The notes: generated from the letters alone by a model not told the origin. A stretch of DNA of 64,000 nt from Gemmatimonadaceae bacterium (GCA_051859245.1 JBHYGA010000006.1:64001-128000), one strand, 5' to 3'; positions 1 through 64,000 are shown, counted from the stretch's first letter. Translations and numbers: made by a program.

Positions 1-1092
1 GAAGCCGGTCATCATGAGTAGCAGCGTTGGCACGAGCGTCATGAGTCCCATCATCAACACGACACCAACGGTACCGTTCAAGCGCAGTCCGCCATCTGGA
101 CCGTTTCCGACACGCAGGTCGAGCTGGGGCGCCAGACCTGAAACAGCGTCAGCCACCGAGGCCGGCTGCGTCGGATCGGGCTCGGCGACAGTCGCGTCGG
201 CCGGCCGCGCCGAGTTGCTGGTCGCGGCATTTGCGGCGGGCGCTCCTGCGGTCTGGGTTCCTGCGGTAGCCGCGGCGGCGTTCGTGGCATTGGCCGGCCG
301 TGCGGCACCGGCCGCTGGTCGCGTGTTGCCAACCGGTGCGACGGTTGGCGCTGCGGGTGTGTTCGGTGCGGGCGGAGTTGGGCGAACGACCGGCGGCTGA
401 ACCGTGGGTACCGGTGCTCCGCCTGCGGCTGGTGGCGCCTGCGCTCCGGCTCCGAACGGCGACGTGAACTGCGAAAGCACCGCAAACGCCGCGATCGACA
501 GCAGACGAGTGGACGGTGCGAGCGTCATGGACAGCACGCTGTGCAGATCGCGGTGTGCTGAGCGCGGGGCTGCCGCTACAACAGTCGGCGTTTGCACCAC
601 GGGCTGCGGCGACGTGACCACGTGTTGGCCGAGCGATGCGTTCGTGGCTTGCGAGAGGGCGCGATCAAATGAAGGTGCTGCAGCGGCGACGTTGGCATTC
701 GCGCCACGCCGCGCGACCAAGGCGCGCTGCAGCGGTGCGGTAAACGCATTCGTCAATGACTTGGTGAACGCGGCGTGTGCGGTGGCGCTTGACACCATTG
801 GCATTGGCAACTCGCTGCCGGCCACAATGCGCTGACGGTCGGCTTCGTCAACTTCAAACAGTGTGTGTACGCCACCATCGCCAACGGAGACGGCGAGCAC
901 TTTCTCACCAACACGCACTACGGCCAGTCCCGACTTGGGGCCAAGTGGCAGTCGTTGCACGATCTCCACTTGCAAGCGCGAACGTCCTGACAGCGCACCA
1001 CCACCCACGCGCTTCAGCGCCCACACCGTCAGTGCGATGAGACCAAGTACAAACACCAGTGCTGCGAGAATTCCGATGCCAGCCGAAAGCAT
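1..1092 (-). CDS. fliOP: FliO-FliP fusion protein (3' partial, runs off the window edge)
   Basis: Absent from the ORF track because it has no stop in the window. Read by hand from ATG at 1092 to base 1 with no in-frame stop. N-terminus MLSAGIGILAALVFVLGLIALTVWALKR...LQVEIVQRLPLGPKSGLAVVRVGEKVLAVSVG is FliO-like. The end, TVGVVLMMGLMTLVPTLLLMMTGF, matches the conserved start of the FliP core. Follows fliN. Confidence 0.88.
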   Translation of the reverse strand, partial: MLSAGIGILAALVFVLGLIALTVWALKRVGGGALSGRSRLQVEIVQRLPLGPKSGLAVVRVGEKVLAVSVGDGGVHTLFEVDEADRQRIVAGSELPMPMVSSATAHAAFTKSLTNAFTAPLQRALVARRGANANVAAAAPSFDRALSQATNASLGQHVVTSPQPVVQTPTVVAAAPRSAHRDLHSVLSMTLAPSTRLLSIAAFAVLSQFTSPFGAGAQAPPAAGGAPVPTVQPPVVRPTPPAPNTPAAPTVAPVGNTRPAAGAARPANATNAAAATAGTQTAGAPAANAATSNSARPADATVAEPDPTQPASVADAVSGLAPQLDLRVGNGPDGGLRLNGTVGVVLMMGLMTLVPTLLLMMTGF

Positions 1093-1133
1093 GAGCGTGT
1101 TGTGTGTTGCGAGGACGACGTGAACAGCGCGGA

Positions 1134-1559
1134 CTACGCGGCTTCTTTCGCGGCACCGCCGCGCGACAGAATGCGCGTTACGCGCACGCCGAAGTGTTCG
1201 CCCAGCACCACCACTTCACCTTCTGCAAAACGACGATCGCCAACAAAAATGTCGATCGGTTCACCCGCGAGGCGTTCGAGCTGAATCACCGAACCACGTC
1301 CGAGGCGCAGGATTTCCTGCACCGACATGGACGTGCGTCCCAGTTCAATGGAAATCGGCAGTGACAAGCTGAACAGCATGCTCAGTGGCACTTCGGTGCT
1401 CGATGCGGCAACGCGTTCGAACTCGGCGAGTTGTGGTGCGGCTGGCTGATTGCCAGCCGGTGCAGGTGTTGATTCTGCGACCGGCTGGGTAGCAGGTTGA
1501 CCGGCCGCTTTCGCAGCCTGTACGCTCGCAACGAGCGCGTCGATTTCAGCGGGATTCAT
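1134..1559 (-). CDS. fliN: Flagellar motor switch protein FliN
   Basis: SpoA domain LPISIELGRTSMSVQEILRLGRGSVIQLERLAGEPIDIFVGDRRFAEGEVVV; downstream of fliM. Confidence 0.93.
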   Translation of the reverse strand: MNPAEIDALVASVQAAKAAGQPATQPVAESTPAPAGNQPAAPQLAEFERVAASSTEVPLSMLFSLSLPISIELGRTSMSVQEILRLGRGSVIQLERLAGEPIDIFVGDRRFAEGEVVVLGEHFGVRVTRILSRGGAAKEAA

Positions 1560-1574
1560 ATGCGTCTGGGTTGG

Positions 1575-2555
1575 CTAAAGCGTGTTCGGTGTCACCGAGT
1601 CAACAATGCGTACCGCGAGCATTCCGCTCACTCGGCCCGCCTGGCCTACAAACCGTTCCTGTTCACCGGCGCGCACGATCAATCGTGCATCCTTCGGAAT
1701 TCCGGTTGGGATGACGCTGCCAACGGAGAGTTCGGTGAGATCCTGCAGTGTCATTTCAAACTGTGGCATGCGCACCGAGATCGGCACGCGCATATCACGC
1801 ACGGCGTTTTCCGACTTCAGGCGTGCGGCTTCGCGTTCCGCGTCGTTCGAATGCAACAGCGCCAGTCGCTGCTGACCACTCGACGTGAAAAACTTGTCGA
1901 GCACGGAGAACGGCAGACAGATGAGCATGAGGCTGCTCTGATTGGCTGCGGTGATTTCCACGTTGGCCACAAGCACGGGATCTTCGCGGTTCGCCACCTG
2001 CAGAATTTCTGGCGATGATTCGAAGCCCGTGATGTTGATGCCCATGGGAACGTGATCCTGCCAGATTTCTTCGGTCAGCTGCGCCACGCGGTCGGCAACC
2101 GTGCGAATCGCCATGCGTTCGATCGGCGTGAGCGAACGATTGGGTACGGCGGCCTGACCCGTACCACCAAACACGCGATCAATCACGTAGAAGCCGAACT
2201 CGGGACCGATGTCGATGACACCTTTCTGACCGGTTTCGGCGATTTCAAAGACGAATGACGAACAGGGTGTTGGCAGCGACAGCGTGAACTCACCAAAGCT
2301 GAATTGCTCGACGCTTTGCAGACGAACTTCGATTTGTCCGCGCACGCGTGAGATCACCCACGCTTCCAGATTCTTGACCAGTCGCTCGTACATGGCTTCG
2401 AGCGTACGCAGACGTTCCTTGCTGACACGCGCTGGTCGACGGAAGTCATACACCTGCACGTCCACACCGGCGCCGGCTTTTGGCGTGGCGCGTCCGGCGC
2501 CACTGCTGCCGAGCAGTCGGTCAATGTCGTGCTGCGAAAGCGTCTCGGAGCTCAT
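1575..2555 (-). CDS. fliM: Flagellar motor switch protein FliM
   Basis: Start reassigned to ATG 2555 (MSSETLSQHDIDRLL); LSQxxIDxLL and YDFRRPARVSKE motifs; C-terminal SpoA domain. Confidence 0.93.
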   Translation of the reverse strand: MSSETLSQHDIDRLLGSSGAGRATPKAGAGVDVQVYDFRRPARVSKERLRTLEAMYERLVKNLEAWVISRVRGQIEVRLQSVEQFSFGEFTLSLPTPCSSFVFEIAETGQKGVIDIGPEFGFYVIDRVFGGTGQAAVPNRSLTPIERMAIRTVADRVAQLTEEIWQDHVPMGINITGFESSPEILQVANREDPVLVANVEITAANQSSLMLICLPFSVLDKFFTSSGQQRLALLHSNDAEREAARLKSENAVRDMRVPISVRMPQFEMTLQDLTELSVGSVIPTGIPKDARLIVRAGEQERFVGQAGRVSGMLAVRIVDSVTPNTL

Positions 2556-2565
2556 GCGTGGCCGC

Positions 2566-3108
2566 TCACTGAACCACGTATTTGGGGAAGTACACGCGCA
2601 GGACCGTCTTCTTACCGAAGCGTTCGTTGATCGCGTTCTGGACTTCGACCTTGATGGAGTCGCGAAGGGTGATGTCGGTGAGCTCCTCGACCGTTTTGCC
2701 GCCGAGCGTGGAGAGCACCACGTCACTGAGCTCCGCATCACGGGTCTGCAGCGCGGTCACGCCGGCCGCGTTGGCGCATTCAATGGTGAGGGTCAGCAGC
2801 AGGAATCGCGTGCCACCAGATCCGGCTGGATTCAGCGCCAGATTGTCCAGCGTATGCAGCGCGGGCGCTGCGGCGCCGGCGGCTGCGGAGTCGCCCTCGG
2901 CCAGTTCGGTTGAATCAGTGGCCGCGGAGTCCACGGCGACCACACCAAAGCCCAGAGCTTTTGCTGCCGCTGGACCTACCACCACAGCACCGGTGCCCAC
3001 GCCAACGGCGAGGCCCACTATGATGGCGACCATGAGGGGCAGGCGCGCCTTGATACCGCTGGGCGCTGCCGCCTGTTCTGGTGCCTGTGTTTCTGGAGAG
3101 TCGGCCAT
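2566..3108 (-). CDS. fliL: Flagellar basal body-associated protein FliL
   Basis: N-terminal TM helix, NLALNPAGSGGTRFL and C-terminal VLRVYFPKYVVQ; precedes fliM. Confidence 0.9.
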   Translation of the reverse strand: MADSPETQAPEQAAAPSGIKARLPLMVAIIVGLAVGVGTGAVVVGPAAAKALGFGVVAVDSAATDSTELAEGDSAAAGAAAPALHTLDNLALNPAGSGGTRFLLLTLTIECANAAGVTALQTRDAELSDVVLSTLGGKTVEELTDITLRDSIKVEVQNAINERFGKKTVLRVYFPKYVVQ

Positions 3109-3149
3109 AAAGTAGAATCGGGGAAACGAGAATATCCGATTCTGTTAGA

Positions 3150-3165
3150 AGCATACCTGATGCCA
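3150..3165 (-). promoter_or_regulatory. sigma54 (-24/-12) promoter for the fliL operon
   Basis: Minus strand reads TGGCATCAGGTATGCT (GG-N10-GC), about 40 bp upstream of the fliL start. Confidence 0.75.
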
Positions 3166-3308
3166 CGCCGATTTCGGGCGCACCGGGCGGTGCTGAAGCC
3201 GATTTATCTATATATACTGTATATAGTTAGCCGATATTTGCGGGCTCTGGGGCGAAGTGGGGACCTCGCGCTACTCGGCTCGAAAACTGGGAATAAATGG
3301 CGCCGGAG

Positions 3309-3323
3309 CGGCAAATGCTGCCG
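3309..3323. promoter_or_regulatory. Palindromic enhancer-like site CGGCA-N5-TGCCG upstream of the fliL promoter
   Basis: CGGCAAATGCTGCCG; degenerate neighbours near 3288-3302 and 3336-3350; the motif recurs at the other sigma54 promoters. Confidence 0.7.
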
Positions 3324-3360
3324 ATCGGTCTGGGCCGGAAATTTATTCCCGTCCGACTGA

Positions 3361-4140
3361 TTAGAACTTCTTGCTGGCGCCGCGGAGCCAGTAGATCACG
3401 AGCTCGCAGGGCTGCTGCCCGGATACGAGCACGTAGCTGCGAAAGCGGGCTGGCACCTTGATAAACTCGTCGTAGTACTCGATCGCGACCACGTCGTTGG
3501 GTCGCCAGTTCATATCTGGTGGGAATGAGCCGGGCTCCGCCAGCATCGGCGGTTGCCCATTCCAGAGTTCAACGAGGCAGCGACTGGGTCGGGCCATAAT
3601 GCGCCACTCGCGTCCCATGGGGCCGAGTACCATGTTGCGCCGCAGCCCGGGCATGCCCTCGAACATGTCGGCCCACTGATCTGATCGCAGGGAACGCAGG
3701 GTACCGGCGTCGCGGAAATAGCCGAGCCCTGCCTGTCGGCGACATTCGAAGCCTTCGAGCGTCGTGGTGGCGCAGCGATCGGCGTCGGCCATGGCACGAA
3801 CGGTGTCGAGCGTGTTCGAGAACTGGGTCATGACCAGCACCAACCCTTCAGCCATTCCGGGCCTGTAGTTGAAGGACGCACTGAAACTGATATAGCCGAC
3901 TTTGCGGACGCGAATCTCGTACGTGCCGGCTTTCCCCAGCGGAAGTACAAATCGGCCGTCCTGATCAGTGCGGGCGCGGATCGGCGTGTTGGCGATGCTG
4001 ACATCAGCATCAGGTAGCGGTCGACCGAGGGTGTCCACGACGGAGCCGCGGATGGGCTGCGCGTGCGAGATCGCCGGCATGAGAAACGCCAGCATCACGG
4101 CGACAATCGCCAGCGCGGAAACGTTCGACGTGAGACGCAT
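3361..4140 (-). CDS. Secreted protein with carboxypeptidase-regulatory-like domain
   Basis: Signal peptide (SHA|Q) followed by IRGSVVDTLGRPLPDADVSI...TDQDGRFVL...GTYEIRVRKVGY. Confidence 0.75.
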   Translation of the reverse strand: MRLTSNVSALAIVAVMLAFLMPAISHAQPIRGSVVDTLGRPLPDADVSIANTPIRARTDQDGRFVLPLGKAGTYEIRVRKVGYISFSASFNYRPGMAEGLVLVMTQFSNTLDTVRAMADADRCATTTLEGFECRRQAGLGYFRDAGTLRSLRSDQWADMFEGMPGLRRNMVLGPMGREWRIMARPSRCLVELWNGQPPMLAEPGSFPPDMNWRPNDVVAIEYYDEFIKVPARFRSYVLVSGQQPCELVIYWLRGASKKF

Positions 4141-4303
4141 CACAACCGAGTACTCAGATCAGCGGTCGTTGATCCATGCGGCCTCGCGGGCAACCGGTTC
4201 AGCCCGCCGTACGCACTCTCGGTCAGCCGCACTCAACTCCCCATGCCACCGGGAGTGTCGCACGAGCAGCCCACAGGTTCGCCCCCCGCACACAGCCGCT
4301 TCC

Positions 4304-5731
4304 GTGTTTACTCCGCTTCTGCTCGCCGCCGCGCTGGTCGTTGACGCCGACTGCTCGTTGACCCTCTCTCGGCTCGCGACGAAAGTCGTGGCCAACTACG
4401 CTGGCTATCACCTCGAGGTGGTGGGCGCACGTCGTGTTGCGTACGACTCGATGCTTCGCGCACTTCAACCGCGCGCGGCGTCCGCCGCGGTCGACCAATG
4501 CCTTCCGGTGCTACGCAGCTACATCGCCTGGTTCAACGATCCGCACCTCGCGATCATCGAATCCACGAACATTGACAGCGCGGAAACACGACGACGCTCG
4601 GGCAGCATCAGAACAATCGCGTTGACTGAAGCCGAGGTGCTTCGTGGCCTGAGGGCACGCAGCACGATCGATCCAATTGAAGGCATCTGGTATGATGGGT
4701 CGATGCGTCTGGCAATTGTACCGGACCCAGACGCGGCACGCGGCACGTTCGCCGCGGTGGTTGTGGCGAGCGACACGATCACGTTGCCAATTGGTGCTGT
4801 GCGCGGGACCTTCACACGCCAACCTGATTCGACCTACGCGTGGACGCTCCACACGCGCAAGCTGGCGCGTCAATCGGGAACCGCCACGATTCACCGACGA
4901 AGCATGCTGCGGTTATCGCCAGGCATGTGGGGAAAGACCGCGCCGCTCGCGCCAGCCGATACGGGATGGCTTGATCCTGCTGATGTGCACCGTGCGACGC
5001 TTCGTGCGTGGGACGATGTTGTCGTCATCTCGATTCCCTCGCATGACTATGCGTTCAAGGCGCACTTTGACAGCCTGCTCACCGCGAATCGCAGCACGCT
5101 GGCTTCCGCGCGACGTCTGATCGTCGATCTCCGTGGCAACGAGGGCGGTGGATCGCAAATGATTGCGCGACTTCATCCATACCTCGTGGGCGATTCACTA
5201 CGCCGCGACGGATTTGATCAAACGGAGGCCGTGATGTGGTCATCTCCGGATCAGATTGCGTATGCACGCCGTGCATTCGGTGCAGATACGAGCGCGTTCG
5301 TCAGGCGCCTCGTGGCGGCACTGGAAGCGGCTCCCGGCACGCTGGTCCCGATGTACGATTCGTCGGTGCCAGCTCCCATGCCGCGCCCGATCATTCCGAT
5401 TTACGGGCCACGTCGAGTTGGCGTACTGATTGACGGCGGCACCGTCAGCGCGTCGGAAGTGACGGTGCAACTCGCGAAGCGCAGCGGACGTGCGATTGTG
5501 TACGGCGAACGCACGGCCGGTGCACTCGACTATCAGAGCACATCATTCACGCGCTTGTCACCGGACGAAAATCGGTGGCTGCTGTTGTATCCCACGATCA
5601 CTGCGTCAGCCAAACTGCCGGCTGGTGGAATGCGCGGCGTTGGAATTGCGCCTGACGTCAGCGTTCGTTGGTCCATGATTGGCGATCCAATCGCGCACAT
5701 CGCGGAACTGCTGCGCGCGAAGAACGAGTGA
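4304..5731 (+). CDS. S41 family peptidase, probably secreted
   Basis: LIVDLRGNEGGG, TVSASE (catalytic Ser), YGERTAG and GIAPD motifs. Start uncertain; placed at GTG 4304 before a hydrophobic segment (ORF open from 3968). Confidence 0.85.
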   Translation: MFTPLLLAAALVVDADCSLTLSRLATKVVANYAGYHLEVVGARRVAYDSMLRALQPRAASAAVDQCLPVLRSYIAWFNDPHLAIIESTNIDSAETRRRSGSIRTIALTEAEVLRGLRARSTIDPIEGIWYDGSMRLAIVPDPDAARGTFAAVVVASDTITLPIGAVRGTFTRQPDSTYAWTLHTRKLARQSGTATIHRRSMLRLSPGMWGKTAPLAPADTGWLDPADVHRATLRAWDDVVVISIPSHDYAFKAHFDSLLTANRSTLASARRLIVDLRGNEGGGSQMIARLHPYLVGDSLRRDGFDQTEAVMWSSPDQIAYARRAFGADTSAFVRRLVAALEAAPGTLVPMYDSSVPAPMPRPIIPIYGPRRVGVLIDGGTVSASEVTVQLAKRSGRAIVYGERTAGALDYQSTSFTRLSPDENRWLLLYPTITASAKLPAGGMRGVGIAPDVSVRWSMIGDPIAHIAELLRAKNE

Positions 5732-5774
5732 TGTAGTACACGTTCGATTTCCGGCGCGAACGAAGAGTTGAAAC

Positions 5775-5815
5775 GACAAGTGGCCCGGCGAGACAACGTC
5801 GCCGGGCCACTCGTC
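5775..5815. terminator. Hairpin between convergent S41 peptidase and flgE
   Basis: GACAAGTGGCCCGGCGA-gacaacg-TCGCCGGGCCACTCGTC inverted repeat. Confidence 0.7.
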
Positions 5816-5831
5816 ACACTACGGCACTACC

Positions 5832-7352
5832 TTACCGCTTCACGTTCATCAGTTCCTGCAGCATTTCATCCGACGTCGACACGACCTTGCCGTTCGCCTG
5901 GAAGCCGCGCTGCGCGACGATCATGCTCGTGAACTCCTGCGCGAGGTCAACGTTCGACATTTCGAGTGCACCGGCCGTCATCTGCGACTGTGAGCCCTCG
6001 AGTGCGAAGCCGAGCACCGCGCTGCCGGAGTTGGCCGACTCCTGATACATGTTGTCACCAACGCGGAGCAAACCAGCCGGGTTGTTGAAGTCGGCGAGCA
6101 CGATCTTGCCCAACGGTGACGTGGTGCCGTTGGTGAAGAAGCCGGTGATCAAGCCGAAGCGGTCGATCGAGAAGTTCTGCAGCGAGCCGGCCGTGTAACC
6201 GTCCTGATCGCGCAGTACGGCCGTTGATGCCGTTGACGCGAACTGCGTGAGACCGTTCACGCCACCAGCAAGCTTGATATCAACCTGCACCGGATTCGCA
6301 CCAGGCACGGCGAAATCAATCGCGGCTGTGATATTCGTAGTCATGACACCAGTCGGGTCGAACGTGAGTGTTCCACCGTTCACGCCCGGGTCCGCCGCGG
6401 TTGGGCTCATGAAGTACGACACTTCAATCGCGGAGTCGGACGGCATGTTGGCCGTGAACGACACACCCGGCGGCGGGCCAGCCGTGAACGACCAGGCAGC
6501 GGGCGATTCGTAGTTCGCGCCGGTCGGGCTCGTGACACGCACATTCTCTGGCAGGATTTCATAGCCAGCGGGCGGCGTTGGCAACTCGATCGCCGTGGGC
6601 GGCGAGTTGGAATCCGTCTCAAATGTCTGACGCGATGCACTCGTAGCTGGATCGAGCTGCCACGACCATTCGTTCGCGCCCGTCTTCCACATCTGAATCT
6701 TCACGTCGTGCTTGGTGCCTTGCGAATCGTACACGGCAATCTGCGTTTCCGTCCACGCCTTTTCATTGGACGGCAGCGCGCGATCCGCCGGATCAAGGAA
6801 GTCGCCCTGAAAGATCGGCGACGACGCATTGAGGTTACCGGCAAGCGTGACTTCGCTCGTGGGACGCGCAGACACTTTCTGTCCGAACGGCAAACGGATG
6901 TCCTGAATACCGTCCTGCAGCAATCCGTTTTCGTACATGCGACCCTGCACCACGAAACCGTTGGTTGGCGACACGAGCTGTCCGAGCGCGTCTACCTGAA
7001 AGTTTCCTGAACGCGTGTAGAAGCTCTGGTTGCCTTTACGCACAACGAACAGTGAGTCACCCTGAATCGCGATGTCGGTGCCAAGACCGGTCGTTTCAAT
7101 GTTGCCCTGATTGAAGATCTGATCGATGGAGCCGATCTGCATACCAAGTCCGATCTGAATCGGATTGATACCACCCTGATCTCCAGGCGGACGGCTCGCG
7201 CCCTGCAGCAGCTGAGCGAAACCTTCTTTGAACGTGACACGGCCTGCCTTAAATGCGACGGTGTTGACGTTTGCGATGTTGTTACCGATGACGTCCATGC
7301 GAACCTGATGATTGCGCAGGCCCGATACACCGGCGAAGAGAGAACGCAGCAT
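5832..7352 (-). CDS. flgE: Flagellar hook protein FlgE
   Basis: MLRSLFAGVSGL...GNNIANVNTVAFK; YTRSGNF; LEMSNVDLAQEFTSMIVAQRGFQAN. Confidence 0.97.
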   Translation of the reverse strand: MLRSLFAGVSGLRNHQVRMDVIGNNIANVNTVAFKAGRVTFKEGFAQLLQGASRPPGDQGGINPIQIGLGMQIGSIDQIFNQGNIETTGLGTDIAIQGDSLFVVRKGNQSFYTRSGNFQVDALGQLVSPTNGFVVQGRMYENGLLQDGIQDIRLPFGQKVSARPTSEVTLAGNLNASSPIFQGDFLDPADRALPSNEKAWTETQIAVYDSQGTKHDVKIQMWKTGANEWSWQLDPATSASRQTFETDSNSPPTAIELPTPPAGYEILPENVRVTSPTGANYESPAAWSFTAGPPPGVSFTANMPSDSAIEVSYFMSPTAADPGVNGGTLTFDPTGVMTTNITAAIDFAVPGANPVQVDIKLAGGVNGLTQFASTASTAVLRDQDGYTAGSLQNFSIDRFGLITGFFTNGTTSPLGKIVLADFNNPAGLLRVGDNMYQESANSGSAVLGFALEGSQSQMTAGALEMSNVDLAQEFTSMIVAQRGFQANGKVVSTSDEMLQELMNVKR

Positions 7353-7388
7353 GTAGGAATATTCCTCTGGTGATAAGTGGCCGCAGAC

Positions 7389-8192
7389 TTAGCTGCGGAT
7401 CTGAAGCAGTGATGAGAACGGAACGCTCATGCGATCGCCGAGCAGCAATGTGGGAACGCCTTGTTCGTAGCGCAGTCCGGTAATACGTCCGCTGGTGTAC
7501 GTCTTGGCGGGGAGCCAGTTGGCCTGAGCGTCCGCCATGTCAAATCGATACGAATACTGACCAGGCTCGAGCGGCGGCGTGATGCCGAAGTCTTCGAGTT
7601 GAAACGACTGCATGCCTTTGCTGACATCGCCGATCACGTAGCTGCCGATTGCTTCACCTTTTGCGTCAACAACCGTGAGACGACCAATGCCTTCCTTCTC
7701 GCCAGTGTCCACGGTGATGGAGCCTTCACCATCGCGATCGACAAACACCTGATCACCCGCGACCACACCAGTGCGCCCGACCGTGTTAATCGCCATGGAC
7801 TGCTCAAGCAGTTTGGCCATTGCATCGCCCTGCGCGATCGTGATTTCACTGAGATCTTCAATCGCGTTGCCCAGCTCGACCTGGCTCTCGGCCACAACCT
7901 TCATGTTCGAGTTGATATCAATGAGCTGCTCAACCTGCGAGAACTGCGCGAGCTGTGCGGCCATTTCCTGGCCGTCCATCGGGTTGAGTGGATCCTGATT
8001 CTTCATCTGCGCCACGAGCAGCTGCAAAAACTCATTGCGGCCAAGCGCGTCGTTTTTCTTGCCAGTACCGGCCTCTTTCGGCGGCGTGGCCTCGGCCGGC
8101 GCCTGCACCGGCGCGTTCGGATCTGCCGCTGTGTTGTTAAAGCGCGGTGCAATCGCGGTTGGCGTGCTGATCGCGCGCGTGATGTCAAACAT
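7389..8192 (-). CDS. flgD: Flagellar hook capping protein FlgD
   Basis: FLQLLVAQMKNQDPLNPMD...AQLAQFSQVEQ. Confidence 0.96.
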   Translation of the reverse strand: MFDITRAISTPTAIAPRFNNTAADPNAPVQAPAEATPPKEAGTGKKNDALGRNEFLQLLVAQMKNQDPLNPMDGQEMAAQLAQFSQVEQLIDINSNMKVVAESQVELGNAIEDLSEITIAQGDAMAKLLEQSMAINTVGRTGVVAGDQVFVDRDGEGSITVDTGEKEGIGRLTVVDAKGEAIGSYVIGDVSKGMQSFQLEDFGITPPLEPGQYSYRFDMADAQANWLPAKTYTSGRITGLRYEQGVPTLLLGDRMSVPFSSLLQIRS

Positions 8193-10282
8193 CAGTGATT
8201 CTCCTGCCGGTTGTTGCGCCGGCCCTGCTGGTGATTGCTCTCCTGCTCGTCGCGCGCATCGCGGCCCGGCTGCTGCTTGGCCGCTGGACGATCCTTCGTG
8301 CCCGAGTCGTGCGTGTGCTGCTGGCCCATCTGCTGTCCGTGCGACGCACCCGCGGTCTTGAGCACTTCTGAACGGTCAGCCATTGCCTGACGCATGGCGT
8401 CTCCTTCGCTGCTGCGTGCAGTCTGCTGGACGCGCAGCGGTTCTGTTTCCAGGCCGTGTCGGCCGAGTGCGTCTTGCAGGTCAGCCGTTTGCATGCGCAA
8501 CCGATCGGCGAGCGCCGCATTGTTGGTGCTGATCTGCGCGCCAACCGCGCCACCGCGCAGGTTCACGCGAATCTCTTCAGCGCCCGTTGGCGTGTCGATC
8601 TTCATGGTCAGCGACGAAACCGACGGCGCCGGCGCGTCTTCACGCAATACAGCGATCGCTTCCGCACGTGCGGCGGCAGTACTGCCGGCCGGTGCCTGCA
8701 CACGCGGTGCGCCGGCGTCGAGTACACGATCAACGCTTGCGTTGAGCGCACCGATGGCACTACCCGCATCGGCTACACTTGCCGCGCGATCAAGTCCACG
8801 CGCGCGTTCGCCGCTATTGCCGCGCGACTCACGGTCTGATGCGCTGCTCGTGCCACCCTGACGGGCGCGCCCCTGCGATGCAATCTCCGAAATGCGCGCA
8901 CCAAATGTGGACGCGGTGTCAGACGGGCGTGCGTTGTCGAACAGCGGTACGTTCTCGGCGTCGGCGCGTAGCGATCCCGCGCGCACGCCATTCCCCGGTC
9001 GAGCTACCTGTGCGACTTGAGCTACCTGCGCCACGTGTGCCACACGCGCAACGGATGCGACCTGTGCGATGCCGCCCATATTGGCGACGCGTGTGCTCTG
9101 TTCACGAACGCCATCTCGCAGCGAGTCATCGCCATGCAAGCCGTTCGCTGATCCGCGCAACTCCAGATGTCCAGGATCGCGCATGCCGAGCGTCTTTACG
9201 CCTTCTTCCGCGGCAATCGCGTGCAGGCGCGCATACGCGACCGGATGATTCCACTTGCCATCAATGATGACGTCGGCGGCTTCACCTGACTCGTGCGCAC
9301 TGTTGGTTGTCCAGGTGACGATCGGTCCTGGAGCTGTGCGCCCCTGCGCATACAGATGTTCCTGACGCTCCCCGGAACGCACGGTCTCGACCACCTGCAC
9401 ATCGTGTCCGAACTCGTCGCGCATGCGATCGACAATCCGGTCAAGGCGCGCACGGAACTCCGGTGCCAGACCCTCAATATCACGAACCGGCGTTGCCACG
9501 TTCTCGGCTGATTTTGCGACGGCGTTGGCGAACTCTGGACGCGCGGTCTCCGCGATGACGCGGCCACGCGGCGTGCCGGCGACATCAAGCAAAGCGTCGA
9601 GCGCCGCACGGACATCGGCCGCGCGCTGATCATTGCGCGCCATCAACTCACCGCGTCCACGGCCAGCTGCCCGCTCAGCAAGGGCCAGCAGATCCGCGTT
9701 GGCCATTCCCGTATTGTTCAACTCGCCCTCGTTCTGTGCGCCAGCGAGGGCTGCGGCCAACTCGGCGGCGCGACCCTTGGCGAGTCCGTTCACACCGCGT
9801 GCTGACTCACGTTCTCCAATAGAGGCTGCGGACCGATTCTCGACATTGTTGGAAACCAGAATCGCCCGTGCGGCACGCATCGCGTCGGACTGCAGCGCTC
9901 GCGCCAGTGCGCGCTGATCCGCGTCGGGCATCGAGGACGGTGTCTCAGCTTCCGACGTTGGCTGCTCGGATTCGCTTTCGTTGTCTACGGTGAGGACCTG
10001 CACGTCCGCATCGCTCTCTTCAGCGTTCACGTCGAGCGAGAGCGTGTCTGGTGCGGCATTGGCCGGGGGCTTCGGCGCTGTTCCGCCGAGCAACGCGAGC
10101 AGCAGCGAGAAGTCAGGCGGTGTGTGTTCGCGGTCCGCCTTGTCCGTACGCGACGTTTCATCGGCGCCCTCATTGCGCGACGCTCGTTCAGCCGGTTGCG
10201 GCCGATCGGTGTGTCGGGCACGAATGACCGAGGGTCCGGCAGAAGTTGCCGAAACGTTTGATGTAAACGGCAACAAGCTCAC
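8192..10282 (-). CDS. fliK: Hook-length control protein FliK with an internal M15 family metallopeptidase domain
   Basis: Lies directly before flgD. Low-complexity N-terminus; C-terminal Flg_hook-like domain (LTMKIDTPTGAEEIRVNLRGGAVGAQI...LQDALGRHGL) and Gln-rich tail. Central RSGERQEHLYAQGRTAPG...SAHESGEAAD...DPGHLE is M15-like. Confidence 0.85.
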   Translation of the reverse strand: MSLLPFTSNVSATSAGPSVIRARHTDRPQPAERASRNEGADETSRTDKADREHTPPDFSLLLALLGGTAPKPPANAAPDTLSLDVNAEESDADVQVLTVDNESESEQPTSEAETPSSMPDADQRALARALQSDAMRAARAILVSNNVENRSAASIGERESARGVNGLAKGRAAELAAALAGAQNEGELNNTGMANADLLALAERAAGRGRGELMARNDQRAADVRAALDALLDVAGTPRGRVIAETARPEFANAVAKSAENVATPVRDIEGLAPEFRARLDRIVDRMRDEFGHDVQVVETVRSGERQEHLYAQGRTAPGPIVTWTTNSAHESGEAADVIIDGKWNHPVAYARLHAIAAEEGVKTLGMRDPGHLELRGSANGLHGDDSLRDGVREQSTRVANMGGIAQVASVARVAHVAQVAQVAQVARPGNGVRAGSLRADAENVPLFDNARPSDTASTFGARISEIASQGRARQGGTSSASDRESRGNSGERARGLDRAASVADAGSAIGALNASVDRVLDAGAPRVQAPAGSTAAARAEAIAVLREDAPAPSVSSLTMKIDTPTGAEEIRVNLRGGAVGAQISTNNAALADRLRMQTADLQDALGRHGLETEPLRVQQTARSSEGDAMRQAMADRSEVLKTAGASHGQQMGQQHTHDSGTKDRPAAKQQPGRDARDEQESNHQQGRRNNRQENH

Positions 10283-10902
10283 GGTGTGGTGCTCGCTGGT
10301 GTTGTGGTTGCGGCCTTCGTAAGCGAAGCCGCGCGGGACGCGGGGAGCGCGGTCAACACGGCCGCTGCCTGGCGATCTCCCATCATGGAAAGAATCGTGC
10401 GGATGTCTTTGTCCGACATTTGCTCCAATACCTTGGCTGCATCTTTGGATGACATCGCGCTGAAAATCTTGGCGAGTCGACGTTCCGGCAGCACTTCGGC
10501 CACGGGCACCGCGGGTGCAGTTGCAGCCGGTGTGCCCTTCGCAGACGCGGTGACTTCCGGTGTCAGTGTTGCAGCGGGCGCGAGAGGTGGTGACACCGAA
10601 GGCGTGACGCCGGCCGTCTGCTGATTTCGCTCTGACACGAGCGCACGAATCGAATCTGCTGGAGTACTGAGTGCGTTGAGTGCAGAGTCGGCGCTCGCAC
10701 TATCGGCCTGCGCTTGCAGCGCGGCCTCTGCGAGTGCGGCGCTATCGGCCATGATGCTATCCATCCGGACCTTCGCGATCGAATCCTGCACCACAACATG
10801 CGCCGCGTACGTCGTACGCGAATGCATGACGGAGTAGCCAGCACTTCCGGCCAATCCGACCACGATCGCGAGTATAGCGGGGAGAATAGCGGTCTTGAGC
10901 AT
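10279..10902 (-). CDS. MotE/FlbB/YlxF-like flagellar protein (MgtE N-terminal-like domain)
   Basis: N-terminal TM helix; RLAKIFSAMSSKDAAKVLEQMSD...ILSMMGDRQAAAVLTALP; between fliJ and fliK. Confidence 0.8.
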   Translation of the reverse strand: MLKTAILPAILAIVVGLAGSAGYSVMHSRTTYAAHVVVQDSIAKVRMDSIMADSAALAEAALQAQADSASADSALNALSTPADSIRALVSERNQQTAGVTPSVSPPLAPAATLTPEVTASAKGTPAATAPAVPVAEVLPERRLAKIFSAMSSKDAAKVLEQMSDKDIRTILSMMGDRQAAAVLTALPASRAASLTKAATTTPASTTP

Positions 10903-10913
10903 CAGGATGCGAC

Positions 10914-11450
10914 TCAGATGACCGGCGAAGCCGGCGGTGTAAGTGAGCGGTCGATGGCGAGCGGTTCGGACGAATCAGCGGGGGCATTCATGTCAGTGCT
11001 TCTACGCATGGATCGTGCCTGCGTGAATCGCGAGAGCGCGATTTCATCCATGTGCATTCGGTCGCGCTGTTGCTCGGCGTCAAACCAGCGTTCGGAATGC
11101 CGCTCCTTCAGGCGTCCGATCACGCGCCGATCCCGCGACGCGAGATGCAAGGCGGCTTGTGCTTCCGCAACCACGCGCTCGGCTTCCTGTACGTCATCCG
11201 AGGCACGGGCGAGGCGGTCATCGAGCTGGCCGATAATGAACGACAAATGATGCAGTTCTCCGGCCGTGATGACACCGCGTGCCGCGGCCTGCAACGTTTC
11301 ACGCTGCAGCTCACGAAGCGAGTGCATGGCCGCCTGCTGCCGCTTGCATTCGTTGGCCTGATCCGTTGCAGACGCGAGCGTGCGTGCACGGGCTTGCTCG
11401 GATTCTTCACGCAACTCAAGCACACGCTGCAATCGAAAGCGAAAACTCAT
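10914..11450 (-). CDS. fliJ: Flagellar export protein FliJ
   Basis: MSFRFRLQRVLELRE start, coiled coil, EQQRDRMHMDEIA; follows fliI. Confidence 0.92.
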   Translation of the reverse strand: MSFRFRLQRVLELREESEQARARTLASATDQANECKRQQAAMHSLRELQRETLQAAARGVITAGELHHLSFIIGQLDDRLARASDDVQEAERVVAEAQAALHLASRDRRVIGRLKERHSERWFDAEQQRDRMHMDEIALSRFTQARSMRRSTDMNAPADSSEPLAIDRSLTPPASPVI

Positions 11451-12799
11451 GACGGTCTCCGCGTGGCATTGGCAATGGTGCCACCAAGCTGGGTCAGCGC
11501 CGCATACGTGTCGCCATACAGCGTGACGTCATCCGGTGCCTGGCGGAGAAAGCCAAGGGTTGCGTCCCGGTGCGCGATGGCCGCATCGGCGTACGGATCA
11601 CTTCCGCGCTGATAGGCGCCCACCATGATCAGGTCTTCCTTTTCGCGATATGCGGCTTCGAGGCGTTGCACTTCGCCGGCCGCTTCACGCTGCGCCGGCG
11701 AAATGATCGCGTCGCGCACTCGGCTCTTGGATTCCAGAATATCGATAGACGGGTAGTGATTCTGCGCCGCGAGTTTTCGCGTGAGTACGATGTGTCCATC
11801 GAGAATGGAGCGCGTGGCGTCGGCGACTGGTTCGTTGAAGTCGTCGCCATCCACAAGCACGGTGTAGATGCCGGTAATGCCACCGCGCGTGCCATTGCCT
11901 GCCCGCTCAAGCAAGCGCGGCAGATTGGCAAACACGCTGGGCGGATAACCCTTTGTTGTTGGCGGCTCACCCGTGGCCAGTCCGATTTCGCGCCAGGCCA
12001 TCGCTACGCGTGTCACGGAGTCGACCATCAGCAGCACCTGCTTACCCTGGTCACGAAAGTATTCCGCAATCGCGGTGGCAACGAGCGCACCACGCGCACG
12101 CACCAGCGCGGCCTGATCACCAGTGGCCACAATCACCACACTGCGCGCGAGTCCCTCTTCACCAAGTGAGTTGTCGAGAAACTCGCGTACTTCACGGCCG
12201 CGCTCACCAAGCAGCGCGATCACGTTGACATCCGCGCGTGCGTGACGCGCGATCATGCCAAGCATGGTGCTCTTGCCAACGCCGGAGCCGGCAAAAATTC
12301 CAACGCGCTGTCCGCGTCCAATCGTGAGCAGTCCATCAATCGCGCGCACACCCGTTTCGAGCGGACGATCGATTGTCTGGCGCTCCAACGGATTCGGCGG
12401 TTCAGCGGAAAGTGGTACACGATCCACTACATCAAGCTTGCCTTTGCCATCAATGGGATGACCCAGTCCGTTGAGCACGCGTCCGAGCAGTCCTGGACCG
12501 ACGTCCACGCCAAAGGAGCGGCCAAGCGGCTGCACAATGCTGCCCTGATGCAGTCCATCCATTTCGCCCAGCGGCATGAGCAACACGCCGCTCTCATGAA
12601 ACCCAACAACTTCCGCAAGCACCGAACGATCACGCGAGTGGCTGGTGACGCGACAGAGCGCACCCAAACCGGCCTCAAGGCCCGTGGCTTCAAGCACGAG
12701 TCCGACAACGCGCGTCACACGACCGTACGTGGCGAAGCGATCTACATCGGTAAGGCGCGACGCAAACGTATCTGCGGCGTGATGCAGTGCGGCGCTCAT
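11447..12799 (-). CDS. fliI: Flagellar export ATPase FliI
   Basis: GQRVGIFAGSGVGKST Walker A, GERGRE, DSVTR, GEPPTTKGYPPS. Confidence 0.97.
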   Translation of the reverse strand: MSAALHHAADTFASRLTDVDRFATYGRVTRVVGLVLEATGLEAGLGALCRVTSHSRDRSVLAEVVGFHESGVLLMPLGEMDGLHQGSIVQPLGRSFGVDVGPGLLGRVLNGLGHPIDGKGKLDVVDRVPLSAEPPNPLERQTIDRPLETGVRAIDGLLTIGRGQRVGIFAGSGVGKSTMLGMIARHARADVNVIALLGERGREVREFLDNSLGEEGLARSVVIVATGDQAALVRARGALVATAIAEYFRDQGKQVLLMVDSVTRVAMAWREIGLATGEPPTTKGYPPSVFANLPRLLERAGNGTRGGITGIYTVLVDGDDFNEPVADATRSILDGHIVLTRKLAAQNHYPSIDILESKSRVRDAIISPAQREAAGEVQRLEAAYREKEDLIMVGAYQRGSDPYADAAIAHRDATLGFLRQAPDDVTLYGDTYAALTQLGGTIANATRRPS

Positions 12800-13494
12800 G
12801 ACTGCACCTGTCCGAGCGCGCGGTAGGCCCGCTCCAGCGCGGTATCAATGCGACCGTCAAGCACACGTTCGCGTCCGTCCACGAGGCAACCGCCACGCAC
12901 AATGTGCGGATCGGCAAACCAGTGAATGGCGCGCTTCTCCGTTCCGACCAGTGCGTGCTGCGAAATGACCTCCTGCACAATGGCAAGATCGTCGGGGTGC
13001 AGTCGCACGGTGATCTGTCGCTCCATGGGGAACTGCTGCAACGAGCGCGTAACCAGATCGGTCACGACAGATGGTTCCATGGTGAGTTCGCGCTGAATCA
13101 GATGGCGGGCGATCGAGACGGCGCTTGCGGCAAGATTCTCCTCGATGTTGCCAAGCCAGCGCTGTTCGTGCGCCTGCACCAGCGACGTTGCGTCGATGAG
13201 CGCCTGCAGCACGCGCGATATCTGATCCGCGGCAGCGGTGTGCGATTCTTCAACGCCAGCGGCGTGACCACGCGCGTAGGCGTCCTTCTCGATGCGGGCC
13301 TTCATTTCTGCAACGCGCGCCGCAACTGCCGCCTCGAACGCCGCGTTGTCGAGACGCGGCTCCGGATCGGACTGCTCGGCGTGTTCGCCAATCGGCGTGG
13401 ACATGTCGATGGGCATGAACACATCTGGCACCTCGAGTTCGTCGAGGTACCACGCGGACGCGTTGTACGGCGAGAATCCGTCAGACAATGACAT
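12796..13494 (-). CDS. fliH: Flagellar assembly protein FliH
   Basis: Start reassigned to ATG 13494 (MSLSDGFSPY); AYARGHAAGVEE, VRLHPDD and RGGCLV motifs. Confidence 0.9.
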   Translation of the reverse strand: MSLSDGFSPYNASAWYLDELEVPDVFMPIDMSTPIGEHAEQSDPEPRLDNAAFEAAVAARVAEMKARIEKDAYARGHAAGVEESHTAAADQISRVLQALIDATSLVQAHEQRWLGNIEENLAASAVSIARHLIQRELTMEPSVVTDLVTRSLQQFPMERQITVRLHPDDLAIVQEVISQHALVGTEKRAIHWFADPHIVRGGCLVDGRERVLDGRIDTALERAYRALGQVQS

Positions 13495-14527
13495 CTTCTG
13501 ACCCCGCCGAGAGTACGATCTCGCCCGTTTCCTCGAGCGCCCGGACCTTCGCCACAATGTCGGCCTGCGAGGCTTCCACGTCGCGCATCTTGACCGGTCC
13601 CAGGAACTCGATCTCCTCCTTGAGGCCTGCAACCGCACGCTGCGACATGACACCCATGATGCGCTGCTTGAGCTCGGGACTTGCCGCCTTGAGGGCGAGC
13701 GCCAGCTGCTTGACGTCGATTTCGCGCAGCAACCGCTGCAGCGACTTGTCGTCGAGCGCACTGAGATCTTCGAACACAAACATGAGATTCTTGATCTGAT
13801 CGCTGAGTCCAGGATCGCGATCGGAGACGGCCTCGAGCACTTCCTTTTCGAGGGACGTACTGACCAGGTTGAGCACCGCAGCAACGGCCGCCGGTCCACC
13901 AACACTGCTCATGCCCTGCGTGAATGCGAGTTCCGCCTCGCTGCCGATGGCCCGCTCAACGAGCGAGATCATTTCCGGTGCGACTTTTTCCATGCGAGCA
14001 ATTCGATACATCACTTCGCCGCCGAGCGCCGTGTCAAGTTCGCGCAGAATCTGGGCAACATGCGCGGGATCAAGGTGGGCGAGAATGAGTGCGATTGTTT
14101 GCGGATGTTCACCACGCAGCGTGCTACCAAGCTGCTGCGGATCGGCGCGACGCAGACGACCGAACCGATCGCTGTCGGCGAGCTGGCCCTGAATGCGCTT
14201 GAGAATCTGCATGGCTTTGGCTGAGCCAAAGGCTTCTTCCAGCACTTCGCGCGCAAACTCAACGCCACCGGTGGAGAGCGAATCAACGCCGACGGTAAGT
14301 TCAAGCCACTCCGACAACACCATGGAGATGGTCTCGGACGGCACGCGGTCGAGCGTGGCCATTTCGAGCGCCACGATTTCCGCTTCTTCAGGATGCAGTT
14401 GTCCCGTGACTTTGGCCGCGTGCTTCGCGCCGAGCGCCATGCACACGATGGCAACTTTCTGCCGCCCGGTCAGGCGATCAGCGGAATACTTATCACCGCC
14501 GCGCGTGGGAACGATCGCTGTTGCCAT
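13481..14527 (-). CDS. fliG: Flagellar motor switch protein FliG
   Basis: GGVEFAREVL, EHPQTIALIL, MFVFEDL and MSQRA motifs. Confidence 0.97.
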   Translation of the reverse strand: MATAIVPTRGGDKYSADRLTGRQKVAIVCMALGAKHAAKVTGQLHPEEAEIVALEMATLDRVPSETISMVLSEWLELTVGVDSLSTGGVEFAREVLEEAFGSAKAMQILKRIQGQLADSDRFGRLRRADPQQLGSTLRGEHPQTIALILAHLDPAHVAQILRELDTALGGEVMYRIARMEKVAPEMISLVERAIGSEAELAFTQGMSSVGGPAAVAAVLNLVSTSLEKEVLEAVSDRDPGLSDQIKNLMFVFEDLSALDDKSLQRLLREIDVKQLALALKAASPELKQRIMGVMSQRAVAGLKEEIEFLGPVKMRDVEASQADIVAKVRALEETGEIVLSAGSEDVIV

Positions 14528-14529
14528 GA

Positions 14530-16086
14530 TCAGTTCCGCAGCCAGGTGCGCATGACACGAACGGCCGCATCAGGACGCTGTTCAACAGTCGCGATGGCCT
14601 GCTCGCGTTCCGGCGTGGTCGCAGGTGGCGGCAACACCACGGGCTTCTTCACGGCGAGTGCAAGGTCGGCGTCCATGTCCGGCTCGGGTTCGCGAAGCTG
14701 TCCGCTACTCAGCGCCGGCTGGTTCGACGGTGCCGCGGCCATCAACACCGGCGCTGGCGCGGGTGCGGGCTTCAACGCACGTACCGACACCATGGCGATG
14801 ATCAACAGCACGACCAGCGACGCGATCGCCACCACCGGCTTGGGGTTGTCGAGCACGCGTGACACCATGGTGGGCGTCGGCACGGAATCCGCGACGGTCT
14901 GCTCAATCACCGGCATGTCAAACGGTGCGCTGATCACCGATAGTCCGTCACCACGCGCGGTATCAATACCGAGTGCGTTGCGGACGAGCGCTTCGATGCG
15001 TGTGAGTTCTTCGGCGCTGCGCGGCGTGACCACCGGCGGTGTGGTGGAGGCACCGTCTGCATCAGGCGTGATCGTGACTTTGTCCGCGACCAATACGGCC
15101 ACGGTCATTTTTTTCACGTCGCCGACTGCACCGGTGAACGACTCCACGCTGCGCGTGGTCTCAAAGGTGGTGGCGACATTGGTTGACGCCGCGCCCGCCT
15201 GACCTGCTTGCGGTGTGATCTCGGACTTGTGTTCAACGCTGACCACTTGCTGGTCCGGATTCACGGCCTGCGTGGTGCGCTCGATCTTGTCAAAGTTGAT
15301 CGTCGCTGCGACTTGCACGCGTGCGTTGCCCGCACCCACAATCTGCGACAGCAACGCTTCCGCCTTGTCTTCGAGATACTTCTCCACGTCGCGCTGCATC
15401 GTGACCTGACGACTCGACAGACCAACACCTGAGGCATCGTCGAGCGTGGTGAGCGCGTTGCCGCGTTCATCGATAATCACCACATGATCGGCTTCGAGCC
15501 CGCCCACGGAGCCAGCCACGAGGCTGGCAATTCCGCGCACCGTTTCCGGACTTGGCGTGTCTCCGCCCGTCATCGCGAGCGTGACCGACGCTTTTGACTG
15601 ACGCGCGTCCTTCTTGAAAATCTTGTCGTCTTCGAGCGCGAGGTGCACCTGCACGCGCTCCACATTGCGCATGGTGCCGATGTTGCGCTCAAGTTCACCT
15701 TCAAGCGCACGACGGTAATTCACTTTTTGTGTGAAGTCCGTCATGCCCCACGTGGGCTTGTCAAAGAGTTCGAGTCCGGGACGACCGCCGCCAGGCAGCG
15801 CCTCGCGCGCCAACGCCACGCGTGCGGTTGCGACCTTGGAAGCCTCCACCATGACGGTGCCACCGGCATTCTCGAGCTTGAATGCGATGCCAGCCTCGGT
15901 GAGTTTATCCGTAATCACACCGACAGACTCAATCGGCACATCGGCATACAGCGGCACATACGTGGGCTGTGTTGCCCAGCGCGACAGGCCAAACACCAAC
16001 GCCGTCGCAACCACGCCGACGGCAATGATGGCCATCTGGCGATTGCCTTCAACACGTCCAAACACTGAGGGAAGCAGGGAAGCCAT
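14530..16086 (-). CDS. fliF: Flagellar MS-ring protein FliF
   Basis: GLELFDKPTWGMTDFTQKVNYRRALEGELERNI; ASVTL; two TM segments. Confidence 0.96.
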   Translation of the reverse strand: MASLLPSVFGRVEGNRQMAIIAVGVVATALVFGLSRWATQPTYVPLYADVPIESVGVITDKLTEAGIAFKLENAGGTVMVEASKVATARVALAREALPGGGRPGLELFDKPTWGMTDFTQKVNYRRALEGELERNIGTMRNVERVQVHLALEDDKIFKKDARQSKASVTLAMTGGDTPSPETVRGIASLVAGSVGGLEADHVVIIDERGNALTTLDDASGVGLSSRQVTMQRDVEKYLEDKAEALLSQIVGAGNARVQVAATINFDKIERTTQAVNPDQQVVSVEHKSEITPQAGQAGAASTNVATTFETTRSVESFTGAVGDVKKMTVAVLVADKVTITPDADGASTTPPVVTPRSAEELTRIEALVRNALGIDTARGDGLSVISAPFDMPVIEQTVADSVPTPTMVSRVLDNPKPVVAIASLVVLLIIAMVSVRALKPAPAPAPVLMAAAPSNQPALSSGQLREPEPDMDADLALAVKKPVVLPPPATTPEREQAIATVEQRPDAAVRVMRTWLRN

Positions 16087-16095
16087 ACGGATTGT

Positions 16096-16422
16096 TTACG
16101 ACTGCATGTTGATGAGCGTGCGATAACTCTCGACCAGCTTGTTGCGCATTTCGATCAGCATGTCGAGCGCAATGCCCGACTCTTCCTGCGCGGCCATCAC
16201 CTGATGCAGCTCGACATCTTCACCGGCCACAAACCGGCGCGTCATATCGCCAGCGTGATTTCGCACTTCGCTGATGTTGTTGAGCACGCTGGAGAGAGTG
16301 TCGCCAAACGACGGCCCGTCTTCATCCATGCCCGGCAGCGACAACGGACGAGCGCCCGTGTCGAGTCCTGGCTGCTGAAACTCGGGCAGACTGCGTGTGA
16401 TGAGATCAATGCGTGATGACAT
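16096..16422 (-). CDS. fliE: Hook-basal body protein FliE
   Basis: Start ATG 16422; SFGDTL...ELHQVMAAQEE...EMRNKLVESYRTLINMQS. Confidence 0.93.
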   Translation of the reverse strand: MSSRIDLITRSLPEFQQPGLDTGARPLSLPGMDEDGPSFGDTLSSVLNNISEVRNHAGDMTRRFVAGEDVELHQVMAAQEESGIALDMLIEMRNKLVESYRTLINMQS

Positions 16423-16432
16423 GGCGTATTCC

Positions 16433-16798
16433 TCAGGCGCGGACGTCGAGACGACCACCGCGCATGGCGGGCGGCGTTGGCATCGTGGCGTTCTTGATCT
16501 TGCCGTACGTGAGCGGGCCGAGTGACGCGGACTTCGAGAAGAAGGCGCGCTCTTCCGTGGTGAGCACATTCCACAGCGCGGGATCCGTTCCTGCGGGGGC
16601 TTCAGCGGGAACCGATGTGGGCTGCGATGCAATCGTCGGGCGCGCGGTCACCGCGGCGCGCTCGGTTATACCAGCGCGCTCCGTTGCCGGACGAGCGGCC
16701 GGTGCGTTGCCATTCTGAACACCCTGAGTGCCGTTCGAACGAACCAGCGGACCGAGTGAGTTCAGCAGCGGATTGTTGTTGATGCCGTTGATGCTCAT
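16433..16798 (-). CDS. Hypothetical protein inside the flagellar operon
   Basis: 121-aa ORF fills the flgC-fliE gap on the operon strand; core ALWNVLTTEERAFF; ends GGRLDVRA. Confidence 0.8.
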   Translation of the reverse strand: MSINGINNNPLLNSLGPLVRSNGTQGVQNGNAPAARPATERAGITERAAVTARPTIASQPTSVPAEAPAGTDPALWNVLTTEERAFFSKSASLGPLTYGKIKNATMPTPPAMRGGRLDVRA

Positions 16799-16836
16799 GA
16801 CAGGCGAACCGAAAGAGAGAGGCGATGCATGGTGAA

Positions 16837-17427
16837 TCAGATGTCGAGCGCGGCGCGCAACATGGATTTCGTGGTCTGAAACACCGTCGCGTTGGCTTCA
16901 TACAAGCGCTTCGCGTCGAGCAGATTCACGAGTTCCTGTGTGGGATCGATGTCGGGATACCGCACGTAGCCGTTGGTGTCGGCGTCCGGATGACCGGGTT
17001 CGTACACGAGCTTTCCGGCGTCTGCCGGTCCCATTTCCGTTCCGGCAACTCGCACGCCATGCAGGCCGTCGTCCGGTGGATTCATGGGAATCGGAATCGC
17101 GCGATTCACATCGCCAATGGCCGGCAGCTGAAACGGCTGCGCACCGAACGGTCCGCTGGCCGTGGGCAGCGTTCCGTTGATCGCCGGCTGGTTGCCATTG
17201 CGCGTGTTCTCGCGCGTGGCGGTTTCAATGACTGTCGTGCGACGACGGTACGGTCCGCCTTCCGCCGTACGCGTCACGTCAGCGTTTGCAATGTTCTGGG
17301 CGATCGTTTCCATGCGCGCGCGCTGCGCTGACAACCCGCTCGCCGAAATGCTCAGCGAGCGAAAGTGTGGGCGAGGCGGCTGTACTCCGGCCGCAGGCAA
17401 CAGACCGAGACGACGTGGGTCAGTCAT
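16837..17427 (-). CDS. flgC: Basal-body rod protein FlgC
   Basis: ISASGLSAQRARMETIAQNIANAD...GGPYRRR; YEPGHPDADTNGYVRYPD; YEAN. Confidence 0.96.
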   Translation of the reverse strand: MTDPRRLGLLPAAGVQPPRPHFRSLSISASGLSAQRARMETIAQNIANADVTRTAEGGPYRRRTTVIETATRENTRNGNQPAINGTLPTASGPFGAQPFQLPAIGDVNRAIPIPMNPPDDGLHGVRVAGTEMGPADAGKLVYEPGHPDADTNGYVRYPDIDPTQELVNLLDAKRLYEANATVFQTTKSMLRAALDI

Positions 17428-17723
17428 CAGGTGCCCTTGATCGCGGTGCGAATGCTCTGGTACGTGCGCTCGAGCAGCTTGGCGGTAGTCAGAAACCGCA
17501 GCTGCTCATCCGCCAGGTCCATCATTTCCTGCTCGACGTCTACCGGATTGGCTTCGGCCAGTTCGGCGTCGCCCTCACCGGCCTTGAGCGCAAACCCGTC
17601 GCTATTGCCAAGTGAGGCTTTGGCCACGCGGTCGCTGATCGCACGCGACCGGGCAACACTCTGGTCGAGTGCCCCTCGCAGCGGCGACGCATTGGAAACG
17701 CGATCAATAAATCCGAAGAGCAT
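17427..17723 (-). CDS. flgB: Basal-body rod protein FlgB (short, divergent)
   Basis: ATG 17723; C-terminal NPVDVEQEMMDLADEQLRF...IRTAIKG; first gene before flgC. Confidence 0.82.
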   Translation of the reverse strand: MLFGFIDRVSNASPLRGALDQSVARSRAISDRVAKASLGNSDGFALKAGEGDAELAEANPVDVEQEMMDLADEQLRFLTTAKLLERTYQSIRTAIKGT

Positions 17724-17767
17724 TTGTGTAGCCTCGTGGAACGGCGTGAGTGTCCACGAGTTACAAA

Positions 17768-17783
17768 AGCAATGCTTGGGCCA
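17768..17783 (-). promoter_or_regulatory. sigma54 promoter for the flgB operon
   Basis: Minus strand reads TGGCCCAAGCATTGCT (GG-N10-GC), 45 bp upstream of flgB. Confidence 0.8.
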
Positions 17784-17882
17784 CAAATCTGACGGGTCTG
17801 ATTCAGACTGTGCAGAAGTAGTCTAAGTGCTTGTATTTAAAGGTTTTTGACCTTCCATATCAGCCCGGACATGTGGTTCGAA

Positions 17883-17972
17883 CGGCACTATTTGCCGCTC
17901 TTGAGCAGTGCCGAACATCGGTCCGAATGCGGCACAAACTTCCGCACTGGGAATTGATGGCCGAGTTTGCCG
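17883..17972. promoter_or_regulatory. Cluster of CGGCA-N5-TGCCG enhancer-like sites upstream of flgB
   Basis: CGGCACTATTTGCCG (17883-17897), CGGCACAAACTTCCG (17930-17944), TGGCCGAGTTTGCCG (17958-17972). Confidence 0.72.
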
Positions 17973-17991
17973 GGTCGGCTAGCTCTGGTTA

Positions 17992-19002
17992 TTACCCGGA
18001 TATAAAGTGCGGTTGCGTCCACGCCATATCGCCGTTGGACTCCAGGACCCGCACGCGCACGTAGCCTTCGCTGCCGCGAAATCGGTAGGTGGCCGGACTC
18101 GTCAGCGTCTCCTGGAGCACCGCGCCGCCGCGGCCGATGAACTGGATGCGGTATTTGCTCCACGCCGTCACACGCACGGTGACCGTCAGCTCGGTGGTCG
18201 ACGCGGCAATCTCGTTGAGCTCGACACCGGTGGAAGAGTAGAAGTCGCCTCGTTCCATGGCCTCCAGAATCGCCGCCGTCGACAGCGTATCGGCCCGCAC
18301 ATAGATCCAGCCTTTACCAGGGCGTGAGGCGGTGCGGTCGTCGTGGCGCTTGAAATGATGAGCGTCGTCCACCGCGAGCCCGTAGATCCTCACGTTGCGG
18401 GTGAGAATCGTGTCCCACATCGCTTCTAATGAAGGGACGCCGCCGCCACCGAGGTTGTTGACCTGCGGGTGACCGTTGAAAATCTCAAAGAGCCGGGTGT
18501 TGCGGACGCGCGCCAGCTCATCGGCCGACAGGGCCCAGCCGAAGCTTGGGTGGTTGATGTGCGGTACGCCGCCCGCCGCGCGAATGGCATCGACGTTGCG
18601 CTGCACCACCTCGACAGCACTGGTCCCACCCTGCGGCGCGACCAATGTGGACACGTTGAGTCCATTGATGTGAAGGGGCCGACTCTCAAACCGGTCGGTC
18701 ACTTCTTCGCCCTTGATGACCAGAAAACGATTGTCCAGCCCGTGCAGAGCGTTCAAGCCATCCACGCTGGTGATCACGTTGTGATCGGTAAGCACAACAA
18801 ACTGGTACCCGTGCGACCGGTACCATTTCACCACATCATCAGGGTGCGAGTCGCCGTCGCTGTTGAGCGTATGCGTGTGCGTGTTGCCCTTGTACCAACG
18901 TGGCGCGCGCGCCTTGAGGGGATTTTCCGTGATCGGCCGAAGCGCCGTGATCGCGGCGCCGAGTGACACCACGGTGAGCAGCGGCAGCAAGCGGATTCGC
19001 AT
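17992..19002 (-). CDS. PHP-domain metallohydrolase (CehA/McbA-like), secreted
   Basis: WYKGNTHTHTLNSDG, LTDHN, NHP, EIFNG, DDAHH; signal-like N-terminus from ATG 19002. Confidence 0.85.
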   Translation of the reverse strand: MRIRLLPLLTVVSLGAAITALRPITENPLKARAPRWYKGNTHTHTLNSDGDSHPDDVVKWYRSHGYQFVVLTDHNVITSVDGLNALHGLDNRFLVIKGEEVTDRFESRPLHINGLNVSTLVAPQGGTSAVEVVQRNVDAIRAAGGVPHINHPSFGWALSADELARVRNTRLFEIFNGHPQVNNLGGGGVPSLEAMWDTILTRNVRIYGLAVDDAHHFKRHDDRTASRPGKGWIYVRADTLSTAAILEAMERGDFYSSTGVELNEIAASTTELTVTVRVTAWSKYRIQFIGRGGAVLQETLTSPATYRFRGSEGYVRVRVLESNGDMAWTQPHFISG

Positions 19003-19142
19003 ACAGTCTCCTGAACGGTGAGATTGACACACACGCAGCGCTTCCGGAACCGGATGCTCTGAGGGTAAGATGCAGGTCAGGTCACCAACGCGCTGGTGCT
19101 CGCGCCAGCCGCAGGGTCCTCTACCATTTCTCCCCCCGAATG

Positions 19143-19445
19143 ATGGCTATCGAAAACAAGCCCAGTCGTAACGAAGAGGAATATTTCGCACGACTCGACG
19201 CAGACTTGCGCAAAGAGTTGCGGCAGCGGGCGGATGACGAGCGCGCCGCACGAGTGGCTGCCGATCGCAACAAGTGCCCGCGTGACGGAGCGACGTTGGT
19301 CAGCAAGGAGACACATCACGTCACGATTGATCAGTGTCCAGAGTGCGATGGGATCTGGCTGGACAAAGGTGAACTGGAAATCCTTGCGAAAGGACAGATT
19401 GATCGCACCGGTTTTGTTGGCAATCTGCTGAATATCTTCAAGTAG
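19143..19445 (+). CDS. zf-TFIIB domain protein
   Basis: NEEEYFAR...CPRDG...IDQCPECDGIWLDKGELE. Confidence 0.85.
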   Translation: MAIENKPSRNEEEYFARLDADLRKELRQRADDERAARVAADRNKCPRDGATLVSKETHHVTIDQCPECDGIWLDKGELEILAKGQIDRTGFVGNLLNIFK

Positions 19446-19450
19446 CCTTT

Positions 19451-21250
19451 ATGTGTATCCGCTGGCCGTGCCGTAGTGCGTTGTTGGCCAGCGGTTACCT
19501 GCTGCTTGCCGCCTGCAGCGGGAGCGACGCGGTTGATCCCGGCGCAGCGCCGAGCGCCGTCGTTGTTACGCCGGCCGCTCAAAACATCTCGTCGCTTGGT
19601 GTCACCGCGCGATTGAGCGCGGAAGTGCGTAGCGTCAACGGTGCGGTGCTTTCCAGCCGCGCGATTACGTGGACGCGGAAAGGCAGCGGCGCAACGGCGG
19701 TGAGTGACAGTGGCGTCGTGACCGTTCTCGCGAACGGTGTAGACACCATCACGGCAACGAGCGGATCGCTTACGGGCACGGCGGTCATCACCGTGAATCA
19801 AGTGGCCGCGAGCATCACGCTCACGCCGGCGCCATCGAACATTTCGGTGCTCGGCGCGTCGCAACAGTTGAGCGCGAGCGTGGTCGACGCGAACGGGCGT
19901 TTTCTCCCGTTGGCGGTGGCAACGTGGACTTCTTCCAACAGCGCGAGTTTGCCGATCACCGCTGATGGCGTAGTAACGGCTGCTCGGCCCGGCGCGAGCG
20001 TGATCACGGCCACGTTTGCTGGCGTGTCGGCGACGCGCGACATGACCGCAACGCTGACGTCACCGGTGGGCGGCCCCATCCTTGGTGCAACCGTGCCGTG
20101 CGCTGGTGGCATGGCTGGCCCGTTCCCCTGCGAGAATGTGGATCTGCTCGCGTTCCTGCCGGTGTCTGGCATGGGCGGCGGTCCAGGCGTGGACCTGAAT
20201 GATCTGTGGGGATGGACGGACGAGACGAGCGGCAAAGAGTACGTGATCGTCATGCGTCGTGATGGCACCGCGTTCGTAGACGTGAGTGATCCGCGCAATC
20301 CGATTTTTCTGGGGAGCCTGCCGATCACACCCGGTGCGACGCCGAACATATGGCATGACGTGAAGGTGTATCAGGGATATGCGTTCATTGTGGCGGACGC
20401 GGCCGGACCACATGGCATGCAGGTGTTCGATTTGCGCCGGCTTCGTGAACACGCGGGTTTCCCGCGCACATTCACCCCGGATGCGACGTATACGAACATC
20501 AACAGCGCGCACAACATCGCGATCAATGAGGCGACCGGCTTCGCGTATATCGTAGGCGCAAGCGGCGGTGGTCAAACGTGCGGCGGCGGCTTGCACATGG
20601 TCGACATTCGCTCACCAGGTGCGCCAGTGTTTGCGGGTTGCTTCGCGGATCCGATGACGGGCCGAGTGTCAACCGGCTACACGCACGACGTGCAATGTGT
20701 ACGCTATCAGGGACCGGACACGCGATACACCGGTCGCGAAATCTGCCTCGGCAGCAATGAAACACACTTGAGCGTTGCCGACGTGACGGAAAAGCAGACG
20801 CCCGTAGCCATCAGCCGCGCGAGTTATCCGCAGGTTGGTTACACGCATCAGGGGTGGTTCACACAGGATCAGCGATACTTTCTCGTGAATGACGAGACAG
20901 ACGAGACACGTTTTGGTCTGCGAACGCGAACGCTGATCTGGGACGTGGCCGATCTCGAAGATCCCGTGCTGGTAGGCGAGTATCTGGGACCGAACCCGGC
21001 GTCCGATCACAACCACTACATTCGTGATTCGCGCATGTATGCGTCCACGTACCAGTTTGGGCTTCGTGTCATCGATGTGAGCAACCCGAAAGCGCCATCG
21101 CAGATTGGCTACTTTGATACGGCGCCGAACTTTCCCAACACGCCGGGCTTTGGCGGGTCGTGGAGCAACTATCCGTACTTCAAGAGCGGCATCATTGTGA
21201 TGACCAGCCGCACCGAAGGTTTCTTCGTGTTGCGCCTGCGGCCGAACTAA
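19451..21250 (+). CDS. Lipoprotein with two Ig-like (Big_2) domains and a choice-of-anchor B/LVIVD propeller
   Basis: Lipobox LAAC; two Ig-like repeats; C..GMAGPFPCENVDL, NDLWGWTD, WHDVKVY, AHNI, YTHD, YTHQGW, GSWSNYPYFKSG. Confidence 0.85.
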   Translation: MCIRWPCRSALLASGYLLLAACSGSDAVDPGAAPSAVVVTPAAQNISSLGVTARLSAEVRSVNGAVLSSRAITWTRKGSGATAVSDSGVVTVLANGVDTITATSGSLTGTAVITVNQVAASITLTPAPSNISVLGASQQLSASVVDANGRFLPLAVATWTSSNSASLPITADGVVTAARPGASVITATFAGVSATRDMTATLTSPVGGPILGATVPCAGGMAGPFPCENVDLLAFLPVSGMGGGPGVDLNDLWGWTDETSGKEYVIVMRRDGTAFVDVSDPRNPIFLGSLPITPGATPNIWHDVKVYQGYAFIVADAAGPHGMQVFDLRRLREHAGFPRTFTPDATYTNINSAHNIAINEATGFAYIVGASGGGQTCGGGLHMVDIRSPGAPVFAGCFADPMTGRVSTGYTHDVQCVRYQGPDTRYTGREICLGSNETHLSVADVTEKQTPVAISRASYPQVGYTHQGWFTQDQRYFLVNDETDETRFGLRTRTLIWDVADLEDPVLVGEYLGPNPASDHNHYIRDSRMYASTYQFGLRVIDVSNPKAPSQIGYFDTAPNFPNTPGFGGSWSNYPYFKSGIIVMTSRTEGFFVLRLRPN

Positions 21251-22779
21251 GCACGCGCTACGCGCAGCACTTCGTCGAGCGTGGTCACCCCCGCACGCAC
21301 CAAACGCAGGGCATCGTCGCGCAGCGTGCGCATGCCGTTCCCAATCGCGATCGCGCGCAGTTCTTCCGACCCGCGACGGGCCTGTGTCTCAAGGCGCAGC
21401 TCGTTGTCCATCACGAGCAGTTCGTATACGCCCTGACGCCCGCGGTATCCGGTATCCCGACAGTACTCACAACCGGTTCCTTTCCACACGGTCTCGAGTC
21501 CCAGTGCGGCGAGATCAAACGAACGCGCGGCTCGTGCGTCTGGTGTGGTGGGTGTCTTGCACTTGGGGCAAATCACGCGCACCAGTCGCTGCGCCAGCAC
21601 CGCGTCTACAGTGCTGGCCACGAGGTACGAGGCAACACCGAGATCCAGCAAACGCGTGAGTGCCGTGGGCGCATCGTTGGTGTGCAGCGTGGACAGGACA
21701 AGATGGCCGGTGAGCGCAGCTTGCGTGGCAATCTGCGCTGTTTCTGCGTCGCGAATTTCGCCCACCAGAATGATGTCCGGGTCCTGCCGCAGCAGTGAGC
21801 GCAGCGCTGCGGCAAAGGTCACGCCCACTTTTTCATTAACGGGTACCTGCGGCACGCCGGGCAATTCGTACTCAACCGGATCTTCAACCGTGAGAATTTT
21901 CTCACGACCGGTGCGCAGCAGCTCAATGGCGCCGTACAACGTAGTGGTTTTTCCGGAGCCGGTTGGGCCGGTCACGAGTACGATGCCGTGCGGACGCGAG
22001 ATACTTTCCCGAAACAGTTCGAGTGTATCGTCGGCCATGCCCATGTCAGTGAGCGAGATGCGACCGCGCTCCTTGTCGAGCAGTCGCAGCACCACACTCT
22101 CACCGCGCAGCGTGGGCGCCGTTGAGACACGCACGTCTACCTGACGATTCTGCAAGCGCAGCCGAATGCGTCCGTCCTGTGGCATACGGCGCTCCGCAAT
22201 ATCCAGCTCGGCCATGATCTTGAGGCGGCTGACAATCGCTGCCGTGAGATGCGGCGGGGGCGACGGTGCGGGCTGGAGCACACCGTCAACGCGGTAGCGA
22301 ACATGCAAACCGTCGGCGTAGCCCTCAAGATGAACATCGGACGCACGCGCGTCGAGCGCTTCAATGATCAGCAGGTTCACGAGACGCACCACTGGCGCTT
22401 CGTTCGCCAGATGCAGCAAATCATCCAACGGAATTTCATCAATACCCAGCGCGCGACTCTCGGACGACATGCCGGCGATCATGCCTTCTGCTGTTGTCGC
22501 ATCCTGCGCGTAGACGCGACGAATCGTGCTGCGAACGTCGTGCTCCGTGAATCGCACCAGTGCCACGGACGCGTTGAACTGCAGGCGCAGCTCGTCTAAT
22601 GCGAGCGGTTGCACACGATCGAGCCACGTGGCAACCGTGAGTTCGCCGGCGTGCAGCTTGAGCGGCAACACCGCGTGCTGCTCAAGCCAGTCTGCCGACA
22701 ACACACCGGACATCCGCTCGACTTCGAGCAGCTCACTCGCCGAGTGTTCCGCCGGGCCCGCGCCGTTGACTGCGGTCAT
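21247..22779 (-). CDS. gspE: Type II secretion ATPase GspE
   Basis: ASDVH, LDIAERRMPQDGR, GPTGSGKTTT, EDPVE, LRQDPD, TGHLVLSTLHTND, CxxC-CxxC. Confidence 0.96.
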   Translation of the reverse strand: MTAVNGAGPAEHSASELLEVERMSGVLSADWLEQHAVLPLKLHAGELTVATWLDRVQPLALDELRLQFNASVALVRFTEHDVRSTIRRVYAQDATTAEGMIAGMSSESRALGIDEIPLDDLLHLANEAPVVRLVNLLIIEALDARASDVHLEGYADGLHVRYRVDGVLQPAPSPPPHLTAAIVSRLKIMAELDIAERRMPQDGRIRLRLQNRQVDVRVSTAPTLRGESVVLRLLDKERGRISLTDMGMADDTLELFRESISRPHGIVLVTGPTGSGKTTTLYGAIELLRTGREKILTVEDPVEYELPGVPQVPVNEKVGVTFAAALRSLLRQDPDIILVGEIRDAETAQIATQAALTGHLVLSTLHTNDAPTALTRLLDLGVASYLVASTVDAVLAQRLVRVICPKCKTPTTPDARAARSFDLAALGLETVWKGTGCEYCRDTGYRGRQGVYELLVMDNELRLETQARRGSEELRAIAIGNGMRTLRDDALRLVRAGVTTLDEVLRVARA

Positions 22780-24488
22780 CAGAACTGCGGCTCACGCAGG
22801 AAGAACTCCGGCAACACCGGTGGGCGACGACCGACCGTGGAGTCCGGGATACCTACATTGATTGTGTCGCCGCCAATGCGAACGCGGCCCTCAATGCGCA
22901 GGTCCTTCAGAAGATCGCTGCTGTTTCGCACCGATTCGCGAAGCCGATCAATATCTTCGTCGCTTGAGACAATATGCGGAGTGAGGAAGAGAAAGAGCTC
23001 CGTGGTGCGATTGCTGCGCGACGTATTGCCAAACAGCCAGCCGATCAACGGAAGTCGGCTCAGGAATGGAATGCCAGAGGTGGATTCGTCCGATGTGTTG
23101 TCGGAAAGCCCACCGATCACCGTAGTCTGGCCGTCACGCACAAATACCGACGTTTGCGCTTCGCGCTCATTGATGATCGGGGCATCGAACAGCAAGTTGT
23201 TGCTCACGTCGTTATTGGTTTGCACCACTTCCATGTTCACATACCCATCGGTGTTGATCGTGGGAGTGATGGTGAGCGTTTTACCAACCGGCAAATACTG
23301 AATGGTTTGCACACGCGAGTTAGGATCAATGCCACCCGCCTGCGTGACCTGAACAAACGGTACGCTCGAGCCAACGTTGAGCACCGCTTGTTTGTTGTTT
23401 TGCGCAATGATGATCGGTAACGCCAGCACCTTCACGTCACCACGCGTTTGCAGTGCGTTGATTGCCAGATCGTAGTTCACCGAGCCGCGTCCGCCGGTGA
23501 GTAAGTACACAAAGTCGCGCGCGGTGCCAGCGCCCGGCAGGCGAGCCGCCGTGTCACCACTTGTACGCGTTGCGGTACCCGAGACACCCAGGCCAAGATC
23601 ACTACTGCGCTCAACCTGCGCGATGGTGACTTCGATGAGCACCTGCAGCGGGCGCAGATCCACGGACTGCACCAGCGATTGCAGCGCCTGAAAATCTTCT
23701 GCGGTAGAGCGAACAATCAGTGAATTGGTAGTTTCGTCTGCGACAATGCGAATATCGGAGAATGCCAGACCGTTGTTGCTCGATCCGTTCTGCAGTCCAA
23801 ACGCAGCGGCCATTGCTTCCCGAATCGCAACCTGCGGATTGTTCGGATTATTGTTTCCTCCACCTCCCTGCTGCGCGTTCCCACCAATAATCCCTACAAC
23901 GCCAGCACCACCACGTCCGCCTTGCTGAATGCCCTGAATCCCCTGGATGCCACCGGGCGCGGTGACATTACGCGTCGCCCCCCCCACGTTGCCTGAGCCC
24001 GTGAGCAAGTTCATGAGCATCGGCGCAACGGTGGTTGCGGTGGAGTGCTTGAGTCGCACGGTGTACAGATTCAGCACGCGATTCTGCTGTGCCTGCTGCG
24101 CCATCTGCTGCGGCGTGAGACGAGGCGGCGGTGCAACACGCGGCGGGCCAACCAGGCGAATCACCGACGTCCCTTCTGTGACCGTGATTTCGCTCCCCTC
24201 GGCCACGGCCTTGATCGCCTCGATCGCGGCTTCTCGATTCATCTGCTGCGCCATACGCAGCGACACTTTCGCGGCCGGCATGTTGCTGAGCGTAATGTTC
24301 AGTCCACCCGCTTCAGCAATGGCACGAAGGACAACCGCAACGTCCTGCTCGACAAAGTCGAGCACCAGACCATCGGGGCTGTTGCGCAGCGCGGCCGAGT
24401 CACGTCGCGGCGGCGCGCCACCGCGCTGCGAAAGCAGCGGCGACGCGCAGACGGCCAACAACAGGGTGACGTGGAAAAACGATCTCAT
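22779..24488 (-). CDS. gspD: Type II secretion secretin GspD
   Basis: Signal peptide; IVADETTNSLIV, QVLIEVTI, TVIGGL, GIPFLSRLPLIGWLF, ELFLFLTPHIV. Confidence 0.94.
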   Translation of the reverse strand: MRSFFHVTLLLAVCASPLLSQRGGAPPRRDSAALRNSPDGLVLDFVEQDVAVVLRAIAEAGGLNITLSNMPAAKVSLRMAQQMNREAAIEAIKAVAEGSEITVTEGTSVIRLVGPPRVAPPPRLTPQQMAQQAQQNRVLNLYTVRLKHSTATTVAPMLMNLLTGSGNVGGATRNVTAPGGIQGIQGIQQGGRGGAGVVGIIGGNAQQGGGGNNNPNNPQVAIREAMAAAFGLQNGSSNNGLAFSDIRIVADETTNSLIVRSTAEDFQALQSLVQSVDLRPLQVLIEVTIAQVERSSDLGLGVSGTATRTSGDTAARLPGAGTARDFVYLLTGGRGSVNYDLAINALQTRGDVKVLALPIIIAQNNKQAVLNVGSSVPFVQVTQAGGIDPNSRVQTIQYLPVGKTLTITPTINTDGYVNMEVVQTNNDVSNNLLFDAPIINEREAQTSVFVRDGQTTVIGGLSDNTSDESTSGIPFLSRLPLIGWLFGNTSRSNRTTELFLFLTPHIVSSDEDIDRLRESVRNSSDLLKDLRIEGRVRIGGDTINVGIPDSTVGRRPPVLPEFFLREPQF

Positions 24489-24503
24489 AGTTCGGTACCG
24501 CGT

Positions 24504-25007
24504 TTAAGTGGGGTTCGCATTGATTGCGAACCGCTCGCCGGACACAGTGGAGAACTCCACCACGCCGCGCTTGATCGACCGCACGGTGAAATCACCAACC
24601 TGGTCTCCCACACGCACGATCACGGTGGGTGCGCCGTTGAGCGAGCACATGGCGAAGGTTCGATTGCCCGTGCCAACAACGGTGCCCAGCACGAGCAGTT
24701 GTGACACGTCAACTGGCTCTGCTTCAACGTAGGTGTCCTCATTGCCAGGCAGTCGATATCTGGTCACGGGCGGGCTACGATCCGGCGAGAACAGATTGTC
24801 TTCGACCACCGCACTCACATTGAGTGCCTGCGCGGTTTGCCTGGCGGCCAACGCTGCGGCCGTATTGAACTGCGGTGGTGCGGCGTCGGGTACAGGCTCG
24901 ATGCGCAGTGCCACCACGAACGACCAGACCGCGAATGACGCGGCCAGAATCAGCGCGCCAATCGCTGCCTGCACGCGCTGCTGCTTCAATACATCGCGGC
25001 TCATCAT
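24504..25007 (-). CDS. GspC-like type II secretion component
   Basis: N-terminal TM, NLFSPDRSPP, LLVLGTV...VRVGDQVGDFTVRSI (HR-domain-like); just before gspD. Confidence 0.65.
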   Translation of the reverse strand: MMSRDVLKQQRVQAAIGALILAASFAVWSFVVALRIEPVPDAAPPQFNTAAALAARQTAQALNVSAVVEDNLFSPDRSPPVTRYRLPGNEDTYVEAEPVDVSQLLVLGTVVGTGNRTFAMCSLNGAPTVIVRVGDQVGDFTVRSIKRGVVEFSTVSGERFAINANPT

Positions 25008-25612
25008 TGCGCGCCTCCCGCAGGGCGAGGCGCGTCTTCAGGAATCGCGTACCCAACAATCGACGCCGAGATTGAAACGGGTTCGATGCCGTCTTCCGTG
25101 ACCGGACCCTGGGTGACCGACACATCCAGTCGCTCGATGCGCACCAGCTTGTCGCCGCGCTCCAGGGCCTGCAGAAAGTTGAGCAGTCCCTGCAAGTCTG
25201 ACTCGGCACGCAGCGCCACGTGCAGCGTTCGCACGCCCGCCTCGCCAACGGTTGCGGGACGCGTCGTTGCGTTCTGCAACCAGACATCATGCTCGCGAGC
25301 CACAGCGCCGAGGTGCGAGACCAACTCGGCCGTGGCCATGACATCATCACGTCCGGCAAAGAGCCGCGGCGACATCGCTCGCATGAGTGAGTCGGCGAGC
25401 GCCTGCATGCCGGGGTTGCGTTGCGCGGCCGTGACGGCCGCACGTTCACGTGCCAGTGCGGCGCGTTCAACGCTCAGAAAGTCGCGCGACTCTTCCAGCG
25501 ACGAGCGAAACGGCTTCACGCCCCAGATGAAAAACAGCGCGGGTGCCAGAATCAACGCGCCGAGCGTGAGCGCGCGTTTGTCGCGCGCTGACATGGCCGT
25601 GAGCCGACTCAT
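25004..25612 (-). CDS. gspM: Type II secretion protein GspM (T2SSM_b/PilO-like)
   Basis: MSARDKRAL plus TM helix, coiled coil, LLNFLQALERGDKLVRIERLDV. Confidence 0.8.
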   Translation of the reverse strand: MSRLTAMSARDKRALTLGALILAPALFFIWGVKPFRSSLEESRDFLSVERAALARERAAVTAAQRNPGMQALADSLMRAMSPRLFAGRDDVMATAELVSHLGAVAREHDVWLQNATTRPATVGEAGVRTLHVALRAESDLQGLLNFLQALERGDKLVRIERLDVSVTQGPVTEDGIEPVSISASIVGYAIPEDAPRPAGGAQ

Positions 25613-27030
25613 CGCTTCACACCCGATGAATCAACGGAGGCACGTTTCAGAAGCGCGGTAATCTGAAAGCGCTCAAACGCTTCGCCTTCGGGTGTTGTTT
25701 CGCGACGTACCGGTGCTGATGCGTGTACACCGCTCAGCTGTGGCACCTGTTCAATTGAATCGAACACGCGCGCTGCATACATCGCGAGTCCATCAATTCC
25801 AACGGTATCCGCGCGACCACGAAATCCCGTGAGATGTGCCTCAGCCGGCAACTGCTCAGACACGCCACCGATCACCGTGGACCACGCCGCCGCATCTCGC
25901 TCAGCAGCAGCGAGCACTGCCAGCTGTCGAAATGCGGTTTCAACCGTTGAACGACCAACAAGTGTGGTGGCCAGCTGCGGCCGTAGCAGTTCACGCTCGG
26001 CACGAACGGCCTCAAGTTCCCGACGAGTGTCCCACAGTTGCAGTGCGGCACCAATCAAAGCAAGCGCCGCTGCACCGGCAAACATTCGTGTCGTCAGCGA
26101 GCGAATCGCACGAGCGCGCACCGCGCGCTTGGCGTCGGTGACAAGTGCCGGTGTCAGTGTTGACTGCACGTGCGCCGCAGCGAGCGCGTCTGGTGCGGCG
26201 ATCAACTCACGTTCGCCCACGGTTGGCACTCGTACAGGAAGTCCGCGCGCCTGTAGCGCACGTTCCAGCACGGTCCGCGGCTGGGCCGCGCCGACCAGAA
26301 GCAGGGGGCCGCCAAACACGGCGTGCTCCTGCGCAATCTCGGCGCTGTCAGCATCTCCGGCGCGCAGCCGACGCATCGCAATCAGCTGATCGCGGTTGAG
26401 GCGGAGCAAGTCAGTGTGCGTGTCATGCACCACGAGCAGCGTTGTCACGCTGACATTCCGATCACTGAACTGCGCGGCGGCTTCGCTCCAGGCCGCCACT
26501 GCGGGAACGATGACATCGACCTGCCAACCGGCGGCTCGCGAGGAATCGTAGAGCGTTTGCAGCAACCGCGTAGCTGCCGATACCGCCAGCCGTGGTGCGG
26601 GATCAGCTGCGTTTGAGCGCTTGCGATCGGTTCGACGGACCGCTGGGCGCGGTGCAATTCCAACCACCTGCGCGCCGCGAGCCTGGACAAAATATCTGCT
26701 GGCGTTCCTCGTCAGCAGCTGACGCAATGGTTCGTCTGCAAGCGGTGGTGTGTGCACAAACTGCACCTCCGCGAGCGGTGGCATCAGTGCGATCCGCAGT
26801 GATCCGTTTGATACGCCCGATTCGGCCGCCAATGTGCGGAGCGCGGCCACAAGATCAGGCCATACGGCGCCGACGTCTCCGTTAACCGGCGCCAGCGGTG
26901 CGCGCCACGTGTGTGCGGTCGCACTGCCGGGGCGCGTGAACACCGCGCACAGTTCGGCTGCCGAGACCGCGATGCCAACAGACGCCGCAGAACGTTGGGC
27001 GACACGGGAAGGGCTCACCATTGCTGCCAT
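25609..27030 (-). CDS. gspL: Type II secretion protein GspL (PilN-like C-terminus)
   Basis: Cytoplasmic domain, single TM helix, WSTVIGGVSEQLPAEAHL...IDGLA...ERFQITA. Confidence 0.78.
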   Translation of the reverse strand: MAAMVSPSRVAQRSAASVGIAVSAAELCAVFTRPGSATAHTWRAPLAPVNGDVGAVWPDLVAALRTLAAESGVSNGSLRIALMPPLAEVQFVHTPPLADEPLRQLLTRNASRYFVQARGAQVVGIAPRPAVRRTDRKRSNAADPAPRLAVSAATRLLQTLYDSSRAAGWQVDVIVPAVAAWSEAAAQFSDRNVSVTTLLVVHDTHTDLLRLNRDQLIAMRRLRAGDADSAEIAQEHAVFGGPLLLVGAAQPRTVLERALQARGLPVRVPTVGERELIAAPDALAAAHVQSTLTPALVTDAKRAVRARAIRSLTTRMFAGAAALALIGAALQLWDTRRELEAVRAERELLRPQLATTLVGRSTVETAFRQLAVLAAAERDAAAWSTVIGGVSEQLPAEAHLTGFRGRADTVGIDGLAMYAARVFDSIEQVPQLSGVHASAPVRRETTPEGEAFERFQITALLKRASVDSSGVKR

Positions 27031-27977
27031 CGGATCTGCGCCGTGTTGTTGTTTCCGCGCTGAATCAATGCGATCAGGCGAGCAGGTTGTGCGGTGAGCG
27101 TGTCGTGCACAAAGATGGTGAGTTGCACATCGCGTGTATCGACCGTGGCGCGTTGACTGAGCTGTTGTTCGGCGCGCGATGTCTGACCGCCGCCGCCGGC
27201 TTGGCCTTGAGCGGACAGAACAGATGCAATCGATGTAATGCGGCGACCGCCAGAGCGCATGGCGAGAATGTTGGCGATGGTCACATCCGTCATGCCAGGC
27301 AATGCTCGCAGGACTGCCTCGGGCGCCGTGTTCAGGTTGACGCGTGTTGCCGTGCCGTAGGTGGTGAGATATGGCTTGACGGCCGCGAGGATTTCGTCGG
27401 TGATACCGGGAACATGAATCAGATCGTCGACTTCGCGAAACGGACCATTGGTTGGCAACACCAGTCGGTCGTCACGCATATACTGCTCGCGTTCCGCGCC
27501 GGCGATGCGCGGTAAGTCGTCTACGTCAATCCAGTCCATGATCGACTGCGCGATGCCGTCCGCTGCCTGATAGTCGCGCAGTACAAATCCAAACAGCTGC
27601 TTGAGTTCTGTTTCGCTGAGGTTGTTCAGATTCAGTTGCGTGCCAAGGTCCGTGACGATCACATCAATGGGCACGTCGCCAACTTGCAGCGGACCGGAGT
27701 ACAATGAGTCGGCGTCGAGCCACGGGTCAGAAGCGCGCAGTGCGGCAGCGCTGCCGCGGGCATTCAGCGTGCGCAGGTCATTCTCGAGTCGCGCCATCAT
27801 GGTGGCCAGCGCACCGGTGGTTGCGGCACGATCGCGGGCGCGATCACGCGCGGCGAGGCCGAGCACGTGTCGTTCGCGCGCGGTGAGTGAGAACTGCAGC
27901 GCAACGCTGGCAATCATGACCACGAGCCACATGGCCGCCAGCATTGCGAATCCGCGTCGTGGGCGACGAGTCGTCAT
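27015..27977 (-). CDS. gspK: Minor pseudopilin GspK
   Basis: RRG|FAMLAAMW with no Glu5; LNLN, IMDWIDVD, NGPFREVDDLIHVPGI, VNLNTAP. Confidence 0.93.
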   Translation of the reverse strand: MTTRRPRRGFAMLAAMWLVVMIASVALQFSLTARERHVLGLAARDRARDRAATTGALATMMARLENDLRTLNARGSAAALRASDPWLDADSLYSGPLQVGDVPIDVIVTDLGTQLNLNNLSETELKQLFGFVLRDYQAADGIAQSIMDWIDVDDLPRIAGAEREQYMRDDRLVLPTNGPFREVDDLIHVPGITDEILAAVKPYLTTYGTATRVNLNTAPEAVLRALPGMTDVTIANILAMRSGGRRITSIASVLSAQGQAGGGGQTSRAEQQLSQRATVDTRDVQLTIFVHDTLTAQPARLIALIQRGNNNTAQIRWQQW

Positions 27978-28924
27978 GGTGCACCACCTGGCGTGGGCGG
28001 AATCGGTCGGCGGGCGCCGCCACCGGGTCCGCCCGCGCCTCGACCACCGCCACCTCGTACTCCGCCGCCTTGCATTCCGCCGCCGGCACCGCCGCCGCGC
28101 ACACCGCCGCCACGACCGCCGCCTCCGCCACCTCCGCCGCCGCCGCCGCGTCCACCACCACCACCGCCGCGAATTCCACCACCAATGGCGCCACCACCAC
28201 CAGGGCCAAGTTCGGAGTCATCAACGCCGGCCGCTTGTCCCGCACCGGGCATCGCAAACACGAGTGGCAAGGAAAGCAGCGGGTGCACCTCACTCGTATC
28301 CGAAGCAAACGAAAGACGTGCGGCAATCGGTCGAATGGCTGCCACTTCAGATGCAGGTGTCCACCGATTGGTGGTGCGGTCCAGATACTCCACCGTGATC
28401 TGAGTAATCGCCGAGTCCAGCTGACGACGTTGCAACGGCGCGGCGGCGTTCTGCTGATACTCGATGGTGAGTCCCTGCTCAAGCGTATTGGGATCGCCAT
28501 CCACAAACAGTCGCACCAGCACGTTTGGTGTGAGCGCCGGTGTGAGTGCGCTCGTACTGAAACGCAGTTCATCGCCGCTCGACACTGCGGCGGTGATTAC
28601 CGGCACGAGACTCGAGCTGGAGGTGGCCGTCCGAACAGCCGACGCTCTGGCGGAAACGCCAGGTGCGCCCTGCGATTGTATGCGAATCGATCCCGACGAC
28701 ACCCAGCTTCGCAGCAAGTCACGTAGTGCCGCTGCGCGTTCGACTTGCAGCGACGAGTCGACCACAACGCGACGATGATCTATGATGGTGCCAAAGGCCG
28801 CGGCACCAGCGGCCGCCATGAGGCCCGTGATCACGACACCCACCACCAGCTCAACCAGCGTCATTCCCGCTCGCGACGCGCGTGCGACGCGACGGGGCAA
28901 GACGGCGTGCGGCGCGCGGCTCAC
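27974..28924 (-). CDS. gspJ: Minor pseudopilin GspJ-like with Gly/Arg-rich C-terminal tail
   Basis: RAG|MTLVE prepilin motif; GTG start at 28924 overlaps the gspI stop. Confidence 0.78.
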   Translation of the reverse strand: MSRAPHAVLPRRVARASRAGMTLVELVVGVVITGLMAAAGAAAFGTIIDHRRVVVDSSLQVERAAALRDLLRSWVSSGSIRIQSQGAPGVSARASAVRTATSSSSLVPVITAAVSSGDELRFSTSALTPALTPNVLVRLFVDGDPNTLEQGLTIEYQQNAAAPLQRRQLDSAITQITVEYLDRTTNRWTPASEVAAIRPIAARLSFASDTSEVHPLLSLPLVFAMPGAGQAAGVDDSELGPGGGGAIGGGIRGGGGGGRGGGGGGGGGGGRGGGVRGGGAGGGMQGGGVRGGGGRGAGGPGGGARRPIPPTPGGAP

Positions 28925-29319
28925 GAACTGCCTCCGCGCGTTGCAAACGGTGGGCGTCGATACTGCGCGGTGTGGACGGTACTCGAACCGTCCATCCAGC
29001 GCAGTGTGATCGTCACATCGTATAGCCCCGGATAAATCGCATGCGGTGCTGATTCCGTCGTCCACGTATAGCCGTCGAGTGGCGCGTCGAACTGACCCTC
29101 CGCGATGGAATCCGGGAGACTCTGGAGCTCTCGATCGGTCGCCAGATTCAACAGGTTGACGCGTTCGCTCAGCAATGCTTCCACTTCGATGGCGCGACGC
29201 GCGCGCTCTGACGTGCGCATCTCCGCGCCGACCGTGGCCAGCGCGCTGATAGTGGTCACGGCCACAATCGCCAATGATGCGATGGCTTCGAAGAGCGAGA
29301 TGCCGCGTCTAGCGCGCAT
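28921..29319 (-). CDS. gspI: Minor pseudopilin GspI-like
   Basis: RRG|ISLFE prepilin motif, short protein, position between H and J. Confidence 0.78.
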   Translation of the reverse strand: MRARRGISLFEAIASLAIVAVTTISALATVGAEMRTSERARRAIEVEALLSERVNLLNLATDRELQSLPDSIAEGQFDAPLDGYTWTTESAPHAIYPGLYDVTITLRWMDGSSTVHTAQYRRPPFATRGGSS

Positions 29320-29758
29320 ACGCACCTGCAACTCCGCTCCAGGGGTCAACGGCGATGACTGACGTGCCGCGCGTTCCTCTCACAAGCAACGTATCGGCGA
29401 ACGCGGCGCCGCTTGGACGAAATACGAACTGCAAGCGAGGACGATCCGTCTCCATGGATTCCACTACGCCCAGATCGAGTTGGCCCTCGGCGTACAACCC
29501 AGAACCCGAAATGCCTGTCGTGTCCACACGATACAGGCCGTTCACCGGATCGATGCGCAGCGCCACGGTTTGCGACGACACGATGGCCAGCTTGCGACTA
29601 TCGCGCAGCACACCGAGAATCGCGTCGGTGAGACTCGGCGGCTCATCGTTTCTGAGCGACGCCCACTGCGGCACCACGAGCAACGCCGTGACGGCCATGA
29701 TCGCAAACACGATCGTCATTTCCCAGAGCGTGAATCCGCGGCGCAGGCGTGTGCTCAT
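29309..29758 (-). CDS. gspH: Minor pseudopilin GspH/FimT-like
   Basis: RRG|FTLWE; FVFRPSG; IAVDPWSG. Confidence 0.82.
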   Translation of the reverse strand: MSTRLRRGFTLWEMTIVFAIMAVTALLVVPQWASLRNDEPPSLTDAILGVLRDSRKLAIVSSQTVALRIDPVNGLYRVDTTGISGSGLYAEGQLDLGVVESMETDRPRLQFVFRPSGAAFADTLLVRGTRGTSVIAVDPWSGVAGAYAR

Positions 29759-30960
29759 GCGAACGACGTGGCGTTGATGCCGTAGATAGCCTGCAGCAAC
29801 GACAGTGCGATCAGCGCGACAATCGCGCCGAAAATCACGATCATGACGGGCTCTGCGAGTGTGGCCAGTCGCTGTGTCGCACGTTCCGTGCGCTCTTCAA
29901 AAATATCAGCCGCCTTCATGAGAAACTCACGCAAGCGACCGGCCTCTTCACCAACGCCGATCAACTGCGCGAGCAACGGGGGAAAGATGGCGCTGTCCGC
30001 CACGGCGGCGCGCAGCGAGCTGCCTTCACGCACGCGCGTGCGAATGCGTTCGGCGTGCTCGCGCGCGATCGGATCGCTCAGGGATTCCACCGTGTCATCG
30101 AGTGCGGCCAGCAACGGCGCGCCGCCGCCGATCAGCACGCCAACAAGTCGTGCAAAACGCGCCGCCAGCGCATACATGCGAAGGGTTCGTACCAGTGGCA
30201 GCGCCAGCATCAGCTGCGCGGCCGCACGTCGTCCTTCTGCACTCTGTCGCATCCAGACGCCCAACAACACCGCACCGGCGGGAATGAGCATCAACGGCAT
30301 CCAGAAGCGACGCAAGAACGCCGAAGCGCCGAGCAGAAAGCGCGTGGACGTTGGCAGCTGTGCTCCGGTGCCCTCAAGCAACTCCACGAACTGCGGCAGC
30401 ACAAAAAACAACAAGACGATCACGGCGATCCCTCCGGCCGCCGCGAGCAGCAGTGGATAGATCGCCGCGGACAACACGCGACCGCGCAGCTGTTCGTCGC
30501 GTTCCAACTGAATCGCCAGACGATTGAACGCACTGTCGAGGTCGCCACTGCGCTCCCCCGCGCGCACAACGCCCACGTACATGCGGGAGAAGAGAGCAGG
30601 AAACGCCGTCATCGCGGCCGAGAGCGTTTCGCCGCGTTCCACGCGCGCACGCACTTCCTGCAGTGCATCGCGCACCGAACCGGACGCAACGCCGGTCGCG
30701 GCATTTAGCGCTTGCGCCAGCGGCATGCCCGCTGGAAGCAACGCCGCCATCGCGCGCGTGACCTCCAGCACTTCACGTCGACTGCCGAAGCGTGCACCGC
30801 CCGTGCTCGCGGCCGCGCCATCGGGTGCATCGGCGATTTCGAGCACCAGCAAGCCACGGTCTTCCAGCGTTCGCGACAACGCACCGGCGCTGGCGGCGTG
30901 TTCAACGCCCCGCAGGCTGGCACCGGCGGTATTGACCGCTTTGAACGCGAAGGCAGGCAT
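29755..30960 (-). CDS. gspF: Type II secretion platform protein GspF
   Basis: VRAGERSGDL, AAIYP, GVGEEAGRL, LAEP motifs. Confidence 0.95.
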   Translation of the reverse strand: MPAFAFKAVNTAGASLRGVEHAASAGALSRTLEDRGLLVLEIADAPDGAAASTGGARFGSRREVLEVTRAMAALLPAGMPLAQALNAATGVASGSVRDALQEVRARVERGETLSAAMTAFPALFSRMYVGVVRAGERSGDLDSAFNRLAIQLERDEQLRGRVLSAAIYPLLLAAAGGIAVIVLLFFVLPQFVELLEGTGAQLPTSTRFLLGASAFLRRFWMPLMLIPAGAVLLGVWMRQSAEGRRAAAQLMLALPLVRTLRMYALAARFARLVGVLIGGGAPLLAALDDTVESLSDPIAREHAERIRTRVREGSSLRAAVADSAIFPPLLAQLIGVGEEAGRLREFLMKAADIFEERTERATQRLATLAEPVMIVIFGAIVALIALSLLQAIYGINATSFA

Positions 30961-30984
30961 GCGTGTGTGGCCGGATGGAAACGT

Positions 30985-31425
30985 CTACTGCCAGCTCAGA
31001 ATGTCGGCGTCTTCACCGTCGCCGCCAGGCTGGCCATCGGCGCCAAGCGAAATCAGATCGAAGCCAGTGGGATTGGACTGTCCGGGGAAGATGTAGATGT
31101 AGGCGCGTCCCCAGGGATCAAGCGGTACGGCCTTTCGCAGGTACGGTCCGCGCCAGTTTGCCGGCGGCTGAATCGACGGCAGCTCCCACAGAGCGTTTAG
31201 TCCCTGCTCGGACGACGGGTACGAGCCATTGTCGAGTCGATAGGCGTCAAGCGTGGTGGCGATCATTTCCATTTGCGACTTGGCGGTCGCGGACTTGGCC
31301 GCGCCAACGTGCTGAAAGACGTTTGGCGCAACCAGCGCGGCCAGGATCGCAATGACGACGATGACGACCAGAATCTCAATCAACGTGAAAGCACGTCGAC
31401 GAACGCGCACGTGAGGACCGTACAT
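30985..31425 (-). CDS. gspG: Major pseudopilin GspG
   Basis: RRA|FTLIE; YRLDNGSYPSSEQGL; NWRGPYL; DPWG; SLGADGQPGGDGEDADI. Confidence 0.96.
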   Translation of the reverse strand: MYGPHVRVRRRAFTLIEILVVIVVIAILAALVAPNVFQHVGAAKSATAKSQMEMIATTLDAYRLDNGSYPSSEQGLNALWELPSIQPPANWRGPYLRKAVPLDPWGRAYIYIFPGQSNPTGFDLISLGADGQPGGDGEDADILSWQ

Positions 31426-31724
31426 GGGAGGGAGCTGCGAGGGGAGGGAGAAGCCGTGTCTTTGGACACGCGCCGCGACACCACGGTTTGCGCTCATCGA
31501 CCGTAACGGGAGACGCCTGTGTATCGTCAACGTTAGCGCGTTTCGTGGGCCACGACTACGGGCGCGTATGGCAGGGTTCGGCAGGGCCATCCGTGTAATA
31601 GCTGTGACTCGATCGCCCGTGGCGTTCCGGCCGGAGGGTGCGCATACTCCAGTCACTGCTGGTCATCTCAATCCCGCCGTGAGCCCATGCCAGCGCGCCC
31701 CGTGTCTCCGTTCTCCCAGAGGAA

Positions 31725-33215
31725 GTGAACATGCCTGTGCAGTCGGACACCGCGCGCGATGTGAATGTTGCGAACCGTCGCGATTTCCTGCGTCAGGCGA
31801 CGGGTCGGGCGCGAGCGTCGGTTGCGTCATCCGCTGCCGAATCGCTGAACATATCGGCGCTTGTACCAACGCCCGCGAGCTGGGCTGATCCTCGATTGCG
31901 TTTGTTGCGACGTGCAACCAACGGACTGCGCAGCGGTGATGTGCTCGACGTCAACAATCGCGGGTATCAACAGTGGTTGAACGAACAGGTCAACTACACG
32001 CAGATCGACGATGCCGCCGTCGAGGCGACCGTCGCGCAGCGCTGGCCGCTTCTCTCGCAAACGGAGCTGCAGCTGGCACCGGTGAACGCCGGTACTGTTC
32101 GCACGCAGTTGCAGGATGCCACACTCTACCGTGCGGCCTATTCGCGTCGGCAGTTGTATGAGCGCATGGTGGAGTTCTGGAGCGATCACTTCAACATTTC
32201 GATTGACAAGGTTGGCTATCTCAAGGCGATCGACGACCGGGAAGTGATTCGCAAGCATGCGATGGGCAAGTTCGGTGATTTGCTCAAGGCCAGCGCGCAC
32301 AGCCCGGCGATGCTGGCGTACCTCGATCAGAACTTGAGCCGCGTTGGTTCGCCCAACCAGAATTACGCCCGTGAGCTGATGGAGCTGCACACCATCGGCG
32401 TAGATGGCGGATACACGCAAGCAGACGTTGAGCAATTGTCGCGTGTGTTCACCGGTTGGACTATCTCAGGAGCGGGCACGTTTTTGTTCAACGCGTCCCG
32501 ACATGATTTTGGCGCGAAGACGGTGCTCGGTGTACAGATACCCGCCACGCCGACATCAACGGGCGCGGCCGGCATCAACGAAGGTGAGATGATGCTTGAC
32601 GTGCTGATCAACCACCCGAGTACGGCGCGCTATCTGGCAACAAAGTTACTCAAGTGGTTCATCACGCCTGAGCCCACCGAGGCACAGATCAGCGCCATCG
32701 CTGGTGCGTACAAGGCAACGGGCGGCGACATCAAACGCATCGTGCGGGCCGTGCTGAATGAAGGATTCGTCACGAACGCGCCGGCCAAACTCAAGCGGCC
32801 TTTTCATCTGGTCGCGTCGGGCCTTCGTGCAACGAACGCCGAGATGACCACAGCGACGTCCATGACGGGACAAGTGCGGGTGATCGGACAGCCCCTGTTT
32901 CAGTACGAGACGCCAGATGGCTATCCAGATCTGATGGAGTACTGGGTTGGCAACGTGGCCCCACGCTGGGCGTTCGGCACCACACTCGCCAACTCGGCAT
33001 CGGCGACGTCACTGAACGTGGATGTCGCGCCCTACCTGGCCGGTACACCAGACGCCGCGATTGATCGGATTCAAACCGAGTTCTTCGGAGGCGAACTGGC
33101 GACGCACACTCGTGAGGCGCTGCTGACGTATTTGCGTGGCGGCACGTTCAACGCGACGCGTGTTCGGGAAGTGATTGCTCTCGCGTTGTGCAGCTACGAA
33201 TTCCAATGGTACTGA
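31725..33215 (+). CDS. DUF1800 domain protein
   Basis: QLYERMVEFWSDHFN, PAMLAYLD, NQNYARELMELHTIG, YTQADV, FTGW, PDGYPD. Confidence 0.93.
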   Translation: MNMPVQSDTARDVNVANRRDFLRQATGRARASVASSAAESLNISALVPTPASWADPRLRLLRRATNGLRSGDVLDVNNRGYQQWLNEQVNYTQIDDAAVEATVAQRWPLLSQTELQLAPVNAGTVRTQLQDATLYRAAYSRRQLYERMVEFWSDHFNISIDKVGYLKAIDDREVIRKHAMGKFGDLLKASAHSPAMLAYLDQNLSRVGSPNQNYARELMELHTIGVDGGYTQADVEQLSRVFTGWTISGAGTFLFNASRHDFGAKTVLGVQIPATPTSTGAAGINEGEMMLDVLINHPSTARYLATKLLKWFITPEPTEAQISAIAGAYKATGGDIKRIVRAVLNEGFVTNAPAKLKRPFHLVASGLRATNAEMTTATSMTGQVRVIGQPLFQYETPDGYPDLMEYWVGNVAPRWAFGTTLANSASATSLNVDVAPYLAGTPDAAIDRIQTEFFGGELATHTREALLTYLRGGTFNATRVREVIALALCSYEFQWY

Positions 33216-33231
33216 GCCAGGAGCCACAATC

Positions 33232-34530
33232 ATGAGTCACGACGAACACGCCGACGACACCGGCTGCTCCGAGTATCAGCACCTGTCGCGGCGGCGCTTC
33301 ATGGCCACCTCGGCCCAGTTGACTGCCGCCGCTGCTGTTTTTCCGGCATGGCTGCCGCGGATCACGCTCGCTGATCACTACTCGGCGACGCGCGATGTAA
33401 TGGTATCGGTCTTCATGCGAGGCGGAACTGATGGTCTCGCGATGGTAATTCCGCACACGGATCCACGCTACTATGCGATCCGGCCAACGATTGCGACACC
33501 CGCGCCGGATTCGTTGTCGCAGAACAAAGCGATTGCGCTCGACAATTTCTTTGCATTCCCTCCGGCCATGCAGGGGCTGTTGCCGGCGTATCTGAACAAC
33601 GATCTGCTTGTGTTGCACGCGGTCGGGCAGCTCACGAACACGTCGCGCTCGCACTTTGACGCGCAGCGCTACATGGAGGTGGGCAAGCCGGTCGATCCCG
33701 ACTTGACCACAGGCTGGCTTGGTCGACATCTCGCGAGCGTGCCGCCGATCAAGAGCGACAGCAAACTGCGCGGCATTGGCATCGGATCCGGTTTGGCCAA
33801 GACGCTCGTGGGTGGGCCAAAAACGTTGCCGATTGCCGATCCGGCGAACTACTCAATCGGTGGGTCATCCTCCACCCGTGCAGCTCGCACCGCAATGCTG
33901 CAAAACAACTTTGGCAACACGGTCGATCCGCTCAAGTCGGCCGCGCTTGATGCAATTGGCACGATGGAGTTGCTGTCCACCTTGAACGTCAACGGGTACA
34001 CGCCGGCTAACGGTGTCACCTATCCGAATACGTCCTTTGGTCGCGCATTGCGTGCGATCGCGGTGCTGATCAAGTCGGATATCGGTCTGGAAGCCGCGTC
34101 GATTGATATCGGCGGTTGGGACACACACGCCACACAGGATCCGAACGCTGGTCAGATGTTCACTCTGATGCTGCAGTTCTCAACAGCACTTGGCGCGTTC
34201 TGGGCCGACGTGATTGCCACGAGCTATCCGGTCACTGCCGTCGCGGTATCAGAGTTTGGTCGCAACGCCAAGGAGAATGGTAGCGCCGGAACCGATCACG
34301 GCCGTGCAACCGCGATGTTTGCGATGGGTTCACAGATTGCCGGCGGCCGCGTGCTGACGGCCGGCTGGCCCGGGCTGGCAGAGAATCAGCTGGAGAACCG
34401 TCAGGACCTGCGCGTGACGATGGACTATCGTGATGTGCTGGCCGAGATCGTGGAGAAGCGGTTGGAAAACTCGAATCTCGGATTTGTGTTCCCGGGATTC
34501 ACACCAACGTTTCGCGGTGTGGTGGTGTAG
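33232..34530 (+). CDS. DUF1501 domain protein with Tat signal
   Basis: SRRRFM twin-arginine motif; FMRGGTDGL, RSHFD, GWLGR, GGWDTH, SEFGR, GTDHG. Confidence 0.93.
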   Translation: MSHDEHADDTGCSEYQHLSRRRFMATSAQLTAAAAVFPAWLPRITLADHYSATRDVMVSVFMRGGTDGLAMVIPHTDPRYYAIRPTIATPAPDSLSQNKAIALDNFFAFPPAMQGLLPAYLNNDLLVLHAVGQLTNTSRSHFDAQRYMEVGKPVDPDLTTGWLGRHLASVPPIKSDSKLRGIGIGSGLAKTLVGGPKTLPIADPANYSIGGSSSTRAARTAMLQNNFGNTVDPLKSAALDAIGTMELLSTLNVNGYTPANGVTYPNTSFGRALRAIAVLIKSDIGLEAASIDIGGWDTHATQDPNAGQMFTLMLQFSTALGAFWADVIATSYPVTAVAVSEFGRNAKENGSAGTDHGRATAMFAMGSQIAGGRVLTAGWPGLAENQLENRQDLRVTMDYRDVLAEIVEKRLENSNLGFVFPGFTPTFRGVVV

Positions 34531-34539
34531 CGGAACTGC

Positions 34540-34923
34540 TTAGTGCACGATGACTTCGCCGGTCATGCCGGGGTGTACGGTGCAGAAGTACGAAAACGTT
34601 CCCACGGTGGTGAACGTACGTGATACGGTCGTGTCCTTCACAATGGGAACGTCGATAGGAGCGCCCGTGACACTCCGGTTGAACAGTGCGTTATGTCCGT
34701 CACCATCCGGCGACTCGGTCATGCGAAAACGAATGGTTCCGCCAACAGCAATGTCGGCGGTTGCCGGACTGAAAATGTTTCCTGGAGTGAAGACATCCAG
34801 TGACATGGGGTATTCAGGATCCGGCTGGACTGAATCCGAACCGCTGCACGCAATAATGGCCGAAAGGCTCACCACTGCCACCAGAACCCGCTGATGCATC
34901 GAACGTCGAATGAAGTGTGTCAT
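34540..34923 (-). CDS. Plastocyanin/cupredoxin-like blue copper lipoprotein
   Basis: Lipobox IIAC; type-1 Cu ligands HN...YFCTVHPGM. Start could be 34899. Confidence 0.85.
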   Translation of the reverse strand: MTHFIRRSMHQRVLVAVVSLSAIIACSGSDSVQPDPEYPMSLDVFTPGNIFSPATADIAVGGTIRFRMTESPDGDGHNALFNRSVTGAPIDVPIVKDTTVSRTFTTVGTFSYFCTVHPGMTGEVIVH

Positions 34924-34932
34924 GGCTCGTGT

Positions 34933-35412
34933 GTGACGCGTGGGAGAGGCCGAACGTTACGGTCTCGTACGCGGAAGCTACTGCTTGCGATGTCGATCGT
35001 CACGCTGGCCGCGTGCGGAGGCAGTGATTCGGGCGGACCGACTGCGCCGCCGCCACCGAGTGGGACCGACCCCGTAGTCGGTGCATTCACGTTGACAACG
35101 GTGAACTCCGGACCACTCCCGTTCACGCTCTTCAACGAGGGTGGGTTCAGGCTGGAAATGACCGGCAGCACAATGGCCATGCAGGCGGGTGGCCAGTTTG
35201 TCATGGCGACCACCACGCGCGAAACCGTCGCAGGGTTTCCCTCGACGTACGTGGACTCCACGCGCGGCACATGGACACAGAACGCTGGTGCGGTCACGCT
35301 CACGGCAATGAGTGGTGCGAGTGCGGCGGCAACGTGGGACGGCACACGTCTGTCGTTTCAGATGACCGGTGATCCTGGCGTACTGTCGTTGGTGTATCGC
35401 AAGGATCCCTAG
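34933..35412 (+). CDS. Hypothetical lipoprotein
   Basis: Lipobox LAAC, Pro-rich linker, beta-rich domain; start uncertain. Confidence 0.7.
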   Translation: MTRGRGRTLRSRTRKLLLAMSIVTLAACGGSDSGGPTAPPPPSGTDPVVGAFTLTTVNSGPLPFTLFNEGGFRLEMTGSTMAMQAGGQFVMATTTRETVAGFPSTYVDSTRGTWTQNAGAVTLTAMSGASAAATWDGTRLSFQMTGDPGVLSLVYRKDP

Positions 35413-38400
35413 TCAGCGCGGTGTTTCGCGAAGCGCCTGCTCCATCACGTGCAGAATTTGCTCGGCATCGTGTAGCGACAGACACATCGGGCCACGAAGC
35501 TTGATCACATTATGATGCGGGCCGTCGGTGCCAGCCAGTACACCGTGTGCGCGCATGCGCTGCACAACGTGAGAGGCCTCGTCGGCTGCTGGAGTGCGCG
35601 TTTCCCGGTCACGCACCAGCTCAACGCCGAGAAAGAGTCCGGCGCCGCGCACGTCACCGATAATATCGTGGGTGTGTGCGAGGTTGCGCAGGCCTTGTAA
35701 GAGAGAATCTCCCACGCGCTGCGCATTGTGCTGCAGCTTTTCCTCGAGTGTCACCGCCAGCGTTTCGCGCGCCGCTACGCACGCCGCCGTGCTGCCACCA
35801 AACGTGCTGAAGTACTCCATGCCGTTGTCAAAGCGATCGGCGATCGCACGGGTGGTAACAACGGCGCCCATTGGATAGCCGTTGGCAATCGGTTTGCCGA
35901 GCACCACGATGTCGGGAAGCACCTGGTGCTGTTCGAAAGCCCAGAAGTGTGAACCGATACGACCGAAGCCCGTTTGCACTTCGTCGGCAATGCACACGCC
36001 GCCGGCCGCGCGCACACGGTCATACACGGCGGCGAGATACCCGGTGGGCAGCATAATCTGGCCGGCAACACTCGGGCAGGTTTCGGCAATGTATCCGCAC
36101 AGTGCGCGATCCGTTTGTTGCAACTGATCAATCACCAGTCCTACCTGCGCTGCAAACCACGCGCCGGGCTCGCCGGTGTACCCGCGGTTCCGGTAGGTAT
36201 CCGGAATCGGTGATGCGTGCACCCAGTCCGGTGGCCCCTGCCCACCCGGACCATTGTGCTTGTACGGGCTGAGATCGATGAGTGTGGTCGTGTGTCCATG
36301 ATACGCCGCGTCCATCACGATCATGTCGCGCGCGTTTGTGTAACTGCGCGCGAGTCGTAGTGCGAGCTCATTGGCCTCGCTGCCGGATGCGGTAAAGAAG
36401 CAGACGCTCAACGCATCGGGAAGCGTTGCGGTGAGCGCCTCTGCGTACTCCGTCAGCTGTTCCTGCAAGTAGCGCGTGTTGGTGTTGAGCACGGCCAGCT
36501 GATCGCTCACCGCGCGAACGACCCGGGGATGCGAGTGACCCACATGGGCCACGTTGTTGTACGCGTCAATGAAGCGATGCGCGTGCTGATTGTAGAGATA
36601 CTGACCGAAACCACGCACAATATTGAGTGGTGCGTCACCGTACGACACACTCACGTTGTGCGACAACAAACGGGCTCGTGCTGCGGCAATCTCCGGAGCC
36701 GTATCGTGTGTTGCGAGATGCGCCGCTGGAATGCCGAGCAGCAGGTTTGGATCCGGGCAGATGCTGTGCCACACGGCGCGCTGACTGGCCCGCACGGCAC
36801 CGTTCACGTTGCACGGCACGTCGAGCATGTCCACAATCAGCTGCACGTGTACATGGGCCCACCAGTTCCCATTTGTGGGCGCACTGCCGATGCGCGCGAA
36901 CTCGGTACCCTTGGTGATTTGCTGCCCGATTTTCAGCTTGCTCAGCGAGTCGAGCGAGAGGTGACCGTAGAGTGCGAAAAACTCCACGGGATGCTCACCC
37001 GTGGTCACGTGCCGTAGCACGATCACCGGGCCGTAGTCGTGGTGCGCGTCTGCGAACTCAAATCCGTACACCTCGCCATCAAGCGGCGCAAAGATAGGTG
37101 TACCTGGCGGTGCGGAGAGATCGAGGCCGATGTGAATCGTACGCGGTTCCGATGCGCGCGGTTCGAGCGGCCAGTGATAGATCAGCCGCGCTTCATCGTA
37201 TCCGCCTGCGCCAATTGTTGCACCCGCGCGATCGAGCAGGTGCTGAATGCGTTGATCCAGGAGCGCAGGTTCGTTCAGCGCAGTTTGACTGCTGATGAGG
37301 GCGCTGCCCGCGCTGAAGTCGAGCGGCACGACCGGTGTCACGCGCAGGTCCTGGCCCAGCACCGGAGCAAACTCCGTGGCGTGCTGCACAAGCCACTGCA
37401 CGATGCGGGGTGACTGCGGCACAGGTGACAAGCCACATGCATGACGGAATGTGTAGCGCGCAAAACGTGGGTGTACAGCCGAAAGCCGCGGGAGCGTTCG
37501 CTCGATCGGCTGCTGACTGATTGCGAGATACGGATCGTCTGGTCGCTCCGCACGTTGTGTCGCCGCGAGGCATGTACTTACGCACAAACGCGTACACATC
37601 AGCGTGAACAGCACGTCAATTTCGGTCTCGTTGAGTGCACGCACTGCGTGATACCCATGCAAAACCTGAGCCGCTGCGGCGAGCGGGTCATCCGCTCCAA
37701 GCGCAACATACGCCATCGCAATTGCAAGGTCATTCACCGTATGGCTGAACACGGCATCGCCAAAATCAACGAGACCCGTGGCGCGCTGCATGCGCGCGTC
37801 CACCAGCACGTTGTAGTCGTTGACATCACCGTGAATGACACTCATTGGCAGTTGCGCGAGGCGTGGCGCCACATCTCGCTCATACTGCGTTTGAAAAGCG
37901 GTAACAGCGTCGCGAACCGCGTGGTTTGACACGCGTGACGCGTGTTCGCGGATCACCTCCGGGGCTCGTGCTAGATCCCAGTGAAAATCGCGGTGCAGGG
38001 CCGCGTGGTCGAACCCGCTGAGCGCGTTGGTGAGTGCTGCAACGGCACGCCCCACGTCGCGGCGCAGGGCATCGGTGTGCAGCGAGACGGTGCCAAGCGG
38101 CTCACCAGGAAGCGCGGTGATCAGACGCACCATGTGTCCATCGTGCATGCAGATCAGCTCACCGTCTAACGCCGGCACAAGCGTTGGACAGAGGGCGGTC
38201 GCGGATACGTGGCGCAGCATTGCGCACTCCGCCTCGATGATCGCGGCGGATGTGTGTGCGTTCGACACCTTTAATACAAACTCGCCGGCGTGCGCAGTGC
38301 GCAGGCGGAAGTTCTGGTCGCGTTCGCTCGGCAGCATCAGCACGCTGCCTGTGACCCCCAAATATCGCTCGGCCAAGAGCGCCGCTTGTTCGGCCGTAAA

Positions 38401-38427
38401 CGCTGGCACACCAGTGAGCAGAGACAT
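35413..38427 (-). CDS. Fusion of phosphotransferase (APH/hydroxylysine kinase-like), M23 peptidase-like domain and class III aminotransferase/phospholyase
   Basis: LPSERDQNF, IHGDVNDYN, DFGD (kinase); IHIGLDL, YGHL (M23); NNVAHVGH, SGSEANE, DEVQTGFGR, GKPIANG (PLP class III). Confidence 0.9.
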   Translation of the reverse strand: MSLLTGVPAFTAEQAALLAERYLGVTGSVLMLPSERDQNFRLRTAHAGEFVLKVSNAHTSAAIIEAECAMLRHVSATALCPTLVPALDGELICMHDGHMVRLITALPGEPLGTVSLHTDALRRDVGRAVAALTNALSGFDHAALHRDFHWDLARAPEVIREHASRVSNHAVRDAVTAFQTQYERDVAPRLAQLPMSVIHGDVNDYNVLVDARMQRATGLVDFGDAVFSHTVNDLAIAMAYVALGADDPLAAAAQVLHGYHAVRALNETEIDVLFTLMCTRLCVSTCLAATQRAERPDDPYLAISQQPIERTLPRLSAVHPRFARYTFRHACGLSPVPQSPRIVQWLVQHATEFAPVLGQDLRVTPVVPLDFSAGSALISSQTALNEPALLDQRIQHLLDRAGATIGAGGYDEARLIYHWPLEPRASEPRTIHIGLDLSAPPGTPIFAPLDGEVYGFEFADAHHDYGPVIVLRHVTTGEHPVEFFALYGHLSLDSLSKLKIGQQITKGTEFARIGSAPTNGNWWAHVHVQLIVDMLDVPCNVNGAVRASQRAVWHSICPDPNLLLGIPAAHLATHDTAPEIAAARARLLSHNVSVSYGDAPLNIVRGFGQYLYNQHAHRFIDAYNNVAHVGHSHPRVVRAVSDQLAVLNTNTRYLQEQLTEYAEALTATLPDALSVCFFTASGSEANELALRLARSYTNARDMIVMDAAYHGHTTTLIDLSPYKHNGPGGQGPPDWVHASPIPDTYRNRGYTGEPGAWFAAQVGLVIDQLQQTDRALCGYIAETCPSVAGQIMLPTGYLAAVYDRVRAAGGVCIADEVQTGFGRIGSHFWAFEQHQVLPDIVVLGKPIANGYPMGAVVTTRAIADRFDNGMEYFSTFGGSTAACVAARETLAVTLEEKLQHNAQRVGDSLLQGLRNLAHTHDIIGDVRGAGLFLGVELVRDRETRTPAADEASHVVQRMRAHGVLAGTDGPHHNVIKLRGPMCLSLHDAEQILHVMEQALRETPR

Positions 38428-38678
38428 GCAAAACTCGTGGAAGTCAAACTGTGCGTTCGCGCAACTGGCGCAATATGGCGAACCGGACGCGGTTATGTGA
38501 TCCGATTCGGTGTTGATGGCGTTACGCCAGCACGACGGGAACTACTGGCCGTCACGCCGGATACTTGTGTCACCCCCAGCCTCTGCCGAGTATCTGCAGC
38601 TTGAAAAAGGCACCGCGTCCGCGCGTTTCACTCATCATTTTTCCGGGGACTGGGTCCTATGAGCAAGCTGTGATTGTC

Positions 38679-39329
38679 ATGATCGGCGTTCCGTTAGCTT
38701 CGCTCATTCTCTCAGTTGCTGAGCCGCGCGAGTTTTTGCAGTTCGCACCGGGCGACGGTGGGCGCGCGCTGCCTGCGGAATGGCGAACGCGCGCAGTTCG
38801 TGGTCAGTCTGCGCCCGTGTCGATCGTGGTCACCGATACGGGTGGTGCGCTCCTTCGAGTGCAGGGGAAATCACAAGCCGGTTGGTTTGTCCGACAGGTT
38901 GCGCCCGTACTGCGTCCCGCCTCGGGTCGACTCTCCTGGTCATGGCGAACGTTGATTCATCCGCAATCCGCCGATCTGCGTTCGGAAGCGACGGATGATG
39001 CCGCACTTCGGGTGTTCGTTGCATTTGGACCGATTCGCGCGATCGGTCGCGCACCCAAGACGATTTTCTACTCGGTGAGCGGCGCAGAGCCCGTCGGGTA
39101 CGAACGCGCCGGATTTGCGTCGCGCGACGTGTTCGTAATCAGCATTGAAAAACCATCGGCCGATTGGCGCCGCGTCGAGGTGGATCCGTTTGCTGACTTC
39201 GAACGCATCTGGAAGACACCTCCGCCCGCCATCGCTGCGGTGGGCTTTCTGCAGGACACCGAACAAACGAGGGAGCGTGCGATGACTGACATCAAATCTT
39301 TAACCTGGGTTCCCGGCCGTGAAGATTAA
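38679..39329 (+). CDS. DUF3047 domain protein
   Basis: LSWSWR...ADLR...DDAALRVFVAF...DFERIW...DTEQT pattern; start uncertain. Confidence 0.7.
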   Translation: MIGVPLASLILSVAEPREFLQFAPGDGGRALPAEWRTRAVRGQSAPVSIVVTDTGGALLRVQGKSQAGWFVRQVAPVLRPASGRLSWSWRTLIHPQSADLRSEATDDAALRVFVAFGPIRAIGRAPKTIFYSVSGAEPVGYERAGFASRDVFVISIEKPSADWRRVEVDPFADFERIWKTPPPAIAAVGFLQDTEQTRERAMTDIKSLTWVPGRED

Positions 39330-39780
39330 CCGTAGTGCATCATTGCTCATGGCGCTCTGCATTGTTTCCGCCGCCGCGTGCAACTCTGCCGAACCTCCCG
39401 TGGCGCCCGATGCGGTGCCGGTTGCGCCGTCTCCGACGGGACCGATGGTGCCAGCGGATTCCGTCTCCTCCGGTCGATTTGTTCGCACTGGATATCCGGT
39501 GACGGGAGTCGCTACGCTGGCAATTGCGAACGGCGTGGCGCGACTCGAGTTGAGTAGCGACTTCACGCTCGGCAATCCACCAGGCCCGGTGTTGTACCTC
39601 AACACCACCAACAATCCAAACACCGGCCAGCCGCTTCGTATTGGCGCGCTCCGAAGTCGCAGCGGAGCGCAGACCTACACGTTTCAGGTGCCCGCCAACG
39701 TGAGTTATCGCTGGGTCATTATCTGGTGTGATCCATTCAACGTGCCGATCGCAGAAGCATCGGTGCCTCCAACGCCGTGA
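39319..39780 (+). CDS. DM13 domain lipoprotein
   Basis: Lipobox AAAC; GPVLYL...IGALRSRSGAQTY...VIIWCDPFNV. Confidence 0.8.
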   Translation: MKINRSASLLMALCIVSAAACNSAEPPVAPDAVPVAPSPTGPMVPADSVSSGRFVRTGYPVTGVATLAIANGVARLELSSDFTLGNPPGPVLYLNTTNNPNTGQPLRIGALRSRSGAQTYTFQVPANVSYRWVIIWCDPFNVPIAEASVPPTP

Positions 39781-39821
39781 GCGAGGAACCATCCATGCGC
39801 GCGTCACATCTATAGCTTGGA

Positions 39822-41291
39822 CTACTCGTCGCTGTCGTCGTCTTTCGCGCCCGGTCCATTGAGCTTGTTGCGCAGCGTACGCACCGAAATGCCAAGCAGC
39901 TCGGCGGCCTTCGTGCGGTTGTCGCCACTGGCGGCGAGTGCATGCTGGATCAGCACGCGTTCAGCGTCGGCAACGTTCAAGGAGCCGAGTGAAATGCTGC
40001 CGGGTTTTGAACCGGTGGGCGGAGTGGCCGCGACGCCACCCGGTGGTGTGGCCACGGCCCCGTTACCACTGTTCGGCGTGGCGCGCATGCCGCGCGCCGT
40101 CGTCGCACCCAGCGAGTGTGCGAGCCCAAAGCGCGTGCCTTCGAGGCAGTGTGGCTGGATGATCGGATCGGGTGTGAGAATCACCGCGCGCTCAATCACA
40201 TGCTGCAGCTCGCGCACATTACCCGGCCACGAATACTGCTGAAGCGCGTGCAGCGCGTCGGGTGAGAGTCCTTCAATCTTCTTGCCAAGTTCGTGCGCGA
40301 CTTTCATGGCAAAGCGAAGCGCGAGTACCGGCACATCTTCCGCACGATCACGCAGCGGCGGGATCTGAATGGGAATCGTGCTCAGTCGATAGTACAAATC
40401 CTGACGGAAGGTGCCCGCCTCCACTTCAGCGGCGAGATCGCGGTTCGTTGTGGCGATAATGCGCACGTCTACCTTGATCGGACTGGTACCGCCGACGCGT
40501 TCAAACTCCTGCTCCTGCAACACGCGCAGAAGTTTGGCCTGCAGGTCGAGACGCATTTCGCTGATTTCGTCGAGGAGCAGCGTGCCACGATGCGCTCGCT
40601 CGAATGCCCCCTCAACCCGTTTGATGGCGCCGGTGAAGGCGCCTTTTTCGTGACCGAACAGCGAGCTCTCAATGAGTCCTTCGGGAAGCGCCGCGCAGTT
40701 CAGTTGAATGAACGCCTTCTCGCGACGCTCGCTCTGATCATGCAGCGCGCGGGCGAACAGTTCTTTTCCGGTACCCGACTCGCCCTGCAGCAACACCGTG
40801 GCGCGCGTTGGTGCTGCCATGGCCACCGTCTGCATGATGCGACGGATCGGTGCGGAATCACCAATGATCTGCCGTTCATTGCGATACTGCAGGACTTCTT
40901 TGCGCAGTGCTTCGTTTTCACGGCGCAGTCGCACGAACTCGAGCGCCTGATCAACCGCGAGCTCCATCTGCTGCGGTCGCACCGGTTTGGTGATGTAGTC
41001 GATGGCGCCGGCCTTGATCGCGGCCACGGCATGTTCAATAGATGCGTAGCCGGTGAGCATGATCAGCGGGATGTCGTAACCCTCCCGCGCCAGCATGGCC
41101 AGAAACTCGAGGCCGGTGAGGCCTGGCATGCGATAATCACTGATGATCAGGTCAATATCGCCGCGCGGCAATATCTGCAGCGCCTCTGGCACGTTACGCG
41201 CGCCGATGGCCGTATGTCCCGCCCGCTCCAGCGTATCCTGAAGGATTAGTCCGACACTTGGTTCGTCATCAACGTACAGGATGGTTGCCAT
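39822..41291 (-). CDS. sigma54-dependent response regulator (NtrC family), candidate flagellar activator
   Basis: Receiver domain (VDDE, SDYRMP); GESGTGKE, GAFTGA, LDEISE, WPGNVREL; Fis-type HTH. Confidence 0.93.
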   Translation of the reverse strand: MATILYVDDEPSVGLILQDTLERAGHTAIGARNVPEALQILPRGDIDLIISDYRMPGLTGLEFLAMLAREGYDIPLIMLTGYASIEHAVAAIKAGAIDYITKPVRPQQMELAVDQALEFVRLRRENEALRKEVLQYRNERQIIGDSAPIRRIMQTVAMAAPTRATVLLQGESGTGKELFARALHDQSERREKAFIQLNCAALPEGLIESSLFGHEKGAFTGAIKRVEGAFERAHRGTLLLDEISEMRLDLQAKLLRVLQEQEFERVGGTSPIKVDVRIIATTNRDLAAEVEAGTFRQDLYYRLSTIPIQIPPLRDRAEDVPVLALRFAMKVAHELGKKIEGLSPDALHALQQYSWPGNVRELQHVIERAVILTPDPIIQPHCLEGTRFGLAHSLGATTARGMRATPNSGNGAVATPPGGVAATPPTGSKPGSISLGSLNVADAERVLIQHALAASGDNRTKAAELLGISVRTLRNKLNGPGAKDDDSDE

Positions 41292-41348
41292 GCGGCCTGA
41301 GCGGATGCGTGAGGGGACATTCTTGCCGAGCGCGACGCCGTGACGGAA

Positions 41349-41393
41349 CCGGCCGATCGTGAAATAGACGCACCTCTGGTGTGACGTGCAACC
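41349..41393 (-). repeat. Copy 1 of a 45-bp imperfect direct repeat (putative promoter)
   Basis: CCGGCCGA-N6-AATAGACG-N9-TGTGACGTGCAACC; same blocks and spacing at 42240-42284. Confidence 0.75.
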
Positions 41394-41405
41394 CTGAACG
41401 GGAGA

Positions 41406-42191
41406 TCAGGGCGCGGGTTTGCGAATCACGATTGCCTGCTGAATGCCAAAGCCACCCCCGGAGAACTCCCGTTCGAGCGCGAAGAAGCGCTCGTTCACAG
41501 GGTTGCTGAAGCCGGGATACGCGGAAGCATCGGTGACGAGTTCCCGAAGAAAACGCGAACCGAGATAGTAAATCGACGAGAAGTCTTCGACCTCGTATTG
41601 CAGATGGCGCCCGCGCAGAAACGCGTCGAGCGACGACATTTTCAAATAGCGGTTGAAATCGTGCTCGACCAGTGGCGGCAGCGCCTTGAGCGCCCGCATG
41701 GCATTCAATAGAACAAGCGGCTCCCAGAACCCTTCGGAAAGCACCACGAGACCATTGGGTTTGACGACCCGCAGGCACTCGTCGATCCCCTGCTTCTGTT
41801 CTTCCCATGTGGGCAGGTTGATCAATACGCGCGTGGTGTACGCCAGATCGAACGTGTTGTCGGCGAAATCGAGAGCGCGCACGTCTCCGACATGAAAGTC
41901 GAGAGCGGTGGTATCGGATCGGCCTTGGTTGCTACGAAGGGCGGCATCGATCATGGCCGGCGCAAAGTCGACGCCAGTTATGGCCGCCGGCTTTCGCACT
42001 TCGGCCTGCCGGAACGCGGAATATCCGTTTGCGCAGCCGATATCGAGCACCCGATCATGTGGCCCAATATGCTTGCCGATCGTCTCGATTTCGAGATCGA
42101 TCATCCAATGATCACCCCAGGAAGCCCAGTGCGAGTCGGCATGCGTATGTGCTTGCTGCTCCCAGTATTCCTTGATGTGGTCCTTGCTCAT
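41406..42191 (-). CDS. Class I SAM-dependent methyltransferase
   Basis: Start ATG 42191; VLDIGCANG, GVDFAPAMI, FHVGDVRALDFADNTFD. Confidence 0.9.
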   Translation of the reverse strand: MSKDHIKEYWEQQAHTHADSHWASWGDHWMIDLEIETIGKHIGPHDRVLDIGCANGYSAFRQAEVRKPAAITGVDFAPAMIDAALRSNQGRSDTTALDFHVGDVRALDFADNTFDLAYTTRVLINLPTWEEQKQGIDECLRVVKPNGLVVLSEGFWEPLVLLNAMRALKALPPLVEHDFNRYLKMSSLDAFLRGRHLQYEVEDFSSIYYLGSRFLRELVTDASAYPGFSNPVNERFFALEREFSGGGFGIQQAIVIRKPAP

Positions 42192-42223
42192 CGACACCTC
42201 TGAAGGGATTCCTGTGCCGACGC

Positions 42224-42250
42224 TCAAGATCTGCTGAGCCCGGCCGACAC
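42224..42250 (+). promoter_or_regulatory. sigma28 (FliA)-type promoter for flgL-fliW
   Basis: TCAA-N15-GCCGACAC upstream of flgL. Confidence 0.65.
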
Positions 42251-42284
42251 TGTAATAGACGTGCGCCATCTGTGACGTGCAACC
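42240..42284 (-). repeat. Copy 2 of the 45-bp imperfect direct repeat
   Basis: CCGGCCGA-cactgt-AATAGACG-tgcgccatc-TGTGACGTGCAACC. Confidence 0.75.
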
Positions 42285-42324
42285 ACGCTGGCGCGTGATC
42301 CTGTTTCCCGGTTCTCAGTCGCCG

Positions 42325-43236
42325 ATGCGCGTTACCAATCAGACGGTTCTTCGCAACAGCATCAGTCGTCTGCAGCAGAATCTGCAGTCAGTGGAACGCG
42401 CGCGAGAAGATATCGCGTCGGGTCTGCGGTTGCGTAAAATGTCGCAGGATCCGACCTCCGGCTCCGAAGTGGTGCGCGTTGGCAGCTCCATGCGCGCCAT
42501 TGAGCAGTTCCGTCGCAACATTCGCATGGCGACGGCCAAGGTGGATACCGAAGAGCGCGTGCTCGACAGTCTGACCAACGGACTCGGCCGCGCCCTTGAG
42601 CTCGCCGTGTCGCAGGCGTCAAGCACAGCGACCGCCGCAACGCGCTTGTCGGTAAAGGACGAGGTAGATTCGCTGATCGGCTTCGTAGTCGGACTCGCAA
42701 ACACCCGTTTTGGCGACGACTTCCTGTTTGGCGGCACACGCGGCGGTGAGGCACCGTTTCAGAATCCGCCCACGGCCGGTGGCGACTTTCGCGCCTTGGA
42801 GAATCCGCCTGGTACGCTGGTAGATCCGTCGGGCACGATTCCGATCGAGATCAGCGACGGCCGCTTCATGGTGCCCAATCACGACGGCACGCAGGTGTTT
42901 CTCGATACGAACGCGCTGTCGAGTCTGCGCGATCTGTCAGAAGCACTTGGGGCCAACGATGTCGCCGGAATTTCCACCGCGATCGACAGTCTGCGCGAAT
43001 CTGCGTCCAGCGTACAGTCGTTGATTGGTACGCAGGGTGCGCGTGCGAACGAACTCATGGCGGCAGAAACCTCGCTGGGCGATCTCGAACTCACGCTGAA
43101 GGCATTCCGTTCAGAGCTGCGTGACACCGAGGTCGACAAGGCGATGGTCGAGCTTGTAGGACGCCAGACGATGTACCAGGCCGCCATGTCGGCCACCTCG
43201 CGAGTGCTTGGATTGAGCCTCGCCAACTATCTATGA
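42325..43236 (+). CDS. flgL: Hook-associated protein 3 FlgL
   Basis: MRVTNQ start, IASGLRLRKMSQDP, ANT...FLFGG, C-terminal YQAAM...LSLANYL. Confidence 0.93.
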   Translation: MRVTNQTVLRNSISRLQQNLQSVERAREDIASGLRLRKMSQDPTSGSEVVRVGSSMRAIEQFRRNIRMATAKVDTEERVLDSLTNGLGRALELAVSQASSTATAATRLSVKDEVDSLIGFVVGLANTRFGDDFLFGGTRGGEAPFQNPPTAGGDFRALENPPGTLVDPSGTIPIEISDGRFMVPNHDGTQVFLDTNALSSLRDLSEALGANDVAGISTAIDSLRESASSVQSLIGTQGARANELMAAETSLGDLELTLKAFRSELRDTEVDKAMVELVGRQTMYQAAMSATSRVLGLSLANYL

Positions 43237-43763
43237 GCGCTGGCTTCGACGGATCGAACGCCAGCGTCCCGCCCGACCCTTCCATGCTTGTGGCACCATC
43301 TGCTGTTGAAACGTCAGTTCCCGAGCGCGTTATCGAATCGCTCGTGCTTGGTGATACCGTCATTCCCGCGGAAAGTCTGTACACGTTTCCAGAAGGGATG
43401 CACGGATTCGAATCGCACCGAGAGTTTGCTCTGGTTCCGTGTGAACGCCCGAGTTTCTGGTGGTTGCAGGCGACGGACGAACCAGGCCTCGCATTTCTGC
43501 TGGTGGATCCGTTTGTGGCGCACGCCGGCTACGAGGTGGATCTCGGCGCGGGTGACGAGAAGTTTCTTGGACTCACGAACGCCTCCGATGCTCTGGTGCT
43601 CACGGTGGTGACCCTGCCTGCCGCGAAGGGACAGCCTGCCACGACCAACTTGCGCGGTCCGCTGGTGTTCAACACAGCGCAGCGTCGTGCACGGCAGATT
43701 GTGAGCAACGTGGAAAGCTACAGTCTCCACGCCACGGTAAACGTTACGCCACGCGATTCGTAG
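43233..43763 (+). CDS. fliW: Flagellar assembly factor FliW
   Basis: FPEGMHGFE, FWWLQ, LAFLLVDPF, TTNLRGPLVFN. Confidence 0.93.
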   Translation: MSAGFDGSNASVPPDPSMLVAPSAVETSVPERVIESLVLGDTVIPAESLYTFPEGMHGFESHREFALVPCERPSFWWLQATDEPGLAFLLVDPFVAHAGYEVDLGAGDEKFLGLTNASDALVLTVVTLPAAKGQPATTNLRGPLVFNTAQRRARQIVSNVESYSLHATVNVTPRDS

Positions 43764-45018
43764 CAGCGGTGAGCGCCGAGTGGCGCCGCCGCTGAGCGGC
43801 CGCCACTCGTGCGACATCCTTCGGCAGCAACAATCCACGTGACGCAAGCGCACGCGCGTCGATGTCCGCCGGCATTCCATACTGTTCGAGCACCGCTGCG
43901 GTGAGCTGCTTGAGATAATCCGGAATGGGCTCGTTCGTCGGCGCTGCGAAATGGCGTGCAAAAAACTCGGGATGGTGCTCAACGGTGCCCGCCGGATCCG
44001 TGAGATGCGCAATTGCGCGCGCACCAAACTTCACGTGATCGTGCCACTGCTGCACATACGCGAGCCCCTCGTGCGCTAACTGCGTGCGAGACTCTCGGTT
44101 TGTGAGCAGTCGACGCAGTTGCTCCGTTGTGGCTCGCACGTCAGGGGTAATGCGGCACAGTGGACGCGGCGCGGGCAATCGCTCGATCTCCGGTGAGTCG
44201 CTCGTCGCCACTGCACACCCACTCGCCCATGCGTCCACGGTGGTGCGGCCGTGCATGGCATTGTTGGTTTGATCAATCACAACGTCCGCATTGCTGAAAA
44301 TACTGAGCAGCTCGGTGTGCGGAACGTTCTCGATCAGCTGGAGCTCAAATGCCACGCCCTCGGTTCGAAGTTGCTCCAGGGCCGCGAGAATCACATGTGA
44401 CCCTTTGCGCCCTCGACTCGACGGTGCATGCACCACCAACGGTACCTCACGGCCGTGCACTTGCGGCAAGTATTTCGCCAGCTGAATCGGAACGCTGGCG
44501 TGATGGTACGGTCGGATGGCCAGTGACGCGAAGTTCGGCTGCGCGTACACCACATCGGCAAACAGCTCCATCATGCGATGCGCGTGCATTGTCGCCGCAA
44601 GCGGCATCAGCTCGAACCCTTCGGCGAGTGACAGGCCGTGCTGCTCGTACAACTGCGAGTACGCCGCGCCGGCGCGAATGTCACAGCCAAGCGCCGTATA
44701 GATGATGCGCTTGCCCAGTTTGCGGTACAGCGGCAAATCGCTCAAATCATCTACGAAACTGTGACGGGCCCACTGGAAGTACAAGACATCATGCTGCGAG
44801 ACGAGGTTGCCGAACTCGATGGCGTCGAGGGCAGTGGTGGCGCGATTTGAGTAGTCGTAGTCGTACGTGTCAGGCCACCACTCGTTGCGCACCTTCACAA
44901 CCGTTGTTACGTGATGACCGTTGGCGCGAAACGCGTCGGCAACAACAGGAAGTAGTCCGGCGATTTCGCAGGTGCCAAGCAGAATGCGCAGCGGTCGGTC
45001 TGTGGGAAGCGGCTGCAT
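43744..45018 (-). CDS. Glycosyltransferase (GT-B fold)
   Basis: VHAPSSRGRKGS, IENVPHTE, ADVVIDQ, WASGCAV. Confidence 0.8.
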   Translation of the reverse strand: MQPLPTDRPLRILLGTCEIAGLLPVVADAFRANGHHVTTVVKVRNEWWPDTYDYDYSNRATTALDAIEFGNLVSQHDVLYFQWARHSFVDDLSDLPLYRKLGKRIIYTALGCDIRAGAAYSQLYEQHGLSLAEGFELMPLAATMHAHRMMELFADVVYAQPNFASLAIRPYHHASVPIQLAKYLPQVHGREVPLVVHAPSSRGRKGSHVILAALEQLRTEGVAFELQLIENVPHTELLSIFSNADVVIDQTNNAMHGRTTVDAWASGCAVATSDSPEIERLPAPRPLCRITPDVRATTEQLRRLLTNRESRTQLAHEGLAYVQQWHDHVKFGARAIAHLTDPAGTVEHHPEFFARHFAAPTNEPIPDYLKQLTAAVLEQYGMPADIDARALASRGLLLPKDVARVAAAQRRRHSALTAATNRVA

Positions 45019-45024
45019 GGTTGG

Positions 45025-46206
45025 TCAGATGCTCTGAAAATGCTCGGCGCCAACACCAGGAACACACACCGCACGGTGTGATGCGGCCCAGCGTTCAATG
45101 CTGTCGACAACTTGCGGCACGTGTTCGTGAATGCCGTGCCAGAGTGGTAGTCGCACGAGTGAGTCTGACGCACGAAGCGTGCGTTCAAGCGAGCCGTGTG
45201 TTCGCGCGTAACGATGGCCGGCCGGCGTATTGTGCAGCGGCTGGTAGTGGAACGTGGCGCCGAATCCGTCTTGTGCGAGAGAACGAATCAATGCGTTGCG
45301 TTCGGCTGGCGAGTTGCAGCGCACAAAGTAGATGTGGCCGTTGAGTGTTGCCTCAGACGGAACGACGGGTCGCATGAGCACCTGGTCGTGCTCCAGCGGT
45401 TCGAGCAGGTCGTGGTATGCGTACCAGCTTGCACGCCGGGTTTCGGTCACCATCGCACATGCTTCAAGCTGCGCCAGCAGAAAGGCGGCCGTGAGCTCGT
45501 TCGGCAGATACGACGAGCCGAGGTCACGCCAGGTGTAGCGATCCACCTCGCCGCGCAAATACTGCGAACGGTCCGTGCCTTTCTCGCGCAGCAGTTCGGC
45601 GCGCGCCATCCACTGGGGGCGCGACAAAAACGCGCCGCCTTCGCCAGCACCAATGTTCTTGGTGGCGTGAAAGCTGATACACCCCATGTCTCCGACTGCA
45701 CCCAGCGGTACGCCGCGCCACTGCGCGCCAATGGCTTGCGCGGCATCTTCAACAAGTGCGAGTCCGAACTCTGCCGCAATCGCGCCCAATGCATCGAGAT
45801 CAGCCGCGATACCGGCGTAGTGCACCACAAAGATCGCCTTGGTGCGCGACGTAATGGCGGCCCGCACGCATTGAGGATCAATGTTCATGGTGCGATCATC
45901 GATGTCGACAAACACTGGTGTCGCACCACGCAATGCCACCGCATTGGCGGTAGACGTGAAGGTGAACGACGGCATGATCACTTCGTCACCGGGCGACAGG
46001 TCCAGCAGCAGCGCGCACAGCTCCAGCGCCGCCGTTCCGGAATGCACCAGCAACGCACCGCGCCCCGGGTGCGCCAGCTCCAGCCACGATCGCACACGTT
46101 TGCTAAACGGCCCGTCGCCCGACAAATGTCCGTGGGCCATCGCCTCGGCAACATACGCCGCGCCGAACGGCGACACGTAGGGTCGTGTGAATGGAACGCG
46201 AATCAT
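45025..46206 (-). CDS. wecE: dTDP-4-amino-4,6-dideoxygalactose transaminase (DegT family)
   Basis: GDGPFS, MPSFTFTSTANA, VHYAG, EDAAQ, SFHATKN, REKGTDRS, GSSYLP. Confidence 0.9.
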   Translation of the reverse strand: MIRVPFTRPYVSPFGAAYVAEAMAHGHLSGDGPFSKRVRSWLELAHPGRGALLVHSGTAALELCALLLDLSPGDEVIMPSFTFTSTANAVALRGATPVFVDIDDRTMNIDPQCVRAAITSRTKAIFVVHYAGIAADLDALGAIAAEFGLALVEDAAQAIGAQWRGVPLGAVGDMGCISFHATKNIGAGEGGAFLSRPQWMARAELLREKGTDRSQYLRGEVDRYTWRDLGSSYLPNELTAAFLLAQLEACAMVTETRRASWYAYHDLLEPLEHDQVLMRPVVPSEATLNGHIYFVRCNSPAERNALIRSLAQDGFGATFHYQPLHNTPAGHRYARTHGSLERTLRASDSLVRLPLWHGIHEHVPQVVDSIERWAASHRAVCVPGVGAEHFQSI

Positions 46207-47141
46207 GCGGCGACACGTGGACGTGATGTAAGCGATGCATCAGCCACTGGCGCGACCATCGTATTCGTAAACGATTCCTCGCGCACGATCTGCCGCAAAT
46301 AGGCGCCGTAGGCCGAGCTTCCGTAACGAGCGGCAAGCCGCTCCAGTTGTTCGGTAGAGATATATCCCAGTCGAAACGCGATCTCTTCCGGGCAACTCAC
46401 CTTGAGGCCCTGCCGCTCTTCAATCGCGTGCACAAATGCGGAAGCGGCCATCAACGATTCGGGCGTGCCCGTGTCGAGCCACGCTGTGCCGCGACCCAGG
46501 CGGTTGAGACGCAGCGTTCCTTCGCGCAGGTAACGCGCGTTGAGGTCAGTGATTTCGAGCTCACAACGTGGGCTGGGCGTGAGTTCGCGTGCATAGCGTG
46601 GCGCGTTTCCGTCATAAAAGTACAGGCCGACCACAGCGAGCGATGAACGCGGTACGGCGGGCTTTTCCTCCAGCGAAAGCACCCGTCCTGCGGCGTCAAC
46701 TTCGGCCACGCCATACGCCGATGGATCACGCACCTGATAACCAAAAATCGTGGCGCCTTCGCGCTGCGACGCGGCCTCGCGCAGTCGTGGCTCAAGGCCG
46801 CTGCCGTACAACACATTGTCGCCGAGCGCGAGGCACACACCGCGATCGTCAACGTGATGTTCACCAATGCACAGCGCCTCCGCAATGCCGCGCGGTGCAT
46901 GCTGCACTGCGTACGTCAAGCTCAAACCCAGCGATGAGCCATCACCGAGCAGTTCGCAAAAGCGCGGCAGCTCAGACGGCGTACTGATAATGAGCACGTC
47001 GCGGATGCCAGCCAGCATCATCGTGGAGAGCGGATAGTAGATGAGCGGCTTGTCGTACACCGGCAGCAACTGCTTGCTCACTACCGCCGTGAGCGGATAC
47101 AATCGCGAGCCGGCGCCGCCGGCGAGCAAGATGCCCTTCAT
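46203..47141 (-). CDS. rmlA: Glucose-1-phosphate thymidylyltransferase
   Basis: MKGILLAGGAGSRLYP...SKQLLPVYDKP; LGDN; EEKP; WLDTGT. Confidence 0.96.
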   Translation of the reverse strand: MKGILLAGGAGSRLYPLTAVVSKQLLPVYDKPLIYYPLSTMMLAGIRDVLIISTPSELPRFCELLGDGSSLGLSLTYAVQHAPRGIAEALCIGEHHVDDRGVCLALGDNVLYGSGLEPRLREAASQREGATIFGYQVRDPSAYGVAEVDAAGRVLSLEEKPAVPRSSLAVVGLYFYDGNAPRYARELTPSPRCELEITDLNARYLREGTLRLNRLGRGTAWLDTGTPESLMAASAFVHAIEERQGLKVSCPEEIAFRLGYISTEQLERLAARYGSSAYGAYLRQIVREESFTNTMVAPVADASLTSRPRVAA

Positions 47142-48214
47142 ACGCGCGCTCCAAGTCCGAGGCGCGATGCGTCGTACGCACCGCCAAGAATCGATTGCCA
47201 CCAGCTGGCATGCTCGAGATACCACCGCACTGTTTGCTCGAGACCGTGCTCCATTGACGTTCGCGGTGCCCAGCCCAGCTCACGCTCAATGCGCGAGGGG
47301 TCAAGCGCGTAGCGCGTGTCGTGTCCCGGTCGGTCGGTGACAAACGCAATGGCGGAGGCGTGCGATTGTCCATCCGCACGCGGCGACAAACGATCCAGTG
47401 CAACGCACAGCGAGTCAACAACACTGCGATTTGACCGAACTTCACGCGCGCCCACAACGTACGTGCGGCCAACCGCTCCTGCTGCAGCGATCCGACACAA
47501 CGCGTTCGCGTGATCTTCAACGAAGATCCAGTCGCGTTGCTGCAATCCGTTACCATAGATCGGCAGAGAATCGCCGCGAAGCGCGCGCACCATCAGATGC
47601 GGAACCAGCTTCTCGGGAAACTGCCAGGGGCCGTAGTTGTTGCCACAGTTCGAGATCAGCGTGGGCAAGCCGTAGGTGGCGTGCCACGCCCGCACCAGAT
47701 GATCCGACGCTGCTTTGCTGGCCGCATACGGCGACGACGGCGCGTAGGGTGTTGCTTCAGTGAAAAACTCGTCTGGTGCAGCGCAGCCGAACACTTCATC
47801 AGTTGAGCAATGCACGAACCTGAAGGTGTGCGCGTGCGGTTCCGGCCTTCCGCGCCAGTACCGCGTGCAGGCGTCGAGCAGTACCTGTGTGCCGACCACA
47901 TTCGTTTCGATAAACGGACGCGCCGAGTCAATCGAGCGATCCACGTGCGTTTCAGCCGCGAGATGAAATACGACCGTTGGTTGATGCGTTGCGAGCGTAT
48001 GCGCTACCATATCGGAATCGCAGATATCACCCACGACCAGTTCATGGCGCGTGTCGTGCGGCCACCCCTCGCGCGCCAGAGGATTAGCCGCGTACGTGAG
48101 TTTGTCGAACGACACGACGCGGTCGTATTGCTCGGCCAGCAGCGCGCGTACAAGTGCGCCGCCAATGAAGCCCGCTCCACCAGTGACCAATGCCACGCAG
48201 GGCGCATTAGTCAT
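47138..48214 (-). CDS. rmlB: dTDP-glucose 4,6-dehydratase
   Basis: VTGGAGFIG, DKLTYA, AAETHVDRSI, STDEV, YAASKA, DRPGHD. Confidence 0.96.
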   Translation of the reverse strand: MTNAPCVALVTGGAGFIGGALVRALLAEQYDRVVSFDKLTYAANPLAREGWPHDTRHELVVGDICDSDMVAHTLATHQPTVVFHLAAETHVDRSIDSARPFIETNVVGTQVLLDACTRYWRGRPEPHAHTFRFVHCSTDEVFGCAAPDEFFTEATPYAPSSPYAASKAASDHLVRAWHATYGLPTLISNCGNNYGPWQFPEKLVPHLMVRALRGDSLPIYGNGLQQRDWIFVEDHANALCRIAAAGAVGRTYVVGAREVRSNRSVVDSLCVALDRLSPRADGQSHASAIAFVTDRPGHDTRYALDPSRIERELGWAPRTSMEHGLEQTVRWYLEHASWWQSILGGAYDASRLGLGARV

Positions 48215-49422
48215 GCTGCCACCTTGCTGAGCGCGAGTTGTTGCATGAGCTCCGCGAATACTGGTGCACGTTTGTGCCATCCGAGTGGCGCAACGTGCCG
48301 AGCCGCAGCCACACCACGACGCCGTGCGTCGGCGGTATCGCTGTATGCCAGCTCCAGTGCGTCCACGATTTCATCAACGTCTGCTGAGCCCCATCCATCA
48401 GTGCCACGCACGCCAGCATCCGCTGCGTTTACGGGGGACAACGAGGTAAGCGGATAGGCAAATGCTGGCTGCGCAAGTTCCTTGTGCGCCGTGTTGTGCG
48501 ATACGATGCAGGGTACACCGCTAGCCATGCACTCCAGCATGGCCGTTGACGGCGTTGCTTCCGCGCGATTGGGGAACAACCCCACATGCGCCTCGCGAAC
48601 GATGTCTGGCAATAAACCGTTGCTCACAAGGCCAACGTCCACCACGCTGTCGGCTGGAATGCCAAACTGTGAGAGCCACGGCGCAATCTGGAGCTGCCCT
48701 CCAACAAACGGTGGAAGCCCGAGCGAAGGCGTGGTTCCTGGAAAGGTGGAAAGCTGTTCGGGCCACGGATGTTGCCACGCGCAAACGAGCAACGCATCAG
48801 GATGACGCTGTCGAAACGCGCGCACTGCGTTGATGACCAGATCCTGCCCCTTTCGATAGTCCAATCGCCCTGCAGAGTAGATCACGAAACGACCGGCGAA
48901 CACGTTGCGCCGCGCGCCGGGATGGAAACGACGTGAATCCAGACCAGTGGCGAACTGCTGAACGTTTGTGAGCCCTGCTGACTGCAGCAGCTCGGTTTGC
49001 CACGGCGATGCCGCGAGCAGCGTCGATTCACGCTTGCCACGTTCCAGCGTTGCCGCGTCGATCACGGTGTCGGTAAGCGATGCAAAACCGACTGATCGGG
49101 CGAAGTCCCGATCCAGTGGATTGGGCAGCGCACGCAGCTCGTCGCCCAGAGTACGCACCAGGGTTGCCGGAACACGAAGCGACGTTGGCGTACGCAGTAA
49201 CCGATCCAATGCCACGGCACCATGCTGCATGAACTCGCGCAGTTTGGTAATCTCCGCGTCGCTGCAAAACTGAACCCATGAACTCGCCGCGAGCTTGGGT
49301 ACAACCTGTAGCTGCGAAGATTCGTGAAGCTGCAGTGACAGATGCAGCGAGCGCAACTCGGCGCTGGAGATCGTGCCCGCCGGGCAGTCAAGCATGATTT
49401 GCGGAACGGTCCTGGTTGTCAT
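48211..49422 (-). CDS. Glycosyltransferase family 4
   Basis: GRLDYRKGQD; FPNRAE...ECMASGVP (E-x-E motif). Confidence 0.85.
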   Translation of the reverse strand: MTTRTVPQIMLDCPAGTISSAELRSLHLSLQLHESSQLQVVPKLAASSWVQFCSDAEITKLREFMQHGAVALDRLLRTPTSLRVPATLVRTLGDELRALPNPLDRDFARSVGFASLTDTVIDAATLERGKRESTLLAASPWQTELLQSAGLTNVQQFATGLDSRRFHPGARRNVFAGRFVIYSAGRLDYRKGQDLVINAVRAFRQRHPDALLVCAWQHPWPEQLSTFPGTTPSLGLPPFVGGQLQIAPWLSQFGIPADSVVDVGLVSNGLLPDIVREAHVGLFPNRAEATPSTAMLECMASGVPCIVSHNTAHKELAQPAFAYPLTSLSPVNAADAGVRGTDGWGSADVDEIVDALELAYSDTADARRRGVAAARHVAPLGWHKRAPVFAELMQQLALSKVAA

Positions 49423-50642
49423 GCCGCGATTCCCCGTGAACGTCGTGCCTGCGAGGCGAGCACCGCCTGTTCCACTATTGACAACCACTGCCGGCCTTCG
49501 TGCTCCCACGTGAATCGTGCGCTGACTTCGGCGGCGCGAGCACGGTAGGCATCAAGAGGTTGGCTCATAAATGCCTCAATCGCCAGCGCGAAGTCGCGCG
49601 GTGTGGCCAGATGCGCGTTTACGCCAACGCCGAGATCACCCACAAAACGACGAAGCTCAGGACCGTGGGACGCGAGGATCGGTAAACCAGCAGCCAGAAA
49701 CTCGTACAACTTGTTCGGCGACACCAACCACGTGTTCAGGTCAGAGTGCGGATACGGAATGATGCCGGCGTCTGCACCAACCGTCCAGCTGAGCAGTTCA
49801 GCGGCCGATTTCTCCGGCACGAAATGCACGCGAGTGCCGAGCAGTCCACGTTCGCGGGCGCGCTCCTTGAGCGCTTCGCCAACCGCTGAACTTTTGCCCA
49901 TGAACGCGAGGATCACATCTGGCGATTGCACCAGCGCCATGCCGTCAACGAGCTCTTCGAGGTTCCGGCTTGCAGCAAGGTTTCCCTGATACAGCAGCAC
50001 ACGCTGATGCGGTTGCGCACCGAGAAAGGCGCGCATGGGGCTGTCTTCGGCGCGCAGCACAGCGCTGTGTCGTCGGCTGGGACAGTTCAGGACCGTGTGC
50101 GGACGCGGACAGGCATAGCGCATGGCCATCAGGTCGGCGATGCTGTCGTTCACCGTAACGAGCGCGTCTGCGTACGGCACCAACGCCCGCTCCATGGATT
50201 CGAGCGTTGATTCCTGCGATTTCGTGAACGGCTGCGACGGGTAGTACTCGTGCGCGTCGTAGATGAGCGCGGCGTTGTGATGCTGCGCGGCAATGATGCC
50301 GGCTGCGAGCTGCGGCAAGTCGTTCGCGATCACAACTTCGGCGCGAAACGCAAGTGCAGCACTGAGCACACGTCTATGCCAGGCAAAGTGTTTGCCGGCC
50401 GCAATGACCGCGGCGTCGCCGTGATCAGTAGTTGGACCGGCCGGCACGTGCGGGCCCGTCACCCTGAAGATTGGCACATCCGGATAACTCGCTTCATCGG
50501 CCAGATCATCTGGCGCCGGACCGGCAATCACGAGTGTAGGCCAACCCGCTTCCGTCAGCAATCGTGCGCCGTCGAGAATACGACGATCAACCCGATCGTC
50601 GATGCAGAGCGTTACGATGCGATACTGCGCGCGGAGATCCAT
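49419..50642 (-). CDS. Glycosyltransferase family 4
   Basis: DRRI, IYDAHE, LYQG, SPNKLYEFLAAGLP. Confidence 0.88.
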   Translation of the reverse strand: MDLRAQYRIVTLCIDDRVDRRILDGARLLTEAGWPTLVIAGPAPDDLADEASYPDVPIFRVTGPHVPAGPTTDHGDAAVIAAGKHFAWHRRVLSAALAFRAEVVIANDLPQLAAGIIAAQHHNAALIYDAHEYYPSQPFTKSQESTLESMERALVPYADALVTVNDSIADLMAMRYACPRPHTVLNCPSRRHSAVLRAEDSPMRAFLGAQPHQRVLLYQGNLAASRNLEELVDGMALVQSPDVILAFMGKSSAVGEALKERARERGLLGTRVHFVPEKSAAELLSWTVGADAGIIPYPHSDLNTWLVSPNKLYEFLAAGLPILASHGPELRRFVGDLGVGVNAHLATPRDFALAIEAFMSQPLDAYRARAAEVSARFTWEHEGRQWLSIVEQAVLASQARRSRGIAA

Positions 50643-50669
50643 GATGTGAAGCGGACGGAATATCGGGTG

Positions 50670-52571
50670 TCAGGCTGCGATCGCTGAGGACTCAGCATCA
50701 CGAAAGCGTCGGAGCCACCATTCAAAGCACAGGAACGACCAGATCACCAGACGATGATTCACGCGGCCCGACACGTGTTCATCGAGCAACGTGTGCACAA
50801 CCGAGGGTTCGATGAACTCGTACAGGCGGGCGTCGCGGCGTGAGAGCAGTGTGCGGATGTAGTCAATGCTTTGTCCGCGAAACCAACTCCCGTCAGGTGC
50901 TGAGAACCCCTGCTTCTTGCCGTTCGCATACGATGCGGGCACGTAGCGCGACAACGCTTTGCGCAGAATCAGCTTGCCGTCGCCCGTTTCGTTGAAATAC
51001 TTGTCCGCCTTCGCGCCGGGCGTGTTCTCGTCAAAGCGTACGATGCGATCCACATGCTTGAGCTTGTACTTGACTGGTACGCGCATCGCAAAGTCCACCA
51101 GATCGTTGTCAAGGAACGGGACACGCGTTTCCAGGCCGTGCGCCATAGACAGCTTGTCTTCGACCAGCAGCAATCCGGGAAGAAACGTGGAGAGCTCGAA
51201 GTACAACGAGTGGTTCACGTAGTCATCGGGCGACATCGCAAGAAACGAGCGCCGGCGCAGCACATCGCGAAAGGCTCGTTCAGGAGCTTCGTGATCCATC
51301 TGTGACGCGACAGATCCGCGAAAGAATCCGCTGCGGTGCTGATCCGGAATGAGGCGCTGCCAGTATTCGTAATACTTGGCGAGATATTGTGCCGCGTCAT
51401 CATTCTTGACGGCGCGATAGTAACGCCACGGATAGCCAGCAAAAATTTCGTCACCGCCGGTGCCTGCAAGCACCACCTTCACAAAACGTGAGGCGAGTCG
51501 CGACACATAGTAGTTCGGATAACTCTGCCCCACGCGCAGGTCTTCCAGGTGCCACACCAGCTCCGGCAGCACCCGTTCCATGTCGCCGGCCTTGAGCACG
51601 ACCTGATAGTGCTCCGTTTTGTACGCGTTCGACAGCATCTCGGCTTTCGCACGCTCGTCAAACCCGAGCTCCAGTCCCGACGCAGACGACAAATCAAAAC
51701 CGGCGGTGAAGCTTTTCACGTTCGGAAACCGACGCGCGGTCACGCAGGTAATCGCGCCTGAATCAATGCCCCCGCTCAGATACGTGCCCACTTCGACATC
51801 GGCGTCCATTTGCCGATTCACGGCCGCCTGAAACAGACGATCGAGTTCTTCCACGTACTCCGCCTCGCTCACACCCTGTTCCTGTCGGAACTCATAGTCC
51901 CACCACCGACGCACGGAGAACGTGTCGGGGCGACCCATGGTCAGCGTGATCGCGTGCGCACGCGGCAGCAGCTTCACGCCAGCAAAGAGCGTCTGGTCGG
52001 AGAAGACGTTCTGAAACGTGAAGTACTCGCCGAGTGCGGCGGCATTCACCCGAACCGACATGGTCGGATGTTGCAGCAGCGATTTGATCTCGGAGCCAAA
52101 CAACAGCGTGTCGCCGTCCCAGGAGTAGTAGAGCGGCTTCACGCCAAACCGGTCGCGCGCGAGCAGCACGCGCGACTCACGGGAGTCCCAGAGCGCAAAG
52201 GCGAACATTCCGTTGAACTTCTCAAGACATTTCACGCCCCACGCGCGATAGGCCTCAATCAGTACCTCGGTGTCGCTCTGCGTTCGAAAAGTTGACCCCA
52301 ACTTTTCGAGTTGCTGCCGGAGCTCCCGCCAGTTGTAAATCTCACCGTTGAAGGTGACGACGATGGTCCCGTCGGCCGATCGCATGGGCTGGTGGCCGGC
52401 GGGCGACAGGTCAACAATGGCCAATCGACGATGCCCAAAACCCACGCCAGCGTGCGACCACTGGCCCTCACCATCGGGTCCGCGGTGCCGCACGATATCG
52501 GTCATGGCGCGCAGCACGCCCGGCTGAACCGGGGCGCCGAACACCTGAACGACTCCGGCTATTCCGCACAT
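50670..52571 (-). CDS. asnB: AsnB-type glutamine amidotransferase (asparagine synthase family), probably sugar-modifying
   Basis: MCGIAG N-terminal Cys, HRGPDG, GHRRLAI, NGEIYN, LSGGIDS, GGDE, ETRVPFLD. Confidence 0.92.
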   Translation of the reverse strand: MCGIAGVVQVFGAPVQPGVLRAMTDIVRHRGPDGEGQWSHAGVGFGHRRLAIVDLSPAGHQPMRSADGTIVVTFNGEIYNWRELRQQLEKLGSTFRTQSDTEVLIEAYRAWGVKCLEKFNGMFAFALWDSRESRVLLARDRFGVKPLYYSWDGDTLLFGSEIKSLLQHPTMSVRVNAAALGEYFTFQNVFSDQTLFAGVKLLPRAHAITLTMGRPDTFSVRRWWDYEFRQEQGVSEAEYVEELDRLFQAAVNRQMDADVEVGTYLSGGIDSGAITCVTARRFPNVKSFTAGFDLSSASGLELGFDERAKAEMLSNAYKTEHYQVVLKAGDMERVLPELVWHLEDLRVGQSYPNYYVSRLASRFVKVVLAGTGGDEIFAGYPWRYYRAVKNDDAAQYLAKYYEYWQRLIPDQHRSGFFRGSVASQMDHEAPERAFRDVLRRRSFLAMSPDDYVNHSLYFELSTFLPGLLLVEDKLSMAHGLETRVPFLDNDLVDFAMRVPVKYKLKHVDRIVRFDENTPGAKADKYFNETGDGKLILRKALSRYVPASYANGKKQGFSAPDGSWFRGQSIDYIRTLLSRRDARLYEFIEPSVVHTLLDEHVSGRVNHRLVIWSFLCFEWWLRRFRDAESSAIAA

Positions 52572-52661
52572 GGAAGATCTGTGGTGACGCGAGCAGGCAT
52601 GCGACTGGCAGAAGGTGGACAACGCGGGCAGTTCTGGCCGCCCGTCACGGATCACTCTACA

Positions 52662-52677
52662 AGCACAAACTGTGCCG
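52662..52677 (-). promoter_or_regulatory. sigma54 promoter for the leftward glycosylation operon
   Basis: Minus strand reads CGGCACAGTTTGTGCT (GG-N10-GC). Confidence 0.7.
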
Positions 52678-52730
52678 TTTGCAAGTTGATGTTATGCAAT
52701 GACTTATCGAACAAGTCGCGCAGCGGTATT

Positions 52731-52828
52731 CGGCAATACTTGCCGGTTCTAGCGATTTTACAGGCAGAGATCGGCTGGGGAGCTTAACGCGCGGTACAGT
52801 GCTTTCTTGATCGGCAATAGTTGCCGAT
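52731..52828. promoter_or_regulatory. Two perfect CGGCA-N5-TGCCG sites in the divergent intergenic region
   Basis: CGGCAATACTTGCCG (52731-52745) and ATCGGCAATAGTTGCCGAT (52810-52828); a half site at 52843. Confidence 0.75.
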
Positions 52829-52911
52829 GCTGCCCGCAGGATCGGCAAGAGCGTCGCAGGGCGCTCTCGTGTAAAATCATTTAAATCTTTGCTATTGAAC
52901 GACTTGGGCTT

Positions 52912-52927
52912 TGGCACGAATCGTGTA
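52912..52927 (+). promoter_or_regulatory. Possible sigma54 promoter with non-canonical -12 for the rightward operon
   Basis: TGGCACGAATCGTGTA: consensus -24 element, GT in place of GC at -12. Confidence 0.45.
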
Positions 52928-52974
52928 TTTATGAGTCGCGTTCGCGTGACGCATTCACCGCTTCGCACCTAGCC

Positions 52975-54852
52975 ATGACAAGTTCTGCCGCCTCAACCTC
53001 CGCGCCTGATCGCATTGACAGCGTCCAACTCACCGCGGACGGCGCGCCGCGTTTTGTTGTGCCGGCCCGTCCAGACCACCCGGATTGGGCGCAGGCCGCC
53101 GAGCTCGAGCCCGCGGGCGGCGTGGCGGCGGAAGTGCGCGTGTTCCTTGACGAGCAGATCAGCACCGGTGATCTGGTCATCGACCTCGCACCCGGACTTG
53201 GCTTCGTGGCGCTCAGCGCGGCCACCGCGCCGAACGGTGTGGCCACGGTCTTTGTGGCCGGCCTCGAAGAGTCGGACCTGACCGCGATGCAGGATGCAGC
53301 CGCGGACGCTGGGGCCTGGGTGGAGGGCATGTCGAGCGAGCCGTGGGAAGAAATCGCCGACGCCCTGGCCTCGCGGCTGGAGCCGGATGGTGGTGTGTTT
53401 GTGCATGCCGCGGCCTCGGATGTGGTGCTCGTATGCGATCGACTCAGCGCGCTCTGTGCGTCGGGCCGCCTGCTGGCGCTGTGCGTGAGTGATGTGATCG
53501 ATGATGCGCAGTGGCCCGCGCTTCAGGCCGCGCTGCAAAGCGCCAAACTTTCCGCCTGCCAGTTGGCGGAGCAGGATGGGGCCGTCGTGCTCGTTCCGGT
53601 GCATCACGCGCCCGCGTCGGCGCTGATCGCGGTGCCGGCCAACCTGTTTGAGGCGGCGCCAATTCATGATGATGTCAGCGCCGCGCCCAGCAACTATGAA
53701 GACGCGATCTTTTCTGTGCTGCCTGAAGCCGAGACCGGTCGCACGGCACTGCACGAGTCATGGGATGCCCTGCGCGACGGACTGGCACTGAGCGCGCCGC
53801 ACTCGCGAACCGGATACGGCGTGACGGGTGCACACCTGCTGCGCGCACTGCAAGCCCAAGGTGTTCCCGTCGCGTTCTTTCCGATGGGCGCGGTGGATCG
53901 TTCCATTACACACAACGCCGCACTTGATCAGGCGTTGCAGGCGCCCGCGGCGTTTCGTGCGGATGTGCCGAGTGTGCGCCTGGCACAGGCGTTTGATCTC
54001 GCACAGCACGCGGGGCGCGGACCACGCGTTGGCTTCACGATTTTTGAGACGGACGCATTCAGCGACAGCGAAATGCAGCATCTGCGTATGCAGGACGCCG
54101 TGATTGTCTGTACGCCGTGGGCGCGCGACGTGTGCTACGCAAACGGACTTGCTGATCGTCCGGTGTTTGTCGTGCCATTGGGTGTCGATCGCGACATCTA
54201 CAATGAACATGTGCAGCCAGTGCGCACGTGGCCGGAGACGGTCTTCCTGCAAGTGGGCAAGTTGGAGACACGCAAGGGCCAGCTGGAATTACTGCGTGCT
54301 TTTGAAGCGGCATTCACGCCGAGCGATGCTGTTCGTCTGGTGCTCGCCTGTCACAATCCATTTGTCAAAAAGGACGCGTTCGAGGCCGAACTCGCACCGT
54401 TCCGGACCTCGCCGATGGCGGCGCGCATCACGATTCTCGGCAGTGAGCTTGCGACGTCACGCGATGTGGCGGCGCTGATGGCGGCCGCTGATTGCGGCGT
54501 GTTCCCCGCGCGTGCCGAAGGATGGAATCTTGAAGCGCTCGAGATGCTGAGCATGGGCAAACCGGTCATTGCCACGGCAGCGACTGCGCACACCGCATTC
54601 ATGACTGAACACAATGCGCGTCTGATCACAATGAATGCAATGGAGCCCGCGCTTGGTGGTCGCATTGCGGGCCGCTGGCCGGCGTGGGGCGCGGCGCAGC
54701 ACGAACAGTTGGTGGAGCGACTGCGCGACGTGCATCGCGAACGTACGAGTGGATCGTTGCAGCGAAACAACGCAGGCATCGCCACGGCACAGGCGCACAG
54801 CTGGGATGCGAGTGCGTCCGCGCTGCTATCCGCGCTTTCTCACATCGCGTAA
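52975..54852 (+). CDS. Glycosyltransferase family 4 with degenerate methyltransferase-like N-terminal domain
   Basis: N-terminal GDLVIDLAPGLGFVAL; C-terminal RTGYG, GKLETRKG, FPARAEGWNLEALEMLSMGKP. Confidence 0.8.
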   Translation: MTSSAASTSAPDRIDSVQLTADGAPRFVVPARPDHPDWAQAAELEPAGGVAAEVRVFLDEQISTGDLVIDLAPGLGFVALSAATAPNGVATVFVAGLEESDLTAMQDAAADAGAWVEGMSSEPWEEIADALASRLEPDGGVFVHAAASDVVLVCDRLSALCASGRLLALCVSDVIDDAQWPALQAALQSAKLSACQLAEQDGAVVLVPVHHAPASALIAVPANLFEAAPIHDDVSAAPSNYEDAIFSVLPEAETGRTALHESWDALRDGLALSAPHSRTGYGVTGAHLLRALQAQGVPVAFFPMGAVDRSITHNAALDQALQAPAAFRADVPSVRLAQAFDLAQHAGRGPRVGFTIFETDAFSDSEMQHLRMQDAVIVCTPWARDVCYANGLADRPVFVVPLGVDRDIYNEHVQPVRTWPETVFLQVGKLETRKGQLELLRAFEAAFTPSDAVRLVLACHNPFVKKDAFEAELAPFRTSPMAARITILGSELATSRDVAALMAAADCGVFPARAEGWNLEALEMLSMGKPVIATAATAHTAFMTEHNARLITMNAMEPALGGRIAGRWPAWGAAQHEQLVERLRDVHRERTSGSLQRNNAGIATAQAHSWDASASALLSALSHIA

Positions 54853-54862
54853 CCTGCACGGG

Positions 54863-56005
54863 ATGATCGCGGCCGACATGCGATTGTTGACGATTGCCTT
54901 TGCGGGCACGGATCAAGGCGGTGTGCACCGAAAGCTCGGCGAGCAGGTGCGCGAGATTCGTTGCACCGTGCCGCATACACGGTCACTGGTGTTCGCCGAT
55001 ACGCGAGTAGCGGCAGCTTCTGCAGATGCTCCGTATGAGCTGATCGATCTGGCCGGTGGTGGATTTGATCCGGTCAGTCGCGCCCGCGCGTTTCAGATCT
55101 GTCGCGACGCGGTGGCCGAACACAAGCCGGATGTGGTGTATATGCGCTATCCGCTCTACGATGCGCATGTCGAACAGTTTGTGCGTGAAGCGCCGCCCGT
55201 GGTCTTTGAGATTCAAACAAAGTTTGATCTTGAAATGCCGGCCTCAGCCGGTGCAGTAGAACGCGAGTGGGCGACGCGCATTTTGCCGCTCAGTGCGGGT
55301 GTTGTGGCGGTTACGCCCGAGATTCTGGCGTACGAACGAGGCCGAGCCGGTTGGAATATTCCGGGGCACGTGATGTCAAACGGCGCCGATCCCGCAGCGA
55401 TTCCGTTCGCGTTACCAACACTCGCCAGTGATCGTGTTGATCTGTTGTGTGTGGCGTCGTTTTACCTGTGGCACGGCATTGATCGCGTGATCTGCGGAAT
55501 GGCCGCCGAACCTGATGTGCGCGATGTGCATCTCAATCTTGTGGGCGACGGACCTGCGCTCGCGCCGTTGCTCAAGCTGGCGCACGAGCTTGGAGTGGCT
55601 GATCGCGTGCACTCCGCGGGACTCAAATCTGCGAATGAACTTACGCCGTCGTTCGAGCGCGCACATCTGGCGCTCGGTGTGCTTGCACCACAGCGCAAAG
55701 GATTGACGGAGCTCTCGGCGCTCAAACATCGCGAGTATGTACTGCGTGGTGTTCCGTTCGTGACCGCGGGCCGGGACATTGACTTCGCGGGCAACGTGCC
55801 GTGGATGCGCACAGTCGACTCCGACGACTCCCCGATTTCGCCGCGCATGCTGCGCGCGTTCGCCATGTCGTGGACACACGAAAAGCGTCGCCGACAGATT
55901 CGCGCGTGGGGTGAAGCGAATGTGAGCTGGGCCGCCAAGATTCCGCCGCTGCTCGAGTTCCTCTCGGCGCGCCGGCGCGTGGCATCACTCGTAGACGCGG
56001 CCTGA
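54863..56005 (+). CDS. Glycosyltransferase family 4
   Basis: ATG 54863; WHGIDR, LVGDGP, LKHREYVLRGVP. Confidence 0.85.
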   Translation: MIAADMRLLTIAFAGTDQGGVHRKLGEQVREIRCTVPHTRSLVFADTRVAAASADAPYELIDLAGGGFDPVSRARAFQICRDAVAEHKPDVVYMRYPLYDAHVEQFVREAPPVVFEIQTKFDLEMPASAGAVEREWATRILPLSAGVVAVTPEILAYERGRAGWNIPGHVMSNGADPAAIPFALPTLASDRVDLLCVASFYLWHGIDRVICGMAAEPDVRDVHLNLVGDGPALAPLLKLAHELGVADRVHSAGLKSANELTPSFERAHLALGVLAPQRKGLTELSALKHREYVLRGVPFVTAGRDIDFAGNVPWMRTVDSDDSPISPRMLRAFAMSWTHEKRRRQIRAWGEANVSWAAKIPPLLEFLSARRRVASLVDAA

Positions 56006-56012
56006 GACGGAC

Positions 56013-57755
56013 ATGTGCGGAATCACCGGACTTCTTGACTTCACGCGTGGTGCCAACGAGAGCGCGATTGACGCGTTCACCGACGCGCTCGCGCACCGTG
56101 GACCTGATGGTCGCGGTACATGGTGCGCTGGTCCGATCGCCCTCGGGCACAGGCGCCTTGCGATTCTGGATCCGTCGCCGGCAGGTGCGTGTCCTATGGA
56201 GTACCACGCCCCCGATGGACACATCCTGCGTATCACGTTCAACGGTGAGGTCTACAATTTTCTTGAGTTGCGCGCCGAACTGCAGCGCGATGGCTACCCA
56301 TTTCGTACCGACACGGACACGGAAGTTGTCGTGGCCGCGTGGCATCGCTGGGGCGCCGCGTGTCAGACACGATTCAACGGCATGTGGGCGTTTGCTATCT
56401 GGAATGATGTCACGCAGACACTGGTGCTTTCGCGCGATCGATTTGGCGTGAAGCCGCTATATGTGTACGGACAGGGCACGATGATTGCTTTTGCGTCGGA
56501 GATCAAAGCTTTTCTGGCGCTGCCTGGTATCACCCGTCGTTTGAATGCAGAAGCCGCGTCGGCGTTCTTCACGAATCCCAGTGCCTATGATGGAATCAGT
56601 GCCGGCACTGCGCTTGATGGCGTCATGCGAGTGGCACCTGGACATTCGCTTACCATCAGCCCGAAAGGCACAGCCGGATTTGAACGGTGGTGGGACACGT
56701 CCGCGCATCTGCCGGAGGTGCCGACGCGCCATGAAGAGCAGGTCGCCCAGTTTCGCGAACTGTTTCTTGATGCCGTGCGCCTTCGCATGCGAAGCGATGT
56801 GGCGATTGGCACATCGCTGTCCGGTGGTCTCGATTCGAGCGCCGTTGCCTCAGCGATGGCAGAAGTTGCACGCGCCAGTAGCAGCGCCGAACGCACGCGA
56901 TGTGCAAGCGATTGGCAGCGCACATTCATTGCCACGTTTCCTGGTCATCAGGTGGACGAGCGTGTGTTCGCGGAAATGGTGGTGCAGCACACAGGCGCGT
57001 CGCCGCACTACTGGAGCTTTCATCCGGGTGCCGCACTTCGCGATTTGCCGGCCAGTGTGCTCGCGCTCGACGACCTGAGTGCCGCACCGGCGGTTCCGAT
57101 TCTGAATATCTATCGGCTCATGCGGACGCACGGCGTGGTCGTCACTCTCGATGGACACGGCGGCGACGAACTGCTCGCCGGTTATCCGTGGTATCGCGAC
57201 ATTCCGCTGGCGGACGTAAACGCCGCACTGGGCCGCGATTTTCACATCACGCACTTGCCGTCCATTCTGCGCAACTACGACGGTTGTTCGATGGCGAACG
57301 GTGTGGAGGTGCGCTCACCCTTCATGGATTGGCGCTTGGTCACGTTCGCCTCGGCGCTGCCCGCTCAAGCGAAGCTCTCGCCCACGTACACCAAGCAGAT
57401 TCTGCGCGATGCGCTGGTCGGCATCTTGCCTGAAGGCATTCGCACACGCGTAAGCAAGCTGGGCTTCGAATCACCCCTTGTTTCGTGGGCGAACGGAGCG
57501 CTCGGCCCGGTACTGCTCGCCGCGAGCAAGACGGATGCGTGGCGCGAAGCGCCGGCGTCGGCGCAGTCAGCCGCCGTGGCATCCATTGTCGCCGAACGAA
57601 CGCGCAGCCGCAATTTTACCGAGGCTGATCGTGTGGCGGTCGCATTCGCCTACCGCTTGCTGAACTTTGTGCTGTGGAGCGAACACTATCTTGGCGCGGG
57701 TGATCGCATCACCCGAATGCTCGGCGGTGCTGCGCCGTTGGCACGCGCTGGATAA
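56013..57755 (+). CDS. asnB: Second AsnB-type glutamine amidotransferase
   Basis: MCGITG, HRGPDG, GHRRLAI, NGEVYN, LSGGLDSS, GGDELLAGY, EVRSPFMD. Confidence 0.92.
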   Translation: MCGITGLLDFTRGANESAIDAFTDALAHRGPDGRGTWCAGPIALGHRRLAILDPSPAGACPMEYHAPDGHILRITFNGEVYNFLELRAELQRDGYPFRTDTDTEVVVAAWHRWGAACQTRFNGMWAFAIWNDVTQTLVLSRDRFGVKPLYVYGQGTMIAFASEIKAFLALPGITRRLNAEAASAFFTNPSAYDGISAGTALDGVMRVAPGHSLTISPKGTAGFERWWDTSAHLPEVPTRHEEQVAQFRELFLDAVRLRMRSDVAIGTSLSGGLDSSAVASAMAEVARASSSAERTRCASDWQRTFIATFPGHQVDERVFAEMVVQHTGASPHYWSFHPGAALRDLPASVLALDDLSAAPAVPILNIYRLMRTHGVVVTLDGHGGDELLAGYPWYRDIPLADVNAALGRDFHITHLPSILRNYDGCSMANGVEVRSPFMDWRLVTFASALPAQAKLSPTYTKQILRDALVGILPEGIRTRVSKLGFESPLVSWANGALGPVLLAASKTDAWREAPASAQSAAVASIVAERTRSRNFTEADRVAVAFAYRLLNFVLWSEHYLGAGDRITRMLGGAAPLARAG

Positions 57756-57761
57756 CGGTTC

Positions 57762-59531
57762 GTGAACGCCTCGAGTCAGCATGCCGAAAGTGCGTCGCGC
57801 CTGTTCGTGGGCATTCTCACGCACAACGGATTGCATCACACAGTGCGTTGCCTCGATTCGTTGCGGGAGCACACACAGTCGCCGTGGCAAGCGCTCGTGC
57901 TCGACAACGCGTCGAGCGACGACACGCCCGCGTACTTGCGGCAGCTTGATGACGCGCGCATCACCGTGCACTGTGGCGACCAGAATCTCGGTGTAAGCGG
58001 CGGTCGCAACTGGTTGATCACGCAGCTGCTGCCGCAGATGCAGGACAATGACTGCATTGTGCTTCTCGACAACGATATCGAGGTCTTCGACGGCTGGGAT
58101 GCACCGTTTGTTGAAGCCTTCGCCGCACATCCGAAACTCGGCGTAGCGGGTCGTTGGGCATTTTCCATGCGCGTACACGACACCTGGCGCGACATTCTGG
58201 GTGAAGACAGCGCGACGTCCGGACCAGTGGACACGGTGCAGGGATGCTGCTTCTGGATTCGCGCCGCGACTGCTCGTGATGTTGGCGTGTTCGACGAAGC
58301 ACTCGGCGGATTCTGGCATGAAGACGACGACTACTGCATTCGTGCGCTCACTGCGGGATGGGACGTACGCCGCGTTGCGAGCGACGCGATTGTGCATCAC
58401 GAACACGGCTCGGGCGTGGCGCTACGTCCGGACAAACTCGTTGGTTCGTGGCGGAATCAGGCGTACCTCGCGAATAAATGGCGCTCCATGAACGCCATTG
58501 GGCTGCTCGGCGTACCGATTCGCCCGCTCACTGACGAGCTACAGCCAGTGTGCAACGCACTGTCGCAGCGCACGAAACGACCCATACTACGTACCGAGGT
58601 CAACTCGGCGATCAACAGTGCCGCGCTGCTGATGCACGCGACACTTGAGGCAGACCATGTCGCAGCGATAGCGACACCGCTCGCGCGCATGATGCTCAGT
58701 GATGCAACTGCAGGTGAAGGTGAAGTCGCTGAGAAGGCCAGAGCCGCACTGGCGAGCGTGACGAATACCGTCGCCGCACGCAGAGTCAGCGCTCCCGCCG
58801 GCGCGGCGTCCCGCGCGTTCAGCAGCGTGTGTACCCCCGAGAGTTGGGAAGACGCACGCTGGTCCGATTCGTTCACGCATGGATTTCGCAACGGAGCCGG
58901 TCTCGATTTTTCAACGCGCACTGAATCCATGTGGCGTGACGGGCAGTTGCTGCATGCACTGCGTGCAACCGGCGTACTGAAGCGCGACGCGCGCGTACTG
59001 TTTGTGGGTCAATCGTTTGAACCGCTGATCGCGGCACTGTCGTACCATGTGCGCGAGCTGGTCATTGCTGACCGCGAGCTGCTCAGCGATGCTCAAGTGA
59101 TCGGGCGTGCGCAACAGATGTTGGGGAACGCGCGGCTGACGTATGCAACCTGGCCGGCTAACCCTGCAGAACAGTTCGATGTGGTTGTTTGCGCCAACGC
59201 GTCACGCTATGCACGCGCGGGAGACTTTCCCGAACTGCTACGGGCACTCGCGAATCATACGCGGTCTGGTGCGCTGACTGCCGTTGGCGTCTCCGTGCGC
59301 GTGGCAGGGCCGGCCGACGGAACGTGGGTTGAGCTCGACACGCTCGCGGATGATCACACGTTGCAACAGTCAGGTCTTCGTCGCGTGGGCGGATTAAATG
59401 CCGATGTGAGCGACGAAGTGCTGCGCGCGGCTGTTCCTGATCGATTGCGGACAACGTTGCGGCCATCACTCGCGCGGGCGATCGGTGCGCACTGTGTCTC
59501 AATGGCAACGCTGGTCGCAAAGCGCGTTTAG
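57762..59531 (+). CDS. Glycosyltransferase family 2 with uncharacterised C-terminal domain
   Basis: ILTHN, LDNASSD, NLGVSGGRN, LDND (DxD), GCCF, EDDD. Confidence 0.85.
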   Translation: MNASSQHAESASRLFVGILTHNGLHHTVRCLDSLREHTQSPWQALVLDNASSDDTPAYLRQLDDARITVHCGDQNLGVSGGRNWLITQLLPQMQDNDCIVLLDNDIEVFDGWDAPFVEAFAAHPKLGVAGRWAFSMRVHDTWRDILGEDSATSGPVDTVQGCCFWIRAATARDVGVFDEALGGFWHEDDDYCIRALTAGWDVRRVASDAIVHHEHGSGVALRPDKLVGSWRNQAYLANKWRSMNAIGLLGVPIRPLTDELQPVCNALSQRTKRPILRTEVNSAINSAALLMHATLEADHVAAIATPLARMMLSDATAGEGEVAEKARAALASVTNTVAARRVSAPAGAASRAFSSVCTPESWEDARWSDSFTHGFRNGAGLDFSTRTESMWRDGQLLHALRATGVLKRDARVLFVGQSFEPLIAALSYHVRELVIADRELLSDAQVIGRAQQMLGNARLTYATWPANPAEQFDVVVCANASRYARAGDFPELLRALANHTRSGALTAVGVSVRVAGPADGTWVELDTLADDHTLQQSGLRRVGGLNADVSDEVLRAAVPDRLRTTLRPSLARAIGAHCVSMATLVAKRV

Positions 59532-59572
59532 GCTGTCGCACTACAGAAACGCAAAACGCTTGATGCTTGTTA

Positions 59573-59974
59573 TCACGGCGAAACAGGGAGCTGCAACACT
59601 AGAACCTTGAAGCCATTCTGCATCAAACCATCAGCGTAAACCGTCAGTGTTCTGGCCGGTTCAGTCGCGATCATCAGCGTGTGCCGAAATACACGGTTCG
59701 AATCAGTGCAAGTGCGCGATCGCTCGGCGGTCAACCGCACAAACAACGAGTCATTGCGGTAGATGTCGCTCGCGTCGACTATTTGCGCGCACGCTTCTGG
59801 CTCGAAGCGCCCGTCTACGTACACTCGGAGACGTTCTGTTGCCGACTGATTCGAGGGCACCCACACGCTATCTACTCGCGCCGCCACGAAATCATTCGGC
59901 GGGCCTAGTGAACGATCGCAGCCGCCAAACGGCAGCAGAGCCATCAGCAAAACGCCGAGGAGGGCTGGACGCAT
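59573..59974 (-). CDS. Hypothetical lipoprotein
   Basis: Hydrophobic N-terminus ending FGGC; fills the gap; start uncertain. Confidence 0.6.
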   Translation of the reverse strand: MRPALLGVLLMALLPFGGCDRSLGPPNDFVAARVDSVWVPSNQSATERLRVYVDGRFEPEACAQIVDASDIYRNDSLFVRLTAERSRTCTDSNRVFRHTLMIATEPARTLTVYADGLMQNGFKVLVLQLPVSP

Positions 59975-60160
59975 GGAGATCTGTCTGCGCACGGACATGA
60001 TCGTTTCGCGCATCATCCTGCTCATCCAGGGATGAAAGAAGCGTGCGAATAACAGCGACTGTTGCATTCCAGATAGTCGAACGTAACCCAGACTACACCG
60101 CGGGTTCCATTGATCGCTCGGAATTGGGCCGCGTCCGAATCTGAGGCGACAGCTGGTCGC

Positions 60161-61585
60161 TCAGCGGCGCGTGTCAAGACTGTGCGCTTGAATTCGCGTA
60201 CTGACCTGCTCCACCACCGAAGCCCAGTCACCACTCGTGGGCTGACGTATAAGTTCGAGCGTGGGGTACCAGACGCTTTGCGTACCACGCAATCCCCAGC
60301 GCCAATCGGGCACGTGCTGCAGCATGACCAGCGTACGCACGCCCATCGCGCCAGCCAGATGCGCGATGCCGGTATCAGTGGTCACTAACACATCAAGCTC
60401 GGCAAGTTGTGCGGCGGTATCGGCCCACTCTGATAGCGCGCCAACTGTGCGCACATGCGCGGGCAACGCCGAGACATCGGTGCCCTGTTGCAATGACAGC
60501 ACCGAAAGGTCCGGTACCTTAGCGAGTTGCTCGAGCAGCATCAACAACGCGTCCGAACTCAAGTCACGCGTAAATCGCCCGGGAAAGGCGGCGTTGCCAG
60601 ACCAGACAAGGCCGACGCGTCGGACAGCCCGGTCAACCTCCGTTGCAACAACGCGCGCTCGCAAATACGGTACGCGTGTTGCCTGCACATCGACATCGAG
60701 CTCAAGGCGATACGGCAGCGACAGCAGCGGCACGTGAAAATCCGTCTCCACACGTGAACCGCGTGCGACGGCATCGTAGCCGTTTGCCACGAACAACTCG
60801 ACCGCGTGCGGGTGACACTCCACCACGACTCGAGCCGCGCCGCGCTCGGCCAACAGGTGCACGAACCGCAGAAACTGAAACTGGTCTCCCACGCCCTGTT
60901 CTGCGGTCACCAGTATCGAGCAGCCGGCAAGCGCTTCACCGTGCCAGGGACGCGCGCTCGTGGCCGGAACAGGCAGCGGCCGGTTCTCAAATAGTGCCCA
61001 CCCGTGCGCCGAGATGCGGTCGATGAGCGACGTGTACGCTGCTTGCACTCGCGTGGGCGCATGTCCGGGTCGCACCTGCTCCGCCTGTTTCAACCACCGG
61101 CGCGCACCAACCAGGTCGCCGAGATCGTGTCGGACCTGCGCCGCGGTGAGCAAGAACGCCGCTTGCCTCGGCGCGAGTTGCGCAGCGCGCTGCGCGAGTG
61201 GCCAAGCTTCGGTCACACGACCCTGCGTACGAAGTGCGCCAGCAAGCGCCGACAGCGCGGCTGGATCCTTACCATGTGATTTCACCACGTGCTGCAGACA
61301 CATTGTCGCTTCAACCGGCGCCCCCGCGTCGAGCAGCGCGGTGCCAAGCGCGTACGCGGCGGCGCTGTCTTGCCAGTCACCCGACGCAAACGCGTCGAGC
61401 AGCACCGCGCGTCGGCTCACCCCATCGTCCCGCAACGTGTGCACGTTGGCCAGGGCAATCGCGATCGAGACATCGGATGGAGCGGCAAGTCGAGCGCGTT
61501 CAAATGCTGCGGCGGCCGCCGTTAGGTCCGACGCGGTCATTGCCGCCTCGCCCTCGAGCAGCGCCCGCACTAGCTCCGCGCTCAC
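60161..61585 (-). CDS. TPR-repeat protein with GT9-like glycosyltransferase domain
   Basis: TPR helices; EQGVGDQFQFLRF, PLLSLP, VGLVWSGN, DTGIAHLAGAMG, PDWRW, WYPT..LIRQ. Confidence 0.88.
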   Translation of the reverse strand: MSAELVRALLEGEAAMTASDLTAAAAAFERARLAAPSDVSIAIALANVHTLRDDGVSRRAVLLDAFASGDWQDSAAAYALGTALLDAGAPVEATMCLQHVVKSHGKDPAALSALAGALRTQGRVTEAWPLAQRAAQLAPRQAAFLLTAAQVRHDLGDLVGARRWLKQAEQVRPGHAPTRVQAAYTSLIDRISAHGWALFENRPLPVPATSARPWHGEALAGCSILVTAEQGVGDQFQFLRFVHLLAERGAARVVVECHPHAVELFVANGYDAVARGSRVETDFHVPLLSLPYRLELDVDVQATRVPYLRARVVATEVDRAVRRVGLVWSGNAAFPGRFTRDLSSDALLMLLEQLAKVPDLSVLSLQQGTDVSALPAHVRTVGALSEWADTAAQLAELDVLVTTDTGIAHLAGAMGVRTLVMLQHVPDWRWGLRGTQSVWYPTLELIRQPTSGDWASVVEQVSTRIQAHSLDTRR

Positions 61586-61724
61586 AAAACCCGTCCTTCT
61601 ATATGAAAGAGCGTAGCGTCATCGAAAAACGTGGCAAAATGCACGATCAACGCACGTTCAGACGCGCCGCGTAACGGTGGGTTCCCAGGCCGTGAGAGCG
61701 CCAAAACTTGTTGAATCAAAACGC

Positions 61725-61751
61725 TCAAGTTCCTCGCCGATGTGTCGATAG
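61725..61751 (+). promoter_or_regulatory. sigma28 promoter for flagellin
   Basis: TCAA-N15-GTCGATAG, about 80 bp upstream of fliC. Confidence 0.75.
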
Positions 61752-61787
61752 AACACTTTGACCGCGATCCACTTCCCGGATCCGGAC

Positions 61788-61825
61788 GAGGCACGGATGC
61801 CTCAATCGACCATCACGGAGGATAG
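61788..61825 (+). promoter_or_regulatory. Putative CsrA-binding sites in the fliC leader
   Basis: Hairpin GAGGCA-CGGA-TGCCTC plus CACGGAGGA overlapping the Shine-Dalgarno. Confidence 0.65.
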
Positions 61826-61830
61826 TCACC

Positions 61831-62586
61831 ATGAAGATCAATACGAATGTCGGCGCGCTCGGCGCCTCCCGCAACCTGTTCATGAATACGCTGGCCGCCG
61901 AAAGCAGCATGCGTAAGCTGAGCTCGGGCCTTCGCATCAGCCGCGCGGCAGACGACGCCGCCGGTCTCTCGATCGCGAACCGGTTGCGTACGCAGAGCCG
62001 CTCGCTCGTGCAGGCGTCGAACAACGCCCAGCAGGGCAACGCGATGCTTCAGATCGCGGAAGGTGCAGCGCAGGTTGTGCAGAACATCATCGAGCGTCAG
62101 AAGGAACTGCTGGTGCAGGCCGCGTCGACGGGTAACAACGGTTCCGTGTCGGCCACGCTGACCACCGAAGTCTCGACGCTTGGCGCCGAAGCTTCACGTA
62201 TCATCTCGTCGACCAACTTCCAGGGCACGAACGTGTTCGCGTCGTTGGCCTTCCAGGTGACGGACGCGGCCGGTGGTACGATCTCGGTTGGTGCGGCGCT
62301 CTCGTACACGTCGCCGACAGACCTCGGCGGTGCAGACACGCAGCTCGCGGCGGTGAACGCCACGCTGGCCGCGATCGGTGCCGGTCAGAACACGCTTGAC
62401 TACACGGTGACGAACCTCAAGAACGCCGTCGTGAATCTCCGCGCTGCGGAATCCTCAATCCGTGACGTCGACATGGCCGACGAAATGGCGAACTACACGA
62501 AGAACAGCGTGCTCCAGCAGGCCGCGACGGCCATGCTCGGACAGGCGAACCAGTCGAGCCAGGGCATTCTGTCGATCCTGCGCTAA
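61831..62586 (+). CDS. fliC: Flagellin (minimal, 251 aa)
   Basis: MKINTN...KLSSGLRISRAADDAAGLSI; AESSIRDVDMADEM...AMLGQANQ. Confidence 0.97.
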   Translation: MKINTNVGALGASRNLFMNTLAAESSMRKLSSGLRISRAADDAAGLSIANRLRTQSRSLVQASNNAQQGNAMLQIAEGAAQVVQNIIERQKELLVQAASTGNNGSVSATLTTEVSTLGAEASRIISSTNFQGTNVFASLAFQVTDAAGGTISVGAALSYTSPTDLGGADTQLAAVNATLAAIGAGQNTLDYTVTNLKNAVVNLRAAESSIRDVDMADEMANYTKNSVLQQAATAMLGQANQSSQGILSILR

Positions 62587-62611
62587 GCCGCGTAGTTCGA
62601 CCGTAACGCTC

Positions 62612-62643
62612 ACCCCGGGGCCAGCATCTGCTGGTCCCGGGGT
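62612..62643 (+). terminator. Hairpin between fliC and fliD
   Basis: ACCCCGGGGCCAGCA-tc-TGCTGGTCCCGGGGT; no long U tract. Confidence 0.65.
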
Positions 62644-62668
62644 TAAGGCCTAAAGGGAGGAAGTACCG

Positions 62669-64000
62669 ATGACTGCACCGATTGCGAATTTCAGCGGTCT
62701 GCAAAGCGGCATTCAGTGGAACGACGTGGTCGACTCCATTGTGAAGGCCGACGAAGTACGAATGGTCACGCCGCTTACGCAGCAGATTGAAAAGCGAACG
62801 GCTGAACGCGCTGCCTGGACCGAGTTTCAGAAGCTGGTTCTCAATCTGAATGAGAGCTCGCGTGCGCTGCGCGTATCCGGATTTGGCGGATTTCTCGCCA
62901 CCGCGCCAAAGAGCCCCACGTCTGGACAGACGTTGTTCGGTGCCACCGCGTCCAACCTCGCCGAGCCCGGTCGCTATCGGGTAGAAGTCGTACAACTCGC
63001 GGAAACCGCCAAGCTTGGTGGCAAAACCGTAGCCGATCGTACCGCTGCACTCAACCTGACCGGCGATTTTGCGATCAACGGCACATCGATTTCCATTGAC
63101 GCGGCTGATTCGTTGCAAGCGATTCGCGACAAGGTCAACGCCGCAAACACGGGCGCGTCTGCGACCGGTGTGAGCGCCAGCATTCTGAACGACGGCACAA
63201 CAGGCGGACGCCTGGTGCTGACTCGTTCCACCGCCGGATCTGAGGGCATTACGCTCACGGACGGCACGGGTGGAATCGCGCGTGAACTCGGATTTCTCGA
63301 TTCTCGTACCAAGCCGATTTCATCAACAACAGAATCGATCGCCGCGGCACTCGGCATTGCGGTGTATCCACCGCCAGCGTCAATCCGTGTTGGCGACAAA
63401 CTGATCACCGTTGATCTGAGCACCGATTCGATTTCATCAATCGTTGCAAAGATTCAGGCGGCGGGCGGACAGGCGTCGACCGAAACCATGCAGTTCGGCG
63501 ACGAGACACGCTATCGCCTCGTCGCCGACGGCAACGTGCAAGCGGTAGACGGCGACGCCGACAGTGCGGCGGTGATCAGCGCCCTCGGCTTTGCCGCTGG
63601 ATCAACGAGTGCGGTGCAACAAGTCAGCGCCAGCGGCGTGCTGAGTGATGCGGGCGGCACACCCGCCACGGCCGCTACGGAGCTGGCCGGCCTGCGTCTG
63701 AACGGTGTGGATGCAGGGCTCGCCGCCGGCGACGCGATCAACATTCGTGGTACGCGCGGTGATGGCAGTGTGGTGAACATTGGCATTGCGATTGATCCCG
63801 GTGAAACGGTGCAGGACCTGCTCGACAAGATCAACGATGCCACGAGCGGATTCGGTGCCGGTACGCGCACGGCAACGGCGTCGATTGGTGCCGATGGGAA
63901 GATTCGCCTGGCCGACAACACCGGTGGATCCTCGCGTCTTTCGTTCACGATGGACATTGCGCGCGCCGATGGCAGCGCGGGTTCTCTTGGTACGTCGACC
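62669..64000 (+). CDS. fliD: Filament cap protein FliD (3' partial)
   Basis: Absent from the ORF track. ATG 62669 after GGGAGG; MTAPIANFSGLQSGIQWNDVVDSIV...GRYRVEVVQLA...SLQAIRDKVN...GVSASI...RLVLT. Confidence 0.92.
   Translation, partial: MTAPIANFSGLQSGIQWNDVVDSIVKADEVRMVTPLTQQIEKRTAERAAWTEFQKLVLNLNESSRALRVSGFGGFLATAPKSPTSGQTLFGATASNLAEPGRYRVEVVQLAETAKLGGKTVADRTAALNLTGDFAINGTSISIDAADSLQAIRDKVNAANTGASATGVSASILNDGTTGGRLVLTRSTAGSEGITLTDGTGGIARELGFLDSRTKPISSTTESIAAALGIAVYPPPASIRVGDKLITVDLSTDSISSIVAKIQAAGGQASTETMQFGDETRYRLVADGNVQAVDGDADSAAVISALGFAAGSTSAVQQVSASGVLSDAGGTPATAATELAGLRLNGVDAGLAAGDAINIRGTRGDGSVVNIGIAIDPGETVQDLLDKINDATSGFGAGTRTATASIGADGKIRLADNTGGSSRLSFTMDIARADGSAGSLGTST

Follow-up and report, generated by a model that had tools for sequence, protein, structure and literature searches.

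FliK is usually seen as a non-catalytic measuring tape. The locus described here raises the question of whether a hook-length control protein can carry a zinc peptidase within its chain and, if so, what that enzyme would do. The DNA analysed was a 64,000-nucleotide stretch from a Gemmatimonadaceae bacterium (GCA_051859245.1, JBHYGA010000006.1:64001-128000), hereafter the window, in which all genes discussed lie on the minus strand. The gene in the fliK position (8192..10282) proved to be real at exactly the coordinates given in the first-pass annotation of the window; it has a GTG start and a product of 696 amino acids. Pfam matches and a full-length AlphaFold model divide this product, in order, into a disordered N-terminus, a helical module, an M15 domain, a disordered linker, a T3S4/Flg_hook domain and a disordered tail, with pLDDT below 50 at residues 1-57, 67-117, 388-524 and 645-696.

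Pfam analysis of the window gave the gene order fliI, fliJ (10914..11450; FliJ, E = 1.9e-12), a gene with an MgtE_N domain in the FlbB/YlxF/'MotE' position (10279..10902; MgtE_N, E = 9.4e-9), the fliK-position gene, the hook cap gene flgD (7389..8192; FlgD, E = 8e-24) and the hook gene flgE (5832..7352; Flg_bbr_C, FlgE_D2, D1 and Flg_bb_rod). The start of the fliK-position gene overlaps the stop of the gene upstream (GTGA), and its own stop overlaps the start of the translationally coupled flgD downstream (TGATG). Across 80 genome loci, flgD lay downstream of the corresponding gene in 74 and the MgtE_N gene upstream in 72, with contig ends truncating the remaining six and eight loci, respectively.

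This conserved fliJ-to-flgD position was accompanied by a FliK-type C-terminus, as had been claimed from the sequence. Residues 551-622 (8417..8632, minus strand) matched the FliK C-terminal, T3S4-type domain Flg_hook (PF02120) with E = 1.8e-7 and 31.3 bits against a gathering cut-off of 29.8, a sequence match far above chance; the absence of such a match, which the first-pass annotation had named as evidence against its own reading, was not what we found. In a sample of 61 homologues, consisting of the query and every odd-numbered id out of 120 sequences, 52 matched Flg_hook at E<=0.01, and 27 of 30 ESM Atlas feature matches fell within the Flg_hook set. AlphaFold modelled residues 536-620 with secondary structure in the order helix, three strands, helix, strand (pLDDT 79-93). 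When the whole 696-aa model was searched with Foldseek, the only match among those listed that was neither M15 nor Hedgehog was a weak one to the substrate-switching domain of PscP (5cuk; E = 0.043, target-normalised TM 0.52, 84 columns), and no FliK chain was among the matches listed. Residues 520-696 had no match to PDB sequences by phmmer (best E = 0.6, ribosomal uS9), and direct alignment to E. coli K-12 FliK was not significant (hhalign with the 120-sequence profile: probability 0.3, E = 0.2). Since FliK diverges fast, this failed alignment mainly shows distance.

No second Flg_hook-type open reading frame was found on the same strand within 10 kb at any of the 80 genome loci, which speaks against a separate canonical fliK in that range, the other finding that had been named as damaging to the assignment. 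A single FliK is likewise given for Gemmatimonas aurantiaca in Table S1 of PMC13277936. The protein resembles FliK of Salmonella and E. coli in its position after fliJ and before flgD/flgE, its disordered N-terminal part, its lack of a signal peptide, and its C-terminal T3S4-type domain, modelled as folded, with a disordered tail behind it. One difference is length, 696 aa against 375 aa in E. coli FliK (~1.7 times longer); another is that the normally unstructured ruler/linker here contains a helical module as well as a folded enzyme domain.

The enzyme domain spans residues 267-378 (9149..9484, minus strand), where the peptide reads LAPEFRARL ... SAHESGEAAD ... DPGHLE. The approximate span first proposed, 9152-9484, does hold the domain, although its boundary was not the exact one. 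Using the domain alone, phmmer identified the endolysins Ply500 (2vo9, E = 1.5e-3) and LysB4 (6akv, E = 1.8e-3), and a profile of 120 homologues matched the same PDB entries at E = 3.1e-11 and 2.3e-10, respectively. PHROGs endolysin families were matched at 7e-15, 2e-13 and 2e-11. The curated Pfam M15 models (VanY, Peptidase_M15_2/3/4) stayed below threshold, the best being VanY at 11.8 bits vs 25 (E = 0.22), so a Pfam-only HMM scan would miss the peptidase domain. Of the HMM search proposed in the first-pass annotation, the Flg_hook half therefore gave a match above cut-off, while the M15 half did not. Among the 61 sampled homologues, M15 Pfam matches at E<=0.01 were seen with VanY in 10, M15_3 in seven and M15_2 in five. 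NCBIfam returned nothing for the whole protein and one irrelevant weak match for the isolated domain.

Structure prediction, which had been suggested as a check, gave a confident model of the isolated domain (mean pLDDT 87.1, reaching 94-98 in blocks across the fold). Its best Foldseek match in the PDB was Ply500 (2vo9; E = 2.6e-7, TM 0.61), followed by LysB4 (6akv, 2.2e-6), LysECD7 (8q2g, 1.9e-5) and ChiX (5opz, 8.9e-5), all four of which are L-Ala-D-Glu endopeptidases by entry name; VanXY, LdcB, VanX and Hedgehog-N ranked lower. In BFVD, 33 fold matches at E<=1e-3 were mostly M15B or endolysin proteins, several of them virion-type proteins of 600-1285 aa with an internal M15 domain. Membership in the M15/LAS group thus rests on the profile-to-PDB match, the PHROGs endolysin families and the fold. 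Bond specificity within M15 is not safely readable from sequence. The profile and fold matches nevertheless support the original assignment of the embedded domain to the L-Ala-D-Glu endopeptidase (Ply500/CwlK) kind, with its cleavage specificity being predicted.

The residues expected of an active enzyme were all present: a zinc triad made up of H-x6-D and a distal His, the D-x-x-H base and a conserved Arg. The three ligands that had been read from the motifs were located at H330 (codon 9293-9295), D337 (9272-9274) and H372 (9167-9169), the putative general base at D369 (9176-9178), all on the minus strand, and the conserved Arg at R302. H330 and D337 align at a constant offset of 12 with Ply500 residues that we take to be the ligands His80 and Asp87. 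R302 was kept in all 258 sequences, H330 in 257, D337 in 255 (one V, two gaps), and D369 and H372 in 254 each (four gaps each), so that a general loss of the zinc ligands in homologues, which would have weakened the claim, was not seen. E374 was replaced by Q or A in five of the 258. Mean identity to homologues was 64% in the M15 segment, 48% in the C-domain and 10-27% in the linkers, and dN/dS relative to the closest locus rose from 0.005 in the M15 domain to 0.043 in the C-domain and 0.119 in the N-terminal part. The M15 domain is thus the most constrained part of the protein, and from its sequence the peptidase is predicted to be catalytically intact.

This conservation bears on whether the domain serves a mechanical purpose, with catalysis secondary or lost. 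After emerging and folding beyond the tip, the zinc domain could form a bulky head or ratchet against back-sliding, or simply hold on to uncut peptidoglycan; either way it would fix the part of the chain that measures length. Such a role would suit the long linker between the M15 and T3S4 domains (median 155 residues, range 118-300; disordered, pLDDT <50), and the Hedgehog N-terminal domain, which is among the fold matches, provides a precedent for a LAS fold that keeps its zinc site without an accepted protease role. However, conservation extends beyond the zinc ligands (R302, Q307, R315, S328 and D369 are each kept in 254 or more of the 258 sequences), and this breadth together with the dN/dS of 0.005 exceeds the usual demands of fold stability. 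We consider a mainly mechanical domain to be quite unlikely.

A survey of the architecture across Gemmatimonadota covered 80 genome loci and found the M15 and C-terminal HMMs in one open reading frame at 78 of them, with contig ends truncating the remaining two; because the scan by construction returned only loci with the M15 motif, these 80 loci do not represent a share of flagellated Gemmatimonadota. Both domains, always in the same order, were present in 120/120 homologues and 107/125 database relatives, so that in 227 of 245 relatives the M15 domain occupies the same place ahead of the T3S4 domain. All named sources were Gemmatimonadota or unclassified, save one metagenome-assembled genome labelled Kuenenia. 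These data support the fusion being a lineage-wide feature of Gemmatimonadota among loci selected by the M15 motif. They also lead us to reject an artefact, whether a sequencing or assembly error that merged a peptidase gene with fliK or a chance match to the motif: a single reading frame at 78 of 80 independent loci, and both domains in 120/120 homologous protein clusters from several data sources, leave this explanation with a negligible probability.

Thirteen short stand-alone forms of the domain were also recovered from the protein database. Eight were close relatives, mostly on short contigs, and are probably fragments; the other five were distant (E 2e-7 to 1e-3), and four of these carry PF13539 (M15_4). 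Since the nearest of these distant stand-alone relatives match only at E values of at least 2e-7, the FliK-borne domain appears to form a separate clade. The first-pass annotation knew of no description of such a fusion, and we found no published one among the matches listed in the literature on FliK, M15 peptidases and Gemmatimonadetes.

How could such a peptidase reach the cell wall? The maximum 19-residue Kyte-Doolittle mean of the protein was 1.13, indicating that it has neither a membrane segment nor a signal-peptide core. A protein lacking a signal peptide would probably reach the peptidoglycan through the flagellar type III channel. A candidate signal for this route is F58-S-L-L-L62 (10097..10111, minus strand), an FxxxPhi motif resembling the gate-recognition motif of rod/hook-class substrates. 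Position 58 is F in 110, Y in two and a gap in eight of 120 sequences, and at position 62 there is an L, M or F in 113. PMC8983047 describes a gate-recognition role for FxxxPhi in Salmonella FlgD, FlgE and other early subunits, and by analogy F58-L62 may serve the same function here. Export and wall opening are thus suggested by the lack of both a signal peptide and a membrane segment, the conserved FxxxPhi motif, and the precedents of FlgJ and TagX.

On balance, we lean, with modest confidence, towards this gene encoding a Gemmatimonadota FliK, the protein that controls hook length, which in this phylum has acquired an internal M15/LAS zinc peptidase that serves wall opening; by analogy with known systems, we favour the opening of the wall for rod or hook as the putative role of the peptidase. 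The protein has no Sec/Tat signal; its N-terminal signals would mark it as a rod/hook-class substrate for the flagellar type III export gate, and the ruler would pass unfolded, N-terminus leading, through the nascent rod. While the rod was still below the peptidoglycan, the ~112-residue peptidase segment would exit at the tip into the periplasm, fold and bind zinc. It would then sever stem peptides from glycan strands, at the L-Ala/D-Glu bond by analogy with its closest structural relatives, and the local loss of cross-links would leave a wider mesh for rod and hook. Judging from its family membership, the C-terminal T3S4 domain would then switch export specificity once the hook was sufficiently long. 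The FliK peptidase would in this way fill the role of the glucosaminidase domain of dual-domain FlgJ, or of SltF/BB0259 acting with single-domain FlgJ, by cutting peptides rather than glycans and being carried on the ruler rather than the rod cap.

A counterpoint to rod penetration is that a hook growing beyond the cell surface would discharge most FliK into the surroundings, where there is no self-wall to cut. FliK does occur in culture supernatants of model species, and the closest sequence and fold relatives of the domain are cell-lysing phage endolysins, so FliK freed during hook growth might attack the walls of neighbours or free muropeptides and so contribute in a minor way to bacteriolysis or scavenging. 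However, FliK is exported in only small amounts per flagellum, a weapon on the ruler is hard to reconcile with the fixed pre-T3S4 position and the conserved order and linker, and no immunity-like gene was evident among the window's open reading frames from fliJ to flgD. We regard an extracellular role as very unlikely.

Wall opening for the rod has also to be weighed against what else the lineage may possess. The first-pass annotation had pointed to the lack of flgJ in the window, but this is no argument: the window does not include the flgF-G-A-H-I-J block, and for G. aurantiaca a FlgJ (WP_012681791.1), with an accession adjacent to that of FlgI, is given in Table S1 of PMC13277936. Since this FlgJ exists, the FliK peptidase may complement, rather than replace, a flagellar hydrolase, and Gemmatimonadota may already possess one, although Table S1 is without domain content. 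The table gives no separate SLT or glucosaminidase for G. aurantiaca; its SLT cell is also empty for Borrelia, which has BB0259, and its E. coli row stops at the FlgJ column, so its empty cells are not evidence of absence. Neither the fusion protein nor the scanned open reading frames of the window had a Pfam match to Rod-binding (PF10135) or Glucosaminidase (GH73). The fusion protein is therefore rejected as a FlgJ, and is only proposed to do a similar job.

According to PMC13584718, FlgJ glucosaminidase activity aids flagellum assembly in Salmonella without being required, and B. subtilis rods cross the wall without dedicated hydrolysis. An active peptidase exported by the flagellar apparatus might accordingly remodel the wall around the basal body rather than admit the rod, for example at the P-ring, at periplasmic collar or disc structures, in stator anchoring, or by trimming stem peptides after the rod has passed. 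Activity and route have the same support here as under rod penetration, and both the dispensability of FlgJ hydrolase activity in Salmonella and the FlgJ homologue in G. aurantiaca would favour it. In contrast, the sequence indicates no specific alternative target, and a carrier exported only during rod and hook growth best fits a role at that stage. Basal-body remodelling is in our view unlikely, though it merits consideration.

Comparison with known systems places the proposed function of the fusion between several precedents. Dual-domain FlgJ of beta- and gamma-proteobacteria is described as a rod/hook-class flagellar export substrate that brings its own peptidoglycan hydrolase to the periplasm (PMC8517470, PMC13584718), but it joins a rod cap to a GH73 glucosaminidase that cuts glycan, whereas the carrier here is the ruler and the enzyme a predicted metallopeptidase acting on the stem peptide. 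In lineages with single-domain FlgJ, SltF, PleA and BB0259 are reported to open the wall for flagella (PMC8517470); unlike the fusion, these are separate, Sec-exported, glycan-cleaving enzymes recruited through FlgJ binding. TagX of the Acinetobacter T6SS, described in PMC5061870, is a Ply500-like pfam13539 L,D-endopeptidase with specificity for the bond between L-Ala and D-Glu, and the T6SS needs it to cross the producer's own peptidoglycan. It shares metal and active-site residues with the domain studied here, yet it is a stand-alone protein of a different machine, membrane-anchored by two transmembrane segments, and is neither a secreted substrate nor a ruler. Ply500, LysB4, LysECD7, CwlK and ChiX are the best sequence and fold matches, with SxHxxGxAxD and DxxH motifs that align, but each of them is an endolysin, an autolysin or a secretion-linked enzyme and has an export route or wall-binding domain of its own. 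Phage tape-measure proteins such as that of mycobacteriophage TM4 (PMC1796659) are also length-setting, tube-travelling proteins with a wall-degrading module; they differ in being viral tail rulers that meet the host wall from outside, with no homology beyond the peptidase domain.

The passage of flagella and other envelope-spanning machines through peptidoglycan without lysis is still debated; according to PMC13584718 and PMC8517470, lineages differ. To these solutions the Gemmatimonadota fusion would add one that departs from them in its carrier, with the ruler in place of the rod cap, and in its chemistry, with a peptidase in place of a glycosidase or transglycosylase, and that has a built-in limit on the place and time of cutting. 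That FliK can tolerate and retain a folded enzyme in its measuring region also bears on how the ruler measures length, and the fusion provides a simple, testable marker gene for the flagellar biology of a common but little-studied soil and freshwater phylum.

A stretch of ~250 residues precedes the peptidase, and ~155 residues separate it from the T3S4 domain, so it would fold at the tip of the nascent rod with the C-terminal half still in the channel. A single FliK chain might then couple wall breaching to length measurement, like a tethered drill, an idea that we put forward only tentatively. Cutting would take place only within a few nanometres of the rod tip and only while one ruler molecule is in transit, a separate recruitment factor or inhibitor would be unnecessary, and the folded head might double as the ruler's distal reference point. 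If true, this would be a control of autolysis at flagellum insertion of a kind not known to have been described for any secretion machine, and would make FliK an enzyme-bearing ruler analogous to phage tape-measure proteins.

Two further parts of the chain stand out. Directly before the peptidase domain, AlphaFold placed a helical module at residues ~195-260 (9503..9700, minus strand), with helices at 195-207, 210-215, 219-234, 238-246 and 249-260 and block pLDDT values of 70-93. Behind the peptidase domain, the alignment revealed eight units of an (I/V)-A-x triplet repeat at residues 405-428 (8999..9070, minus strand), modelled as low-confidence coil. The underlying DNA has no tandem repeat, its codons varying, and conservation is at the protein level, with a VAxVAxVA consensus, near-invariant A/V columns and a mean identity of 59% to homologues.

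Sequence comparison and fold modelling showed that the FliK-M15 protein, the product of the gene in the fliK position, carries an intact and strongly constrained M15 domain of predicted L-Ala-D-Glu type, and that it does so phylum-wide. The motifs quoted in the first-pass annotation, which had described a FliK with an embedded M15C-type peptidase, were confirmed at residues 267-378 (positions 9149-9484). Curated models missed the domain in this protein, with Pfam VanY reaching only E=0.22 and NCBIfam returning nothing useful. A phmmer search of PDB sequences matched it to the L-Ala-D-Glu peptidase domain of endolysin Ply500 (2vo9, E=1.5e-3) and to LysB4 (6akv, E=1.8e-3), and these matches strengthened to 3.1e-11 and 2.3e-10, respectively, with a profile of 120 homologues; PHROGs endolysin families also matched (7e-15, 2e-13 and 2e-11). 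The domain model, built from a 55-row alignment, had a mean pLDDT of 87.1, with blocks at 94-98 across the fold. Its closest PDB folds were Ply500 (E=2.6e-7, TM 0.61), LysB4, LysECD7 and ChiX, all four of which are named L-Ala-D-Glu endopeptidases, followed by VanXY, LdcB, VanX and Hedgehog-N of the LAS fold group. Searching BFVD gave 33 matches at E<=1e-3, mostly M15B peptidases and endolysins; several of the 33 were virion-type proteins of 600-1285 residues in which the M15 domain is internal.

A whole-protein search yielded 141 clusters at E<=1e-3 among 8000 candidates scored. When the best 120 of these 141 were aligned, invariant columns clustered in the peptidase (R302, R306, Q307, R315, S328, H330, G333, D337, D369, H372 and E374, among others). 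Residues were then counted over 258 sequences, comprising the query, its relatives, new representatives from the domain search and short forms. The conserved arginine R302 was kept in all 258, while the zinc ligands H330, D337 and H372 were kept in 257, 255 (one V, two gaps) and 254 (four gaps), the putative general base D369 in 254 (four gaps) and E374 in 248 (three Q, two A, five gaps). On average, identity with the query was 64% across the M15 domain, 59% across a VAx repeat, 48% across the C-terminal domain, 42% in the region of an FxxxPhi motif and 10-27% elsewhere. Relative to the closest related locus, L001 (87% identical), dN/dS was 0.005 for the M15 segment, 0.043 for the C-terminal domain and 0.119 for the N-terminal part, although these ratios are rough because dS is near saturation.

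Searching the M15 domain alone against 1.84 billion cluster representatives gave 1715 matches at E<=1e-3, of which 533 reached E<=1e-10 and 318 reached E<=1e-30. Almost all of the top 150 of the 1715 had the domain embedded in a protein 400-1000 residues long. HMMs built from segments of the alignment detected the M15 and C-terminal domains, in constant order, in 120/120 homologues and 107/125 new representatives; the 18 M15-only representatives were mostly short and may be fragments. A scan of 185,579 species genomes recovered at least 599 stretches, at least 446 of them encoding a relative, of which the best 80 were kept; since the peptidase motifs served as bait, the scan covered loci that carry the insert. 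Gemmatimonadota (Gemmatimonas, Gemmatimonadaceae, Gemmatimonadales and Longimicrobium) were named as the source of 78 of these best 80 loci; of the other two, one came from a MAG with the label Candidatus Kuenenia and one from a source labelled only "bacterium". Both HMMs matched within one stop-to-stop ORF at 78 of the 80 loci, with two cut by a contig end, and the same strand showed no further C-terminal-type ORF within 10 kb at any of the 80 loci. flgD lay downstream in 74 and the MgtE_N gene upstream in 72, all others being cut by contig ends. The most divergent clade among those found comprised ~500-residue proteins around the homologue P0114 (149 relatives), with named sources given as "Gemmatimonadaceae bacterium" or "bacterium", and Gemmatimonadota was the commonest phylum among ESM Atlas clusters. 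The Kuenenia-labelled locus (L023, contig CALQGY020000005.1, from a MAG labelled Candidatus Kuenenia stuttgartiensis) contains a full Gemmatimonadota-type fliG...fliM block with an M15-FliK gene at 35% identity, and probably reflects mis-binning of this contig, not a flagellar operon of a planctomycete.

We interpreted the FliK-M15 protein as a highly divergent FliK on the basis of a curated profile, the predicted fold and gene position. Flg_hook, the FliK C-terminal domain, was the sole Pfam family in the whole protein (residues 551-622, E=1.8e-7; 31.3 bits where the gathering score is 29.8) and was matched at E<=0.01 in 52 of 61 homologues scanned. When AlphaFold was run on the whole protein (120-sequence alignment, mean pLDDT 61.6), residues 536-620 were confidently modelled as a helix/three-strand/helix/strand domain with block pLDDT values of 79-93. 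Among the PDB matches listed for the whole model, all but one had the M15/Hedgehog fold. The exception, 5cuk (E=0.043, TM 0.52 normalised by target, 84 columns), is the domain with which the injectisome ruler PscP switches substrate specificity. In addition, 27 of 30 ESM Atlas feature matches for residues 530-640 fell in the Flg_hook set. The family profile had no significant match to E. coli K-12 FliK (hhalign probability 0.3), and a phmmer search of PDB sequences with the C-terminus found nothing. The ORF itself (8192-10282, minus strand; GTG start, 696 residues) is preceded in the flagellar operon by a flgB-like ORF, flgC, fliE, fliF, fliG, fliH, fliI, fliJ and an MgtE_N-domain gene and followed by flgD, flgE, two inserted genes, fliL, fliM, fliN and a FliO-domain ORF. 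Its start codon overlaps the upstream gene's stop (GTGA), and its stop codon overlaps the flgD start (TGATG). The gene order around it is presumably that found around fliK in the Bacillus subtilis fla/che operon. For Gemmatimonas aurantiaca, Table S1 of a preprint has a single FliK entry, WP_012681815.1, whose accession neighbours those of "MotE" and FlgE (PMC13277936).

Residues 1-57, 67-117, 388-524 and 645-696 were disordered in the model (pLDDT below 50). A short helix (58-65) contains F58-S-L-L-L62, which has the form of the gate-recognition motif described as docking rod/hook subunits at FlhB in Salmonella (PMC8983047). Position 58 was F or Y in 112 and position 62 was L, M or F in 113 of 120 sequences, and the FlgD encoded in the window has a comparable EFLQLL. 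A helical module (residues ~195-260, positions 9503-9700, minus strand; pLDDT 70-93) abuts the M15 domain N-terminally and could be a lid, a regulator or a wall-binding piece; since full-length TagX is reported to be inactive (PMC5061870), autoinhibition is worth considering. Shortly after the peptidase domain, residues 405-428 (positions 8999-9070, minus strand) form eight consecutive (I/V)-A-x triplets (IAQ VAS VAR VAH VAQ VAQ VAQ VAR), modelled by AlphaFold as low-confidence coil. The homologue consensus over the repeat is VAxVAxVA, pointing to protein-level conservation, and an origin as a DNA slippage repeat was rejected because the codons vary. FliK-M15 has no signal-peptide core or membrane segment, since no 19-residue window exceeded a Kyte-Doolittle mean of 1.13.

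With no classical secretion signal on the protein, we infer that the flagellar type III channel is the only plausible path of the M15 domain to peptidoglycan. FliK-M15 would be exported through this channel as a rod/hook-class substrate, and during rod growth its chain would emerge in the periplasm just beneath the wall, where the M15 domain could fold, acquire zinc and remove stem peptides, thereby opening the mesh. Such wall opening is proposed as the most likely way in which the protein works. FlgJ of beta- and gamma-proteobacteria is described as carrying a hydrolase via the same channel, while in other lineages a single-domain FlgJ works alongside a distinct lytic enzyme (PMC8517470). TagX is reported to be a Ply500-like L,D-endopeptidase that cuts between L-Ala and D-Glu and is needed for passage of the T6SS through the wall of the producing cell (PMC5061870). 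Phage tape-measure proteins with wall-hydrolase motifs (PMC1796659) offer a conceptual parallel.

Some counterpoints bear on this reading. The first-pass annotation had noted the absence of flgJ from the window, and none was indeed present among the window ORFs scanned, but this is uninformative, as a FlgJ is given for G. aurantiaca (WP_012681791.1, next to FlgI) in Table S1 of PMC13277936. The SLT and Glucosaminidase cells for G. aurantiaca are empty in that table, but are unreliable as absences because the SLT cell is also blank for Borrelia and the row for E. coli stops at the FlgJ column. Dedicated hydrolysis is also described as not always essential for rod penetration (PMC13584718), and as soon as the hook extends beyond the cell, FliK would be lost to the medium. 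Because of these points, the peptidase might instead do another periplasmic remodelling job or have an extracellular role, or the folded domain might have a mainly mechanical one.

Database names among the matches included "M15 family metallopeptidase", "CwlK", "YcbK (DUF882)", "D-alanyl-D-alanine dipeptidase" and "FliK", so automated annotation has already picked up the M15 domain. No published description of the fusion was found in PMC open-access papers and bioRxiv. The individual parts and the general principle are known already, but the combination and the carrier are new. The fusion is of clear interest for flagellar and cell-wall biology and is directly testable.

Several other features of the region were observed. 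The two genes inserted between flgE and fliL encode a CarboxypepD_reg-domain protein (3361-4143, minus strand) and a Peptidase_S41 protein (3968-5731, plus strand); among the 80 related loci, this insert was present in L001 only, and in the others flgE was followed by fliL, with neither inserted gene matched. The FliO-domain ORF (1-1092, minus strand) encodes at least 364 aa, with the FliO domain N-terminal, and reaches the window edge. Because one accession fills both the FliO and FliP columns for G. aurantiaca in Table S1 of PMC13277936, the table suggests a FliO-FliP fusion in this lineage. A complete-looking type II secretion cluster (21247-31656, minus strand), with ATPase, secretin, C/M/L-like, K, F and G components and pseudopilins, adjoins the flagellar operon, and a 1004-aa protein (35413-38427, minus strand) combines phosphotransferase (APH), Peptidase_M23 and class-III aminotransferase domains. 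Finally, ~18 kb lie between a flgL-like gene with fliW (42277-43763) on one side and flagellin (61831-62586) with fliD (62669 onward) on the other. This stretch contains genes for glycosyltransferases, two asparagine-synthase-like proteins, a DegT-type aminotransferase, a nucleotidyl transferase and an NDP-sugar dehydratase, and is probably a flagellin glycosylation island.
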